Shown: positions 1 through 64,000 of the stretch, piece by piece
How positions within the stretch are numbered: the first letter of the stretch is position 1
Layout: every line of letters begins with the position of its first letter
The notes under the pieces: generated by a model
Databases searched by the model: none
What the model was told of the DNA's origin: nothing
Seen by the model: the letters and a program-made list of their open reading frames with translations, nothing else
NCBI GenBank assembly: GCA_032718475.1
Contig: JAUCBJ010006844.1
Location: 39,006-103,005 of the forward strand
Origin: Nemertoderma westbladi
Taxonomy: Eukaryota; Animalia; Xenacoelomorpha
Direction: 5' to 3'
Length of the DNA: 64,000 nucleotides
Made by a program: the position numbers and the translations under genes

Positions 1-774
1 AAAGGTAGAAATCATAGTTCGATTGTAATTTGCAGTAATCGAAGGAATTATTGAGAAACACAAGCAAAGTAATCGCACTAGCAAATCATTCCAAGAAATT
101 AATCAAAATTAGCAAATTGCAGAAAATACGATATCCTAATACAAAATTAGAGACAGCTCAGCAAGTAAATTGTAACAGGGGTGTGTCATGTGATAAGGCA
201 TGAACATATGAACAAATATATGAACAACAATATGAACAACAAAAGGCCCTACCGGCACACCGCCAATTTATAGGTGATCCGGATGGGGTGATGCAATAAG
301 GTGACTCAATCGCTCTCCCATTGGCTCTCCAGTCCATGCTAGCATTAAACCAACCTGGAAGCAGTTAATCCAATAAGGAGACCGGATTGTAGCCCTATGC
401 CCTCAAATTATTACCATATATGGTAATGGATCACGTCTCTGGCTGCTGAATGGCCAGGACAGCGTCCCTATATGCTAGCCCTATCAAACTAATATCAGCA
501 AGCACAAAATCCAGGGTCCGAGTAAACTCGCTACCCTGGAACTATCTACATATATCCTAATACAAAATTACGTAGGTAGGGCTACATACTATACAAAATG
601 AATGGATGCAAAATATATGGGCGTTTTAACTTCCTTACCTAAATGTCACCACACTGCGCCTTATCTAAATAATTATACTGCACAACAGACTAATATTACG
701 TACAGTATAACGGACTAATACTGCATACTGCATAATGGACTAATACTGTGGATACAGCGCCATATACCGTAACA
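1..774 (-). repeat. 3' LTR of element A (partial, continues beyond window start)
   Basis: Matches 16848-17621 with one visible mismatch (247 C vs 17094 T). Homology ends exactly at ...ATACCGTAACA (TGT start on - strand). Confidence 0.95.
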
Positions 775-783
775 CCGCTCCAA
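775..783 (-). promoter_or_regulatory. Putative polypurine tract of element A
   Basis: - strand reads TTGGAGCGG immediately followed by the TGT start of the 3' LTR. Confidence 0.6.
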
Positions 784-1264
784 GGGAAATCATATAATGT
801 TTCCCTCCAATTGTAGAAGAGTATAAGGTGATGTATACAAAACAAAATAATTTTCTTCCAACCAATCTAAATAACATAATAATTCTACTATTTACAAATA
901 TTGCCATAGATATTGCATAATGAATTACATACAAATTAAGTTTACAAAATATTATCTCTCTCACTGTTTAACGATTATTACATACAAATTAAATTTACAA
1001 AATATTGTTTCTCGTTCATTCTTACTACATAATGATTACTACATACAAAATCAAATATAAAATTTTTGCTAGGGCAAGTGAAAGGAGTAAGCCAAACCCG
1101 CAGGTTTGTCTCCCCAATCACTTCCTTCGCCTCTTTCATAATATAAATTCAAAATAACTCAACTAGTGTATACGAGTCTAGTCGAAAATTTTCAAATGCT
1201 ACAATATACATCAGAGCGACGATGATGTATATATCTAGAGTCTGTCGCCCTGTGCTATAATGTA

Positions 1265-3247
1265 TTATCGACCCGCTCCTGGGTTCTTTGGGCTCGCTCC
1301 TCTCTTCCGCCCCCTTCCCAGATACACTAATCGTCCTCTAGTCGACTCCGTTGACGGCGTCCGTGAGGCGTCACTCCCCGGAACCGGCGACGACGTTCCC
1401 TGAGCCCCGACAGATTCTCGGCTCGAACTTCTCCCTCGGCCTCGTCCCAATTGTCGCGCTCCCGTGGTCGCTTCCGCCAACTCTTCCTTCTGCAGTTGCA
1501 CACGCGCTTTCTCAGACGCCCCCTGCGCCTTGCGCTGCAACCGTTGCGCTTCTATAATAGAGTGGTAGTGGTCGTCCTTGACTTGACGCTTGTCTTGGAC
1601 CCCTCCTCCTGGTTCTTTCCGCGAGCCTTGAGCTCCAGCGGTCGTCGCTGTGGTCGCTGCGATCCTTTGTTCCTGTATCCTCTCGGCGGTCAATGAACCC
1701 ACTGGCACATGAGTCAACAAGAATTCGTTGCGGTATTGTATAGCCGCCATCCTCCAATCACCTCGCGCGCGTACCACTTTTCTAGTCTCCGTAAATACAC
1801 CCTTCGTGATGCGATCGCAAATAGCAACGAAGTTCCATGTGTACTTATTGTCCATGTTCAATTGTCTGAAGTATTCTCGGACTACGATAACTCCAGTGTT
1901 CTGTGGAAGGTCTTGAGAAGTTAGGATGAGCTCCTGATATTGTGGTAGCGATTGAAGATATGGCTCGTACGCAACATGCGATGGGTCTACCGCCCAAAAC
2001 CCATATCCCGCTTTAAATGGTAACCAACGCATCTGCGCTTGAATATGGTAATCCGCCACACTCTCCCACTTATCTAACATCTCCCGAAGTAGGTTAGCGC
2101 TATGGTTTTGAAAGGAATCATCTCGCAGCTGACATCTCGCGCTACGGTGTCCTTTTACTCCACAATATCCACATTGAGAAATGAAGACGGTGCACGTGTG
2201 AAACGAATGGTCGGTCTCATTGCACCAACGACAGACCTTATGCGCCGCCTCTATTACCGCGTCGCACGACTTTAGATTGTGCCTTGTGCTGCCGCACAAT
2301 TTGCACCTACGCGCTTGTGGAAACCAGGCCCTCTCGTATATGAGGTCTCCAATCGGTTTCGCACTTCCTTCCTTCCCAATGTCTAATACGATGTCGTCCT
2401 CTCCGGTCAACGGTTGTCGATCCGGAACAAAGTAAACATCCTCGCCCTTGTCCTCTATCTCCAATATTTCCTCCCGCGTTCGTTTCGGATATGTCTTCTC
2501 CACCGGAAGATCTACTCCGAACACCTCTACTAAAGTCTCCGGCCAGCCCTCCTTAACAGGTCTATCAGCCTCCGAGTGGAAGGGAGTACCAAACCCGCGG
2601 GTTTGATTCCCGAACCACTTCTCCAAAGCTTCTGGCGTCGGATATTCCATCGACGGTCGGTCTCCCAAATCTCCGATGTTCTGTCGATATACTCCTTCGA
2701 ATATCGCTAATCCTCTCCTCACCATCGACGTATTCTCTAACGACTGGTTGAAGAACGGGGTTAAGAAACGCTTCATCACGTCGGATTGGATTCCCCCTTT
2801 CGAGCGAACGTATTGATCTCCTCCGAATACCAATGGATGACGCTTCAAAACTCGCGCAACGATATCCGCTAATAAACAAGTCACCGTGTTCGACTCAAGC
2901 ACCAAATAATATTGTAGCGACGCACGGGGTGGCGCGCAAATGTTCCAATACACTAACGCTTGCCGCTTGAAGTGGGATTTGAACTCCGCTCCCGGTGGCG
3001 TGTTGTATTCGCCATACGCCTCCTCGTACTTCTTTTGCGTCTTCAACTTAAAGTCCCAATTATACAACAAGTGTGCTATAAAGCCCATACCAGTCTTGGC
3101 AGAGTTGGGATACTCCCTATAAATTCCAATATCCTGTGCCCATAGCAACAATAGCTTGGTGTCGACAAACGGTCTCGGCAATCTATCTTCCAGATCAGTC
3201 ATGGCGTTGAAGTCGCTCTCCAAATCGCTCTGGACTCCCGATCCCAC
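1265..3247 (-). CDS. ORF3 of element A, C-terminal part: second half of DEDDy (WRN/EXD-like) exonuclease domain, three CCHC zinc knuckles, RG-rich tail
   Basis: Frame is open upstream of the annotated start (VREAILNQDYVKVGSGVQSD, ExoII-like). PFVDT, GMGFIAHLL and W...LQYYLVLE (ExoIII-like) follow. Knuckles: CKLCGSTRHNLKSC, CRWCNETDHSFHTC, CGYCGVKGHRSARC. Confidence 0.85.
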   Translation of the reverse strand: MGSGVQSDLESDFNAMTDLEDRLPRPFVDTKLLLLWAQDIGIYREYPNSAKTGMGFIAHLLYNWDFKLKTQKKYEEAYGEYNTPPGAEFKSHFKRQALVYWNICAPPRASLQYYLVLESNTVTCLLADIVARVLKRHPLVFGGDQYVRSKGGIQSDVMKRFLTPFFNQSLENTSMVRRGLAIFEGVYRQNIGDLGDRPSMEYPTPEALEKWFGNQTRGFGTPFHSEADRPVKEGWPETLVEVFGVDLPVEKTYPKRTREEILEIEDKGEDVYFVPDRQPLTGEDDIVLDIGKEGSAKPIGDLIYERAWFPQARRCKLCGSTRHNLKSCDAVIEAAHKVCRWCNETDHSFHTCTVFISQCGYCGVKGHRSARCQLRDDSFQNHSANLLREMLDKWESVADYHIQAQMRWLPFKAGYGFWAVDPSHVAYEPYLQSLPQYQELILTSQDLPQNTGVIVVREYFRQLNMDNKYTWNFVAICDRITKGVFTETRKVVRARGDWRMAAIQYRNEFLLTHVPVGSLTAERIQEQRIAATTATTAGAQGSRKEPGGGVQDKRQVKDDHYHSIIEAQRLQRKAQGASEKARVQLQKEELAEATTGARQLGRGRGRSSSRESVGAQGTSSPVPGSDASRTPSTESTRGRLVYLGRGRKRGASPKNPGAGR

Positions 3248-3278
3248 CTTGACGTAATCTTGGTTGAGAATAGCCTCT

Positions 3279-4973
3279 CTAACCTTCTTTGGGTAACATC
3301 CTGGCGTCGATACGCTCCGCTCCGTGCATACCTCCTCGCCTGCATACCTCCAAAATCTGTTCCCTAGGATCCTTCCCCTTCCGATATTGTGTCGTTATGA
3401 TGGGCTCCGGTCTCTCTCTATCCGCCCTCACAAGCATAAACACATGAGTCACACCATCGGCCGCACGAATTTGAATACACTTGCTGGTCAAACATTCTTG
3501 ATGGGACCCTCCTTCATTGTCGTAGAACATCACCCTCCAATCCTGCAGTGATTCCTCCGTTTTCCTCCACTGACGCTGAATCTCATCTGATGGGGTCCAC
3601 ATGCGCTCGATCGCCTTGTGGTCATCATATCGGGTATAAGAACCCTTCCTCCTCAGCCACGTCTGGTCTACCTCCTCGTCGTCTGGGAATGTAGCCACCG
3701 CGACCCATACCTTGATGTACTTATCCAACCATCCGAATAACTTACTCTCCTTCCCCGGAGCTCCAATCTTGTCCAAAGTGTCGTAATCTGTGATCTGCAT
3801 TGGGACATCATGCAAGAACTTCGCGCATAAAACTTCCCGTAGACAGTCAACGTTCCAATGGTCCGCCATTCTTACCATCGGCAAGAATCGTATCGCTTCT
3901 CGCGACTCCGGATGATCTACTAATATCGCAGGTTCGGTACCGTCGGAATAATACACCGGTCCGGGTTGAGATACGACCTGTGGAACAAATCCGGTCACTC
4001 TCCTCGTCTCCTCTTGATGTCTATCCGCGGTCTTATTATACTCCGCTATCCTGTTCTCAAATAACTCCTTCGCCTTCGCCGCTCGCTCCTCCTGCCGCAA
4101 CGCGTCTATGTCGTCCTGATGCTCAGGCGTGAGGCTTCTCACTCGGTGAGGTGAAGTAAACGCAGTCCAGGGACTCGAGAGCTCCAAACCCGCGGGTTTG
4201 GTACCCGAGTCCCGCGCCGCTTCGCGCCGCGCCTCTAGATCCTTGTAGGCTCGGTACAGCGAAATGGCCGCTGCCGTCTCTATCAAACTGGGTGTCGAAC
4301 AGGGTTTAATCTCCGTATACGGATCTAATGTCGTAACGGTCGGCGTAATGGGTCTCGGAGGTCGCTTTCCGCTGAAGTCGATACTGATCATCGGGTTGCT
4401 CATCGGGTAACCTCCCTCGTTGTATCTAAGGAATTGGTGAGCTGGACATCGCGTTAATATCGGTTCCGGATGTTGCTCGTCTAGTCGGTCGGGAATCGCC
4501 ACGTCCTGTTTATTCATGCATTCACCACACTTGTAGAAGAGCTTGTATACGCTGAAGACTTTCGGCGTCTCCTGATCCTCGCCTCGAGTCCTCCGATACA
4601 GGTGCATTCCGTCGAACTGGTCTCGGACTGCAGGTAGAGGCTCCTCGTGTCGTAAATACATATTCATATGGTATAGTCGTGCGATTTCCTCGTCCGGATC
4701 TGCGCTAATGTCGCACACGTCCAAAGCAAAGTCGTAGGGATACCGCGTGCGATACTCTCTCCGCAAGACTTCCATCCGGTCCCCCAACGCTCTCATTCTT
4801 TCTCTCCGTAATTCTTTATCATAACTTGGTTTATACTTCCCGTTCGGCTCCATCACGGACCGCCCATGGTAGTAAACGTTAGAGTCTTTACATCCTGGTC
4901 GCGCGAATGGTAGCTCCGCCTCCTCTCTGGCAGTAAATCCTCTGCGCGGTTGCGCTCTAATATCCCTCTCCAT
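3279..4973 (-). CDS. ORF3 of element A, N-terminal part: CxxC...CxxH module and start of DEDDy exonuclease (YDNEG)
   Basis: 564-aa ORF with clear blockwise homology to 61495-63705. ExoI-like FYDNEG...CIQIR...THVF. Joined to 1265-3247 by removing 1 nt near 3282-3285. Confidence 0.85.
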   Translation of the reverse strand: MERDIRAQPRRGFTAREEAELPFARPGCKDSNVYYHGRSVMEPNGKYKPSYDKELRRERMRALGDRMEVLRREYRTRYPYDFALDVCDISADPDEEIARLYHMNMYLRHEEPLPAVRDQFDGMHLYRRTRGEDQETPKVFSVYKLFYKCGECMNKQDVAIPDRLDEQHPEPILTRCPAHQFLRYNEGGYPMSNPMISIDFSGKRPPRPITPTVTTLDPYTEIKPCSTPSLIETAAAISLYRAYKDLEARREAARDSGTKPAGLELSSPWTAFTSPHRVRSLTPEHQDDIDALRQEERAAKAKELFENRIAEYNKTADRHQEETRRVTGFVPQVVSQPGPVYYSDGTEPAILVDHPESREAIRFLPMVRMADHWNVDCLREVLCAKFLHDVPMQITDYDTLDKIGAPGKESKLFGWLDKYIKVWVAVATFPDDEEVDQTWLRRKGSYTRYDDHKAIERMWTPSDEIQRQWRKTEESLQDWRVMFYDNEGGSHQECLTSKCIQIRAADGVTHVFMLVRADRERPEPIITTQYRKGKDPREQILEVCRRGGMHGAERIDARMLPKEG

Positions 4974-5728
4974 TATGTTACGCGTATATACATATATATA
5001 TATCCCAATAAGTGCCGTTACGTAACCAACTACACTGTGGGTAAATCAGTTAGATGCCGCCGAAGGACAGACCTCCCGAACCCCCCCGCCTTCCAGCAGT
5101 TCAGGTTCGACTCTCTAGATCCCGTCTCTTCCTAACTAACTATCCTCTAACCTATTCCCATGCATAGCGCAAAACTTTGGAGATAAACTGGCCGTGACCA
5201 ACTCACTTTTTGATGCCCAAACTACTCCCATTACTCCTACTAAACTACAGTAGTTAGAAAGGACCATAGCCACAATACTCGACTATACCAAACCCACAGG
5301 TTTGATAATCGAACATCACACATCCTGCAAACTACTGAGTGGGGTCCATGTACGCCTCTGGTGCTACTAACCTTTAGCACCCTAGTTGCACTGTTGGCAC
5401 CAATCTGTGGAAGTTGCTAAACTCAATTTACACTCCTACGTAATATAGCCGTCACCATGGTTTCTAAATGCTATTTTCCAGGCTTCACGACTTTTCAAAT
5501 TACTGTTATCTATAGACGAATTCTAAAACGCGTCTATACCCAGCGTCTGGAATTGTCTTGGGTTCACTTCTAATTTTTAAAATTTTCTAATTTTCCAAAA
5601 TTTTGAAAATAAAATTTTGTTTTGATACCCACCAGACAAAACTCAACGCAAATCACCACAACCCCGCTCCTATGCATTTCCTTGTATTTGCATACGAGGA
5701 ATGCATACGAAGTGAGTTGCGTCCAACA

Positions 5729-7168
5729 CTAATTCTGTTTTGAGGCAGGAGACAAATTATAATCTCCCGTCTCGATACGTGTCTCCTCTAATAACACAAT
5801 ATCTTGGACCGGTCGGTCCAAGGTGTGTAAACCATTAGTTTTACACTTTTTTGGGTGCGGACACTTGCACCTAATTTTCACAGTGACTGTGCGCACTATG
5901 TTTTGCACGTCTGGGTGTGTGTGCAAGATCACTCCCGTCTCCCAATACTTTCTCTTGACAATGGGTTCGGTTATCAACACGTAATCTCCCCTTTGGAGAC
6001 TCCGAACCGTTTTGTACCACTTTGTTCTGGTGGATATGGTGGGAAGATAGTATTCCCGCCAATATTCCCAGAATGTGTACGCCACTAACTGTGTTACTTT
6101 CCAGCTCTTACGACTATATAGGTCGGCACTAATGGGTTCTGATGCCGGCACAAGAAATGCTGGACTCTGCATTAGCAAATGATTCGGCGTTAATGCAACA
6201 CCGTCTGGCAACATAGCTATCGGCCTCGAGTTTAGGGTATGCTCGATTTCAATGAAAGCTCTGACCAGTTCGTCGTCGGTAAGTTGTTTGTTCACAGGCA
6301 ATGTTTTGGCAATGGCCTGTTTTACAGAGCGAACTAAACGCTCCCAACTTCCTCCTCTCCAAGGACTTTCTGGAGTATTAAATCTCCACTCTACTCGTTG
6401 CGGCAAAAGTGCTGCAGAAATTTCCTTATTCTGTGCTGCTTTATGAGCCGCGTTCAACTCGCTATTCCCTCCGACAAAGTTTGTACCCTTGTCAGAGTAG
6501 AACGCCTTTACTAGTCCTCTCCTGGCCATAAATCTCTTTAAGGCCAGGAGCAGAGATTTAGTCGACATGTCTGCCACACGCTCGATGTGTATGGCTCTAC
6601 TCGCCATACATGTCAGTAGCAGACCCCATCGTTTGTGGGTCAGCCGTCCACTCTTTGCTTCAATCGGACCAAAACAGTCCACCCCTGTGTTCGTAAAGGG
6701 TGGGTCATATGCCTGCACTCTCGCTTCCGGGAGTTCAGCCATCTCCTGTTCCAATACTCTGGCGTTCACCCTCTTGCAAACCAGACAGGCGTCGTACATA
6801 GTGCCGACTGCCCTGCTTGGCTGCAATAGAATGAATCGCTGTCTCGCTGCCGACAGACAGTGTAACTTTCCCGCGTGATGCAACCTCTTGTGTATATCCC
6901 ATAGAATCGCTCTTTGCAATTCTATTGGGTGACTAGGGATTATCACTGGGAACCGAAACTGTGAGTTTATGTCGACAGTCTGGATTCTCGATCTATGACA
7001 AATCAAACCCTTATGGATTAACGGACTCCATTTTCTAAGGGGTTTATAGAGAACTGGTCGTTGAGCCGATAATAGATGGAATTCTTTCGGGAAGGCACAC
7101 ATTTGATAATGCTTCAAATGCTTTAATTCCGCTTGATCAATCTCATCCTCTGTCAGAGGTTGTTTCAA
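5729..7168 (-). CDS. Integrase of element A (in frame with gag-pol behind a single TGA)
   Basis: H..LHH...CLVC zinc motif, VDCFGP, SDKGTNF, WERLVRSVK (DDE core), BEL-type C-terminus (YLPTISTRTKW). Same frame as 7178-14167. Confidence 0.95.
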   Translation of the reverse strand: MKQPLTEDEIDQAELKHLKHYQMCAFPKEFHLLSAQRPVLYKPLRKWSPLIHKGLICHRSRIQTVDINSQFRFPVIIPSHPIELQRAILWDIHKRLHHAGKLHCLSAARQRFILLQPSRAVGTMYDACLVCKRVNARVLEQEMAELPEARVQAYDPPFTNTGVDCFGPIEAKSGRLTHKRWGLLLTCMASRAIHIERVADMSTKSLLLALKRFMARRGLVKAFYSDKGTNFVGGNSELNAAHKAAQNKEISAALLPQRVEWRFNTPESPWRGGSWERLVRSVKQAIAKTLPVNKQLTDDELVRAFIEIEHTLNSRPIAMLPDGVALTPNHLLMQSPAFLVPASEPISADLYSRKSWKVTQLVAYTFWEYWREYYLPTISTRTKWYKTVRSLQRGDYVLITEPIVKRKYWETGVILHTHPDVQNIVRTVTVKIRCKCPHPKKCKTNGLHTLDRPVQDIVLLEETRIETGDYNLSPASKQN

Positions 7169-7177
7169 TTTCCGAAT

Positions 7178-10100
7178 TCACTCACTATTGGCGCTCGATG
7201 GTTCTCTCAAATGTTTCGAATGTTTTAAACAAAGGTACGAAACGTATCGGCTCAACCACGCAGTTCTTTTACAAATTGTCAGCCAAGAGGCAGACGAATT
7301 TAGTAATTTGTCATAAACACTGCATGACTCTAATGCCAGCGACGGTTGTCCGCTAACCAATGGAAGTTTCGAATCCAAACCCGCAGGTTTGGAAACCAAA
7401 GGCTCCATTGTGTCGGTCATTTTCTGTCCGTCACTTACCAATTGTGACTGTCGTCCAGTCTGTAAGGGTGGTTTTATGTCATAACTTACCCTTCCTGACC
7501 TAGTAGTCACGTAAGTCTGTTGGTCTGACAGGTCTCCGGGCCGCTCCAATAACTCTTCAGGCCGCTCCAATGACTCTTCAGGCCGCTCCAATGACTTAAG
7601 TTTGGCTTTAGACTTTGACTTAGAGACTTTCTCCACTTTGACTTCTGCATCTTCAGGCATCGGATTGGTCACTATCTTTAGTCGCTCTGGCCAATGTTCC
7701 TGTGTCCTCGTTAGAAAATTAGGTCCATGTAACCAAAACTCCTGCGACTCTTCCTGACAGAATTCCGCTGGCATTGCAACTCTCGAAGTTATGTCGGCCG
7801 GGTTCAACACTCCCGGACAATGTCTCCATTGTTCCTTCGTCGAAAAATCAACGATCTGAGCGCGTCTATTGGCCACAAATGTCTTTAGTGCAATATTGTC
7901 GGCCGCAATGTATACTAACACCAAGGATGCGTCCGTCCAATAGAATAAGGTCAATGTCGTATCTAATTCCTCAGTTATCTGCTTACTTACCTCGACTGAA
8001 ACTACAGCCGCCTGTAACTCTGCACGAGGGACAGTCATGTATTTGACCGGCATTGTCTTTGATCTAGAAGTCACAAAGGCCGTCTCAAATTTGTCCTGAC
8101 TTACCTCTCGGCGAAGGTAGGCTACCATACCAAAGCCGGTGTCACTTGCGTCACTGAACAGATGCAGCTCTAAATCAGTTGGAAATACCAGCTGATTCGG
8201 AAAGTAGGAACGGGGTACATCTATATTTTTCAACAGATGCAACTCGGCTTCCCACTCCCTCCACTGCTTTGCATGTATAGGAGATATTGGTTCGTCCCAC
8301 TCTAAGTCGGACAACCAAATTTTCCTCATGCACGCTCGTGCCTGTAATATAACCGGACTGATAAAGTTCATCGGGTCAAATAGTCTACTTAAAGTCGATA
8401 AGCAAATTCTCTTTGTCAAAACTTTGTCTGGGCTACTGGGCTCAAATCTAACTCTTACCTGGAACTTATCCGAATTCGGATTCCAAGCGAGTCCCAGTAC
8501 TCGCGCCATGGGGATTGGTTCTACCCCCAATTCTATGTCTCCGCTCCCGCGATCTTTTACCGGGAACGATTCTAATAGGGCCTCCGAATTAGTAGTGAAC
8601 TTGGTCAGAGGAAATCCCCCTGTAGCCAAGCACTCTTGCAGGCCGTGAGCCACTTCTATGGCTTGTTCCGCCGTGTCCTTGGACACCAATCCGTCGTCCA
8701 TATAGAAGTTTCTCAAGATAGACTCGATTACTTCTACTGGATACTTACCAATCTGGGCTGTTGCCGTTTTCTTTAGAACGAACAGCGTGCCATTCGGACT
8801 ATCGCGGGCGCCAAATATCCTAACGTACATTTGGTATATAACCACTGGGCCGGATAAGTCTTCATTCTCAAACCAGAGAAAGCGAAGGCTATCCTGGTCT
8901 GCCTTACAGGCTCTTACCTGGTGGAACATCGCCTCGATGTCACAAGTAAATGCGAATCGCCGCTGTCTAAAACGCAACAGTATTCCTATCAAATAGTTAT
9001 TCAGGTTGGGACCATCCATCAACTCTGAATTCAGGGACATACCTCTATAGACTGCTGCGCAGTCGTTGACTACTCGGACTTTGTCAGGTTTGTCAGGGTG
9101 AGTCACATAGTGGTGTGGAAGGTAATAAGTCTGGTCTGTCACTAAGTCAGGGTCCTCTACCTTCCCAGCAAATCCCTTGGCGAAATAGTTGTTGATCTGG
9201 GCGCAATACTTCTCCCTAATGTCTGGATTCTTCAACAACCGAGCCCTTACTCCGTTTAATCTTTTCAAGGCTAAGTTGTAGTTGTTCTCCAACTTAGGTG
9301 GTTGTCGACGCCACAACATTCCAACTTCAAAATGTCCAGTCGGTAGCAGACGTATGGTGTCTTCCATCATCTCCAACGACCGTTTTTCATCAGTAGACAT
9401 GGCTAGGTCATATCCACCGGGTTCCATTGCGTCCCTATCCAGCCATTCGACGGTTCTGGCTCCTGTCTCGAGGTCCTGGCGTATCAATTCCTTCTGTAAT
9501 TCCTCCTCACTGTATTGGAAAATGTCTAGGTCTCGATATTTAGCCACTTGACCCTCCACTATGTCTGTATAAGTCAAAACGTTAGTCAAATAAGTAGCGT
9601 GGGCCGCTGAACCAGACCCACGGGTCTGATAACAGTAGTCCTCGGGTTCACTATCTGTCCGGTCGTTATGAAGTGGTTCCGACAACCTAACATTATCGGG
9701 AATCAACTCCTCGTCCGACTCGCTAAAGTCACTATAGTGGTCAATACAGGTTCTCCTAAACTCGTCTATGTCTGGTGGTTCTACTAACGGTGGTTGAGTT
9801 ATAGGCTGTAATTCGTCGTATCTGTTCATTGGCTTGTCGCCACCTGTAAACTCATAAGACATAGGTACTCTTGTATACCAACCTAGTATGGTCCTATGGG
9901 CATGTGGTCCATTGACATGCGGCTCAGCTGGTCTCGTTTCCCATATTTGGTGTGCGATCAGCTGTTCTGCACCAATCAACATAGAAACATTCCTATAACC
10001 TACCTGGTGTCTTGGTACTCTGAGCTTGTCAAAATACTCCTGTGCTATGGGACTCATCGGCGGCACCTTACCTAACTGCCTGCCGAATCCCTTCATAGCT

Positions 10101-13100
10101 AGACACTTAAATCCGTCCAATGGCAAAGCTTTCCGTTCTTGTCGAGTGTGTTGGTCTCTCGGAAGTAGGGAATCTAGTTCTACCGAAATTCTGTGTCCCT
10201 TGAGGTCTCCTACCCCGTGCATAGACTTCAACTCTATTTGGATCTCCTCGGCGTCCTGGAAGCTAGAAACGGCTCTCGCCACTTCCTCGTCGATATACGA
10301 TAATGTGGACGCAGTGTCCAACATCACATATATTCGCTTTGATCCCTTATCGCCAGTAAGTTTCACCGGAATCACGCTAAATATTTCCGACGTGGCCGAT
10401 GATAAATACGTCCGTGCGCTGGTCGATGAACTATCCGCGGTGAAACCTTGGCAGGTCACTTCTCTCGCGCTCGACTCGCCATCCTCGTCCGACGAACCTG
10501 GTTGGTAACCATCGTCCTGAATGCCGGTATACGTATTCCTCCTTATCGATACGGGTTCTTTGCTCCCCTTCCTTTGAGGATTTCGCTGTAAGTAACGGTC
10601 CGTCGGGGTGTGGAAATCCGCATGTAGCAACTTGTGATGTAGTCTGCCGCATTCCATGCATCCGTCCTTGCTGTTCGGGCACTGCCGCCGTACATGACCT
10701 GGCGCAAGACATGCCCAACAGGTGTCCAACGTCCGCACTTGAACTCTTCTCTGTTCCGAATTTAATTCTTTGAACCGTCTGCAACTATCTAACTTATGGT
10801 CGTCAGATCTTACCTCCTTTAGTAAACAGTATTGGCAACCTACAAATCCATCCGGCAACTCCTGTTGCTTTAACCTAGGTCTATCTAACCGCTCACCTGA
10901 CCATACTCGCGAGTCTGATCTAAAGGCTGGGGTACTCGAATTATATCTGTCTACTGAGTTAAATGTCACAGTGGTCCTGTCATCGTCAAAACTTACCATA
11001 GACTTACCGGTAACAGGTTTAGACTCCCTCATATTCTCTTCTGAGAAGTTTGATTTCATCTCTGCTACTGCGTCTGTGGCTATCATGTCATGAATATGCT
11101 GAAGTGTCAATACTTTACCTTGGCCCTCCAACTTATTCTCTAATTTACGCCATTTCTGTCGATAACGCATGTTTAAACGTCTTATTACGCTTTTCAAAAC
11201 TTCGGCGTGATCACCATGATGAGGTAGATTCACCGTCCTCAAGATGTCCAATGCGTTCGAAATAGCGTTCGCTAAGTTCAACAGCTCTAACGGAGTTGTA
11301 ATCCTTCCGCCCTTACCCAAGTCTTCTACTATCGACTGCGCCATCTTCGTTTTATTCCCGTAGATGTCACTAAGCGTCTTCATCGCTAACTCGAATGCCC
11401 TTTCATTGCCGACGAAGTTATCAGCAATGGCTCTAGGTTCTCGATGGAGCATCTGAAGCAAATAGTTGAACTTCTCGTTGGGAGTAAAGGTGCTGTTGGT
11501 TAGCTGCTCGTCGACATAGGTTTTGAAGGTCCTCCAGTGCTTGTGGTTGCCCATAAACTTCTGGGGTTGTTGCGTCGGCAGTCCTTGCCTAGCAGCAAAC
11601 TTACCTATGTCCCTAAGGGTTGCGTCGTTCCGGGTTAACAAATGGTTTAGTTCCGCAGGGTTGTTAAGTCTGGTCCTTTCCCGGTGGTTCCAACTTACCT
11701 GCTCCGCGTCGGTCCTTCTTTCCTTATAGTTTCGGGACTTCTGACGTCTCATGTCTTCCTCTTCATCACTCGATTCTGTGTCAGTCCTTAGCACTCGCGA
11801 TGGTTTGCGCGCTGAGGCCCTGACCCAAGCGTCCTGAATAAATTTCTCGGCCGAATTTTCGAAATTGGGATTAGAGATGTTCGGGACAGGCGTCCTTACC
11901 TGAGGTCTATGTGGTATAGTCTCCTCCGATATGCGTACTCGTTGACTAGGCTGGACTTTATCTAACTCAGGCCTGCTAGGATTTGAATTACTTCTTACCT
12001 GGGCTGCTTCCTTTAACCGTAGGTTGCTAAGCATGTCCGTTATAGGTTGGATGTGCGGCGATATAGCTTGCGCTAAACTAGCACTTAACTCATCCCTCGT
12101 AATAAATTCCTGGCTAGGGTTCTGTTGTATAGTCGGCTCTATCTGAGTAATCCGCTGTCTCTCATATGATCCCTCTTCCGGTTTAACCCGGAAGTTCTCC
12201 GTCGAACTGGGTCGGCGCTCCGTCCGCGTATTCCAAACCCGCGGGTTCGGTTCGCCCAATACTCGGCCCGTCGGAGTTTCTTCTCTAAATTCTTCGTTGT
12301 CGCGTTCGGTGTATAGTGGTGCGGTGTTCTGATGCCGTGGATTCTGCGCGATAGGTGAAGCACTAATACCAACTGGCGTGCGATATGTAGAGAATGGTTT
12401 AGCGATCCGTGTACTCGTAATAGCTGGACCGGGTATAGGAATTCTGGTCGTCGTCGACTCGCGTATGGTCGGAGTTCTCGCTTCCTGTTCGGCCTTCTGC
12501 AGTGCGAACAGTTCTCGCAACTCTGTCCCTACACTCGCCCCACATTCTTCGATCATTCGCATCCCCTTCTCGGCGATTTCGTTCGCCTTCCTAGTCCGTT
12601 CTTCGCTCTCTAAACTTAATCTCGCACTTTCCAACTGCGCCAGTTTACGCTCTTCTTCTTCCCTCGCTCGTCTCGCTGCGCTCTCTTCTTCCACTCGCGC
12701 CTTTTCTTCATACAATGCGCGTCTTCTTTTCTCGATCTCGAGTTCGCGTTCCTTGCGTCCGCGTTCGAGTTGAAGCTCGCGCTCCTTCTGTTCACGATCG
12801 AGTTTCTTGCGCTCGCGTTCGGCTTGGAGTTCGCGTTTCTTCGCTTCCTGTTCGCGTTCGAGTTGGAGTTCGCGTTTCTTCGCTTCCCGTTCGCATTCAA
12901 GTTGGAGTTCGCGTTTCTTCGCTTCCCGTTCGCGTTCTCTCTGTTCGCGTTCGAGTTCCTCGCGCTCGCGCTCGGCTTGGAGTTCACGTTCCCTTTGCTC
13001 GCGTTCCGCTCGCTCGCGCTTACTTATCTCTTCCAACTCTCGTAACTCTGCGTCCAACTTACGTGTGCGCTCCCGTTCCCGCTCGGCTTCCTTCCGTGCT

Positions 13101-14167
13101 TCCTGTGCACGCAAAACTTCCGCCTGCTGTTCGTCTAGTCGGCGTCTTCTCTCCTCCGCCGAGTTGTGAGAAACAAGGGATCTAGCACATATTACCTTAC
13201 CTCGCGCGTGACTAACCTGGGAATCGCCGCTGTCTCTAGATGCGTCGTCGGGTGGAGTCAACGTCCTCTGTTGAATGTTCTCCGTCGTCGGTAGCACCTG
13301 GCCTGGTACCACCACTCCATTCTGCATCAGCCAGCTAGTAACTTCCCTCTGATAACGGCGCTCTTCCTTATCTTGGATCTCTTCTCGCTCCACTAACTCT
13401 CTCAACTCTGCGTCACTCACTTGAGTCGCCTGCGCTTGTGATGCCCATAGCAGCCAGTTCTCCGTCCTAACTCGTCGGAATCGCTCCGATAACTCGCGGT
13501 GCTCCAACAAGGCTGCTAAAACCCTGTCGTAAATCCTCGTCGCCACGTCGCTCGACTGAGACTCTACTGCCTTCTTCGCTAGGACTGCAAGCTCCTCCGT
13601 CTGCTTGAATAACGCTGAGTTATATCCTCTTCTAATCTCTACTAACTCTACCCTCCCGATGTTCGCTGGGTCAGCTAACATCTTCCTTACCTTGTCCGCC
13701 GTCCGGGTTATATGTCCGGCATGCGCGCGAAGTTTCTTCTTTATCGCGATATCGAACTCTCTATCACTCACCTGACTTACGCTCGGTGGACTTGAAGGAT
13801 TATTTCGGGAACTACGGGTACTCCTAACAGCCGTCGGGACCACGGCACTTACCATACCCACAGGTCTGGAAACCGGGCTCCGGGCTCTCGCTTCTGCTAC
13901 ACTACCCTCCCTATCACTCACCTCTGTCCGGGCTGCTGTACAGTCCTTCCTTACAGTAGCGGTAGGGGATCCTAATACTATTACTTGAGGTTGTTGTTCT
14001 TCCTCACTAGTCACTGTCTCGTCCTCCTGTTCACTTACGTCAGCGTCGCTCGCTGCGTCGTCATAGTCGGCATTGTCATCAACAGTAATGTTTACGCTAT
14101 CGTCAGTCGGCGGTCCAGCCGCCGTCTCGTAGCTGTCCTCTAGTGCCTCCTTGTCTGAGACACTCAT
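7178..14167 (-). CDS. gag-pol: BEL/Pao gag-pol polyprotein of element A (coiled-coil, gag, Cys/His motifs, aspartic protease, RT, RNase H)
   Basis: KFMGNHKHWRTF/EKFNYL gag core. CQYC..H..C, CWACLAPGHVRRQC, CMECGRLHHKLLH. LDTAS protease. YYLPHH and YMDD in RT. FSDAS, PRAELQAA, WTDA, NPADITSR in RNase H. Confidence 0.96.
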   Translation of the reverse strand: MSVSDKEALEDSYETAAGPPTDDSVNITVDDNADYDDAASDADVSEQEDETVTSEEEQQPQVIVLGSPTATVRKDCTAARTEVSDREGSVAEARARSPVSRPVGMVSAVVPTAVRSTRSSRNNPSSPPSVSQVSDREFDIAIKKKLRAHAGHITRTADKVRKMLADPANIGRVELVEIRRGYNSALFKQTEELAVLAKKAVESQSSDVATRIYDRVLAALLEHRELSERFRRVRTENWLLWASQAQATQVSDAELRELVEREEIQDKEERRYQREVTSWLMQNGVVVPGQVLPTTENIQQRTLTPPDDASRDSGDSQVSHARGKVICARSLVSHNSAEERRRRLDEQQAEVLRAQEARKEAERERERTRKLDAELRELEEISKRERAEREQRERELQAEREREELEREQREREREAKKRELQLECEREAKKRELQLEREQEAKKRELQAERERKKLDREQKERELQLERGRKERELEIEKRRRALYEEKARVEEESAARRAREEEERKLAQLESARLSLESEERTRKANEIAEKGMRMIEECGASVGTELRELFALQKAEQEARTPTIRESTTTRIPIPGPAITSTRIAKPFSTYRTPVGISASPIAQNPRHQNTAPLYTERDNEEFREETPTGRVLGEPNPRVWNTRTERRPSSTENFRVKPEEGSYERQRITQIEPTIQQNPSQEFITRDELSASLAQAISPHIQPITDMLSNLRLKEAAQVRSNSNPSRPELDKVQPSQRVRISEETIPHRPQVRTPVPNISNPNFENSAEKFIQDAWVRASARKPSRVLRTDTESSDEEEDMRRQKSRNYKERRTDAEQVSWNHRERTRLNNPAELNHLLTRNDATLRDIGKFAARQGLPTQQPQKFMGNHKHWRTFKTYVDEQLTNSTFTPNEKFNYLLQMLHREPRAIADNFVGNERAFELAMKTLSDIYGNKTKMAQSIVEDLGKGGRITTPLELLNLANAISNALDILRTVNLPHHGDHAEVLKSVIRRLNMRYRQKWRKLENKLEGQGKVLTLQHIHDMIATDAVAEMKSNFSEENMRESKPVTGKSMVSFDDDRTTVTFNSVDRYNSSTPAFRSDSRVWSGERLDRPRLKQQELPDGFVGCQYCLLKEVRSDDHKLDSCRRFKELNSEQRRVQVRTLDTCWACLAPGHVRRQCPNSKDGCMECGRLHHKLLHADFHTPTDRYLQRNPQRKGSKEPVSIRRNTYTGIQDDGYQPGSSDEDGESSAREVTCQGFTADSSSTSARTYLSSATSEIFSVIPVKLTGDKGSKRIYVMLDTASTLSYIDEEVARAVSSFQDAEEIQIELKSMHGVGDLKGHRISVELDSLLPRDQHTRQERKALPLDGFKCLAMKGFGRQLGKVPPMSPIAQEYFDKLRVPRHQVGYRNVSMLIGAEQLIAHQIWETRPAEPHVNGPHAHRTILGWYTRVPMSYEFTGGDKPMNRYDELQPITQPPLVEPPDIDEFRRTCIDHYSDFSESDEELIPDNVRLSEPLHNDRTDSEPEDYCYQTRGSGSAAHATYLTNVLTYTDIVEGQVAKYRDLDIFQYSEEELQKELIRQDLETGARTVEWLDRDAMEPGGYDLAMSTDEKRSLEMMEDTIRLLPTGHFEVGMLWRRQPPKLENNYNLALKRLNGVRARLLKNPDIREKYCAQINNYFAKGFAGKVEDPDLVTDQTYYLPHHYVTHPDKPDKVRVVNDCAAVYRGMSLNSELMDGPNLNNYLIGILLRFRQRRFAFTCDIEAMFHQVRACKADQDSLRFLWFENEDLSGPVVIYQMYVRIFGARDSPNGTLFVLKKTATAQIGKYPVEVIESILRNFYMDDGLVSKDTAEQAIEVAHGLQECLATGGFPLTKFTTNSEALLESFPVKDRGSGDIELGVEPIPMARVLGLAWNPNSDKFQVRVRFEPSSPDKVLTKRICLSTLSRLFDPMNFISPVILQARACMRKIWLSDLEWDEPISPIHAKQWREWEAELHLLKNIDVPRSYFPNQLVFPTDLELHLFSDASDTGFGMVAYLRREVSQDKFETAFVTSRSKTMPVKYMTVPRAELQAAVVSVEVSKQITEELDTTLTLFYWTDASLVLVYIAADNIALKTFVANRRAQIVDFSTKEQWRHCPGVLNPADITSRVAMPAEFCQEESQEFWLHGPNFLTRTQEHWPERLKIVTNPMPEDAEVKVEKVSKSKSKAKLKSLERPEESLERPEELLERPGDLSDQQTYVTTRSGRVSYDIKPPLQTGRQSQLVSDGQKMTDTMEPLVSKPAGLDSKLPLVSGQPSLALESCSVYDKLLNSSASWLTICKRTAWLSRYVSYLCLKHSKHLREPSSANSE
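12720..13050 (-). repeat. Coding tandem repeats (~39 bp) producing the E/R/K-rich coiled-coil of gag
   Basis: Repeated GAGTTCGCGTTTCTTCGCTTCC units, translated as AKKRELQLERE-type repeats. Confidence 0.85.
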
Positions 14168-16847
14168 AGTCTAAATAATGTTTGCCTTCCGGCAAAATAT
14201 CTCGCAAAAGTTCGAGATATAATTATAATTTAACCGAAATACGGTCAAATTATTTGTCAAATAATCAGTTGGTCCAAATGTCAAAAATAAATTCGCAATG
14301 CAATATTGTGAATTTAATGGGGTATATAGTTATAGCAAATACTAACACAATATTTAAACAAAATATTATTATATAGCTACTATATAATATTAAATACCGG
14401 TATAGCACAAAATAACTTTTGAATCTAATACAAAATATTCAAAATAAACTTGCCACCCGAATATTTCTAATTTTATATATAGCTCTAATCAACGTAATTT
14501 TAATTTCAAATATTATATGTATCCACTAGCGCGTGGCTACATCTTCGGGTTGCGACTCTCTCTAACTCTCTCTCTAACTTGAGCGATTCAAAAAACCATG
14601 GCCGGCTAAACCTAAATATCCTAACTAATAAATTGAGTTCAGCTTCGCAGTTAAACAACCGGTAATTTTTTACTGCTTCCACAAACACAGTGGTGCCAAC
14701 AGAACAACTAACCTTGTTTGCTGTGAGATTCCACGTCCGCGTCCAAAGATTCAGGCCCTTCGCTGATTGCAAACCGAACCCGCAGACCCACACGAACCCC
14801 AAACTCAGAAGTTCCGTCTTGCCATGTATCTCCAGATGGTATAAAATAACTAAGCGGTTACCTAACATACCGGTACAAAACTCTAGAATTTTACAAAATA
14901 ATTTTGACCGAAAACTGAATTCTCGCAAACCTAGCTAAAATTTTCAAAAAACTTACTAATTACTGTTTGCCCTAAGGCCTAAGGAACTGCTGTATTCGCA
15001 ATTAGCAAAACGCACTACCGTACATCCACTGTATGCAGTACAGTAAGTAAAACAGTACACCAACCTAACAGCCTAATGATACTGTGTGTGGTACGGCAAA
15101 CAAATGTCCCTTCTACCGTACGCAGTAACAACAATCAGCCTAATGTACTACTGTACTATTGTACGCAGCCAGTGAATACAGTAATCTAAACTAACAGCCT
15201 AAAAGAATATACTCAATGTTCTACCGTACGCTAGCCTATAGCCTACAGCAGACGATCACGTGCTCTAACTTATTACTTAATACTGTGATACTACTATCAG
15301 CCTAAGAATACTATATTGACCGCTGCAAGCAACAGCCAATAACGCGTATTACTGATACGAAGTATCAGTAATCTAAACTAACAGCCTAAGAATACTCTAT
15401 TTACTGTACGCTACAGCCTACAGCAAACAGTGCGCGTATTACTGATAAACAACCGCGACCTCTATACTAACAGCAGAACTGTTGAACAGACCAATACCCG
15501 TTAATATCCTTCTGCCAACCTAATAAGTTCTTGTCTAACCAATAAGACACAAAGACTGCTCTACTGTTAAGTAAAGGGGCTCAGGAGCGTGATATTACTA
15601 AATTGTAAGGGTTGCTAAATACAAAACCGCTACTTACCGTTAGATGGCGCTAATCTGCCGTCCACTAATATATTTTACTAATTTTACACAACTCCTGCAA
15701 AATCGCTTGTTCCTTTCTCTACCGATTGCTCAATAGAGAGCTAACTGTTCGAATCTATGAGCCACGCGGGAATAACCAAAACAATAAACCCGAGTCGGCT
15801 CCCTAAGCTTACTTAAGACGAGTGCGAGAGGCCTTGCACTCAGAGTATTCTTACGCCTAATTTTATCACTATTAAAGCACGCTATTACCTACGTCTTTCT
15901 AATCGCGAATACTGGAGGTTCCCTAACGTAATGTGTGAATGCGAGAATATTTAAAATATCAAAATGGTACAGTATCTGTTTCTACGTGGATAATACCACT
16001 CCGAGTCTAAAACTGCCCGCGACTGGCTTTAGGCCAGCAAAATTACTAGCGTATCGTGCGTACCGAATAGTGCGTTCTAGCTGATTGCCCGCTAATGCAA
16101 ATAACCGCTCAGCGTGAATAGTTTACAGTACACTAATTATTACCTTAGCTACTCTCCGCTATGCTGCGTACTAATTCTTAATTTTTTACTAATTAATTAC
16201 AGTCACAAATATTTAACAGCGTACTAATTACTAAGAGTTCCAGAATACGTAATTCTAATTTATCACGCAACAGGTTTCGCTAGTAATAGCCTAAATTGCC
16301 GTATTACTTTGACCTAATCAATAACTAATTATTGTAACTAAGAAATAGAAATCAATCAAAGGAAAAAGAGCGCCTATCTAAGCATTCGTAATCTTAGGCA
16401 CACTTCAATAACACACCAATCAGCGTTAGAAATCACAGTTTACAATTGTGCAATTCACTACTCGTACTCCACACTCAACGTTTTAATACGCGCAGGCCTC
16501 TCCCGGGTACATCTAGGATTCCTAACTAACCCAATTCCTGCCCCCCTAATACTAAATAGAGACAAAACCTGGATCATCAGCCCCCTAGATACTGTACCGG
16601 CGATCGGTCTGCGTGCCGCAGTGCAAGATACCCGCCCGCAACGGTGACCCTGGCCAGCGTTGCCCGCTTTGAATCCTCCGCTCTCTCCTAGTCGCTCAAC
16701 CCCCCGATGCGCCCACCGCCCACTGGCACCTTAGCCCTCCATGATGCTAATAGCTACCGTAGCGGCGCATGCAAATCACAAAGTCTGACAGTCTCAGGAA
16801 TCCCTTGGGATTATTGCGCAGAAAAGAATCACATAGAACCATCAATC

Positions 16848-17621
16848 AAAGGTAGAAATCATAGTTCGATTGTAATTTGCAGTAATCGAAGGAATTATTG
16901 AGAAACACAAGCAAAGTAATCGCACTAGCAAATCATTCCAAGAAATTAATCAAAATTAGCAAATTGCAGAAAATACGATATCCTAATACAAAATTAGAGA
17001 CAGCTCAGCAAGTAAATTGTAACAGGGGTGTGTCATGTGATAAGGCATGAACATATGAACAAATATATGAACAACAATATGAACAACAAAAGGTCCTACC
17101 GGCACACCGCCAATTTATAGGTGATCCGGATGGGGTGATGCAATAAGGTGACTCAATCGCTCTCCCATTGGCTCTCCAGTCCATGCTAGCATTAAACCAA
17201 CCTGGAAGCAGTTAATCCAATAAGGAGACCGGATTGTAGCCCTATGCCCTCAAATTATTACCATATATGGTAATGGATCACGTCTCTGGCTGCTGAATGG
17301 CCAGGACAGCGTCCCTATATGCTAGCCCTATCAAACTAATATCAGCAAGCACAAAATCCAGGGTCCGAGTAAACTCGCTACCCTGGAACTATCTACATAT
17401 ATCCTAATACAAAATTACGTAGGTAGGGCTACATACTATACAAAATGAATGGATGCAAAATATATGGGCGTTTTAACTTCCTTACCTAAATGTCACCACA
17501 CTGCGCCTTATCTAAATAATTATACTGCACAACAGACTAATATTACGTACAGTATAACGGACTAATACTGCATACTGCATAATGGACTAATACTGTGGAT
17601 ACAGCGCCATATACCGTAACA
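16848..17621 (-). repeat. 5' LTR of element A (minimum extent; inner boundary not determinable)
   Basis: Identical to 1-774 except one base. Begins TGT at 17621 and abuts an RTE relic. Confidence 0.95.
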
Positions 17622-18360
17622 AAAGGAGATTTCGGTATACCAACAAACTATCGTGGGATCTGTCTGCTTGTGGTAATTGCAAAAATATACAACAACAATG
17701 ATTCTATATAGGATTAGGCCTCACATAGCAGCAGAAACTACTGCGTAAGAGCCAAAACCGATTTCGACCAAGTAGATCAACAATAGCTCAGATACTTGCA
17801 CTACGGAGAATGAATGAGGGACTTAAATCAAACGATCTCCCCAGTCCTGAAATTTGTGGACTTTAAGAAATCATTGGACTCCATCCATAGAGGTAAAATG
17901 ATGGGAATCCTATGACCTTATGGAATACCATAAATAATTGTCGCTGGCATATGATTGTTATATTGTGACACAGAATCTCAGGTACTCTCACTAGATGTTG
18001 AAACAGGGTTCTTCTCAATCCTGGCGGGTGTACTGCAATGTAACATATTGGTGCCATTACTATTTGTAATTGTACTGGATTATGCAATGAGGATGGAAAT
18101 AAATGGTGAAGATCTGGGATTCACACAACAAGAATGTAGAAGTAGCAGATATCCGGCAACTACAGTCAACCGACTTCGCAGATGACATCATACCACTCTA
18201 TAATAATGCAGGATTGCATATGAATGCTACTACGATCAAATTAATAACTTTTAATGTTGATGGAAACTTGACAAAAATCGATAATAATCAACTAAGGAAG
18301 GTCAACGATTTCCAGTACCTTGAGTGATGGATAGAGAGTAGCAAAAATGATATAGAAATG
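17622..18360 (+). pseudogene. Degenerate RTE-clade LINE reverse transcriptase fragment (target of element A insertion)
   Basis: Translates in pieces to KGDFGIPTNYRGI...ILAGVLQ...DFADDI...DFQYLE. Clearly similar to the reverse complement of 42400-43190. Confidence 0.9.
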
Positions 18361-18682
18361 TTGCTGCAGATGTGTTTTCTGCAGTCTCGATTTACTTATT
18401 TTGAGTATTCTAGATTTAAAGTCCATGATTTGTTTAGTTAATTAATTTACGGACAGATTTATTTTGTGTTACTGGTTAGTAGTTAATTTCTATTAAAGGC
18501 TACACCCAGGCCTGATTTAGTTGATTGAGACACCACCTAGTGTTGTTATGCGCATATTTGTTGTATAGTATTAGGTGCTTCTTTAAACCGCACAGTGGTG
18601 CCTGAATGCCATTAGTTGTTTCTCTAGCCTTCCATATATATAGCGGCAGTTAGTGAACATGCTTTATCATATTTTAACGTAG

Positions 18683-18898
18683 AAATGAGATCCTTCCAGG
18701 CTTCCCGATTCTCCATAGTTGTCTCAATTTCGTTTCTATCAAATTGTTATGGCCGGTTGTCCACGGCTACGCTTTCCATGAGTTGGTTGCCAGAAAAGTA
18801 GATCTGGTTTGACCTCGTCTTTACTTCGCCAGCAGTGCCCACTGAATCATAATCTGCATTCATGGAGGGTGGTTGGTACAAGTGGTATTGTACCATAA
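18683..18898 (-). mobile_element. 3'-end fragment of the same RTE family
   Basis: Near-copy of 41919-42165 (AATGAGATCCTTCCAGGCTTCCCGATTCTCCATAG...). Confidence 0.85.
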
Positions 18899-18959
18899 AA
18901 CTTATAAAAACTGAAACTTATAAAACTATATATATATATAAAACTTATAAAATCTATTA

Positions 18960-20167
18960 ATGTTCTTACCAGAACATTAAACAAAGTATATTTATGGCCT
19001 ACTGTGCAATCGAGAAACTGAAATCTATTAATGTGCGCGCTTTTAGACTTTTAGCAGTTTAACCTGCCAATTTTAGTTGTCCTCTTGTTTATAAATCGAC
19101 TTTAGCCTATATCAATTACTTAGTGTACTGAAGTTACATCAGCCGAAGCCAGTCTGTGCGCGACCTTTCACCCACGGTTTTGGGAGACTGGATTCGGATT
19201 CCTTGAGAGTTATTGCAGTCTAGACCTACTGTATTATTTGATTGATATTTACGATATAATCTCTGACAATATATTTACTTTCGGGGAAATATTAACAGTT
19301 CCTTTAGGACGTGGCGCTTTAAGTATAAAAACAGAGTTATGACTTATACTAATCACAACTAGATGGCCACAGAGTTTCGTAAATAGCGCATTCTTTAGGA
19401 GATGATTTATTAACCTTCACACTACTTCACACTGCTTCACACTACTTCACACTACTTCGCACTGATCTGCCGACCGTCACTGAATTTGATCATATATAAG
19501 GAGGATCACAACTGACACATGTAGGGATTATGAAATAGCATTTAATTCACACAAAACCAATATTATGTAAGTTGCAGTTGCTACCGGTAAACCTGTTCCT
19601 CTTACCTCAGTAATCAATAAGATTGGGGTGTTTATGATTATTTATCGGTATTCTCCAAATATAACAGCAATATCCATTAATATAACAACAATTAATAACA
19701 GAAGTAAAATAATACGGTGAACAGTCAGTATGTGTTACTTATGCAGGTAAAAACCATAATGTTCAGTAGAATGACAAGTAAGTAATAATCCAGGTAGGTG
19801 AGTTAAGTTAATAGATTTATGTTCTTATAATCAAGGCCATCTGATGTTTCCTAGGCCAAAGTCTGAAACTTCTACACCGAAGCACAGAAGATTCCGAGCC
19901 GGTTCTGATGCTCAGAAAAAAGTAAACAAAGACCGTAATGCATTGCGTGAGTTTCCATAGGCCTCTGTTAGACATAAAGGGAAAATCGCTCTGATTGGCT
20001 GAATAGGCAGAACAAAGAGGTTCCACGTCCACAAGAAATCAGCTGACAGATTTCGTCATCTGGGCTCTAATTCCTTCCCGTCACGCAGTTGGATAAATTT
20101 AGGGCTATTTTAGAGTATTCTGCGCATTGCGGAAAAATGACTTGTTATGTCCGCAAAAGCTTTTACA
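18960..20167 (-). mobile_element. LTR relic of a family related to element B, inverted orientation
   Basis: - strand begins TGTAAAAGCTTTTGCG, like 47467. Shares blocks such as GCGCACAGACTGGCTTCGGCT, CCTAAAGGAACTGTTAATATTTCCC and GGTTAAACTG with 47467-49860. Confidence 0.8.
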
Positions 20168-20584
20168 CCTATCCTAGCTTTGAATTTCATGGCTGAGCCC
20201 ACCCCTTGTTTGTTGTATTTAAAGCATGATACTAAATACACAAGATTGTTGCGTCAAATGTCATGTTACATCTAATTAATTGTACACTGTTTATTTTATC
20301 CCTAGTATTTTATAGGTATATAGGTTTATTTATAGGTAACATCGCCTTACATAGTACACATGTAGATCTTTTGCAGTTTGTTGCTTCCCCTATTGTTTAC
20401 AGTTTATTGTAATGATTCTCTTTATATTTTGAAGGCGCTAGTATGATGTGTAAAGTTGGTTTAAACGCTGTGCTGACAGTGTCAGCATAACATTGTGCTG
20501 ACAGTGTGCAGCTAATGTGCTGTCAATTTGCCGACAGTGTTGGCAATACGTTGTGCCGACAGTGTTGGCATTATGTTATACTGA

Positions 20585-20984
20585 GTGTCGGCGTTGCATT
20601 ACCCCCCCTCTCAAAATGACCGAACAAATGTTTCCAAGATGCTGAGCGAATTCGGCATAAAGTCCAACTCTATCGATGTTTTCCATCGTTTTGGTCCTGT
20701 TAAGGGCCTTGGCACTCACCCTATTATCGTGAAATTCTTGGGTCACGCTCATCACATCACTATACTGCCTTTGCGAACAAAGCGAAGCTTCCAGACCATG
20801 TGTACGTAACCGAACATTTAACTCACCTTTCTTTGTGCGGAACTAATCATGCTGCAACTGAAATAAAAAAAAATTCAACTTGGGTTCAGCCTACTCCTTC
20901 AATGGGAATGTTTGTATTTGTATTACGAAAGGAGGGAATCCAGAATCGATTACCAACCACTCTGATTTGGTAGCCATATAACAG
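20585..20984 (+). pseudogene. Possible decayed LINE ORF1-like fragment
   Basis: IDVFHRFGP...HPIIVKF resembles the HRxG..RPIIVKF motif of LINE ORF1 RRM domains. Heavily decayed. Confidence 0.3.
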
Positions 20985-21300
20985 TAGGGTGGATCGAATT
21001 TTGCCAAAGTTGGAAATCAAAGAATGGCTAGTGCTAAAAAGTGGCACATGGGCTTAAGAACTATGCATGCAAAATATTTTTTAATTTGGTTAAGTCCTTG
21101 CTCCCCCCCAAAGCCTCTGAATTTTGATAAAGATAGGCGCGATAAGGTGGTAGTAAATCGGCTAGACTATATGAAGGTTATGGCACTTGTAGTCACTCCC
21201 TTGAGCTCACTTTGGGCTCATTCAAAGCGCATTGGTCGATTTAGTTATTCAATATTTCGTTTCTGGGCATGGCAGCCACTATTTTCCTCACTCTGCTCAT
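20985..21300 (+). repeat. Left terminal inverted repeat (imperfect, ~300 bp)
   Basis: Reverse-complement match to ~25130-25443, strongest in the outer ~140 bp. Confidence 0.85.
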
Positions 21301-21873
21301 TTTTGTGCTTTTGGATGTATAAAATAAATATATTCATATATTCCACTTCTATATTGTGGCAAATTGAAAGTATTATATTTGTATTACAATTGTTCCATTC
21401 AGGCAATCGTGTAATGAATTCAGGCAGTACCAGTATAGGAGTGTTGAGGCCCAGCACTGTTCATTGTTGGATTATTACTACCGTATGTCAGTAGTGTATG
21501 GTATGATTTCCCTGTTCAGTATTGGATTACTACAACTACAGTCAGACTGTCTGTAGACAATGTCAGTAGCGTAGGGTATGGTTGCCCTGTTCATTGTTGC
21601 ATTACTACAGTCAGACAGTCTGTAGACAATGTCAGTATAGTAGTTTAGGGTAGACTTATTGTGAATTAGTAAACAGTAATGCCTGATGCAGTTTTACTCA
21701 ATGTTAGGCATATTGAGAGAAGTGGGTACTATCAGACAGTAGATTCAGGGCTGTAGGTCAATGGTACTTTCATAGGTAAGAAGTATGGAGATAGTAGTGT
21801 CACTGTCATGTCAATAGGCCTACATTACCCAATGTACTAATGTTTCTGTACTCTGTACTAGTCTAGTCTTTTA

Positions 21874-23424
21874 GTGATGGCACTTCTTAGAACACAAACA
21901 GCCTGCCCAGTAATTGGAGCACCTGCTGATCTCCCAACAACATGTTTGCCAACCCATGGCGACGTTTTGAGGTACTATCAGTACATAAGGAAATTGGATA
22001 CAACGACTGGAGTTACAAAAACAATGCCATCATTGGATATATATAAAATGGTCGCTGGTCAATTAGAGAAACTGTGGACTAGAGCATCATTACCTTACAA
22101 CTCCCATAAGAGGATTGTGGACAAGCTTCTTGCTTACCATGCAAATTACATAAAGATTCTCAAGCATGTTGATAGAAAGCAACAGCTTGCTAAGTTTAGA
22201 CAACATGCAGATTCAACACTCTTTGATATAACAACGTGTAAATGTAAAGACTTTTTGACATGCTCTTGCGCCAGAGAACTTAGAGTGCCAGAAGAAGAAC
22301 AGTCGTTTTTGTTAGACCAACGTGGCGACCGTCAAATGATGATAGCAGGTGTTGATGTACCACTAACTAATCAAATTGAACAGAAGCGCAAGCGAAAACT
22401 CTCTAGACAACTTCAATTTGTCCCACATCAGGTCTCTCCAATTGTGAATTCAGTAACTGATGTTGATTATACTTCTTCAGATGATGATGCTGAATCAAAG
22501 GCTCCCATGGTTGAGTATGATCCAATACCATCAACTTCATGGTCGGATGTTAGTTGTAGGCCTGATTCTGAAAGTGCTGTCCAACAATCTGTTCACCAAA
22601 TGAGACGTGAATTACCAACATTATCCCGTGAATGCGATAGACATGGGGTATCTGATAGAGCTGCTGCATCTATTGCTACAGCAGTGTTGCAGGATTTTGG
22701 AATTGTACACACTGAGGATACTACTAGTGTCATTGACCGAATGAAAATTCGGCGTGAGAGAGAGAAACAGCGAAATATAGAAATTAACACACCTGACACT
22801 GATCTCTATGGATTATATTTTGATGGTCGCAAAGATTTAACCATAATGCAGGAGATGATTGGTAACAAATATTACTATCGGACTGCAAAAGAAGAACATA
22901 TATCATTATTATCAGAGCCTGGCTCTACTTATATTGGCCATATCACTCCAGATGGTGGGGATGCAGTTAGTATCTCTGTAGCAATAAGTAAATATCTTCT
23001 GGAGAGAGATATTGCAACTGAAAAGTTGGTGGCTGTGGGGTCAGATGGGACTGCAGTTAATACTGGTCATCTTGGAGGCATTATTAGGTTATTGGAAGTT
23101 ACTTATGGTCGTCCATTGCAGTGGTTTATATGCCAACTACATTTAAATGAACTTCCACTACGACATATTCTGGTTCACCTGGATGGAGTCACTTCAGGGC
23201 CAAAATCATTTACTGGTGTAATTGGCAAGTCATTGGCATTTGTTAGTCTACCTGACCTGGTCTCCTTTAAACCCATTCCAGCACCAAACCTACCAGTTGT
23301 TCCTGCTAAAGTCAGACATGACCTCAGTGATGATCAGCGATATTTGTATGATATGTGTATTGCCATACAGTCTGGTGTTTGCTCTTCAGATCTTGCAAAG
23401 AAGCTTCCAGTAGATGATTGGTAA
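21874..23424 (+). CDS. hAT-type transposase, N-terminal part (stops in duplication junction)
   Basis: FDGRKD, DGTAVNTG, CQLHLNELPLRH motifs. Confidence 0.88.
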   Translation: MMALLRTQTACPVIGAPADLPTTCLPTHGDVLRYYQYIRKLDTTTGVTKTMPSLDIYKMVAGQLEKLWTRASLPYNSHKRIVDKLLAYHANYIKILKHVDRKQQLAKFRQHADSTLFDITTCKCKDFLTCSCARELRVPEEEQSFLLDQRGDRQMMIAGVDVPLTNQIEQKRKRKLSRQLQFVPHQVSPIVNSVTDVDYTSSDDDAESKAPMVEYDPIPSTSWSDVSCRPDSESAVQQSVHQMRRELPTLSRECDRHGVSDRAAASIATAVLQDFGIVHTEDTTSVIDRMKIRREREKQRNIEINTPDTDLYGLYFDGRKDLTIMQEMIGNKYYYRTAKEEHISLLSEPGSTYIGHITPDGGDAVSISVAISKYLLERDIATEKLVAVGSDGTAVNTGHLGGIIRLLEVTYGRPLQWFICQLHLNELPLRHILVHLDGVTSGPKSFTGVIGKSLAFVSLPDLVSFKPIPAPNLPVVPAKVRHDLSDDQRYLYDMCIAIQSGVCSSDLAKKLPVDDW

Positions 23425-23451
23425 CAAATATTACTATCGGACTTCCAGGAG

Positions 23452-24717
23452 ATGATTGGTAACAAATATTACTATCGGACTGCAAAAGAAGAACATATAT
23501 CATTATTATCAGAGCCTGGCTCTGCTTATATTGGCCATATCACTCCAGATGGTGGGGATGCAGTTAGTATCTCTGTAGCAATAAGTAAATATCTTCTGGA
23601 GAGAGATATTGCAACTGAAAAGTTGGTGGCTGTGGGGTCAGATGGGACTGCAGTTAATACTGGTCATCTTGGAGGCATTATTAGGTTATTGGAAGTTACT
23701 TATGGTCGTCCATTGCAGTGGTTTATATGCCAACTACATTTAAATGAACTTCCACTACGACATATTCTGGTTCACCTGGATGGAGTCACTTCAGGGCCAA
23801 AATCATTTACTGGTGTAATTGGCAAGTCATTGGCATTTGTTAGTCTACCTGACCTGGTCTCCTTTAAACCCATTCCAGCACCAAACCTACCAGTTGTTCC
23901 TGCTAAAGTCAGACATGACCTCAGTGATGATCAGCGATATTTGTATGATATGTGTATTGCCATACAGTCTGGTGTTTGCTCTTCAGATCTTGCAAAGAAG
24001 CTTCCAGGACCACTGTCACATTCCAGGTGGTTAACTCTTGGATGTCGTATACTTCGGCTTTATGTATCTTGTAAAGATCCTCACCCGAATCTGGTTACTC
24101 TTACTTCTTACATCCTAAATGCTTATGCACCAATATGGTTCAATATAAAGTGTCAGTGGGAATGCATCTTTGGACCTAAACATCTGCTTTGCCTTATACA
24201 GTACACCAGATACCTGTCAACTGATTTGCGGGACATTGTAGACACTACTATACAACGGAATGCCTTCTTTGCACATGAAGAAAACGTTCTTCTGTCTATG
24301 TTGTTTGACGAGGATAAGGGAATACAACAACTGGCCTTAAGGAGAATATTAAAGTACAGGTCTTTAGAAGTATCTTCAGCAGAATGTGTCAGGTCATTCA
24401 GAGTCCCAGTAATAAACTTTAGTTCCGTAGATTACTACGATTTAATTGACTGGACCACAGCCAAGTATGAACCCCCACTTACAAAGCACATACCAACTGA
24501 TTTAATTCGCAATAGTTTAGAAGGAACTGCTGATATAGACTTTCCATTTCCACGGTTTGCTTGCCACACACAAGCTGTAGAGAGGATTGTTAAACTTGTC
24601 ACTGAGGTTTCAGTGGCCGTGTGTGGATTTACAAGACGAGATGGAGCAATTCGCAACAAGCTGAGATCTTACTCTAAGATGAAGAGCTTCGAAAGCAAGA
24701 AAGACTACACGGTCTAA
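23452..24717 (+). CDS. hAT-type transposase, duplicated middle plus C-terminal part
   Basis: Repeats the ~187 aa preceding the junction, then continues SHSRWLT...CHTQAVERIVKLVTE. Same frame as 21874. Confidence 0.88.
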   Translation: MIGNKYYYRTAKEEHISLLSEPGSAYIGHITPDGGDAVSISVAISKYLLERDIATEKLVAVGSDGTAVNTGHLGGIIRLLEVTYGRPLQWFICQLHLNELPLRHILVHLDGVTSGPKSFTGVIGKSLAFVSLPDLVSFKPIPAPNLPVVPAKVRHDLSDDQRYLYDMCIAIQSGVCSSDLAKKLPGPLSHSRWLTLGCRILRLYVSCKDPHPNLVTLTSYILNAYAPIWFNIKCQWECIFGPKHLLCLIQYTRYLSTDLRDIVDTTIQRNAFFAHEENVLLSMLFDEDKGIQQLALRRILKYRSLEVSSAECVRSFRVPVINFSSVDYYDLIDWTTAKYEPPLTKHIPTDLIRNSLEGTADIDFPFPRFACHTQAVERIVKLVTEVSVAVCGFTRRDGAIRNKLRSYSKMKSFESKKDYTV

Positions 24718-25129
24718 TCTAATATACTTTAACTGTGCTCTCTGACAGATACCACACAAACCTACTGTATATACTAGAATATTTACTTTGGGTTTTAAAC
24801 AAACATTGATATTATAATACTTTAGTTAACTCTTAAATATGTTTCCCTATTTAGTTTATATAAAGGGATTGAAACATGAAATATTCAACAAACAATTAAC
24901 ATATTAACAAATTTTTTATACCTTGGAATTTCAACAGCAAATCATGCTTATCATTCATTCTACCCCATGTAAATCGACCATTATGATTTAAAAGAGCACA
25001 AATATGGCTCCATAGGGCCACAGAAGTGCATCAAATCCAGATTTACTAATTCCGGATAATTGCAGCTTATCACACTTATTATGCAGCTTGACCGGAGTAT
25101 GTTTTTGGACATAAAAAAAACGACAAAAT

Positions 25130-25443
25130 TGAGCTCAGTGAACAAAATATTGTTCCTAGCATACAGAAATTAAATATTTCATAACTAAATCGACTATTGC
25201 GCTTCGAATGAGACTAAAATGAGCTCAAGGGAGTGAATAGAAGCGCTAAAACCTTCAAATAGACTGACTGATTTCAAACGCATTATCGCGCCTCTACTTT
25301 TCAAACTTCAGAGGCTTTGGGGGGGAGCAAGGACTTAATCAAATTAAAAAATATTTTGCATGCATATTTCTAAAGCCCATGTGCCACTTTTTAGCTCTAG
25401 CCATTCTTTGATTTCCAACTTTTGCAAAATTCGATCCACCCTA
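25130..25443 (-). repeat. Right terminal inverted repeat
   Basis: Inverse of 20985-21300. Confidence 0.85.
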
Positions 25444-26135
25444 ATATAACAGGTCCTTAAGTTCTGTGGGCTTCAAACGCACTGTGGTTCTCCTCGTAAC
25501 CATGCTCAATTGACCTCATACCTAACAACAGGTTCGCCTCTCTTGTTAATCCTGATGATAGCAATGAGTAGCTTTCTGTGATTTGAACTGTGTCAATATT
25601 CTGCGACATTGTAATTTTTTACTAAGGATTTGTTTTTTCCTTGCTCAGTTTAGTGAGTTTTCTTTTCGTTCCAGGGAGTTCTTTTTTCTTGTTCGGTTTA
25701 TTGCTGTATTGTGTTTCTGTTCATTTTCTATGTTGTGTTGCCTAACTGTATTACTTATGTGTAAAAAAACATGGTTCGCCTCTTTTGTTAATCCCGTTGA
25801 TGATGGCGAGTTGTAGCTTTATGTGATGGTTCTGATAAATGAAACAATTCAGACTTGTGCCTTTTACTGGTCACTGTTTATTACCTATTATATTTCTATT
25901 ATACATGGAAGGAAAAACAAGAAGCAAGCTTTACCGAGATCTGAGTTACTACATCCATCCCTACTATATATTCATCATTTCCTGTAATATAGTGTCATTT
26001 TCGGATGACACGGACCCCCCCCCCCCCCCCCCCCCCTCCCACCAGATTTTTCTACAAATCTATATCATAATGCTTGAAATTTGAAACACCATTAGTTCCA
26101 CGCACCGTCGAGACCCCATGAAGCGGAATTTTCGA

Positions 26136-29100
26136 TTTCCCTCACTATAAAAGTTTCTTCCACTAATTTGGTAACAGAAAGTCCTACTTTCCCTCACTAT
26201 AAAAGTTTCTTCCATTAATTTGGCAACAGAAAGTCCCACTTTCCCTCACTATAAAAGTTTCTTCCACTAATTTGGTAACAGAAAGTCCTACTTTCCCTCA
26301 CTATAAAAGTTTCTTCCACTAATTTGGTAACAGAAAGTCCTACTTTCCCTCACTATAAAAGTTTCTTCCACTAATTTTGTAACAGAAAGTCCTACTTTCC
26401 CTCACTATAAAAGTTTCTTCCACTAATTTAGTAACAGAAAGTCCTACTTTCCCTCACTATAAAAGTTTCTTCCACTAATTTGGTAACAGAAAGTCCTACT
26501 TTCCCTCACTATAAAAGTTTCTTCCATTAATTTGGTAACAGAAAGTCCTACTTTCCCTCGCTATAAAAGTTTCTTCCACTAATTTGGTAACATAAAGTCT
26601 TACTTTCCCTCACTATAATAGTTTCTTCCACTAATTTGGTAACAGAAAGTCCTACTTTCCCTTACTATAAAAGTTTCTTCCACTAATTTGGTGACAGAAA
26701 GTCCTACTTTCCCTCACTATAAAAGTTTCTTCCACTAATTTGGTAACAGAAAGTCCTACTTTCCCTCACTATAAAAGTTTCTTCCACTAATTTGGTAACA
26801 GAAAGTCCTACTTTCCCTCGCTATAAAAGTTTCTTCCACTAATTTGGTAACAGAAAGTCCTACTTTCCCTCACTATAAAAGTTTCTTCCACTAATTTGGT
26901 AACCGAAAGTCCTACTTTTCCTCGCTATAAAAGTTTCTTCCACTAATTTGGTAACAGAAAGTCCTACTTTCCCTCGCTATAAAAGTTTCTTCCACTAATT
27001 TGGTAACAGAAAGTCCTACTTTCCCTCACTATAACAGTTTCTTCCACTAATTTGGTAACAGAAAGTCCTACTTTCCCTCGCTATAAAAGTTTCTTCCACT
27101 AATTTGGCAACAGAAAGTCTTACTTTCCCTCACTATAAAAGTTTCTTCCACTAATTTGGTAACAGAAAGTCCCACTTTCCCTCACTATAAAAGTTTCTTC
27201 CACTAATTTGGTAACAGAAAGTCCTACTTTCCCTCACTATAAAAGTTTCTTCCACTAATTTGGTAACAGAAAGTCCTACTTTCCCTCGCTATAAAAGTTT
27301 CTTCCACTAATTTGGTAACAGAAAGTCCTACTTTCCCTCGCTATAAAAGTTTCTTCCACTAATTTGGTAACAGAAAGTCCTACTTTCCCTCACTATAAAA
27401 GTTTCTTCCACTAATTTGGTAACAGAAAGTCCTACTTTCCCTCACTATAAAAGTTTCTTCCACTAATTTGGTAACAGAAAGTCCCACTTTCCCTCACTAT
27501 AAAAGTTTCTTCCACTAATTTGGTAACAGAAAGTCCTACTTTCCCTCACTATAAAAGTTTCTTCCACTAATTTGGTAACAGAAAGTCCTACTTTCCCTCG
27601 CTATAAAAGTTTCTTCCACTAATTTGGTAACAGAAAGTCCTACTTTCCCTCGCTATAAAAGTTTCTTCCACTAATTTGGTAACAGAAAGTCCTACTTTCC
27701 CTCACTATAAAAGTTTCTTCCACTAATTTGGTAACAGAAAGTCCTACTTTCCCTCGCTATAAAAGTTTCTTCCATTAATTTGGTAACAGAAAGTCCTACT
27801 TTCCCTCACTATAAAAGTTTCTTCCACTAATTTGGTAACAGAAAGTCCTACTTTCCCTCGCTATAAAAGTTTCTTCCATTAATTTGGTAACAGAAAGTCC
27901 TACTTTCCCTCACTATAAAAGTTTCTTCCACTAATTTGGTAACAGAAAGTCCTACTTTCCCTCACTATAAAAGTTTCTTCCACTAATTTGGTAACAGAAA
28001 GTCCTACTTTCCCTCGCTATAAAAGTTTCTTCCACTAATTTGGTAACAGAAAGTCCTACTTTCCCTTACTATAAAAGTTTCTTCCACTAATTTGGTAACA
28101 GAAAGTCCTACTTTCCCTCGCTATAAAAGTTTCTTCCACTAATTTGGTAACAGAAAGTCCTACTTTCCCTCACTATAAAAGTTTCTTCCACTAATTTTGT
28201 AACAGAAAGTCCTACTTTCCCTCACTATAAAAGTTTCTTCCACTAATTTAGTAACAGAAAGTCCTACTTTCCCTCACTATAAAAGTTTCTTCCACTAATT
28301 TGGTAACAGAAAGTCCTACTTTCCCTCACTATAAAAGTTTCTTCCATTAATTTGGTAACAGAAAGTCCTACTTTCCCTCGCTATAAAAGTTTCTTCCACT
28401 AATTTGGTAACATAAAGTCTTACTTTCCCTCACTATAATAGTTTCTTCCACTAATTTGGTAACATAAAGTCTTACTTTCCCTCACTATAAAAGTTTCTTC
28501 CACTAATTTGGTAACAGAAAGTCCTACTTTCCCTCACTATAAAAGTTTCTTCCACTAATTTGGTGACAGAAAGTCCTACTTTCCCTCACTATAAAAGTTT
28601 CTTCCACTAATTTGGTAACAGAAAGTCCTACTTTCCCTCACTATAAAAGTTTCTTCCACTAATTTGGTAACAGAAAGTCCTACTTTCCCTCGCTATAAAA
28701 GTTTCTTCCACTAATTTGGTAACAGAAAGTCCTACTTTCCCTCACTATAAAAGTTTCTTCCACTAATTTGGTAACCGAAAGTCCTACTTTTCCTCGCTAT
28801 AAAAGTTTCTTCCACTAATTTGGTAACAGAAAGTCCTACTTTCCCTCGCTATAAAAGTTTCTTCCACTAATTTGGTAACAGAAAGTCCTACTTTCCCTCA
28901 CTATAACAGTTTCTTCCACTAATTTGGTAACAGAAAGTCCTACTTTCCCTCGCTATAAAAGTTTCTTCCACTAATTTGGCAACAGAAAGTCTTACTTTCC
29001 CTCACTATAAAAGTTTCTTCCACTATTTTGGTAACAGAAAGTCCCACTTTCCCTCACTATAAAAGTTTCTTCCACTAATTTGGTAACAGAAAGTCTTACT

Positions 29101-32100
29101 TTCCCTCACTATAAAAGTTTCTTCCACTAATTTGGTAACAGAAAGTCCTACTTTCCCTCGCTATAAAAGTTTCTTCCACTAATTTGGTAACAGAAAGTCT
29201 TACTTTCCCTCACTATAAAAGTTTCTTCCACTAATTTGGTAACAGAAAGTCCTACTTTCCCTCACTATAAAAGTTTCTTCCACTAATTTGGTAACAGAAA
29301 GTCCTACTTTCCCTCGCTATAAAAGTTTCTTCCACTAATTTGGTAACAGAAAGTCCTACTTTCCCTCACTATAAAAGTTTCTTCCACTAATTTGGTAACA
29401 GAAAGTCTTACTTTCCCTCACTATAAAAGTTTCTTCCACTAATTTGGTAACAGAAAGTCCTACTTTCCCTCGCTATAAAAGTTTCTTCCACTAATTTGGT
29501 AACAGAAAGTCCTACTTTCCCTCGCTATAAAAGTTTCTTCCACTAATTTGGTAACAGAAAGTCTTACTTTCCCTCACTATAAAAGTTTCTTCCACTAATT
29601 TGGTAACAGAAAGTCCCACTTTCCCTCACTATAAAAGTTTCTTCCACTAATTTGGTAACAGAAAGTCTTACTTTCCCTCACTATAAAAGTTTCTTCCACT
29701 AATTTGGTAACAGAAAGTCCTACTTTCCCTCGCTATAAAAGTTTCTTCCACTAATTTGGTAACAGAAAGTCCTACTTTCCCTCACTATAAAAGTTTCTTC
29801 CACTAATTTGGTAACAGAAAGTCCTACTTTCCCTCACTATAAAAGTTTCTTCCACTAATTTGGTAACAGAAAGTCCTACTTTCCCTCACTATAAAAGTTT
29901 CTTCCACTAATTTGGTAACAGAAAGTCCTACTTTCCCTCGCTATAAAAGTTTCTTCCACTAATTTGGTAACAGAAAGTCCTACTTTCCCTCACTATAAAA
30001 GTTTCTTCCACTAATTTGGTAACAGAAAGTCCTACTTTCCCTCACTATAAAAGTTTCTTCCACTAATTTGGTAACAGAAAGTCCCACTTTCCCTCACTAT
30101 AAAAGTTTCTTCCACTAATTTGGTAACAGAAAGTCCTACTTTCCCTCACTATAAAAGTTTCTTCCACTAATTTGGTAACAGAAAGTCCTACTTTCCCTCG
30201 CTATAAAAGTTTCTTCCACTAATTTGGTAACAGAAAGTCCTACTTTCCCTCGCTATAAAAGTTTCTTCCACTAATTTGGTAACAGAAAGTCCTACTTTCC
30301 CTCACTATAAAAGTTTCTTCCACTAATTTGGTAACAGAAAGTCCCACTTTCCCTCACTATAAAAGTTTCTTCCACTAATTTGGTAACAGAAAGTCCTACT
30401 TTCCCTCGCTATAAAAGTTTCTTCCACTAATTTGGTAACAGAAAGTCCTACTTTCCCTCACTATAAAAGTTTCTTCCACTAATTTGGTAACAGAAAGTCC
30501 TACTTTCTCTCACTATAAAAGTTTCTTCCACTAATTTGGTAACAGAAAGTCCTACTTTCCCTCGCTATAAAAGTTTCTTCCACTAATTTGGTAATAGAAA
30601 GTCCTACTTTCCCTTACTATAAAAGTTTCTTCCACTAATTTGGTGACAGAAAGTCCTACTTTCCCTCACTATAAAAGTTTCTTCCACTAATTTTGTAACA
30701 GAAAGTCCTACTTTCCCTCACTATAAAAGTTTCTTCCACTAATTTAGTAACAGAAAGTCCTACTTTCCCTCACTATAAAAGTTTCTTCCACTAATTTGGT
30801 AACAGAAAGTCCTACTTTCCCTCACTATAAAAGTTTCTTCCATTAATTTGGTAACAGAAAGTCCTACTTTCCCTCGCTATAAAAGTTTCTTCCACTAATT
30901 TGGTAACATAAAGTCTTACTTTCCCTCACTATAATAGTTTCTTCCACTAATTTGGTAACGGAAAGTCCTACTTTCCCTTACTATAAAAGTTTCTTCCACT
31001 AATTTGGTGACAGAAAGTCCTACTTTCCCTCACTATAAAAGTTTCTTCCACTAATTTGGTAACAGAAAGTCCTACTTTCCCTCAATATAAAAGTTTCTTC
31101 CACTAATTTGGTAACAGAAAGTCCTACTTTCCCTCGCTATAAAAGTTTCTTCCACTAATTTGGTAACAGAAAGTCCTACTTTCCCTCGCTATAAAAGTTT
31201 CTTCCACTAATTTGGTAACAGAAAGTCCTACTTTCCCTCGCTATAAAAGTTTCTTCCACTAATTTGGCAACAGAAAGTCCTACTTTCCCTCACTATAAAA
31301 GTTTCTTCCACTAATTTGGTAACAGAAAGTCTTACTTTCCCTCACTATAAAAGTTTCTTCCATTAATTTGGCAACAGAAAGTCCCACTTTCCCTCACTAT
31401 AAAAGTTTCTTCCACTAATTTGGTAACAGAAAGTCCTACTTTCCCTCACTATAAAAGTTTCTTCCATTAATTTGGTAACAGAAAGTCCTACTTTCCCTCG
31501 CTATAAAAGTTTCTTCCACTAATTTGGTAACATAAAGTCTTACTTTCCCTCACTATAATAGTTTCTTCCCCTAATTTGGTAACAGAAAGTCCTACTTTCC
31601 CTTACTATAAAAGTTTCATCCACTAATTTGGTGACAGAAAGTCCTACTTTCCCTCACTATAAAAGTTTCTTCCACTAATTTGGTAACAGAAAGTCCTACT
31701 TTCCCTCACTATAAAAGTTTCTTCCACTAATTTGGTAACAGAAAGTCCTACTTTCCCTCGCTATAAAAGTTTCTTCCACTAATTTGGTAACAGAAAGTCC
31801 TACTTTCCCTCGCTATAAAAGTTTCTTCCACTAATTTGGTAACAGAAAGTCCTACTTTCCCTCGCTATAAAAGTTTCTTCCACTAATTTGGCAACAGAAA
31901 GTCCTACTTTCCCTCACTATAAAAGTTTCTTCCATTAATTTGGCAACAGAAAGTCCCACTTTCCCTCACTATAAAAGTTTCTTCCACTAATTTGGTAACA
32001 GAAAGTCCTACTTTCCCTCACTATAAAAGTTTCTTCCATTAATTTGGTAACAGAAAGTCCTACTTTCCCTCACTATAAAAGTTTCTTCCATTAATTTGGT

Positions 32101-35100
32101 AACAGAAAGTCCTACTTTCCCTCACTATAAAAGTTTCTTCCACTAATTTGGTAACAGAAAGTCCTACTTTCCCTCACTATAAAAGTTTCTTCCATTAATT
32201 TGGTAACAGAAAGTCCTACTTTCCCTCACTATAAAAGTTTCTTCCATTAATTTGGTAACAGAAAGTCCTACTTTCCCTCACTATAAAAGTTTCTTCCACT
32301 AATTTGGTAACAGAAAGTCCTACTTTCCCTCACTATAAAAGTTTCTTCCATTAATTTGGTAACAGAAAGTCCCACTTTCCCTCACTATAATAGTTTCTTC
32401 CATTAATTTGGTAACATAAAGTCCTACTTTCCCTCACTATAAAAGTTTCTTCCACTAATTTGGTAACAGAAAGTCCTACTTTCCCTCACTATAAAAGTTT
32501 CTTCCATTAATTTGGTAACAGAAAGTCCTACTTTCCCTCACTATAAAAGTTTCTTCCACTAATTTGGTAACAGAAAGTCCTACTTTCCCTCACTATAAAA
32601 GTTTCTTCCATTAATTTGGTAACAGAAAGTCCCACTTTCCCTCACTATAATAGTTTCTTCCACAAATTTGGTAACAGAAAGTCCTACTTTCCCTCGCTAT
32701 AAAAGTTTCTTCCATTAATTTGGCAACAGAAAGTCCTACTTTCCCTCGCTATAAAAGTTTCTTCCACTAATTTGGTAACAGAAAGTCCTACTTTCCCTCA
32801 CTATAAAAGTTTCTTCCATTAATTTGGTAACAGAAAGTCCTACTTTCCCTCACTATAAAAGTTTCTTCCACTAATTTGGTAACAGAAAGTCCTACTTTCC
32901 CTCACTATAAAAGTTTCTTCCATTAATTTGGTAACAGAAAGTCCCACTTTCCCTCACTATAATAGTTTCTTCCACTAATTTGGTAACAGAAAGTCCTACT
33001 TTCCCTCGCTATAAAAGTTTCTTCCATTAATTTGGCAACAGAAAGTCCTACTTTCCCTCGCTATAAAAGTTTCTTCCACTAATTTGGTAACAGAAAGTCC
33101 TACTTTCCCTCACTATAAAAGTTTCTTCCATTAATTTGGCAACAGAAAGTCCTACTTTCCCTCACTATAAAAGTTTCTTCCACTAATTTGGTAACAGAAA
33201 GTCCTACTTTCCCTCACTATAAAAGTTTCTTCCATTAATTTGGTAACAGAAAGTCCTACTTTCCCTCACTATAAAAGTTTCTTCCATTAATTTGGCAACA
33301 GAAAGTCCTACTTTCCCTCACTATAAAAGTTTCTTCCACTAATTTGGTAACAGAAAGTCCTACTTTCCCTCACTATAAAAGTTTCTTCCACTAATTTGGT
33401 AACAGAAAGTCCCACTTTCCCTCACTATAAAAGTTTCTTCCACTAATTTGGTAACAGAAAGTCCTACTTTCCCTCACTATAAAAGTTTCTTCCATTAATT
33501 TGGCAACAGAAAGTCCTACTTTCCCTCACTATAAAAGTTTCTTCCACTAATTTGGTAACAGAAAGTCCTACTTTCCCTCACTATAAAAGTTTCTTCCACT
33601 AATTTGGTAACAGAAAGTCCCACTTTCCCTCACTATAAAAGTTTCTTCCACTAATTTGGTAACAGAAAGTCCTACTTTCCCTCACTATAAAAGTTTCTTC
33701 CATTAATTTGGTAACAGAAAGTCCCACTTTCCCTCGCTATAAAAGTTTCTTCCACTAATTTGGTAACAGAAAGTCCTACTTTCCCTCACTATAAAAGTTT
33801 CTTCCATTAATTTGGCAACAGAAAGTCCTACTTTCCCTCACTATAAAAGTTTCTTCCACTAATTTGGTAACAGAAAGTCCCACTTTCCCTCACTATAAAA
33901 GTTTCTTCCACTAATTTGGTAACAGAAAGTCCTACTTTCCCTCACTATAAAAGTTTCTTCCATTAATTTGGCAACAGAAAGTCCTACTTTCCCTCACTAT
34001 AAAAGTTTCTTCCACTAATTTGGTAACAGAAAGTCCTACTTTCCCTCACTATAAAAGTTTCTTCCATTAATTTGGTAACAGAAAGTCCCACTTTCCCTCG
34101 CTATAAAAGTTTCTTCCACTAATTTGGTAACAGAAAGTCCTACTTTCCCTCACTATAAAAGTTTCTTCCATTAATTTGGCAACAGAAAGTCCTACTTTCC
34201 CTCACTATAAAAGTTTCTTCCACTAATTTGGTAACAGAAAGTCCCACTTTCCCTCACTATAAAAGTTTCTTCCACTAATTTGGTAACAGAAAGTCCTACT
34301 TTCCCTCACTATAAAAGTTTCTTCCATTAATTTGGCAACAGAAAGTCCTACTTTCCCTCACTATAAAAGTTTCTTCCACTAATTTGGTAACAGAAAGTCC
34401 TACTTTCCCTCACTATAAAAGTTTCTTCCATTAATTTGGTAACAGAAAGTCCCACTTTCCCTCGCTATAAAAGTTTCTTCCACTAATTTGGTAACAGAAA
34501 GTCCTACTTTCCCTCACTATAAAAGTTTCTTCCATTAATTTGGCAACAGAAAGTCCTACTTTCCCTCACTATAAAAGTTTCTTCCACTAATTTGGTAACA
34601 GAAAGTCCTACTTTCCCTCACTATAAAAGTTTCTTCCACTAATTTGGTAACAGAAAGTCCTACTTTCCCTCACTATAAAAGTTTCTTCCACTAATTTAGT
34701 AACAGAAAGCCCTACTTTACCTCGCTATAAAAGTTTCTTCCACTAATTTGGCAACAGAAAGTCCTACTTTCCCTCACTATAAAAGTTTCTTCCACTAATT
34801 TAGTAACAGAAAGTCCTACTTTTCCTCACTATAAAAGTTTCTTCCACTAATTTAGTAACAGAAAGTCCTACTTTCCCTCGCTATAAAAGTTTCTTCCACT
34901 AATTTGGCAACAGAAAGTCCTACTTTCCCTCACTATAAAAGTTTCTTCCACTAATTTTGTAACAGAAAGTCCTACTTTCCCTCGCTATAAAAGTTTCTTC
35001 CACTAATTTAGTAACAGAAAGTCCTACTTTCCCTCGCTATAAAAGTTTCTTCCACTAATTTGGCAACAGAAAGTCCTACTTTCCCTCACTATAAAAGTTT

Positions 35101-38100
35101 CTTCCACTAATTTAGTAACAGAAAGTCCTACTTTCCCTCGCTATAAAAGTTTCTTCCACTAATTTGGCAACAGAAAGTCCTACTTTCCCTCACTATAAAA
35201 GTTTCTTCCACTAATTTGGCAACAGAAAGTCCTACTTTCCCTCACTATAAAAGTTTCTTCCACTAATTTAGTAACAGAAAGTCCTACTTTCCCTCGCTAT
35301 AAAAGTTTCTTCCACTAATTTGGCAACAGAAAGTCCTACTTTCCCTCACTATAAAAGTTTCTTCCACTAATTTAGTAACAGAAAGTCCTACTTTCCCTCG
35401 CTATAAAAGTTTCTTCCACTAATTTGGCAACAGAAAGTCCTACTTTCCCTCACTATAAAAGTTTCTTCCACTAATTTGGCAACAGAAAGTCCTACTTTCC
35501 CTCGCTATAAAAGTTTCTTCCACTAATTTGGCAACAGAAAGTCCTACTTTCCCTCACTATAAAAGTTTCTTCCACTAATTTAGTAACAGAAAGTCCTACT
35601 TTCCCTCGCTATAAAAGTTTCTTCCACTAATTTGGCAACAGAAAGTCCTACTTTCCCTCACTATAAAAGTTTCTTCCACTAATTTGGCAACAGAAAGTCC
35701 TACTTTCCCTCACTATAAAAGTTTCTTCCATTAATTTGGTAACAGAAAGTCCTACTTTCCCTCGCTATAAAAGTTTCTTCCATTAATTTGGCAACAAAAA
35801 GTCCCACTTTCCCTCACTATAAAAGTTTCTTCCACTAATTTAGTAACAGAAAGTCCTACTTTCCCTCGCTATAAAAGTTTCTTCCACTAATTTGGTAACA
35901 GAAAGTCCTACTTTCCCTCACTATAAAAGTTTCTTCCATTAATTTGGTAACAGAAAGTCCTACTTTCCCTCGCTATAAAAGTTTCTTCCACTAATTTGGT
36001 AACAGAAAGTCCTACTTTCCCTCACTATAAAAGTTTCTTCCATTAATTTGGTAACAGAAAGTCCTACTTTCCCTCACTATAAAAGTTTCTTCCACTAATT
36101 TGGTAACAGAAAGTCCTACTTTCCCTCACTATAAAAGTTTCTTCCATTAATTTGGTAACAGAAAGTCCCACTTTCCCTCACTATAATAGTTTCTTCCACT
36201 AATTTGGTAACAGAAAGTCCTACTTTCCCTCGCTATAAAAGTTTCTTCCATTAATTTGGCAACAGAAAGTCCTACTTTCCCTCGCTATAAAAGTTTCTTC
36301 CACTAATTTGGTAACAGAAAGTCCTACTTTCCCTCACTATAAAAGTTTCTTCCATTAATTTGGCAACAGAAAGTCCTACTTTCCCTCACTATAAAAGTTT
36401 CTTCCACTAATTTGGTAACAGAAAGTCCTACTTTCCCTCACTATAAAAGTTTCTTCCATTAATTTGGTAACAGAAAGTCCTACTTTCCCTCACTATAAAA
36501 GTTTCTTCCATTAATTTGGCAACAGAAAGTCCTACTTTCCCTCACTATAAAAGTTTCTTCCACTAATTTGGTAACAGAAAGTCCTACTTTCCCTCACTAT
36601 AAAAGTTTCTTCCACTAATTTGGTAACAGAAAGTCCCACTTTCCCTCACTATAAAAGTTTCTTCCACTAATTTGGTAACAGAAAGTCCTACTTTCCCTCA
36701 CTATAAAAGTTTCTTCCATTAATTTGGCAACAGAAAGTCCTACTTTCCCTCACTATAAAAGTTTCTTCCACTAATTTGGTAACAGAAAGTCCTACTTTCC
36801 CTCACTATAAAAGTTTCTTCCACTAATTTGGTAACAGAAAGTCCCACTTTCCCTCACTATAAAAGTTTCTTCCACTAATTTGGTAACAGAAAGTCCTACT
36901 TTCCCTCACTATAAAAGTTTCTTCCATTAATTTGGTAACAGAAAGTCCCACTTTCCCTCGCTATAAAAGTTTCTTCCACTAATTTGGTAACAGAAAGTCC
37001 TACTTTCCCTCACTATAAAAGTTTCTTCCATTAATTTGGCAACAGAAAGTCCCACTTTCCCTCACTATAAAAGTTTCTTCCACTAATTTGGTAACAGAAA
37101 GTCCTACTTTCCCTCACTATAAAAGTTTCTTCCATTAATTTGGCAACAGAAAGTCCCACTTTCCCTCACTATAAAAGTTTCTTCCACTAATTTGGTAACA
37201 GAAAGTCCTACTTACTTTCCCTCACTATAAAAGTTTCTTCCACTAATTTGGTAACAGAAAGTCCTACTTTCCCTCACTATAAAAGTTTCTTCCACTAATT
37301 TTGTAACAGAAAGTCCTACTTTCCCTCACTATAAAAGTTTCTTCCACTAATTTAGTAACAGAAAGTCCTACTTTCCCTCACTATAAAAGTTTCTTCCACT
37401 AATTTGGTAACAGAAAGTCCTACTTTCCCTCACTATAAAAGTTTCTTCCACTAATTTGGTAACAGAAAGTCCTACTTTCCCTCGCTATAAAAGTTTCTTC
37501 CACTAATTTGGTAACAGAAAGTCCTACTTTCCCTCGCTATAAAAGTTTCTTCCACTAATTTGGTAACAGAAAGTCCTACTTTCCCTCACTATAAAAGTTT
37601 CTTCCACTAATTTGGTAACAGAAAGTCCTTCTTTCCCTCGCTATAAAAGTTTCTTCCACTAATTTGGCAACAGAAAGTCTTACTTTCCCTCACTATAAAA
37701 GTTTTTTCCACTAATTTGGTAACAGAAAGTCCTACTTTCCCTCACTATAAAAGTTTCTTCCACTAATTTGGTAACAGAAAGTCCTACTTTCCCTCACTAT
37801 AAAAGTTTCTTCCACTAATTTGGTAACAGAAAGTCCTACTTTCCCTCACTATAAAAGTTTCTTCCACTAATTTGGTAACAGAAAGTCCTACTTTCCCTCG
37901 CTATAAAAGTTTCTTCCACTAATTTGGTAACAGAAAGTCCTACTTTCCCTCGCTATAAAAGTTTCTTCCACTAATTTGGTAACAGAAAGTCCTACTTTCC
38001 CTCACTATAAAAGTTTCTTCCACTAATTTGGTAACAGAAAGTCCTACTTTCCCTCACTATAAAAGTTTCTTCCACTAATTTGGTAACAGAAAGTCCCACT

Positions 38101-41050
38101 TTCCCTCACTATAAAAGTTTCTTCCACTAATTTGGTAACAGAAAGTCCTAATTTCCCTCACTATAAAAGTTTCTTCCACTAATTTGGTAACAGAAAGTCC
38201 TACTTTCCCTCGCTATAAAAGTTTCTTCCACTAATTTGGTAACAGAAAGTCCTACTTTCCCTCGCTATAAAAGTTTCTTCCACTAATTTGGTAACAGAAA
38301 GTCCTACTTTCCCTCACTATAAAAGTTTCTTCCAATAATTTGGTAACAGAAAGTCCTACTTTCCCTCACTATAAAAGTTTCTTCCACTAATTTGGTAACA
38401 GAAAGTCCTACTTTCCCTCACTATAAAAGTTTCTTCCACTAATTTGGTAACAGAAAGTCCTACTTTCCCTCGCTATAAAAGTTTCTTCCACTAATTTGGT
38501 AACAGAAAGTCCCACTTTCCCTCACTATAAAAGTTTCTTCCACTAATTTGGTAACAGAAAGTCCTACTTTCCCCTCACTATAAAAGTTTCTTCCACTAAT
38601 TTGGTAACAGAAAGTCCTACTTTCCCTCGCTATAAAAGTTTCTTCCACTAATTTGGTAACAGAAAGTCCTACTTTCCCTCGCTATAAAAGTTTCTTCCAC
38701 TAATTTGGTAACAGAAAGTCCTACTTTCCCTCACTATAAAAGTTTCTTCCAATAATTTGGTAACAGAAAGTCCTACTTTCCCTCACTATAAAAGTTTCTT
38801 CCACTAATTTGGTAACAGAAAGTCCTACTTTCCCTCGCTATAAAAGTTTCTTCCACTAATTTGGTAACAGAAAGTTCTACTTTCCCTTACTATAAAAGTT
38901 TCTTCCACTAATTTGGTGACAGAAAGTCCTACTTTCCCTCACTATAAAAGTTTCTTCCACTAATTTTGTAACAGAAAGTCCTACTTTCCCTCACTATAAA
39001 AGTTTCTTCCACTAATTTAGTAACAGAAAGTCCTACTTTCCCTCACTATAAAAGTTTCTTCCACTAATTTGGTAACAAAAAGTCCTACTTTCCCTCACTA
39101 TAAAAGTTTCTTCCATTAATTTGGTAACAGAAAGTCCTACTTTCCCTCGCTATAAAAGTTTCTTCCACTAATTTAGTAACAGAAAGTCCTACTTTCCCTC
39201 ACTATAAAAGTTTCTTCCACTAATTTGGTAACAAAAAGTCCTACTTTCCCTCACTATAAAAGTTTCTTCCACTAATTTAGTAACAGAAAGTCCTACTTTC
39301 CCTCGCTATAAAAGTTTCTTCCACTAATTTAGTAACAGAAAGTCCTACTTTCCCTCACTATAAAAGTTTCTTCCACTAATTTGGCAACAGAAAGTCCTAC
39401 TTTCCCTCACTATAAAAGTTTCTTCCACTAATTTGGCAACAGAAAGTCCTACTTTCCCTCACTATAAAAGTTTCTTCCACTAATTTGGTAACAGAAAGTC
39501 CTACTTTCCCTCGCTATAAAAGTTTCTTCCACTAATTTAGTAACAGAAAGTCCTACTTTCCCTCACTATAAAAGTTTCTTCCACTAATTTGGCAACAGAA
39601 AGTCCTACTTTCCCTCACTATAAAAGTTTCTTCCACTAATTTGGTAACAGAAAGTCCTACTTTCCCTCGCTATAAAAGTTTCTTCCACTAATTTGGTAAC
39701 AGAAAGTCCTACTTTCCCTCACTATAAAAGTTTCTTCCACTAATTTAGTAACAGAAAGTCCTACTTTCCCTCGCTATAAAAGTTTCTTCCACTAATTTAG
39801 TAACAGAAAGTCTTACTTTCCCTCACTATAAAAGTTTCTTCCACTAATTTGGCAACAGAAAGTCCTACTTTCCCTCACTATAAAAGTTTCTTCCACTAAT
39901 TTGGTAACAGAAAGTCCTACTTTCCCTCGCTATAAAAGTTTCTTCCACTAATTTTGTAACAGAAAGTCCTACTTTCCCTCACTATAAAAGTTTCTTCCAC
40001 TAATTTGGTAACATAAAGTCTTACTTTCCCTCACTATAATAGTTTCTTCCACTAATTTGGTAACGGAAAGTCCTACTTTCCCTTACTATAAAAGTTTCTA
40101 CCACTAATTTGGTGACAGAAAGTCCTACTTTCCCTCACTATAAAAGTTTCTTCCACTAATTTGGTAACAGAAAGTCCTACTTTCCCTCGCTATAAAAGTT
40201 TCTTCCACTAATTTGGCAACAGAAAGTCCTACTTTCCCTCACTATAAAAGTTTCTTCCACTAATTTGGTAACAGAAAGTCCTACTTTCCCTCACTATAAA
40301 AGTTTCTTCCATTAATTTGGCAACAAAAAGTCCCACTTTCCCTCACTATAAAAGTTTCTTCCACTAATTTGGTAACAGAAAGTCTTACTTTCCCTCACTA
40401 TAAAAGTTTCTTCCATTAATTTGGCAACAAAAAGTCCCACTTTCCCTCACTATAAAAGTTTCTTCCACTAATTTGGTAACAGAAAGTCTTACTTTCCCTC
40501 ACTATAAAAGTTTCTTCCATTAATTTGGCAACAAAAAGTCCCACTTTCCCTCACTATAAAAGTTTCTTCCACTAATTTGGTAACAGAAAGTCCTACTTTC
40601 CCTCACTATAAAAGTTTCTTCCATTAATTTGGCAACAAAAAGTCCCACTTTCCCTCACTATAAAAGTTTCTTCCACTAATTTGGTAACAGAAAGTCCTAC
40701 TTTCCCTCACTATAAAAGTTTCTTCCACTAATTTGGTAACAGAAAGTCCTACTTTCCCTCGCTATAAAAGTTTCTTCCACTAATTTGGTAACAGAAAGTC
40801 CTACTTTCCCTCGCTATAAAAGTTTCTTCCACTAATTTGGTAACAGAAAGTCCCACTTTCCCTCACTATAAAAGTTTCTTCCACTAATTTGGTAACAGAA
40901 AGTCCTACTTTCCCTCGCTATAAAAGTTTCTTCCACTAATTTGGCAACAGAAAGTCCTACTTTCCCTCACTATAAAAGTTTCTTCCACTAATTTGGTAAC
41001 AGAAAGTCTTACTTTCCCTCACTATAAAAGTTTCTTCCATCTTCCATTAA
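26136..41050. repeat. Satellite/minisatellite array, 52-bp monomer, about 286 copies
   Basis: Consensus TTTCCCTCACTATAAAAGTTTCTTCCACTAATTTGGTAACAGAAAGTCCTAC. Phase recurs every 780 bp (15 x 52). Very homogeneous, with rare indels (~37211, ~38571). Confidence 0.98.
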
Positions 41051-41303
41051 ATTTTTTTTATAAGCGTTTTAAAAAATGCCTTTTACGAAATGGCACCCTC
41101 AGTATCGTGGCCATTCAGTCGTAATTTTTTCATATCAATAAAAAGCTGGCGTTACATGGATTCCAAATATATAACAATATCTGAATTTCGTTGAGAAACA
41201 GTTGAGATATAGGCGTTCAATTATTGTAAGAATTATTTTCTGAAAATTTTCGGGTTTAATGCAACCCTTCAATGTTGTTCTAAAATCTCGACTAATTGTA
41301 TCA

Positions 41304-41585
41304 CCTGGAAAACTATGGGAAACGGGCATTCTCCATCGCTGCTCCTACAGTATGGAACACTCTACCCCTCAACTTTCGGCGTTCGCAAACATTAAATGCC
41401 TTCAAGACGGGACTCAAAACACATCTTTTTAAACAGGAATATGTCATCTAACTCACAGAGAACATCTCTTTTTAACTCTTTCCTTTTTTAGCGTTGTCTT
41501 TGTTTTTAATTCAGTAAATTTTATATTGAGATATTTTTTATAGCGCCTTGAAATAGAAAAGAGCGCCCAGAAAGGCGCTCTATAA

Positions 41586-41617
<32 letters not shown>
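41304..41617 (+). mobile_element. 3' end of an L2/CR1-group LINE with terminal stem-loop and (ATT)n tail
   Basis: YGKRAFSIAAPTVWNTLP...FKTGLKTHLF C-terminus, then GAGCGCC-CAGAAA-GGCGCTC hairpin followed by TATAAAT(TAT)n. Confidence 0.8.
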
Positions 41618-42402
41618 GAGGCCCATTAGATCAACCACCGAATATACATAATATGAATAATATTCGGAAAATAGTATTTCAAAATGATAATAAATTTTGT
41701 TAATATTAATTAGTTCGGAAATGCAATGCTGATGGATATGATAAATGAGTACAATATTGGTGATATTTGATTAACTTTACAACATTCCTATAAATGGGCA
41801 ATTCTAGAGAAGTGAAGACGGATCTACTTTTCTGGCAACCACCACGTCAACACGTAGATGTCCCTGTGGACGACTGGCTACTACTACTACTACTAGGTCG
41901 AACGAACTCAGACAGTGGAAATGAGATCCTTCCAGGCTTCCCGATTCTCCATAGTTGTCGCAATTTCGTTTCTCCTAAGTTCAGTATCCCTTTCAAGTTG
42001 ATCTATATATGTTATGGCCGGTCGTCCACGACTACGCTTTCCATGAGTTGGTTGCCAGAAAAGTAGATCTGGTATGACCTCGTCTTTACTTCACCAGCAG
42101 TGCCCACTGAATCTTAATCTGCGTTCACGGAGGGTGGTTGATACAGGTGGTATTGTACCATAAAGCTCGGCGTTTGTCATGTGTTGTCTCCAGCTGATGT
42201 TTAGGGCTGCCCTTAGTAATCTTGTGTAGCAACCATCAATTCGTTGTTCAAGTGATTTAGTCAGTGTCCAGGTCTCACCCCCATATAAAAATACACTTTC
42301 CACTGTGGCTCGAAAGAACTTAGTCTACAGGTGCCTGGAGAGATCTGATTTCCAGATGGTATCCATTTTTGATAGAGCTACCCAAGCCTTTGCTTTCCTA
42401 AC

Positions 42403-43791
42403 TTATATGTCCTTTTTGCTACTCTCTATCCATGATCCAAGGTACTGGAAGTCATCGACCTTCCTTAGTTGATTGTTATCAATGGTTGTCAAGTTTCCAT
42501 CGACATTAAAGGTCATGAATTCGGTCTTTGTAGCATTTATATGCAATCCAACCTCCTTAGCAGCCCTCTCCACTTTATTTAGTAGAAGCTGTGCATCTGC
42601 TAGGGTATTAGAGAGCAGGGCGATGTCATCCGCAAAGTCGGTGTCTGTGACTGTAGTTGCCGGATATCTACTACTTCTGCGTTCTTGAAGTGTGAATCCC
42701 AGGTCTTCACCCTTTGTGGCCGTCCTCATTGCGTAATCCAGCACAATTACAAATAGTAATGGTGCTAATGTGTCACCTTGCAGTACGCCAGCCAGGATTG
42801 AGAAAAACTCAGTTTCACCATCTGGTGAGAGTACCTGCGCTTCTGTGTCACAATATAACAATCCAATGCCAGCAACAATTACTTCTGGTATTCCATAAGC
42901 TCTTAGGATTTCAAGCATTTTACCTCTATGGATGGAGTCGAATGCCTTCTTGAAGTCCACAAAAGTCATGACAGCGGGGAGATTCTTTGACTTAATTCCT
43001 TCAATCAGTCTCCGTAGTGCAAGTATCTGAGCTATTGTTGATCTACTTGGTCGAAATCCGTTTTGGCTCTTACGCAGTAGTTTCTCTATGTGAGGCCTAA
43101 TCCTATATAGAATCATTTTATTGTATATTTTGGCAGCTACCACAAGCAGACAGATCCCACGATAGTTTGTTGGTATGCCGAGGTCTCCTTTCTTGGGGAG
43201 AGGCTTTAGTTGACCTTTAGTCCAAATTGGTGGTGGCTTTTCCCCTTTTAACATCCGGTTGCAAACATTCAATAATGGTCTGTTTAGCACTCCGGTTTTC
43301 CATACCTCCGCTGGGATTTCATCTAATCCACTCGCTTTATTATTGGACATGCTTTTAATGCTTCTTTGGAGTTCGGCAGGTGTGAAGTCCCCTGTTTCTA
43401 TAGGTAGTGTCTTGTCATATATTTTCCTTGTGGGGCTGACCTCGATGTTTGGTGGCTGCCCAAGCAAGTTGCTGAAGTGATTTTTCCACTTCCCAACACT
43501 TTTTTCAGGACTATCGGTTTTGAGGCGCCCCTTTGCACAACTTTTCCGACCAGATACCTCATTTACAGTTTGCCAGGTAAGTCTTGATTGTTGCTGTATG
43601 TGAGCAGTTGTAATTGCTTCAGTTTTATCCTGTATGTACTTTTCCTGGCTGATGTTGTAGGCCAATTTAAGATCGTCCTTAGCTTTCTCAACCTTGTTAA
43701 TGTTTTCGGTTGTTGGTTGTTTGGTTTTAACTTTGTAGGCTATCTTAAGATCTTCTCTCTTACAAGTAACCTCAGAGTTTTGCCATGGCAC
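42403..43791 (-). pseudogene. RTE reverse transcriptase domain
   Basis: KASGLDEIPAE, NYRGI, QNGFR, DFKKAFDSI, GVLQGDTLAP, DFADD, FQYLGS. Confidence 0.92.
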
Positions 43792-43833
43792 ATATTGTTT
43801 TCGTTTGGGTTTCTGGGGGATATGCCTCTTAGC

Positions 43834-44719
43834 TTATTCCTTGTGGGCTGTTATTATATTCTGGTATATTGAATTGGTGGATTGGTCTTCATCCATTGAC
43901 TGAAGTGCTTCAAAGCGGTTTTGAACTTCTACTGTATAAGCATCCTTTATAGCATTGTCAGTTCTGAGTTTTTCCCAGTCATATTTGATTTGCTTGCTTG
44001 TCCTGGGTTTGCTGGCTCTCAAACTGAGTCTGATCTCTGCAGTCACAATTCTGTGGTCCGAACCAATTAGGTTGAACGAGCTGTATGCCTCGCAGTTGAT
44101 CATGCTGTTTCTCCACTTTTTGTTTATGAGGATGTAATCCAGTTGTGCTTTGGTTCCATTAGGGTATTGAAAGGTCCATAGCTTCCCCTTACTCTTTTCG
44201 AATGTGTTGTTTGTTGGTATCAATTCACATTCTTCCATTAGGTCTAAAAGTAAGTACCCATTTCTGTTAGAACTGGTGTTATAGGTGTAACCCTTGATGT
44301 CTTCTGGGCCAATTTGGGCAATCAATGAATTTAACATTGTGTTTCGGAATGTCCTTTATAAGTCCAGTCAGTTCTTCATAAAACTTGACTGCTTGTTCTG
44401 GCTCTGAGGCATTGGTTGGACTGTAGCAACATATAACTGTTGCCTTGGGATTCCCATCAAATGTTGCGATCATAACCCTGGAATTTATAGATTTGTTGTT
44501 TAGAGATTTGTAGTTGTTTAGGGTCTTAAGTGCAAATGGGCTTAGCAGAATTCCTACTCCACCAATTGATGCATTGGCCGAGTTTCTTACTGCTGAGCTT
44601 GTTACTAACGTCCATCCATTTCCAATGTCATTGTACTTCATGGCAGTGTCTTCATGACAAATCCGATGTTCTTGGATGCAGATGATGTCGATGTTATATT
44701 CCATTGCCAGAGCGACCAT
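43834..44719 (-). pseudogene. RTE apurinic-like endonuclease domain (two frames)
   Basis: CIQEHR, GGVGIL, YSPTNAS, NRNG, QLDYIL, SDHRIV. Confidence 0.9.
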
Positions 44720-45569
44720 GTCACCCTGTTTGGATCTACTTTTCTGGCAAACACCACGTCAACACGTAGATGTCCCTGTGGACGACTGGCTAGGATAATT
44801 AAATTTAGAGTAACATTGAATTGTATGAGTGGATAATGACAGATTGGTATATATATTATATATATATTATCTTTATAAACATATGAACACATGTCATGTT
44901 CGCAACAGTGCAGGTTTGGGCAGATTTACCAAGAATATATTAAAGTATAATATTGAAATTAATTATGATTTTGTTGCAGCATTATTTCTGATATAATTGA
45001 TATCTTTGAACAAGTTCTAAATATTACATAATCGTATAAGTATATACAAGAACTTAAAAATATATATATTCAAGAACTTAAAACCAGTCCATTGATGTAT
45101 TTATGATGGCCAGGACTACCATATGCTCTGCTGCCTATAAGTAATACTTATTAAATTATAATTTGAATGGGAGAGTAAATTGGTTCTGTTTCAAATATAA
45201 TTGAATTTTATTACTATTTGGTAAAATATCGGAGGGGGGGTGGGGGCATGTTCCTGAATTAAGGGACTTTTTCATGAGATGGTGTAAGCCAATCCCCCCC
45301 CCCCCCCCCCCCTCTTTTCTGGATGTTACCTAGATTCTTACTTCGAAGGTTTATCACTCCTTCACTATCCAACTTTTTTACTCCCCCAATATAATATCCT
45401 CAATTAAGACATTATGTATTACAGTAGTAGCACGAGAACAAAATATAGGTATATAATTTACTTGTTTCCAATCTAGTATCCCCAGCAACAAATGCGTGTT
45501 ATTAAATTAACAAAATGACGATGACGATGAGCCCTCGCGTTACTAACACGAGTACTGACCCCTAGCCGA

Positions 45570-46873
45570 GACCATTGAGAGACTGCTCCGTGGAAATCAG
45601 AATGGGTTCCGTAAAGATCGTGGGACCATGGGGCCCATTTTGGCACTTAGAAGGATAATTGAAGAGTTATCAAAAGAGAAAGACAGGCATCTGGCTGTTA
45701 TCTTTGCTGACTTCTTCAAGGCCTTTGATTCAGTCTCTCGCTCACGTAAGTTCAGCATACTTTCATTATATGGGATTCCTGATGAAATTATTGCAGCAAT
45801 CAGATCAGTATACGATGGTTAACAACATTTGTGTCTACTGTTGACGGTGACACAGAACCATTTGAAGTGTTATGGGGCGTCTTCCAGGGAGACACACTTG
45901 CACCATTCTTGTTCATAATTGTGGTTGACTATGTTCTACGCACGTCCTTAGATCATCATAATGATGATGGGGTGTTGATAACTCCACCTACTGGCGCCAG
46001 AATTCGAGGAAATCCTGCCAAGTACCGGTACCTAACTGATCTATCTAGACTTTGCTGATGACTTAGGAGTACTCTCAGAATCACTAGAGGGAGCCCAACG
46101 GCTCCTCAGCTCATTAGAACATGCTGCTTCTAGTGTTGGTATTTTTATTAACTCCAGAAAGACCAAAATTTTGACAGTTAACTTTGAAAGTTCTCAGCAA
46201 GTCTCTGATCGGATGAGCATAAGCTCAAAGGATGGTATTCTTGAGCATGTGGACGACTTCTGTTACCTGGGATCATGGAACCGGAAGTCAGGTGAGGGAG
46301 GACCTTTGAATACGTAAGGGAAAGGCATGGGCAGCCTTGAATAGGCTTTCCAGGATTTGGAAGTAACCGAGAATTAATCAGAACCTTAAGGTCCGATTAT
46401 TTAGAGCAGCAGTAGTTCCAGTACTCCTCTATGGGATTCAATGCTGGGCTCTAACTGCTGAGGACACCAAATCTCTGGATGGCACATTCACAAGAATGCT
46501 ACGCCGGGTTCATTGTGTCAAGTACATTGCACACATCTCCAACCAGACACTATATAACATTGGAGGTGTCTCATTGGTCCCCCCAAGCTTGACACTAGAA
46601 CAAAATCGCCTCCGCTTTGCAGGACATTGCTTTCGCCGTGAGGACCAGCCAATGCATAATCTTGTACTTTGGCAGCCTCATGGAGTGAATAAGCAAGGTA
46701 GACAGCCCATGACTTTCTTGAGACGCATCTTAAAGGACACTGGCCTTGAAGATGCGGATGATCTAGCAAATGTCATGGGTGATAGGGAGTTGTGGTGGCG
46801 CAATTTTGTCGACCAGCCGGCACAGCATTCTTAAAAATGCAGCTGCAATGCAGCATGCCGATCCTAGTAGTAG
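45570..46873 (+). mobile_element. 5'-truncated, decayed RTE-clade LINE of a second family with (TAG)n tail
   Basis: NQNGFR, DFFKAFDS, GVFQGDTLAPFLF, DFADD, RLRFAGHCFR, LVLWQP. Ends CCTAGTAGTAG. Confidence 0.88.
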
Positions 46874-47455
46874 TCTACATACTGTATGGTATAATTGAGT
46901 TAGGTAAGTTACACAGGATTATAAGATATCTATCTAAATTTTAGTGTTGTAGTTTTTATCATCCATACACTAATTCAAAGAGTTAATAGGGCAAACACAC
47001 ACAAACACCACAAACACCAAACATGTGTTTAGTTTGTTAAATAGTTAATGTCCTAGAAATGTGACATTAAGGGATAGGATCAGGTTACAGGGGCGTTGTT
47101 TTCTAACCAAAACAACAAACCTAACTTTATTGTATATACGACCATTATAAACGATAAAAGCGTGAGGAATAAATTATTATTCTGATAGAGTTTGCATTCA
47201 TGTTGATATCAGATAAGTAGATAGCGGGACAATGAATTGCAATAATTATTTAATTATCACAATATTTCAACTGCCCTTGCGGTGGCCTTCCTCAGGTGAG
47301 GAATTTAATCAACTACTGTCATTATTAGCAAGTCGTAAGACTTGATTACTGTAAGAAAAAAAAGCTACTGGCTACTGACTACTGGCTACTGACCTAGAGC
47401 AAAAACGGCTCTAACGATTTTGATGAAATTTTGCATGGACCATGAAAATAGATTT

Positions 47456-49813
47456 CTAAGGGTACTTGTAAAAGCTTTTGCGTAATTAGTCGGTTATTTT
47501 CCCGTAAAGTACTCTGTAGTTGGTTTACCAGGCATAAAAAGGCCGTGTCCTTGCTGTACTGGTGTTTTAGAGGACATAAAAGTCATTTCTTCTGTATATG
47601 TACTTTAAAGGACATAATACGTAATTTCGTGACGCAATAGCTGGATACTCTTGAAAACAGTGTCGCTACCATGACGACGGCTAACAGCTGATATTGCCAC
47701 GTCGAACATTTCTTTGTTTCTTTGTTCTCTCTTGTTCGGTTGACCAATCAGAGCGCTTTTTGACTCTGTGTTGGAGGTTGTATACAGAAACTCATGAATT
47801 CAGTGTTATGTTTTTGCCCAGAGCCTAAGAACACCGGCTTTTGGCACCTCCGTGTTTTCAGTCTTTAGCTTAACATTAGTAGGCTTAATTATAGAGTGTA
47901 TATCTGTTATCGGTACATACCATACCATACCAACATACCAAAACTTGGTACTTGGTTTATATCATACATATCTTACTTAACATTACTGCTTTTACTGTCG
48001 GTTATTCATTATATTTGTTGATGGAATATTATATCGGAATACTGATCAACATTCAGACACCCCAATCTTCTTGATATACTAAAGGTTAGAGAGACTGGTT
48101 ACATATAAACGATTGCGACCTATGTTAAGTGGTTTGAAGTGAATCTAATGCTATTTCATAGGCTCGACATAAATTGTCTGTTGCTCTCTTTATACGTGAC
48201 TAAATTTAGTGAAGGTCGGCAGATTAGTGTGCAGTATCGTGCAGCATTGTGTATGATTGTAACTGATAACAAAGCATATCCTAAAGAATGCGCCATATAC
48301 ACAAATCTATAGCCATTACGTTGTGTCTAGTTTAAGTCATAACTCTGTTTACATATTTAGAGCGCCACGCCCTAAAGGAACTGTTAATATTTCCCGAAAG
48401 TGAATAATATTTGTCAGAGATTATATATTACGATCAGTCGAATAATACAGTAGGCTTACACCATCAATCAAGTTAAGCTTCCGAATTCAGTCTCCCGGGT
48501 ATATCCAGCGGGTGAATGATTGCGCACAGACTGGCTTCGGCTAATGTAGTGTATCAAATACTCGTCATAGGCTAAAGACTATCTATCATCCAAAAGACAT
48601 CCCAATTTGGTAGGTTAAACTGCCAAAGGTCTTGCCTAAGGGTACTTGTAAAAGCTTTTGCGTAATTAGTCGGTTATTTTCCCGTAAAGTACTCTGTAGT
48701 TGGTTTACCAGGCATAAAAAGGCCGTGTCCTTGCTGTACTGGTGTTTTAGAGGACATAAAAGTCATTTCTTCTGTATATGTACTTTAAAGGACATAATCC
48801 GTAATTTCGTGACGCAATAGCTGGATACTCTTGAAAACAGTGTCGCTACCATGACGACGGCAAACAGCTGATATTGCCACGTCGAACATTTCTTTGTTTC
48901 TTTGTTCTCTCTTGTTCGGTTGACCAATCAGAGCGCTTTTTGACTCTGTGTTGGAGGTTGTATACAGAAACTCATGAATTCAGTGTTATGTTTTTGCCCA
49001 GAGCCTAAGAACACCGGCTTTTGGCACCTCCGTGTTTTCAGTCTTTAGCTTAACATTAGTAGGCTTAATTATAGAGTGTATATCTGTTATCGGTACATAC
49101 CATACCATACCAACATACCAAAACTTGGTACTTGGTTTATATCATACATATCTTACTTAACATTACTGCTTTTACTGTCGGTTATTCATTATATTTGTTG
49201 ATGGAATATTATATCGGAATACTGATCAACATTCAGACACCCCAATCTTCTTGATATACTAAAGGTTAGAGAGACCGGTTACATATAAACGATTGCGACC
49301 TATGTTAAGTGGTTTGAAGTGAATCTAATGCTATTTCATAGGCTCGACATAAATTGTCTGTTGCTCTCTTTATACGTGACTAAATTTAGTGAAGGTCGGC
49401 AGATTAGTGTGCAGTATCGTGCAGCATTGTGTATGATTGTAACTGATAACAAAGCATCTCCTAAAGAATGCGCCATATACACAAATCTATAGCCATTTCG
49501 TTGTGTCTAGTTTAAGTCATAACTCTGTTTACATATTTAGAGCGCCACGCCCTAAAGGAACTGTTAATATTTCCCGAAAGTGAATAATATTTGTCAGAGA
49601 TTATATATTACGATCAGTCGAATAATACAGTAGGCTTACACCATCAATCAAGTTAAGCTTCCGAATTCAGTCTCCCGGGTATATCCAGCGGGTGAATGAT
49701 TGCGCACAGACTGGCTTCGGCTAATGTAGTGTATCAAATACTCGTCATAGGCTAAAGACTATCTATCATCCAAAAGACATCCCAATTTGGTAGGTTAAAC
49801 TGCCAAAGGTCTT
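47456..49813 (+). repeat. Tandem duplication (1180-bp period) of the 5' LTR region of element B, including 11 bp of flank
   Basis: 47456-48633 = 48636-49813 with about five substitutions seen. Both copies start CTAAGGGTACT-TGTAAAAGC. Confidence 0.93.
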
Positions 49814-51743
49814 AAAAGCGCAAACAATAACAGATATTGCTTCTAGATTGCGGTGTAAGCAATCTAGTCGAAAGTACCGGTCAACCGGTAATCTGTAGGC
49901 CTAACTGCCTGATCACCCGGACCGGTACCTACAGCAGTACAGGTACAGCAGTATTATTCGATTGTGGTATTGTATACCGGTAGGCCTTAATAATTAATCA
50001 GGGACTGCAGCCCTGGTTTTTTATTGAGACTTTTACTTATTTCTGTCAGTTTTTATTTACTAGTAGGCTGATATTGAGCAGAAGGCGTGTAAGCCTGCTC
50101 AGATTGTACAGATAATTTGTAGGCTTGACTGTTGTCTAACTGTTGTTAAGTCTGAACGGGTTGCAGTGTGTGTAGAGCATCTGTCCGATAAAGTGCTAGT
50201 TGGGAAAGTAGGGGCTTCAAGTGCTGTGAGGTAAACCCCCTGTGAAAGAATAAGTCGTACTACTGGGTTAGAACGCATACTAACTAATCATTTCGGAGTC
50301 TGCATATACCGTAGTTTGTTTAGGCTTGATAGTAGTCGGTCAGTATTTGGTCTGCATTTTGTTTGAGTAGTTTGTACGCGTAGCGTAATATTTATTATTC
50401 AGAGTTTATGCTATTATTCGCAACATTCATTCCCCAAGTTTATTCCTACAGTAATTGTGCTTGTTATACATACCGTTATAGTTAAACTAACCCCAGTACT
50501 ACATCAGGGCTGCTCGGCGTAGGTAAAGGCTGGAGATTGTATGCTTTGGTCACTCCGGCAGATACCGTGGTTCTTTTAGCTGTTCAAGTATTTTTAACGA
50601 CTGATTATTTGTTGTACAAGTATTTGTACCTAATTTAGGGTTTAGTGTACAGTGCTTTCCGAAGGTAATTAGCGTGTAGGCAGTATATTTGTGTTGTAAA
50701 GTGGTTAATAGGCACGTCGGTTCTGGTAGACCGCGGTAATTAACTTCTGGGTAGGAACACTCCGTGATACATAACGTAGTACCTATAGCGATACGGCTAT
50801 AGGTCGTCAGACGGTGGCATTTTCCTATCTGGACAGCGCAATATATTTACTACTACTTATTATTGTCAAATACCGTAGTAACCTGTCCGTTGTAATAACC
50901 AGATATTCTAACCCTTTGTTAGGCTGGTTAGTAGACTTCTTGTAAAATTACCCTAAAAATTCGTATTTGTGTATTATTTTGTAATTAAATTTTTGTGTTT
51001 ATTTAGAGATTGTAATCTCACCTCGATTTGTATGTAATTTGTAGTATTAAGTAACTTAGGTAAATTATAATTATTTGTTTTAGTGTCTAACAAGTAGCAC
51101 TCCACTGAGAGCGCACAGCTTCTGTGTAGTGACTCCCCCCCAGAAATAATAATATTTATTTCAAACATTGACAAAAACCCATTTAAACGGGTATATATAT
51201 ATATTATAAATCAACTCAAACGATTTATAAATAGTAGGCCTGCCATACAACAATTAGGTCTCAATATCAGTTGGACTACTGCTTAAATAACGGTAATAAA
51301 GTAAGTTAAAGTAACCAAGTAACCCTTAAAATTCAGAAATTCAATTATTCTAAAATAATTGATATACCGGTATTTACAATAGGCTTATTATCTTTATTTC
51401 TATAAATTTAGGTTGAAATTATACCGGTATTCTGTAATTAATTCTAGTCTGTAATTATACTTATATATATACATTATAAGTGTAAGCTGTATACCGGTAT
51501 TCACGATAGGCCTATTATATATTTATATATATTTGTGCTAAATTTATATACCGGTATTCTGAGAAAAACCTAGTCTGTAATAAAATTTATATATACTATA
51601 AGCATACCGGTATTCTAATATATTATATTATATATATATCACGCTACACGGAGTAGCAGTATCGGTAATTAATTACTAGGCTAGCAGTTAATACTGAATT
51701 ACTAGACTTGCTTAGACTGTAATATAGCAGTAGGCATTCAACT

Positions 51744-54700
51744 GTGCACACAAACATGTCTGATACTAAGCAGAACCAGTCAGACAGTTTATTAGATGTA
51801 ACTATCTGCGACTCAGATAGAGGTGTAGAACCGTCTAGTCCTAAGTTCAGTTCACCTCCCACTGTGAGGAAGGTCATCCCTCCAGTAGTAATATCAGAAC
51901 CTAGGCTGGTCCAACACCATAGGTCTATCATAGGCACTCGAGCTCAGGTCAAGCGGGACCAAGAAGCAGCGGAACAGCAACAACCCGCGAGCCAAGAACT
52001 TATTTCTCAGCGGCCCGACAGCTCCAGTAGTGAAGATACTGCAGAGCTGACACCCGAGCGCGGAGTGAAGATGACGGATGCTGTTTATTCGGATCCCCTT
52101 CTCATCCTTCCTGCAGCCGTACTCACTAGGATATTGATCGCGGTGGAAGAACACCAGATCGATTGGGCGAGAAGTCAGCGATCAACTAAAGATAGTTATG
52201 CGGGATACACAAGGGAAGAACTGAAGTCTATTGTCGAGTCGCAATGGAACTTCCCCGGACCCGGACTCCCGTTTGATTTATCAGAAGCTGCCTGGGAAGA
52301 CATACACCGGATGGGAGTAGCCAAGGAAACCATCGATCCAGCTGTGTGGAAGAGGTCCGCAGCCGGATACGCACAGGGATTCTTCAGCTCTATGGAGCGA
52401 GTAAAAGGACAACTGTTTCAACAACCACAAGGACCTCAAGAGCAGGGACAACTGCTTTATCAAGTTAGAGAAAGAATTCTGCGAATCAGACTAATCTTAT
52501 CGGCCTTTGAGGAGGCTTCTAAAAGAAGACAAGACACGTCGTTGCAAGTTGCCGTAAAGACTTGGTTTCAACGGGTGAGTCTCCAGGTTCAAGGAACGGC
52601 TCAGTGGAAAGCTCAGCTGGAGGAGCGCTCAACCCATGGAGAATCAACAGACGCTACTTTTTCCCAAGTGGAAAGTGAAGCGACGGCAGAGAAGCTGCAT
52701 AAGAGGGATGCCATTGACATCTATCTGTCAGACTATCAACGTTTTTTAGGTGATGAAGAGTTGAGGAGAAGGTTAGATGGACTTAGCCCTAATAGTGAAG
52801 GAACTCAGCGTGTGTTGGATGCCATCGATGTGGAAATGAGGGCTGCGAACCAGGCTAAATTTGATGAACAACTCCGCATCACACGAGTCCAAGAAGAACA
52901 AGTAAAGAAAAAACGTATAGAAGACAGAAAGAAAGCAGCAGTAGCAGCTGCCGAAGCGGAAAGGAAAGCAGCCGAAGAGGAAAGTAAAGCAGCCGAAATG
53001 GGAAGAAAAGCGGCAGCGGCAGCGGCAGCGGCAGAGGCAGAAGCGAAAAGAAAAGCAGCCGAAATGGAAAGAAAAGCGGCAATGGCAGCGACAGAAGCAG
53101 AACGGATAGCGGCTGAAGAGATCGCCCAATTAGAACTGGAAAATATTCAGGAGAATCAAGACTGCATAAATAAACAGTTAACAGCTAGTAATATGCAGAT
53201 GATGAATCGATCTACTCCCAAAAGACAGGGATATACATCATCTGAGGAAGGCGATACCACCGATACTGAAGGCAAAGGAAATAGATCTCGTCTAAGCAGA
53301 CGTAAAAGAACATCCCACCGTCAGAAATTGCCTGATTTGCCTCCAGCTGTTAGAAGGCAACTAAATAACACCAACTTAGGTAGTACAGAACCCACAGACC
53401 AAATAATTACAATAGAAAGACTCCCTACTATAGTAGATGAGCCTGAAATAATTAGGCCTGTTCTTGAAATCACCCCTTCGGTGATAGAGACACCTGTGCT
53501 CCCTGAACCTACCTCTAAATTCCCTCTGCACAGCACTAAGCTACCTGTGCCCAGTAGAACAGCCCATGAGACAGTTCAGGTCCTGGACTCCGAGCGAAAT
53601 ATTCATGATTTGTCGCCCGTTGTCCCTCGTCCGCCCGCTACAACGTTGGCGAATCCCGCTTCGGCGGTCGAATGGGTGGATGAGAGACGACGGGGGATGG
53701 ATCTCCTGCTCGGACAGATGCAGGAGACCGTTCAGCAATTCAAGGGCACAGTAAGGGAAAGTAGGTTAGAGTTGCAAGAAGTGCAGCAAAGTATCGCGCT
53801 AGAACGCGATAAATTAGTAAATACACAAAGGGGTATACCACCACCCCCTGTAACAATGTGTCAACCTGTTAGGTCTGAAGTATCTCATGCGCAAGGTGTG
53901 GAGCCTACACGCATCTATACTGCTAGCGAAGTAGAAACTCCTATAGTGAACCCTATTAAGGGTAATTATAGACCTGTTGATAATGACATTCCCTATAGAC
54001 CTGATCATAATCCGAGAAATTTATATACCGATAACTCGATATTAAATAACACGATGGCCCAAGAAAGTTTTACGCGTCAAATGGCTAGAACCGAAGCCCG
54101 GCAAGCGGTAAAGGTGGGAGAGATAGTCAAGTTCAATGGAGATGAGATGAAATGGTTACCTTTTAATGAATATTATAAAGATAACATACAGAACTCTGTA
54201 CTATCTAATGGAGAGAAACTTAGATTCCTCATCGAGTGCTTGGAAGGATCTCCCAAGTTAATGGCGTTAAAGTTTATTGGACATCCAGACGGATTAAGAC
54301 AAGTTTGGGATACACTAAACATCAGGTATGGTAATAGGAATAACATAGCTAAATATTTGTATGCAAAATTAGTAGCGCCCCGAAAGTTCATTAGCAGCGG
54401 GATAATAGAGTTTTCCGATGAGATTCAAGAGATCTGTAGACAATTAGATTGGTTAGGTAAGTCTCATGAATATCAGAGTTCTATGGTTATTGGAGCCGTG
54501 GCTTCTACTTTACCGAAGGGTGGAGTAGGTACACGCTGGGATAAGAAAGTGTTATATATGATGGAACAACAACGACGAGACCCTACCATGGCTGATCTCA
54601 TGTCATTCCTAGATGGAGAAGTGAAATTACAGCTCCTAAAACTGTCCAGAGAGAAGACACCGGAAAACAAGGTAAGTGAAAAACCCGTCTCTAGGAGAAA

Positions 54701-54995
54701 GGTAACACCAGTGTGTTATACAGACGACGGCGAAAGCCAGACTTCTCAAGGAGAGGATAGCGGGAAAGACACTGACAGATCTTATTACGTCAATAAAATG
54801 CCTAAAGACCAGGTAAGTAAATTCAAGTCTCGAACCAATGACAGGAGAGAACAGGTAAGAAAAACTCCTCCTACGTCTCCTAAGAGAATTCAGGTGAGAA
54901 AGCCCGAAGAAAAAACAAGTGTACACAATGTTACTCAAAGTAAGGTAAGTAACATCAAACTGAAATGTGCGCTATGTGACGGACCCATCGCTTGA
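51744..54995 (+). CDS. gag: gag of element B (likely ATG at 51756), frameshifted in the first Cys/His motif
   Basis: KFNGDEMKWLPF/EKLRFL gag core and A/E/K-rich coiled-coil. Restoring one C at ~54985 gives CALCDGPHRLNMC. Confidence 0.9.
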   Translation: MHTNMSDTKQNQSDSLLDVTICDSDRGVEPSSPKFSSPPTVRKVIPPVVISEPRLVQHHRSIIGTRAQVKRDQEAAEQQQPASQELISQRPDSSSSEDTAELTPERGVKMTDAVYSDPLLILPAAVLTRILIAVEEHQIDWARSQRSTKDSYAGYTREELKSIVESQWNFPGPGLPFDLSEAAWEDIHRMGVAKETIDPAVWKRSAAGYAQGFFSSMERVKGQLFQQPQGPQEQGQLLYQVRERILRIRLILSAFEEASKRRQDTSLQVAVKTWFQRVSLQVQGTAQWKAQLEERSTHGESTDATFSQVESEATAEKLHKRDAIDIYLSDYQRFLGDEELRRRLDGLSPNSEGTQRVLDAIDVEMRAANQAKFDEQLRITRVQEEQVKKKRIEDRKKAAVAAAEAERKAAEEESKAAEMGRKAAAAAAAAEAEAKRKAAEMERKAAMAATEAERIAAEEIAQLELENIQENQDCINKQLTASNMQMMNRSTPKRQGYTSSEEGDTTDTEGKGNRSRLSRRKRTSHRQKLPDLPPAVRRQLNNTNLGSTEPTDQIITIERLPTIVDEPEIIRPVLEITPSVIETPVLPEPTSKFPLHSTKLPVPSRTAHETVQVLDSERNIHDLSPVVPRPPATTLANPASAVEWVDERRRGMDLLLGQMQETVQQFKGTVRESRLELQEVQQSIALERDKLVNTQRGIPPPPVTMCQPVRSEVSHAQGVEPTRIYTASEVETPIVNPIKGNYRPVDNDIPYRPDHNPRNLYTDNSILNNTMAQESFTRQMARTEARQAVKVGEIVKFNGDEMKWLPFNEYYKDNIQNSVLSNGEKLRFLIECLEGSPKLMALKFIGHPDGLRQVWDTLNIRYGNRNNIAKYLYAKLVAPRKFISSGIIEFSDEIQEICRQLDWLGKSHEYQSSMVIGAVASTLPKGGVGTRWDKKVLYMMEQQRRDPTMADLMSFLDGEVKLQLLKLSREKTPENKVSEKPVSRRKVTPVCYTDDGESQTSQGEDSGKDTDRSYYVNKMPKDQVSKFKSRTNDRREQVRKTPPTSPKRIQVRKPEEKTSVHNVTQSKVSNIKLKCALCDGPIA

Positions 54996-55426
54996 ATATG
55001 TGTGATGAATTCCTAAAGAAATCATTAACTGAGAGACGGGAAGTCATGTGGGATAAGCGGTTGTGTTATAATTGCCTCAGACAAGGACACCAACGACGAA
55101 CCTGTTACTCCGACACAAGGTGTGCAAAGTGCGGTGTGAAACATCATATCTTGTTGCACACTGAATTCGAGCGAAATAGTCCGAGTCAGGTAAGTGATTC
55201 CGAACTACATGTCCAATTCAGTGATGTGAACGACACTGATCAATCTGAGATGGAAGGATTCTATACAGACGAGTTCTCCGACGAAAACGAATCCTGTTAC
55301 ATGATAAATACCGCAGTGTATCGAGCGCTCACTTATGAAAAAGATACAGAAAGTGACCTCACTCTAACTACTTCTGATCGACAACCATTTTGGAAAGCGC
55401 CAACTTCCAATGTAGGGATTAGATAA
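54992..55426 (+). CDS. gag Cys/His region of element B (fragment between frameshift and nonsense codon)
   Basis: CYNCLRQGHQRRTC, CAKCGVKHHILLH. In frame with 55433-59863 across a TAA. Confidence 0.88.
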   Translation: MNMCDEFLKKSLTERREVMWDKRLCYNCLRQGHQRRTCYSDTRCAKCGVKHHILLHTEFERNSPSQVSDSELHVQFSDVNDTDQSEMEGFYTDEFSDENESCYMINTAVYRALTYEKDTESDLTLTTSDRQPFWKAPTSNVGIR

Positions 55427-55432
55427 TTTCCT

Positions 55433-58400
55433 GTGGTACAGGTAAGGGTCCACGGACCAAAAAGGAGTTATGTAGTGAACGCCCTCCTTGACTCCGGTAG
55501 TACAGGAACATTCATCGACAAAGAGCTAGCCGAAGACATATTTGCTGGACAACCCAAGTTCCGAACTAAGCTAAACATGTCAGGAATTATGCAGGTTTGG
55601 AAATCTACAGTAACAGCGGATTATTATGTAGGTGCGTTGTCCACCCCCCAGGACGAACTAGGAGAACATAGCATAAGGTCAGTGAAAATGGTGGCAATAA
55701 AGAACTTCGCTACCACTCAAGTGGAACCTTATAACTGGGACGAGGACGATTTCGCCCAGCAGATGGAAATACCTAGATTCAACACCGATTACCCTGGAGT
55801 GCAAATACTCATCGGTCAAAACGCGCATGAAGCGCTCGAGACATTGGAGAAACGGCCCGCTCAACCGCAACCATTACAACCTTATGCGGTAAGAACTAGA
55901 GTGGGTTGGTACTTCACTGGCCCTTCCCGTAGAACTCTCATGGAAAGATTGCCGAAAGATCAGGTGTATCAAGTGCGAGAATGGAAAGTTGAGAACAGTG
56001 AATTAGACGATCCAACTGAGGGAACTCCATACTCCTCAGACAACGACGATATACATCAACTTTTTGACGAGGAGAATGCCATCGATCTCCTTAAGGAAAA
56101 TGAGACTTGGCAAAACCAAGTAAATTTATGTCAACTCCTTCTTCCATCAGATCGAGACGACTATAACGACGAGCTTAATGACGTCATTGAACGTTATAAT
56201 GCCAAGACTCGGGATGAACACGCCGTGAGATTCTTTACTCAAGAGGCTGTAGAGCCCAACTCCTACGATAAGGCCCTATCGGTGGAGGAAGAAAGAGCCA
56301 AGCAGATCCAAGCGACAACTACGCGTTTTCTTAAAGATCAAGGTAGATATGAGATCGGTCTTCCTTTCCGAAAGCGAGAACCAAAGTTCATTAACAACAG
56401 ACCCTTGGCGGAGAAAAGAATTGCTCAACTACATCGACGCCTTACGGCAAATTCTTCAGCTAAAGAAATGTATCAAACGCAGTTGAAGAAGTTTATAAAC
56501 AAGGGATATGCGGAGCTAGTACCGGAAGAAACACCTATAACTGAGAGAACGTATTATTTAACTCACCATTACGTTCCCAAACCCGGTAAACCCCATGAAG
56601 TACGAGTGGTGTTTGACGGCTCCGCCCTCTATATGGGCCAATCCCTTAATTCTGAATTGTTACCCGGACCCAACTTACTCCAATCCTTGTTGGGAATACT
56701 ATTAAGATTAAGACAATATTCCATTGCTTTCGCCTCAGATATAGAAGGCATGTTCTTACAAGTCAAAGCGCTGGATAGGGATCGAGATAGCCTACGATTT
56801 CTGTGGTGGCCTGAAGGAGACCTCAACCAGAAACCGGTGGAGTACTGGATGACCATCCAAGCCTTCGGGATAATCTCGAGCCCTTCAAACGCCTGTTCCG
56901 TGGTGCGCACTACTGCGGATGACAACCGAGACGCCTTCTCTAAAGAGGTGATTGACAACATCAAGAGAGACATCTACATGGACGATAATCTAAAGTCCCT
57001 TCCATCAGTCGCAGAAGCCATTGAGGTCGCTAAAGGAACGGTAGAGTGCTTAAAGAAAGGTGGATTTCGATTAACTAAATTCACCAGCAACTCCCGTGAG
57101 TTTCTGGAGTCGATCCCGGTAGAAGATCGAGGAACAAAAGACCTAGATCTAATAAAGGATGATCTCCCAGAGACTAAAACCCTCGGTTTGAAATGGGACA
57201 CCGAAAGAGACATCCTGTTTTTCCAACTAAAACAGCGAGATAATCCAGTTCGGACTAAACGGATTTGTCTAAGTATCTTGAGCACTTATTTCGATCCATT
57301 GGGATTTATTAGCCCAGTTATATTGATTGCTCGGAGTTTAGTACAACAAATGTGGCTTGAAAACCACTCATGGGACGATCCACTTAAGGGAGAATTATTA
57401 AAGAAGTGGATGAAATGGGAAGATTCTCTACCGGCCATCGAGAACTTTATAATTTCCCGTTCATATTTTGGTCATGTTCTCCCTACGTATTCCTATCAAC
57501 TCCATGTGTTTGGAGACGCCAGCGATATGGGAATAGGTATAGTAGCCTACCTAAGGGTGGAAACTCCGGACGGAATCAAAGTCGCCTTAGTTACCTCTAA
57601 GGCATTGATAAACAACAAGTTGAAAGTTCCTCGAGCGGAGTTAAAAGCGGCTCTATACGCTACAGCCATCGGCCGGAATGTAACAGAACAGATTGATTAT
57701 CCACTGGAGAAAACTGTCTATTGGACCGACGCTTTACTCGTGTTGGAGTATATAACCAATGAAGTCTGTCAGTTCAGCGTCTTCGTTACCAACAGAGTAG
57801 CCATTATACTCAGTCGCACAATGATGGATCAATGGAGACATTGCCCCGGAACGATTAACCCAGCAGACATCGCCTCCAGGGGAGCAACTCCACAAGAACT
57901 AGTAGATACTCCAGACTGGTTAGGTGGACCCGACTTCCTCTACAAAGAAGAAGAAGAATGGCCTCCTCATCTTACTACAGCAGAAATTAGACAGGCCAAG
58001 GGAGCGGAGAAAGTCAAACTTAAAACCCGGGCGAGTAAATCGAAGTTATTCAAACCCATGGTAGATCTGTCTGTACTACATACTTCCGGAGACGACGCTT
58101 CGGATCAGAAACCAACAGCCACAAATAAACTCGTTGTGGAAATCCGTGAGAAGGATTGGAAATCTGGGATACCAGACGTCTCGCAAGGACTCTCACCTCT
58201 TCTGCAGAGAGCGATACATCACTACAGTTCCTGGAATCGGCTCTGTAAGGCCGTTACATATTTAAAGAGATGTTTTCACCATCACTACTCCGGGACGAAG
58301 GCCAAAGGTGATACCGCTCCAATAACATCAGTGCAAGTCCATGTTATTAAAGATCTTCCCAACTATAAGATACCCGACAAGTTTCTGAAGGAGAAGATCA

Positions 58401-59863
58401 GTTATCAGGAGCATGAAGAAACCAACAAGCAGATGCTGAGACTCCTGCAATGCGATGAAGATTCCGATAAGTATTTCCTGTTGTTGTTGAGAAATCCACA
58501 GATGCGCTTAAGGGATCGCTTCTCTAGCACAATGATAGATGGGTCGATACGTGTTGGAGGAAGGTTAACGAATGCACCATTATCCTTTGACACTAAGTTC
58601 CCCATACTCATTAGAAATCTTGAAATACAAGTCAAGATGATTGTAGATGTTCACAGCAAACTTTATCATGCTGGTAGAGAACAAGTTCTTAGCGAAATTC
58701 GAACTCGCTATTATTTTTATAAACCCCGTAGAGCTCTGAACCAAGTTCTTAGGAACTGTATACCCTGTAGGAAAGCATTCAGTAGGCCTTTAACACAGCG
58801 AGAGGCAGAATTACCTAGGGAACGAGTAAGCTTCTATGAACCACCCTTTACTAATACCGGTGTGGATTTATTTGGCCCTATTGAAGTATATCGTGCTAGG
58901 ACTATAGTCAAGAGATGGTGTGTAATCTTTGTTTGTATGACTTGTAGAGCTATCCATCTCGATATGGTGAACGATTTATCGACCAACAGCTTCCTATTAA
59001 GCTTACGACGGCAGATCGCTCGCTTTGGCACTAGTAACACGATGAGATTGGATAAGGGAACTAACTTCATTGGTGCCAACAATGAAATCAAAGCTTACGT
59101 CAAAGATTGGAATCAAAGACAGGTGGACAATCAGCTACGAGTGACAGTGTCTAGCTGGACCTTCAACGCCGCCGACGCCCCTTGGTGGGGAGGAAGTTGG
59201 GAGAGATTAATAAGAAGTGTGAAGACAGCATTTCACTTTATAGTGCCTTGCCGCGCGTATCTCACCGACGAACTTTTGCGGACGTTAATGGAGGAAATCG
59301 CCGCCTATCTCAACGAGAGACCTCTCATGCCAGTCTCATCTAGTCCCGATTCCCTGGAAGCGCTAACACCCGCACACTTCCTACTGAAGAAACCTGTAGC
59401 CATGCTCCCACAATCGGAAATCACAGACGGAGACGAATACTGCCGGCAAACTTGGCAACTCATGCAGTTGTTATCCCGTCGTTTCGCTGATCATTTCGAA
59501 AAACATTATCTGCCCACGCTACAACTTCGAACTAAGTGGTTTGCGCAGCAAGAAAATGTCAGCGCTGGAGACATGGTTCTTATTGTGGATGTAGATCTTC
59601 CACGTAAGAGGTGGCAGGCAGGTCGTATCATCGAGACCCACATCTCTGATGATGGTTTGGTGCGATCGGTAGAACTCATCGTCATGCGACGTAACTTCAA
59701 GAAACCGGGAATTGTCTTCGAGACGCAGCAGCTCAACCGCCCGGTGGGACGCTTATGTTTACTGGAAAGAGACAGAGAACTCTCCGGAAACTATGGGAGG
59801 CAAGATACTCTTCCCACGACCACCTCCCTAATCCAACAAACATCTAGGGACTCCCCAATTTAA
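55433..59863 (+). CDS. pol: pol of element B (protease, RT, RNase H, integrase)
   Basis: LDSGS, YYLTHH, YMDD, FGDAS, PRAELKAA, NPADIASR, VDLFGP, DKGTNF, WERLIRSVK. Confidence 0.95.
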   Translation: MVQVRVHGPKRSYVVNALLDSGSTGTFIDKELAEDIFAGQPKFRTKLNMSGIMQVWKSTVTADYYVGALSTPQDELGEHSIRSVKMVAIKNFATTQVEPYNWDEDDFAQQMEIPRFNTDYPGVQILIGQNAHEALETLEKRPAQPQPLQPYAVRTRVGWYFTGPSRRTLMERLPKDQVYQVREWKVENSELDDPTEGTPYSSDNDDIHQLFDEENAIDLLKENETWQNQVNLCQLLLPSDRDDYNDELNDVIERYNAKTRDEHAVRFFTQEAVEPNSYDKALSVEEERAKQIQATTTRFLKDQGRYEIGLPFRKREPKFINNRPLAEKRIAQLHRRLTANSSAKEMYQTQLKKFINKGYAELVPEETPITERTYYLTHHYVPKPGKPHEVRVVFDGSALYMGQSLNSELLPGPNLLQSLLGILLRLRQYSIAFASDIEGMFLQVKALDRDRDSLRFLWWPEGDLNQKPVEYWMTIQAFGIISSPSNACSVVRTTADDNRDAFSKEVIDNIKRDIYMDDNLKSLPSVAEAIEVAKGTVECLKKGGFRLTKFTSNSREFLESIPVEDRGTKDLDLIKDDLPETKTLGLKWDTERDILFFQLKQRDNPVRTKRICLSILSTYFDPLGFISPVILIARSLVQQMWLENHSWDDPLKGELLKKWMKWEDSLPAIENFIISRSYFGHVLPTYSYQLHVFGDASDMGIGIVAYLRVETPDGIKVALVTSKALINNKLKVPRAELKAALYATAIGRNVTEQIDYPLEKTVYWTDALLVLEYITNEVCQFSVFVTNRVAIILSRTMMDQWRHCPGTINPADIASRGATPQELVDTPDWLGGPDFLYKEEEEWPPHLTTAEIRQAKGAEKVKLKTRASKSKLFKPMVDLSVLHTSGDDASDQKPTATNKLVVEIREKDWKSGIPDVSQGLSPLLQRAIHHYSSWNRLCKAVTYLKRCFHHHYSGTKAKGDTAPITSVQVHVIKDLPNYKIPDKFLKEKISYQEHEETNKQMLRLLQCDEDSDKYFLLLLRNPQMRLRDRFSSTMIDGSIRVGGRLTNAPLSFDTKFPILIRNLEIQVKMIVDVHSKLYHAGREQVLSEIRTRYYFYKPRRALNQVLRNCIPCRKAFSRPLTQREAELPRERVSFYEPPFTNTGVDLFGPIEVYRARTIVKRWCVIFVCMTCRAIHLDMVNDLSTNSFLLSLRRQIARFGTSNTMRLDKGTNFIGANNEIKAYVKDWNQRQVDNQLRVTVSSWTFNAADAPWWGGSWERLIRSVKTAFHFIVPCRAYLTDELLRTLMEEIAAYLNERPLMPVSSSPDSLEALTPAHFLLKKPVAMLPQSEITDGDEYCRQTWQLMQLLSRRFADHFEKHYLPTLQLRTKWFAQQENVSAGDMVLIVDVDLPRKRWQAGRIIETHISDDGLVRSVELIVMRRNFKKPGIVFETQQLNRPVGRLCLLERDRELSGNYGRQDTLPTTTSLIQQTSRDSPI

Positions 59864-61494
59864 CAACGGCTGGAGTGGGTGTATGACTATATTTTATATT
59901 TGTCTTATTATTTTATATTTATGTATGTATTATTATGTAATTTTATTATAATCGTTTTATTTAATTTTATTTAGTAGAATATTATTTTAGCGATTATTTA
60001 GTAGATTAGTGCAATATATATTCACGTTCATTACGTAATTACTTATATTATATATTTAGTGCGACGGCGAGAAATAATTCTTTTCTTTTTCCTTACTGCC
60101 CGTATTATATTACGAATACGTAACTACAGTAAGATGAAATGTCCGTACTTATTAAAGTACAATAAAGCCACTACTATATTCAAGTATTATTGGTAGGCAG
60201 AGTATTAGGAATGCAAAGTTCAGATCCTCGTGTCTCGGCTAAACCAAGCTCTGGGTAGACCTTGGAAACGACTTGCCTCTTCACACTGACATTGCTTCGT
60301 GCGATATTGCTCTCATACCGTATATTAAATAATACATATAGTAGCGTGATGTCCCTTTAACAGTAGCGTATAACGCAAAATAAATCTGTTAAACCCTTTT
60401 GACCATCTGCAATTCTAGTCGATTAAGATATCGCGGCACCCACCGATATACTTGAAAGACAAAACTCTAGAATCAGTGGTTAACGTCCCCAGACAAGTTC
60501 TGGAATAAACTGGTGCCCATACTAAATATTAATCATTAATATTTACAAAATCTGTCAAATATCAGATCCTTTAAAATTCTAGTCGATTAAGATATCGTAG
60601 CACTTACCGATACTCTTAAAAAGACAAAATTCCTAGAATCAAGGATCCAAGTCCCCAGACACGTTCTGTAATGAAATTGCGTCTATTTAACATTAAATAA
60701 TAAAATTTACGGGAATAAATTTAAATTCAGATATTTCAATGAATTTAATAAATTGTCATTTTATACAATTTATAACATTCCCAAAATTCCATTAATTAAT
60801 AGATCATGGGAGCGGAGATTCACTCTATTAAGTGTATTTGTGTGTGAGAATCTCCAATATATAGTCAATAGCCGATAAAATTCATAGAATCATGTATAAA
60901 GGGGATATTGACCATTAAAGAATTACTATTAAATAGCATCCCAGATCTGTATGCATGAGAGTTACCCTAATTCTACCGCTAGCTTTCCATAATGTCACCA
61001 TGGCAACAACCACGCTAGAATTAGAAGTGAGTTAAAAGAACAATAGAAAGCTTGCCCCATTCAATAGCATAGGGAATAAGTAGCGCACTGCTAGTATCCA
61101 AGGATACATAATAAATACAGTGACATTCTGGAAGGTACTGACTAACGGACAAATGGCCCGAATGTGTGCAGTTATGGCAGTTGTGTGGAATTTGTGCGTT
61201 TGTAGGTGAATGTTACTACTAAGGTGTGTTTACAGTAGCGAGTCGCAATCGTGAAAGTAGCCCTAACTCTCCAGAAAGAACCTGAAGTACATCTAAGCCT
61301 TTGGGACGGACAGTGGAGTGACTTGTGCCGGTTATCGTTGTCGTTGTGTAGCTACATCGTTGGCGAAAGCACAGCGACGACGGTACATCGGCGCTGAGGA
61401 TCTTACACTGTCCGGGGGCAAAAGAGGGGTAGGCAGCGACGCCCGCTAGCCTAATATATAAACTCATTATAATACTGATAAACTCATAGCAGAT

Positions 61495-64000
61495 ATGACT
61501 GAGTTGATAGAAGATGATCTTGGCATCAGGGAACGATATACTCTACCTTTACAAGCGTTTGTCGATAGCTTGATACGCGGTGACGCTGGTCCAACTACTA
61601 CGGAGGATGATGGTCGTTATATCGAACCGCCAATGTCCCCGGAGCAACTTACGCGTGAATTGGACTATAGAAAGTTCACAGCTCGCTATACGCATCGTAA
61701 TGGTATGTATATGGACTTCTTAACTACCGGCCATCCTATCGATTTACACGATACGGACGATGTGGATACCGAAAGGGAACTGGTTTTATTCAAATATCAT
61801 ATCCAGCGGAGTCGGAACGATAAACCGAGAATAGAACACGAGAACTCTATTCGAAACAGACTCGAAAGGGAAGACGTTGAAGAGCCGGATAAACGCAGCG
61901 ACTTCAACGATTATCTGGAATTCTTGAGAGAGACATACCTCAATATTGCCAGTCAACAAAATCTCGAAACTCGATATCCTCAAGGTATACATCATGATCC
62001 TATGATAGAACTCAAACGACTCTATTTCACTATGATGTATCTTACCGCCGATCGACCGCTACCTGTCGTCCCAGATAGCTTCGAACAGATGGAGGAATAT
62101 TGTAAAACTGGAGAACGATCACCCGCGTTTCCCCTGCAGGATGTGCGTCTTTGGTATTACTGCGACGAATGCCCTAGACCCAATCAGCAAACGGAGAGAC
62201 ATAAACATCCGCGGAGACGTTGCGCTAAACACAGTTTTACACGATATACTTATGGGAGTTTCGAGCGAAACCTGTTCGATGTATCCCCTACGGTCGCTCG
62301 ACTCAAACGATCCTTGAACAAGCCGATGATCAGAGTTCCGGAATACTCGGTCAGACCTCTGCATTCCTCAGTTAGACCTCAAACTCTTGATCCTAATAGC
62401 ATCACTGATCCTGCCGAACTGTACTCACTGTTCAAAGATTTAGTGTTACCAGAACAGTTGATCGGTGGCACTCCGGTAGTAGGCTCACTAGATATTCGCC
62501 AACCCTACCTAGCTGGATTGGGGCGCGGTCATCTAATATCGCCGTTTAACCCATACAACCGTCCCGGCTTCACCTCGATCCCACCCGTTACGGAGGTCGA
62601 AGAGAGTGTCGTACGAAACGCATTAGAAGCTATTCGGCAGAAAATCGGAAAAGGAACGTACGATTGTTTGGAGAAACGTAAATTGCAACAACAAGTCCAA
62701 GCGGTGAAGGAATTAGCTTTACCCCAGTTCGATAGAGAAATACAAAATCTCGAGGAGGACATCGAACGTGGACGAACCTACTCTTTACAAGAGTTCCTAG
62801 ATGAGCGGCTACAACAACGAGCGGAGGAGAATCAGCTCGAGGAGAGACATATGGAACTGGATGAGAGAGAAGAGGCAGCTTTAGCCCAACCCGAAGCGCA
62901 AATCCTTATGACGGATCTCTACTCTAAAAACATCCTTCATCCCTCGATAGTTCCTCATTTTGGCGACAAGCTTTTTGCGACGGCACAACCCCAACCAGTT
63001 GATATCAACCTAAGATCTCGAGATCTTATCGCTGATGCTCCCATGTTGCAGCATCCGCCCATCGAAGCCGCTCGTGTCGATGGTATACTCGTTGAACCTC
63101 CGGACAATAGAGCGGATCTTGTCCGTCGCATGGTACACGATGTAAACATACGCGCTAGACCTTTACCGGACTCGTTTTATGGGATCAAAGATCACCCTTA
63201 TTACGTCAATCTAAAACAATATTATATGGTAAAACCGGAAGATCCTACACATAGTCTGAAGTTTCTACCGCTAATAAATCCTCTCGATCTTGTCGAACTC
63301 GAACAGCTGCAGAAACATCTGGATCAGTTAGTTAAAGTAAACTCATTTCGAAAACCATATAATGTTTCCAGAATAGAGAAAGAAACAATACCTCCGTATA
63401 ATCTTGACGGATTCATCAAAACTCGTTTAGTGCACTGGAATCTTGATGTGTTATTCGAGGAGGAAAGAATACAACGATATGGAGATGTGGAAACATATAC
63501 CACGCAATATTTAAAGTATAGAGACCTCCCTAATGCTAGCGAATGCGCTACCTTGTGGCATCCTGTGGGAATGACACTCGAAAACGCCACAAAAGAGTGG
63601 AACGAAACTCTTAACGTTATCGAGATGTATGGAGTTGTCACTTACGATAACGAAGGTAGCGTTCCGGTTGGAGAACTTGGAACTACGCGGATGATACACA
63701 TATGAGGACTCGCTGGTTCTACCCACGTATTTACTCGAGCGTGTTCCGACGTGATTGATTATTCTTTTGAAACTCTTACTGAGACACAAAAGAAACTCCG
63801 ACATGGACAATTCGAACTCGCGCAGCGTTACGTCACCGACACCGAGCGCAAACCGGCCATGGGTATCGATGGATCGATGTTACCCCAACCCGTGCTCGAG
63901 ATGTTGTTTAACGAAAGAATCCTTAAAATCGGCTCAGCTGTTTATGGAGACCTACAGAACGACTTTCGGAATATGGAGAACATTCCATACCCCTTCGTTG
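61495..64000 (+). CDS. ORF3 of element B: CxxC...CxxH module plus DEDDy exonuclease; in-frame TGA at 63703-63705, reading frame continues to window end
   Basis: YDNEG...MIHI*GLAGSTHVF...MLPQPVLEMLFNERILKIGSAVYGDLQNDF...PFV aligns with element A ORF3 across both of its pieces. Confidence 0.87.

Follow-up and report, generated by a model that had tools for sequence, protein, structure and literature searches.

In LTR retrotransposons and retroviruses, the known cis-acting signals are grouped close to the 5' end, and the signals of retroelement Gag usually sit in the 5' leader. Retroviral psi and dimerization hairpins (HIV-1 SL2/SL3 and DIS, MoMuLV SL-C/D; PMC7599994) and Ty1 PAL (PMC4974528) are relatives in kind of the hairpins reported here. 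They share a tetraloop with G at positions 2 and 4, a bulged stem, a pseudo-palindromic core and CCHC knuckle proteins in the same element, but the psi and dimer signals cluster in the 5' leader, whereas in the retrotransposon studied here (element A) the first copy lies early in gag and the last in the 3' untranslated region. Dispersed packaging signals (MS2, picornaviruses, the hepatitis B pregenome; PMC6281560) are, as in element A, numerous stem-loops with a shared motif, likewise spread through the coding sequence of the packaged RNA with varying strength; element A differs in being an LTR retrotransposon with only nine copies that are far more alike and evenly spaced, and binding of a capsid protein is putative. 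The bdelloid LTR elements Juno and Vesta carry an extra gene after pol for an RNase D-like DEDDy exonuclease (PMC5408684), as does element A, whose extra ORF after pol is homologous to DEDDy 3'-5' exonucleases by a profile match to EXD2; element A, however, is a Bel/Pao element, and its accessory gene is much longer, with three CCHC knuckles after the exonuclease. The role of such a gene has been open since 2017, and the words 'hairpin' and 'stem-loop' are absent from the main text of that paper (PMC5408684). Egalitarian signals, including the I-factor ILS, combine upper and lower helices with a 3'-strand bulge, as predicted for element A, and are contacted partly by an exonuclease-homology domain (PMC13186709); Egalitarian is, however, a host protein, and its signals, as described there, share no sequence and occur once or twice in a transcript. 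VANC proteins and VANDAL transposons (PMC5735166) resemble element A in pairing an accessory gene with a family-specific repeated motif, but VANC motifs are double-stranded DNA words without structure, arranged in tandem arrays in non-coding regions of a DNA transposon. A literature search of main texts, few of them subscription papers, returned no such hairpin array for an LTR element. A sequence-conserved hairpin every 1-2 kb through coding sequence would be another design, that of a short-range signal needing repetition.

The window (the whole 64,000-nt stretch analysed) contains element A, which, judged from its sequence, is a Bel/Pao LTR retrotransposon of roughly 17 kb (Table 1), and a young one because its LTRs are only 1 mismatch in 774 nt apart (773/774 identical). 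Pao peptidase, DUF1759 gag, DUF5641 and integrase lie in one gag-pol, with an in-frame stop ahead of the integrase part; further Bel/Pao features are the TG-starting LTR pair, the purine tract before the 3' LTR and the three gag knuckles (aa 1112-1183). The best integrase relatives found are 34-40% identical, and the viral and metagenome contigs searched held no close relatives of this integrase. The purine-rich tract directly after pol may act as a second polypurine tract.

Table 1. Features of element A and its hairpins (window coordinates)
Feature	Position	Strand	Remarks
5' LTR	16848..17621	-	matchable part; TG start at 17621; 773/774 nt identical to 1-774
3' LTR	1..774	-	cut by window start; preceded by short purine-rich tract
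gag-pol ORF	7178..14170	-	2330 aa; DUF1759, Peptidase_A17; three gag knuckles
Integrase part of pol	5729..7177	-	482 aa; Integrase_H2C2, DUF5641
Purine-rich tract then TG	5659..5672	-	directly after pol; resembles a second polypurine tract
ORF2	3279..5045	-	588 aa; putative first piece of accessory gene; ends with first exonuclease motif
ORF3	1265..3394	-	709 aa; putative second piece of accessory gene
Hairpin 1	1074..1127 (core 1093-1108)	-	3' untranslated region; z -4.4
Hairpin 2	2574..2622 (core 2590-2605)	-	linker from exonuclease-like domain to knuckles; z -3.6
Hairpin 3	4170..4216 (core 4185-4200)	-	in ORF2; z -4.5
Hairpin 4	5272..5320 (core 5289-5304)	-	between pol and ORF2; z -4.4
Hairpin 5	7358..7411 (core 7376-7391)	-	linker from RNase H region to integrase; z -5.3
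Hairpin 6	9596..9640 (core 9613-9628)	-	linker before reverse transcriptase; A-U to G-C double change; weak lower helix, z -1.2
Hairpin 7	10886..10930 (core 10902-10917)	-	newly found, diverged; closing pair C-G to U-A double change; G-A mismatch; weak fold, z +0.4
Hairpin 8	12220..12262 (core 12234-12249)	-	gag N-terminal region; G-U wobble; weak lower helix, z -0.5
Hairpin 9	13834..13886 (core 13853-13868)	-	gag N-terminal region; G-A mismatch; z -1.6

A sequence-only reading had described eight dispersed copies of a hairpin in element A; all eight were recovered in place, the strings as then written being 17 nt long, and a ninth, more diverged copy was found (hairpin 7). This is the weakest member (leave-one-out score 12.0 bits vs. 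12.7 bits for the best non-member under the full matrix) and retains all 10 invariant columns. A candidate tenth copy near 3918 (12.7 bits) was left out, its 3' arm being broken and the model giving no match. Every copy is single, and seven of the nine lie inside ORFs. The 5' leader (14170-17621) contains no copy and no model match at E below 8, and the rest of the window outside element A is without the motif. With a loose pattern we counted 9 sites in element A vs. 0 in window positions 17701-64000, and 300 dinucleotide shuffles gave a mean of 0.003 (maximum 1); 7 ORF sites compare with 0 sites in 482 and 1 site in 18 of 500 synonymous-codon shuffles, the patterns for these shuffle counts having been fitted after the fact. 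In a blind search for dispersed 16-mers, the hairpin word occurred 8 times and any other word of element A or B at most 4 times. The copies fall in all three reading frames, as had been claimed. The earlier view that the constraint acts on the nucleic acid and not on the protein is supported. Among viral contigs the exact motif had 32 matches, which we treated as chance occurrences, each being single, with no second copy within the 3-kb flanks.

The gaps between successive copies are 1497, 1595, 1104, 2087, 2237, 1289, 1332 and 1619 nt. Of the 1.1-2.6 kb spacing first reported, the lower end stands and the upper end falls to 2.2 kb once the ninth copy is counted. The spacing is more even than random (CV 0.24, P = 0.0002 for nine copies; P = 0.0014 for the original eight). 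The 5 copies in gag-pol all occupy stretches whose identity to 120 homologues does not exceed 0.10 (P about 0.03). Such placement, where proteins tolerate change, is what tolerated insertions would show; that four copies look decayed likewise fits an origin as neutral leftovers of a tiny mobile insert or of template switches in reverse transcription. The even spacing, the lack of copies outside element A, and a conserved centre with variable ends, the reverse of a miniature inverted-repeat element, make this origin barely credible, and so does the persistence of hairpin 4 across diverged family contigs.

That persistence was measured in family contigs aligned over hairpin 4. In this hairpin, 2 of 37 inner positions vary, one a loop pyrimidine and the other beside the bulge, while the flanks diverge, which supports the expected conservation at family positions for the one copy tested. 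The difference is borderline over the whole aligned stretch (Fisher P = 0.063) and pronounced against the immediate flanks only (P = 0.0008), a choice of flanks made afterwards. One diverged contig keeps 5 of 5 outer pairs on the sense strand, one of them through a double change, vs. 2-3 of 5 on the other strand. Loose ends of family contigs fall at 5278 and 5315, around hairpin 4, and, in a first alignment of which 40 of 1123 variant rows were covered, at 1066 and 1138, bracketing hairpin 1. The stretches 5328-5346 and 5358-5381 are likewise without variants in the family contigs.

The predicted unit is larger than the 16-nt tetraloop hairpin originally described: the hairpin itself holds, and the structure reaches about 45-55 nt, with an 8-bp upper stem, a YGYG loop, two extra bases on the 3' strand and a lower helix that varies in sequence from copy to copy. 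Ten bases are invariant across the nine copies, among them loop G2 and G4 (9/9). Pairing is kept in 66 of 72 upper-stem cells, and 3 of the 8 upper-stem pairs show changes on both sides (as high in 13 of 500 shuffles); the compensatory A-U to G-C change in the 9612 copy and the G-U wobble in the 12233 copy were both confirmed, and a G-A mismatch occurs in the stems of two copies (10902, 13853). In the lower helix, 31 of 45 positions pair in the +2 register, compared to a mean best of 24.7 with exchanged flanks (P = 0.004). The two-helix fold is clear in about five of the nine copies, and the other four fold no better than shuffles. The proposal of a sense-RNA hairpin fared unevenly: upper-stem wobbles favour the sense strand (5 G-U vs. 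0 A-C), whereas flank-shuffle energies do not tell one strand from the other (Stouffer z -4.1 to -4.6 for sense, -3.7 to -4.3 for antisense), and the unconstrained flank-shuffle test is weak (-2.3 sense, -3.0 antisense).

The commonest core is a perfect 16-bp palindrome, and the motif is family-specific and evenly spread in an element that is not CpG-depleted (observed/expected 0.8-1.35 vs. 0.1-0.65 in the satellite), all of which could suit a double-stranded DNA site at which a dimeric protein binds and prevents silencing of the element, the role of VANC in VANDAL transposons. Such a site would, however, need neither a variable-sequence lower helix in a fixed +2 register nor double changes or sense-strand wobbles, and the seven loop changes are all C-to-T on one strand with zero G-to-A. 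VANC motifs are tandem and non-coding in the published description (PMC5735166), and the analogy, part of the earlier reading, fits poorly with copies that are single, structured and mostly in coding sequence; we consider a DNA site very improbable.

Only the four YGYG variants are seen in the loops, and every combination of two such loops is able to pair by C-G or U-G. The hairpins might thus serve RNA-RNA pairing, in which the loops kiss and the hairpins open into duplexes, so that two genome copies are zipped in register in the manner of a repeated HIV-1 dimer initiation site. Sense-strand duplexes are predicted at 7-20 kcal/mol below two hairpins; counting the lower stems, the average is -14.7 for self pairs and -6.5 for cross pairs. 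These values are a consistency check only, since duplex formation lowers the energy of every hairpin. In retroviruses, dimer sites have a pseudo-palindromic sequence and a bulged stem, and two G-C pairs are enough for a tetraloop to kiss (PMC7599994). Yet the known dimer sites are few and 5'-proximal, self-pairing alone does not demand one stem sequence at nine places, and the pyrimidine-only loop pattern needs no selection, since, given the share of transitions in the family, P = 0.19 that all seven changes would be transitions. On balance, pairing of this kind appears quite unlikely as the function.

Element A has two knuckle arrays, one in gag and one in an accessory gene. ORF2 and ORF3 appear to be two parts of a single gene encoding an EXD2-like exonuclease that carries three CCHC knuckles, with the rest of the exonuclease-like domain, the knuckles and, at the C terminus, a conserved block in ORF3. 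A profile built from the accessory protein and 8 relatives matches the EXD2 exonuclease (E = 4e-5, and 1.4e-6 once the window's rows are removed) and also Lin28 and retroviral knuckles, and through these EXD2 and knuckle matches the domain and knuckles claimed for this gene are borne out. The Lin28 knuckle matches are generic. Single-sequence searches of Pfam, NCBIfam and PDB were blank, word-index searches with ORF3 and ORF2 gave no match, and atlas matches were all below 0.9. Foldseek with the ORF3 model (pLDDT 54) ranked EXD2 first at E = 0.66, with no match at E = 0.001 or better; in that model the region between exonuclease-like domain and knuckles is a low-confidence linker. A rotavirus VP4 match (E = 0.009-0.012) was dropped, as the family profile fails to recover VP4. 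Four acidic exonuclease positions are presumably kept, the motifs having been assigned by eye from the general DEDDy patterns: by this assignment, motif I has D and E in both elements A and B, motif II has D, and in motif III E replaces D. The accessory protein may therefore simply be a 3'-trimming enzyme with another job.

We consider it likely, at about an even chance, that the hairpins are docking sites for a zinc-knuckle protein encoded by element A, the likelier reader being possibly the accessory protein and, less probably, Gag. This reading draws on the nine copies with their even spacing and their position in poorly conserved protein linkers, on pairing maintained through base changes, and on the two knuckle arrays. 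A pair of knuckles would hold on to the two loop guanines that never vary, in the way that the knuckles of HIV-1 nucleocapsid bind G2 and G4 in GGAG and GGUG tetraloops (PMC7599994), and a second protein surface would recognise the conserved upper stem together with the bend made by the 3' bulge; the exonuclease-homology domain of Egalitarian helps to bind bent stem-loops with 3' bulges (PMC13186709). Bound every 1-2 kb, the protein would coat an RNA that is unusually long at ~17 kb, which could label it as belonging to the family for export, stability and particle entry. The absence of copies in the 5' leader counts against docking sites, as do the four copies that fold no better than shuffles, the flank-shuffle energies and the borderline conservation of hairpin 4, and so does element B, which has a homologous gene and no repeated motif in its visible part.

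The latter would be accounted for if a hijacked host RNA-binding protein bound the hairpins, so as to export or transport the RNA or to guard it against decay or premature termination. The upper helix, 3' bulge and lower helix resemble Egalitarian signals, including that of the I-factor retrotransposon (PMC13186709). Against such a host reader, Egalitarian signals have no overt sequence pattern in the published account, compared to 10 invariant bases here, the motif is missing from the remainder of the window, and Rfam covariance models gave 0 matches in window 1-18000 at E up to 1; we regard it as unlikely. Histone stem-loop, iron-responsive and selenocysteine-insertion elements were dropped, having no sequence likeness to the motif and no Rfam match.

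Returning to docking on a protein of the element itself, we tentatively suggest that element A encodes both an exonuclease-knuckle reader and, at regular intervals along its whole RNA, the hairpin address of that reader, an RNA-level and family-specific self-marking that might shield or escort the transcript. If this is true, the exonuclease genes of retrotransposons, so far unexplained, would gain a function, and VANC anti-silencing would have a counterpart acting on RNA. With a hairpin of 50 nt and a small knuckle domain, the question can be put directly to a binding assay.

Relatives of the accessory gene in other contigs comprise one true locus and two knuckle-only matches; the true locus, a 3.7-kb contig on which only about two copies are expected, has no motif. 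Within the window, ORF2 is homologous to positions 61462-63705 of element B (E = 9e-13). The reported absence of the motif from element B was confirmed for 51400-64000, a region that is also without any repeated word or hairpin family, so that, over the 12.6 kb of element B that the window includes, the idea of a separate dispersed motif for each ORF3-bearing family did not hold. The exonuclease fold of element B is uninformative because its model has pLDDT 34 and no structural match, and accessory knuckles, if any, lie beyond the window end. Element B has, besides the homologous accessory gene, its own gag knuckles, and the purine-tract arrangement after its pol is the same as in element A.

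The eight tetraloop hairpins that a sequence-only reading had reported in element A, a Bel/Pao LTR retrotransposon, were all recovered, and we identified a ninth copy at 10902. Of the 60 aligned columns, 10 are identical across all nine copies, including loop G2, loop G4 and the G immediately 3' of the 16-mer. The fitted motif pattern has 0 sites in window positions 17701-64000 and 0.003 per shuffle, and a covariance model trained on all nine copies found no other match in the window below E 0.3, except at these sites on the reverse strand. A fitted pattern tends to overstate its own fit, and blind word searches were therefore also run on elements A and B; the motif word occurs in 8 dispersed copies, against 4 for the runner-up in either element. 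All three reading frames are represented among the seven coding copies, as had been proposed, and in the codon-preserving comparison suggested by the same reading, protein-preserving shuffles contained at most 1 copy vs. the 7 observed in ORFs. The nine-copy hairpin array is real and apparently selected.

The predicted upper stem comprises 8 bp, with 66 of 72 cells pairing. Three pairs are changed on both sides, and 13 of 500 shuffles scored as high, a proportion that, as the tool warns, is not a probability. The lower helix has a different sequence in each copy, and its best register leaves the 3' strand with a surplus of two bases. Pairing in this register extends to 31 of 45 positions, including 24 Watson-Crick pairs, and nine other registers reach 15 Watson-Crick pairs at most (p = 0.004 when flanks are exchanged between copies). 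Relative to shuffles, five copies have far more stable folds (z from −3.6 to −5.3) and the other four do not (z from −1.6 to +0.4), in windows picked after viewing. On the sense strand, G-U occurs 5 times in the upper stem and A-C 0 times, and 7 of 7 loop changes are C-to-U with 0 G-to-A (two-sided p about 0.016 by simple count); CpG decay would affect both strands. Flank-shuffle energies favor extended stems and do not separate the sense and antisense strands. That the motif acts as a DNA site is, in our estimate, highly improbable, and a role of the hairpins as RNA-RNA pairing sites is quite unlikely.

The gaps between the nine copies range from 1.1 to 2.2 kb (mean 1595, CV 0.24), which is more even than random placement (p = 0.0002 for nine copies, and p = 0.0014 for the original eight). 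The five gag-pol copies sit at places with a mean identity of 0-0.10 to 120 homologues (p about 0.03, given that 48% of residues have identity that low), and the array's two longest gaps span the integrase and the reverse transcriptase. Spacing and placement together read as selection for a signal at intervals, wherever the protein permits; the chance that the copies are neutral relics appears very slim.

Conservation was assessed for one copy, the intergenic hairpin 4, in 3 of the 7 listed runs. We identified 32 variable places in 5190-5410, with 2 of 37 positions affected inside 5279-5315 vs. 30 of 184 outside (Fisher p = 0.063, and p = 0.041 for the better covered part; p = 0.0008 against the nearest flanks only, which were chosen afterwards). 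The two variants inside the hairpin are a loop pyrimidine swap and a change of the base adjoining the bulge. In a diverged contig (34 differences in 204 nt, with variant rows assigned to it by a common depth value), 5 of 5 outer pairs are kept on the sense strand, one via a two-sided change, whereas the antisense counts are 2 of 5 for the window and 3 of 5 for this contig; because G-U pair transitions preserve pairing by default, this is modest evidence. Contigs of two runs end at 5278 and 5315, the edges of hairpin 4, and in three runs the 3' untranslated copy is flanked by contig loose ends at 1066 and 1138. In runs X1 and X3, a contig links 4700 with 9591, where hairpin 6 has its edge, through 36 letters of other sequence; it may represent a derivative with an internal deletion, or a hairpin in a new location. 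Close to hairpin 4, two stretches upstream of ORF2, 5328-5346 and 5358-5381, are also free of variants among family contigs and may act as accessory-gene promoter or splice signals; 5360-5381 forms a 7-bp hairpin.

In two DNA runs, taken from separate studies and one of them perhaps the window's own source, contigs cover all 30 bins of element A (22,543 and 10,190 pieces), suggesting a large family. Over the accessory gene (1235-5329), contig depth sums to about 1/3 to 1/2 of the value for pol (5785-12154) in X1 and X3; relatives may lack the gene or be diverged there, though depth is not copy number. The best-matching integrases in our searches, at 34-40% identity, belong to varied animals, so that the host probably represents an animal lineage with poor sampling. 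Given an LTR-to-LTR distance of 16,847 nt, the RNA would be about 17 kb long. This copy is broken at two places, by an in-frame gag-pol stop ahead of the integrase part and by the split of the accessory gene over two frames.

Features of the window
Feature	Position	Strand	Remarks
Element A, Bel/Pao LTR retrotransposon	1-17621	-	Pao peptidase, DUF1759, DUF5641, integrase domains
Element A LTR copies	1-774 and 16848-17621	-	1 of 774 nt differs between them
Element A gag-pol in-frame tandem repeats	12813-12937; 7539-7596		39-nt units; 21-nt units
Further strong single hairpins, sense strand	775-834 (-), 5791-5850, 6451-6510, 6586-6645, 6886-6945 (-)		No common sequence; one directly precedes the 3' purine tract, several in integrase
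Element B, second Bel/Pao element with same accessory gene	51723-64000	+	Accessory ORF from 61462, runs past window end
LINE-type reverse transcriptase fragments	42403-44758 (-), 17622-18357, about 46000-46830		Fragment at 17622 adjoins element A 5' LTR
Probable DNA transposon	20985-25443		~330 bp inverted repeats flanking ORFs 21862-24717 (no Pfam match); internal 562-bp duplication
Satellite	26032 to about 41100		52-bp unit, about 290 copies, 96-98% alike, strongly CpG-depleted
Tandem duplication	47456-49813		1,178 nt, 99.6% identity; related inverted copy near 19006-19653

ORF2 is homologous to the element B ORF at 61462 (E = 9e-13). Past one stop, the element B frame matches the end of ORF2 (E = 2e-6) and the start of ORF3 (E = 5e-7), so that the two look like pieces of a single accessory gene, about 1,200 codons long, whose break in this copy lies near 3290. 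Eight relatives were identified by exhaustive search (E from 1e-10 to 3e-4), with a clear exonuclease-like region in 7 of 8, and the knuckles and a conserved C-terminal block in all. The protein family comprising P0121-P0128 and L033:79-2022 carries an EXD2-like exonuclease, three CCHC knuckles and the C-terminal block, which lies outside Pfam coverage; in P0121 the knuckle module is present twice. A profile of the relatives matches EXD2 (E = 4e-5 with the window's rows, 1.4e-6 without), and also Lin28, retroviral knuckles and, in both domains, PDB 7c45, which we take to be trypanosome RNase D. Four acidic positions appear to be retained in the accessory protein. Bdelloid LTR elements are described as carrying DEDDy ORF3 genes, there of unknown function (PMC5408684).

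Element A carries two knuckle arrays, and an element-encoded knuckle protein could read the hairpins via the invariant loop guanines, a proposal to which we give an even chance. Ten invariant bases and a fixed bulge exceed what knuckles usually read, which favors the accessory protein with its exonuclease-like domain as the reader, at less than even odds; Gag would be an unlikely reader, and a host protein likewise a rather unlikely one. HIV-1 nucleocapsid knuckles bind G2 and G4 in GGAG and GGUG tetraloops (PMC7599994), the same two loop bases that are invariant here, and Egalitarian is described as using an exonuclease-homology domain on bent, 3'-bulged stem-loops (PMC13186709), resembling the combination of such a domain and a 3' bulge in element A.

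In retroviruses, psi and dimer hairpins are clustered. RNA viruses have dispersed packaging signals (PMC6281560), and VANC motifs belong to plant DNA transposons (PMC5735166); our literature search, in main texts, listed no evenly spaced hairpin array for any LTR element. Ty1 signals are placed no further than about 500 nt from the 5' end (PMC4974528), whereas the covariance model search found no copy in the 5' leader of element A. Because, in addition, a separate accessory-gene message, if any, would also carry three or four copies, a classical packaging role is less attractive.

As the sequence-only reading had stated, the motif is absent from element B, in 12.6 kb. The further suggestion that each accessory-gene family has its own dispersed motif did not hold there: element B has the gene and gag knuckles, and no repeated word or hairpin family in the same 12.6 kb. 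Neither the accessory gene nor great length therefore demands an array, unless the signals of element B are structure-only or its accessory gene, in the part beyond the window end, is without knuckles. The gag, pol and accessory gene of element B are each interrupted, and no match to its 5' LTR was found in the window. Directly after pol, each element has a purine-rich tract and then TG (5659-5672 on the minus strand in element A, and 59869-59882 on the plus strand in element B), where a plain Bel/Pao element would begin its 3' LTR; these tracts may serve as an additional plus-strand primer or be left over from the gain of the accessory gene.

Follow-up and report, generated by a model that had tools for sequence, protein, structure and literature searches.

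A BEL/Pao retrotransposon of Nemertoderma westbladi with a third gene for a predicted DnaQ-like exonuclease with three CCHC knuckles

Structure of the BEL/Pao elements

The window considered here is the whole analysed stretch of 64,000 nucleotides from Nemertoderma westbladi. It contains two BEL/Pao elements, both of which have gag and pol genes of the BEL type, with DUF1759, Peptidase_A17 and DUF5641 and the domain order PR-RT-RH-IN. Their features are as follows.

16848..17621, minus strand: 5' LTR of element 1, at least 774 nt, starting with TGTTAC; its partner leaves the window and its inner end is not fixed
7178..14167, minus strand: gag-pol of element 1, with DUF1759, a knuckle, a protease motif, RT motif YMDD and Peptidase_A17
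5729..7177, minus strand: integrase part of element 1, with Integrase_H2C2 and DUF5641
1265..4973, minus strand: third gene (ORF3) of element 1, 1235 residues when an X bridges the single frameshift near 3280-3290
1..774, minus strand: 3' LTR of element 1, truncated at the window start, from the LTR comparison
51723..54995, plus strand: gag of element 2, a divergent BEL/Pao element
55427..59863, plus strand: pol of element 2, likewise divergent
61495..64000, plus strand: third gene of element 2, with the N-terminal module, ExoI YDNEG and ExoII; leaves the window

The LTRs of element 1 match at 773 of 774 nucleotides (99.87%, one difference) in the self-comparison of the window, and the element is young. 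Its length exceeds 17.6 kb, and it has a long leader. The gag-pol frame closes at an in-frame stop, after which the integrase part resumes in the same frame. For the primer-binding site, which in BEL/Pao elements pairs with tRNA-Arg or tRNA-Gly, three CA-TGG candidates were observed, none of them matched to a tRNA, the inner end of the 5' LTR being not fixed. A self-priming complement was sought in 360 nt inside the 5' LTR, with one 9-mer as the only result, and the purine run ahead of the 3' LTR is short.

The third gene lies between the integrase ORF (7177-5729) and the 3' LTR (from 774), the partner LTR starting at 17621. The LTR pair and the BEL-type gag and pol domains confirm what the sequence-only reading had proposed, a BEL/Pao element with a third gene in place of env. 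A homologous third gene occupies the matching position in two of the two BEL/Pao elements of the window, and their pol proteins share only 45% identity in RT/RNase H and 37% in integrase. The third gene of element 2 has an in-frame stop at 63703-63705.

Integrity and selection of the third gene

In element 1 the gene is split into ORF A (ATG at 4973, 564 codons, stop at 3281-3279) and ORF B (3394-1265, 709 codons from stop to stop), both on the minus strand. The homologue in element 2 crosses the break point in a single frame (tblastn, 26% identity, E 3e-11). The sites that vary among copies are nearly all synonymous when read in frame A upstream of the break (16 of 17) and in frame B downstream of it (21 of 22). 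Thus the two ORFs form one gene, and the earlier suggestion that frames of about 564 and 660 amino acids make up one frameshifted gene of about 1235 residues holds. Three runs from two studies disagree with the window copy at the break in 87-95% of contig depth, and hence the break is either an assembly error or confined to this copy. Some contigs jump over 1984 or 329 bases of the third gene, so that parts of it are missing in some copies.

The nuclease region has 39 variable sites among further copies of this family; 37 of these are synonymous, as compared to about 34% expected, and the five catalytic codons contain none. Over the whole third gene 20 of the 25 listed sites are synonymous (6/9 in the integrase control). 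The third gene is under purifying selection across a multi-copy family.

A host gene or a separate element trapped between the LTRs, with no role in the retrotransposon, could also account for the locus, as the eight outside homologues described below could be cellular genes. However, two divergent elements have the gene at matching positions, in element 1 it is enclosed by LTRs that are nearly identical, and a family of many copies keeps it under strong selection. The window self-comparison revealed no separate termini flanking the gene. This explanation, named at the outset as one that could overturn the proposal, is already largely refuted and very improbable. The third gene is almost certainly an accessory gene of the element.

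Domains of the encoded protein

The following regions were mapped on the third gene of element 1.

4160..4790, minus strand: N-terminal module CxxC...CxxH (C149, C152, C176, H179), scoring 158 where shuffles reach 64 at most
2830..3590, minus strand: predicted nuclease region, from profile matches, the structure model and motif conservation
2305-2264, 2233-2192 and 2173-2132, minus strand: three CX2CX4HX4C knuckles, from a motif scan
1920..2130, minus strand: unnamed family-specific domain 3' of the knuckles, [FW]ExxAD...R...G[FL], E 0.001 in the window
1265..1620, minus strand: Arg/Gly/Ser-rich tail, with RGRG at 1444-1433

The motifs occur in the proposed order: YDNEG (3524-3510), CIQIR (3479-3465), THVF (3449-3438), VKVG (3253-3242), PFVDT (3172-3158), GMGFIA (3091-3074) and LQYYLVLE; the last lies at 2917-2894, slightly off its earlier placement at about 2891-2911. 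The triple CCHC knuckle and the RGRG tail are likewise present, at 2305-2132 and 1444-1433. The N-terminal module, described before as a Zn module, is indeed conserved between elements 1 and 2, its zinc binding being putative. It was not found in the eight outside homologues, gave zero matches in Pfam, PDB or the ESM Atlas, and belongs to no known family.

The knuckles are about 190 residues away from the nuclease part. Individually they score under the Pfam cut-off; the family profile matches Lin28 knuckles at E 1.5e-6, and they also resemble those of nucleocapsid and of Trypanosoma brucei RNase D. The protein has no signal peptide or transmembrane anchor of the kind that marks env, as judged by a hydropathy scan. 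The peak 19-residue hydropathy is 1.34, the N-terminus is non-hydrophobic and the predicted fold is that of a nuclease, in agreement with the initial view that the protein is not env.

Homologues

Eight remote homologues were found by a HMMER search of the whole library (E 1e-11 to 7e-4). They share a layout of exonuclease, three knuckles and the unnamed C-terminal domain. The homologues, P0003 to P0010, come from contigs of 2.5-13.2 kb. A nuclease profile made from the homologues only, without window sequences, detects ORF B (E 2e-17) and element 2 (E 8e-5). The best PDB match of the homologues' whole profile is human EXD2 (E 1.4e-6). In a tree without eukaryotic members, the element family groups apart from the bacterial rows (WRN-like, RNase D and PolA) with support 100/98. 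The nearest ESM Atlas cluster to the homologue P0004 is of the euglenozoan exonuclease-CCHC type represented by T. brucei RNase D (score 0.86), to be taken as a lead only.

No Pfam match was observed for ORF A, ORF B, the protein read with X at the break or the nuclease segment, and no meaningful NCBIfam match for the third-gene protein. The window proteins escaped detection by HMMs for the bacterial WRN-like, RNase D and PolA domains, and word-seeded homologue searches returned nothing or the query itself. Two-row hhalign comparisons were marginal (E 0.01 and 0.002; 23.1, with shuffles reaching 26.4). In a blind block test 7 of 150 shuffles equalled the window copy and ExoIII was not placed. 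Thus the motif order, from which the sequence-only reading had derived a DnaQ-like family, is weak by itself; the assignment became firm once the homologues were added.

ORF B, P0004, P0003 and P0009 were not located among viral contigs, nor were the two-row alignment and P0005 among metagenome contigs. The only PDB match from the sequence of the single protein or from two-row profiles, one of 59 residues to rotavirus VP4 (E 0.002-0.06), was rejected as chance, since the fold is that of a nuclease. Plasmid matches were also due to chance only.

Predicted fold and catalytic site

The structure model made from a 9-row alignment has pLDDT 70 and pTM 0.70. The earlier 2-row model reached pLDDT 39 and gave no match in Foldseek, and thus the fold model hinges on the 9-row alignment. 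The top VIA-align match has Z 12.1 (rmsd 3.5, 178 residues aligned), and the 50 matches listed are 3'-5' exonucleases or polymerases bearing one. Among the matches listed are Nibbler (Z 12.1), PolA-type domains (11.7), WRN (11.2), RNase D (11.2), EXD1 (10.2), T. brucei RNase D (TbRND; 9.7) and Egalitarian (9.5). The model and the homologue profile both match DnaQ-like exonucleases, and the predicted DnaQ-like DEDDy-type fold is very probable. As for the subfamily, the profiles lean towards EXD2/WRN-like proteins, as proposed, but Nibbler, RNase D and PolA-type domains are not separable from these (Z 11.2-12.1, within 1). Identity to the top fold and profile matches, Nibbler/MUT-7, WRN exonuclease, EXD2, EXD1 and Egalitarian, is just 7-16%.

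ExoI D485 and E487 and ExoII D583 are in register with WRN-like proteins. The ExoI acids are conserved in 8 of 8 covering rows, the ExoII acid in 9 of 9, and the ExoIII acid in 8 of 8, P0003 being omitted from the last count. The expected ExoIII Tyr is present in a YxxxE motif; the fourth acid is Glu, and not Asp as in the DEDDy set first assumed. It is Glu in the element 1 protein and two homologues, one of them P0004, and Asp in five, among them P0005, and the catalytic set of element 1 is D-E-D-E. The protein is probably an active metal-dependent 3'-5' nuclease.

The domain may instead be catalytically dead or weak and the protein, as with EXD1 or Egalitarian, an RNA-binding adaptor by which element RNA is transported, shielded or localised. 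EXD1 and Egalitarian are both among the structure matches, the ExoIII Glu is non-canonical, the predicted fold has large insertions, the tail is basic and RG-rich, and the nuclease part of P0003 has decayed and lost its motifs. DEDD derivatives that only bind RNA are known, namely EXD1 and Maelstrom (available text of PMC5408684). However, in every other covering row all four positions are acidic, with Asp/Glu swaps only, which fits a metal-binding constraint, and the adaptor role is improbable.

EXD2 and WRN cut DNA as well. A DNA substrate would imply that the cDNA copied from a very long genome is proofread or has its ends cleaned, and indeed PolA-type proofreading domains and WRN equal the RNases in the structure comparison and the element genome is long. 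On the other hand, hhalign places the family profile closer to stand-alone WRN-like proteins, with 94% and E 9e-8, than to domains of the PolA type, with 33% and E 5e-4, the nuclease is not fused to RT, and the Lin28-like knuckles suggest RNA. Action on DNA is quite improbable.

Comparison with known systems

The closest precedent is in bdelloid rotifers, whose Juno1/2 and Vesta2/5 LTR retrotransposons have an ORF3 encoding a DEDDy exonuclease (PMC5408684, available text), in line with the earlier remark that such third ORFs had been reported. As there, a DnaQ-like DEDDy gene with altered acids and no transmembrane segment follows pol in the env slot. The rotifer elements belong to other LTR lineages and have the motif DEED, whereas here the lineage is BEL/Pao and the motif D-E-D-E. 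The triple knuckle, the long N-terminal module and the C-terminal domain have no counterpart in the description of the rotifer ORF3 in that text, which also states that no clear link between ORF3 and copy number was found.

TbRND (PDB 7C42/7C45) also has a DEDDy exonuclease followed by tandem CCHC fingers, with a knuckle match at E 5e-4 besides the nuclease match. It is a cellular guide-RNA trimmer with four fingers adjoining the nuclease (PMC7797062, available text), whereas here there are three, about 190 residues off, in a retrotransposon. The likeness is one of layout and scores, orthology being only putative.

With Belpaoviridae the elements share LTRs, the DUF1759 gag, the Pao peptidase A17 and the order PR-RT-RH-IN (PMC8742986; PMC3118150, in the parts available). 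The third gene described there is exclusively env-like and genomes span 4.2-10 kb (PMC8742986), as opposed to a nuclease gene and more than 17.6 kb here. No BEL/Pao element with an exonuclease gene was found in a literature search that was thin on subscription papers, Repbase reports and supplements, which agrees with the first impression that the architecture is unfamiliar in this group. DEDDy third genes in rotifer elements were thus known already, and a BEL/Pao element with a knuckle exonuclease is apparently new. Known BEL/Pao elements have gag and pol, some also env; the two divergent members described here bear a selected 3.7-kb nuclease gene, whose protein family escapes Pfam.

Possible function

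Our best overall reading, a tentative one, is that of an element-encoded 3'-to-5' ribonuclease which grips single-stranded RNA and acts on host silencing RNAs. A BEL/Pao lineage carries, downstream of integrase and ahead of the 3' LTR, a gene under purifying selection for a predicted DnaQ-like exonuclease with three knuckles, which would be translated from a separate, probably spliced RNA like env genes. An acceptor-like site precedes the gene. Catalysis would involve two metals, with Glu as the fourth ligand. By analogy, the substrate is likely RNA, the strand being held by the knuckles as may occur in trypanosome RNase D, which needs its zinc-finger domain to bind and cleave RNA strongly (PMC7797062, available text). 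Short RNAs of the host silencing pathway would be trimmed or destroyed to the benefit of the element. The least secure step is the target, which may be the small guide RNAs or their precursors, or else element RNA that has been sliced and feeds guide production. Such an anti-silencing role has somewhat less than even chances. That the unnamed exonuclease-knuckle family is a Nibbler-like, retroelement-encoded suppressor of piRNA/siRNA in animals, its module acquired independently by BEL/Pao and Gypsy, is doubtful.

Small RNAs are not specifically favoured over the element's own RNA by any result. The nuclease could act on RNA for the element's own replication, trimming the 3' end of the genomic RNA, the primer or RNase H leftovers in or near the particle. 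The nucleocapsid-like knuckles, the unusual length and long leader of element 1 (against 4.2-10 kb; PMC8742986) and its tRNA primer site, which is not assignable, are consistent with this, and it is the first role suggested for the rotifer ORFs in the available text of PMC5408684. However, BEL/Pao elements replicate on gag and pol, env being optional (PMC8742986), and since the third gene is separate from gag-pol, packaging would not be automatic. A role in replication is somewhat unlikely.

Under the anti-silencing reading, elements with such genes may come equipped with a means of their own to handle or evade small-RNA defence. The gene is an assayable candidate for the long-open question of whether animal retrotransposons encode suppressors or manipulators of this defence. 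The 2011 survey of BEL/Pao set an upper bound of 15 kb for full-length elements (PMC3118150, available text); element 1 exceeds it, and thus such elements may have been missed.

Structure of the elements

The window contains a BEL/Pao element on the minus strand (element 1) and a divergent BEL/Pao element on the plus strand (element 2). The following features were observed.

17621-16848 and 774-1, minus strand, direct repeat (LTRs) of element 1: 774 bases, 99.87% identity, one difference
14167-7178, minus strand, gag-pol ORF of element 1 (DUF1759, Peptidase_A17)
7177-5729, minus strand, integrase ORF of element 1, behind an in-frame stop (Integrase_H2C2, DUF5641)
4973-3279, minus strand, ORF A of the element 1 third gene
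3394-1265, minus strand, ORF B of the element 1 third gene
51723-54995, plus strand, gag of element 2 (BEL/Pao)
55427-59863, plus strand, pol of element 2 (BEL/Pao)
from 61495, plus strand, third gene of element 2, assigned by homology: in-frame stop at 63703-63705, leaves the window before ExoIII

The direct repeat encloses the third-gene region together with the gag-pol and integrase ORFs. Element 1 is a BEL/Pao element, as the domains of these ORFs and their order demonstrate, in agreement with the sequence-only reading. Its 3' LTR extends beyond the window. At more than 17.6 kb it is longer than the BEL/Pao elements of the ICTV profile, where Belpaoviridae genomes measure 4.2-10 kb (PMC8742986). 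Short repeats occur at 15179-15447 within a non-coding leader of about 2.7 kb (14170-16850, perhaps partly LTR), in which no primer site was recognised. Next to element 1 lies a fragment (17622-18357) that is 81% identical to a LINE-like element at 42403-44758, whose endonuclease and RT-like ORFs were labelled by eye; thus, judging by sequence, element 1 probably inserted into a LINE copy.

ORF A and ORF B, joined with one X at the break, yield 1235 residues containing all the motifs listed initially. Three lines of evidence demonstrate that they are one gene, as had been proposed. Firstly, the third gene of element 2 spans the equivalent of the break in one frame (26% identity, E 3e-11); the two elements are 45% identical in RT/RNase H and 37% in integrase. 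Secondly, the frame in which variation is synonymous changes from A to B at the break. Finally, 87-95% of contig depth in public runs differs from the window copy at the break, and therefore the frameshift either belongs to the window copy alone or arose in assembly. Both BEL/Pao elements of this one window carry the third gene, the 3' LTR of element 2 not being visible in it.

In element 1, RNase H and integrase are divided by an in-frame stop (7180-7178); element 2 is open across this region. The element 1 copy thus has two breaks, although its LTRs differ at one base; these are either a defective template or assembly errors. Acceptor-like sites were seen by eye before both third genes: CTAAC ... 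CAG at 5053-5035, and CAG at 61490-61492, three bases 5' of the element 2 ATG. A six-codon upstream ORF (4993-4971) has a stop overlapping the ORF3 start (TAATG).

Selection on the third gene

Variation was read from public-run contigs (1000, 572 and 447 records, two studies). The region 2780-3620 has 40 variable sites; with one row at the break left out, 37 of 39 are synonymous (16/17 in frame A, 21/22 in frame B), the share expected for transitions being about 34% (binomial p about 1e-15). No catalytic codon (D485, E487, D583, ExoIII) is hit by these 39 sites. Gene-wide, 25 sites were listed, drawn from the 40 best-supported of 374 rows, and 20 of them are synonymous; five of the 25 are shared with the former set. 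The third gene is a real, selected accessory gene of BEL/Pao elements, and selection this strong, acting on a family of many copies, implies a benefit to the element. Internally deleted family copies exist, since 3100-5085 and 4498-4828 are skipped in contigs of run X6.

Nuclease domain

Standard searches with the third-gene protein were blank (NCBIfam, PDB sequence, word-seeded homologue search, and Pfam, which the sequence-only reading had suggested). A profile of 56 bacterial domains (WRN-like and RNase D) was used for a blind block test: six of seven blocks fell on the motifs noted initially, ExoIII being missed. The result was significant for element 2 (0/150 shuffles, four blocks) and marginal for element 1 (7/150), whose own gag-pol scored equally high.

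The decisive evidence came from a HMMER search of the whole library with native ORF B, which found eight proteins (P0003-P0010; 514-727 residues, E 1e-11 to 7e-4) on contigs of 2.5-13.2 kb, their clusters having one or two members. Their common layout runs from a nuclease-like N-terminal part through a variable linker and a block of three Cys/His knuckles to a conserved domain that has no name. In P0003 the knuckle-plus-C-terminal unit is present twice and the nuclease part is decayed. A profile of the homologues' nuclease part alone recovers ORF B at E 2e-17. Against PDB, the full profile matches human EXD2 best, at E 1.4e-6 and with the three Exo motifs all aligned in register; its match to WRN is weak (E 0.18). 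Meanwhile, hhalign of the family with bacterial WRN-like proteins gives 94%, E 9e-8.

The domain was modelled from nine rows, excluding the decayed P0003 (pLDDT 70, pTM 0.70). Foldseek matches are EXD2, RNase T, NrnC and Nibbler (best E 9e-4). VIA-align ranks Nibbler first (Z 12.1, rmsd 3.5, 178 aligned), followed by apPol (11.7), WRN and RNase D (11.2), EXD1 (10.2), T. brucei RNase D, TbRND (9.7), and Egalitarian (9.5). The predicted DnaQ-like exonuclease fold is secure; the WRN/EXD subfamily named in the original DEDDy assignment is not, given the close scores of Nibbler, apPol and WRN/RNase D. A tree of the family has bacterial outgroups only and long branches.

D485 and E487 of ExoI are kept in 8/8 rows covering them, and D583 of ExoII in 9/9. 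ExoIII retains Tyr in 7/8 and an acid in 8/8: Glu in the window protein, P0004 and P0010, Asp in five. Since this acid switches only between Asp and Glu, the alignment suggests that the metal site is kept.

Knuckles and N-terminal module

Each of the three CX2CX4HX4C knuckles alone is under the Pfam cut-off. The family profile, however, matches Lin28 (E 1.5e-6), retroviral nucleocapsids and TbRND, bearing out the triple knuckle. A CxxC...CxxH module in the N-terminal 460 residues is conserved between elements 1 and 2 (score 158, shuffle maximum 64); it was not found in the eight homologues and has no known match in PDB or ESM Atlas. A hydropathy scan detected no signal peptide or membrane segment, and the protein is, as first stated, not env.

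Possible function

DEDDy third ORFs have been described in the bdelloid elements Juno and Vesta (PMC5408684; restated in PMC5718144, PMC6431247, PMC6338049). A BEL/Pao survey taking 15 kb as its full-length upper bound does not use the word "exonuclease" in its main text (PMC3118150). No BEL/Pao element with an exonuclease gene was found in the literature, most subscription papers being outside the scope. What is new here is the nuclease-knuckle family in BEL/Pao elements, which is previously unrecognised.

The closest characterised architecture is TbRND, an exonuclease that binds RNA through tandem CCHC fingers, which also make its trimming much stronger (PMC7797062). On this model, single-stranded RNA would be gripped by the knuckles and basic tail, and the DEDDy-type domain would take bases off its 3' end; host small-RNA silencing might thereby be disturbed to the element's benefit. 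We tentatively rank interference with silencing first, on two grounds: enzymes of that pathway are among the closest animal relatives by fold (PMC5408684), and the BEL/Pao elements described so far replicate with no gene of this kind. That the element processes its own RNA in this way seems somewhat less likely, although no result separates this from silencing interference. A dead RNA-binding adaptor is rather improbable, and editing of cDNA is the least probable of these readings.

Other features of the window

A satellite array occupies 26032-41000 (52-base period, about 286 units). An element with long inverted termini (20985-25443) contains a transposase-like ORF pair (21862-24717, labelled by eye) holding a 562-base tandem duplication. 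Another tandem duplication, of about 1180 bases and 99.6% identity, lies at 47456-49813.
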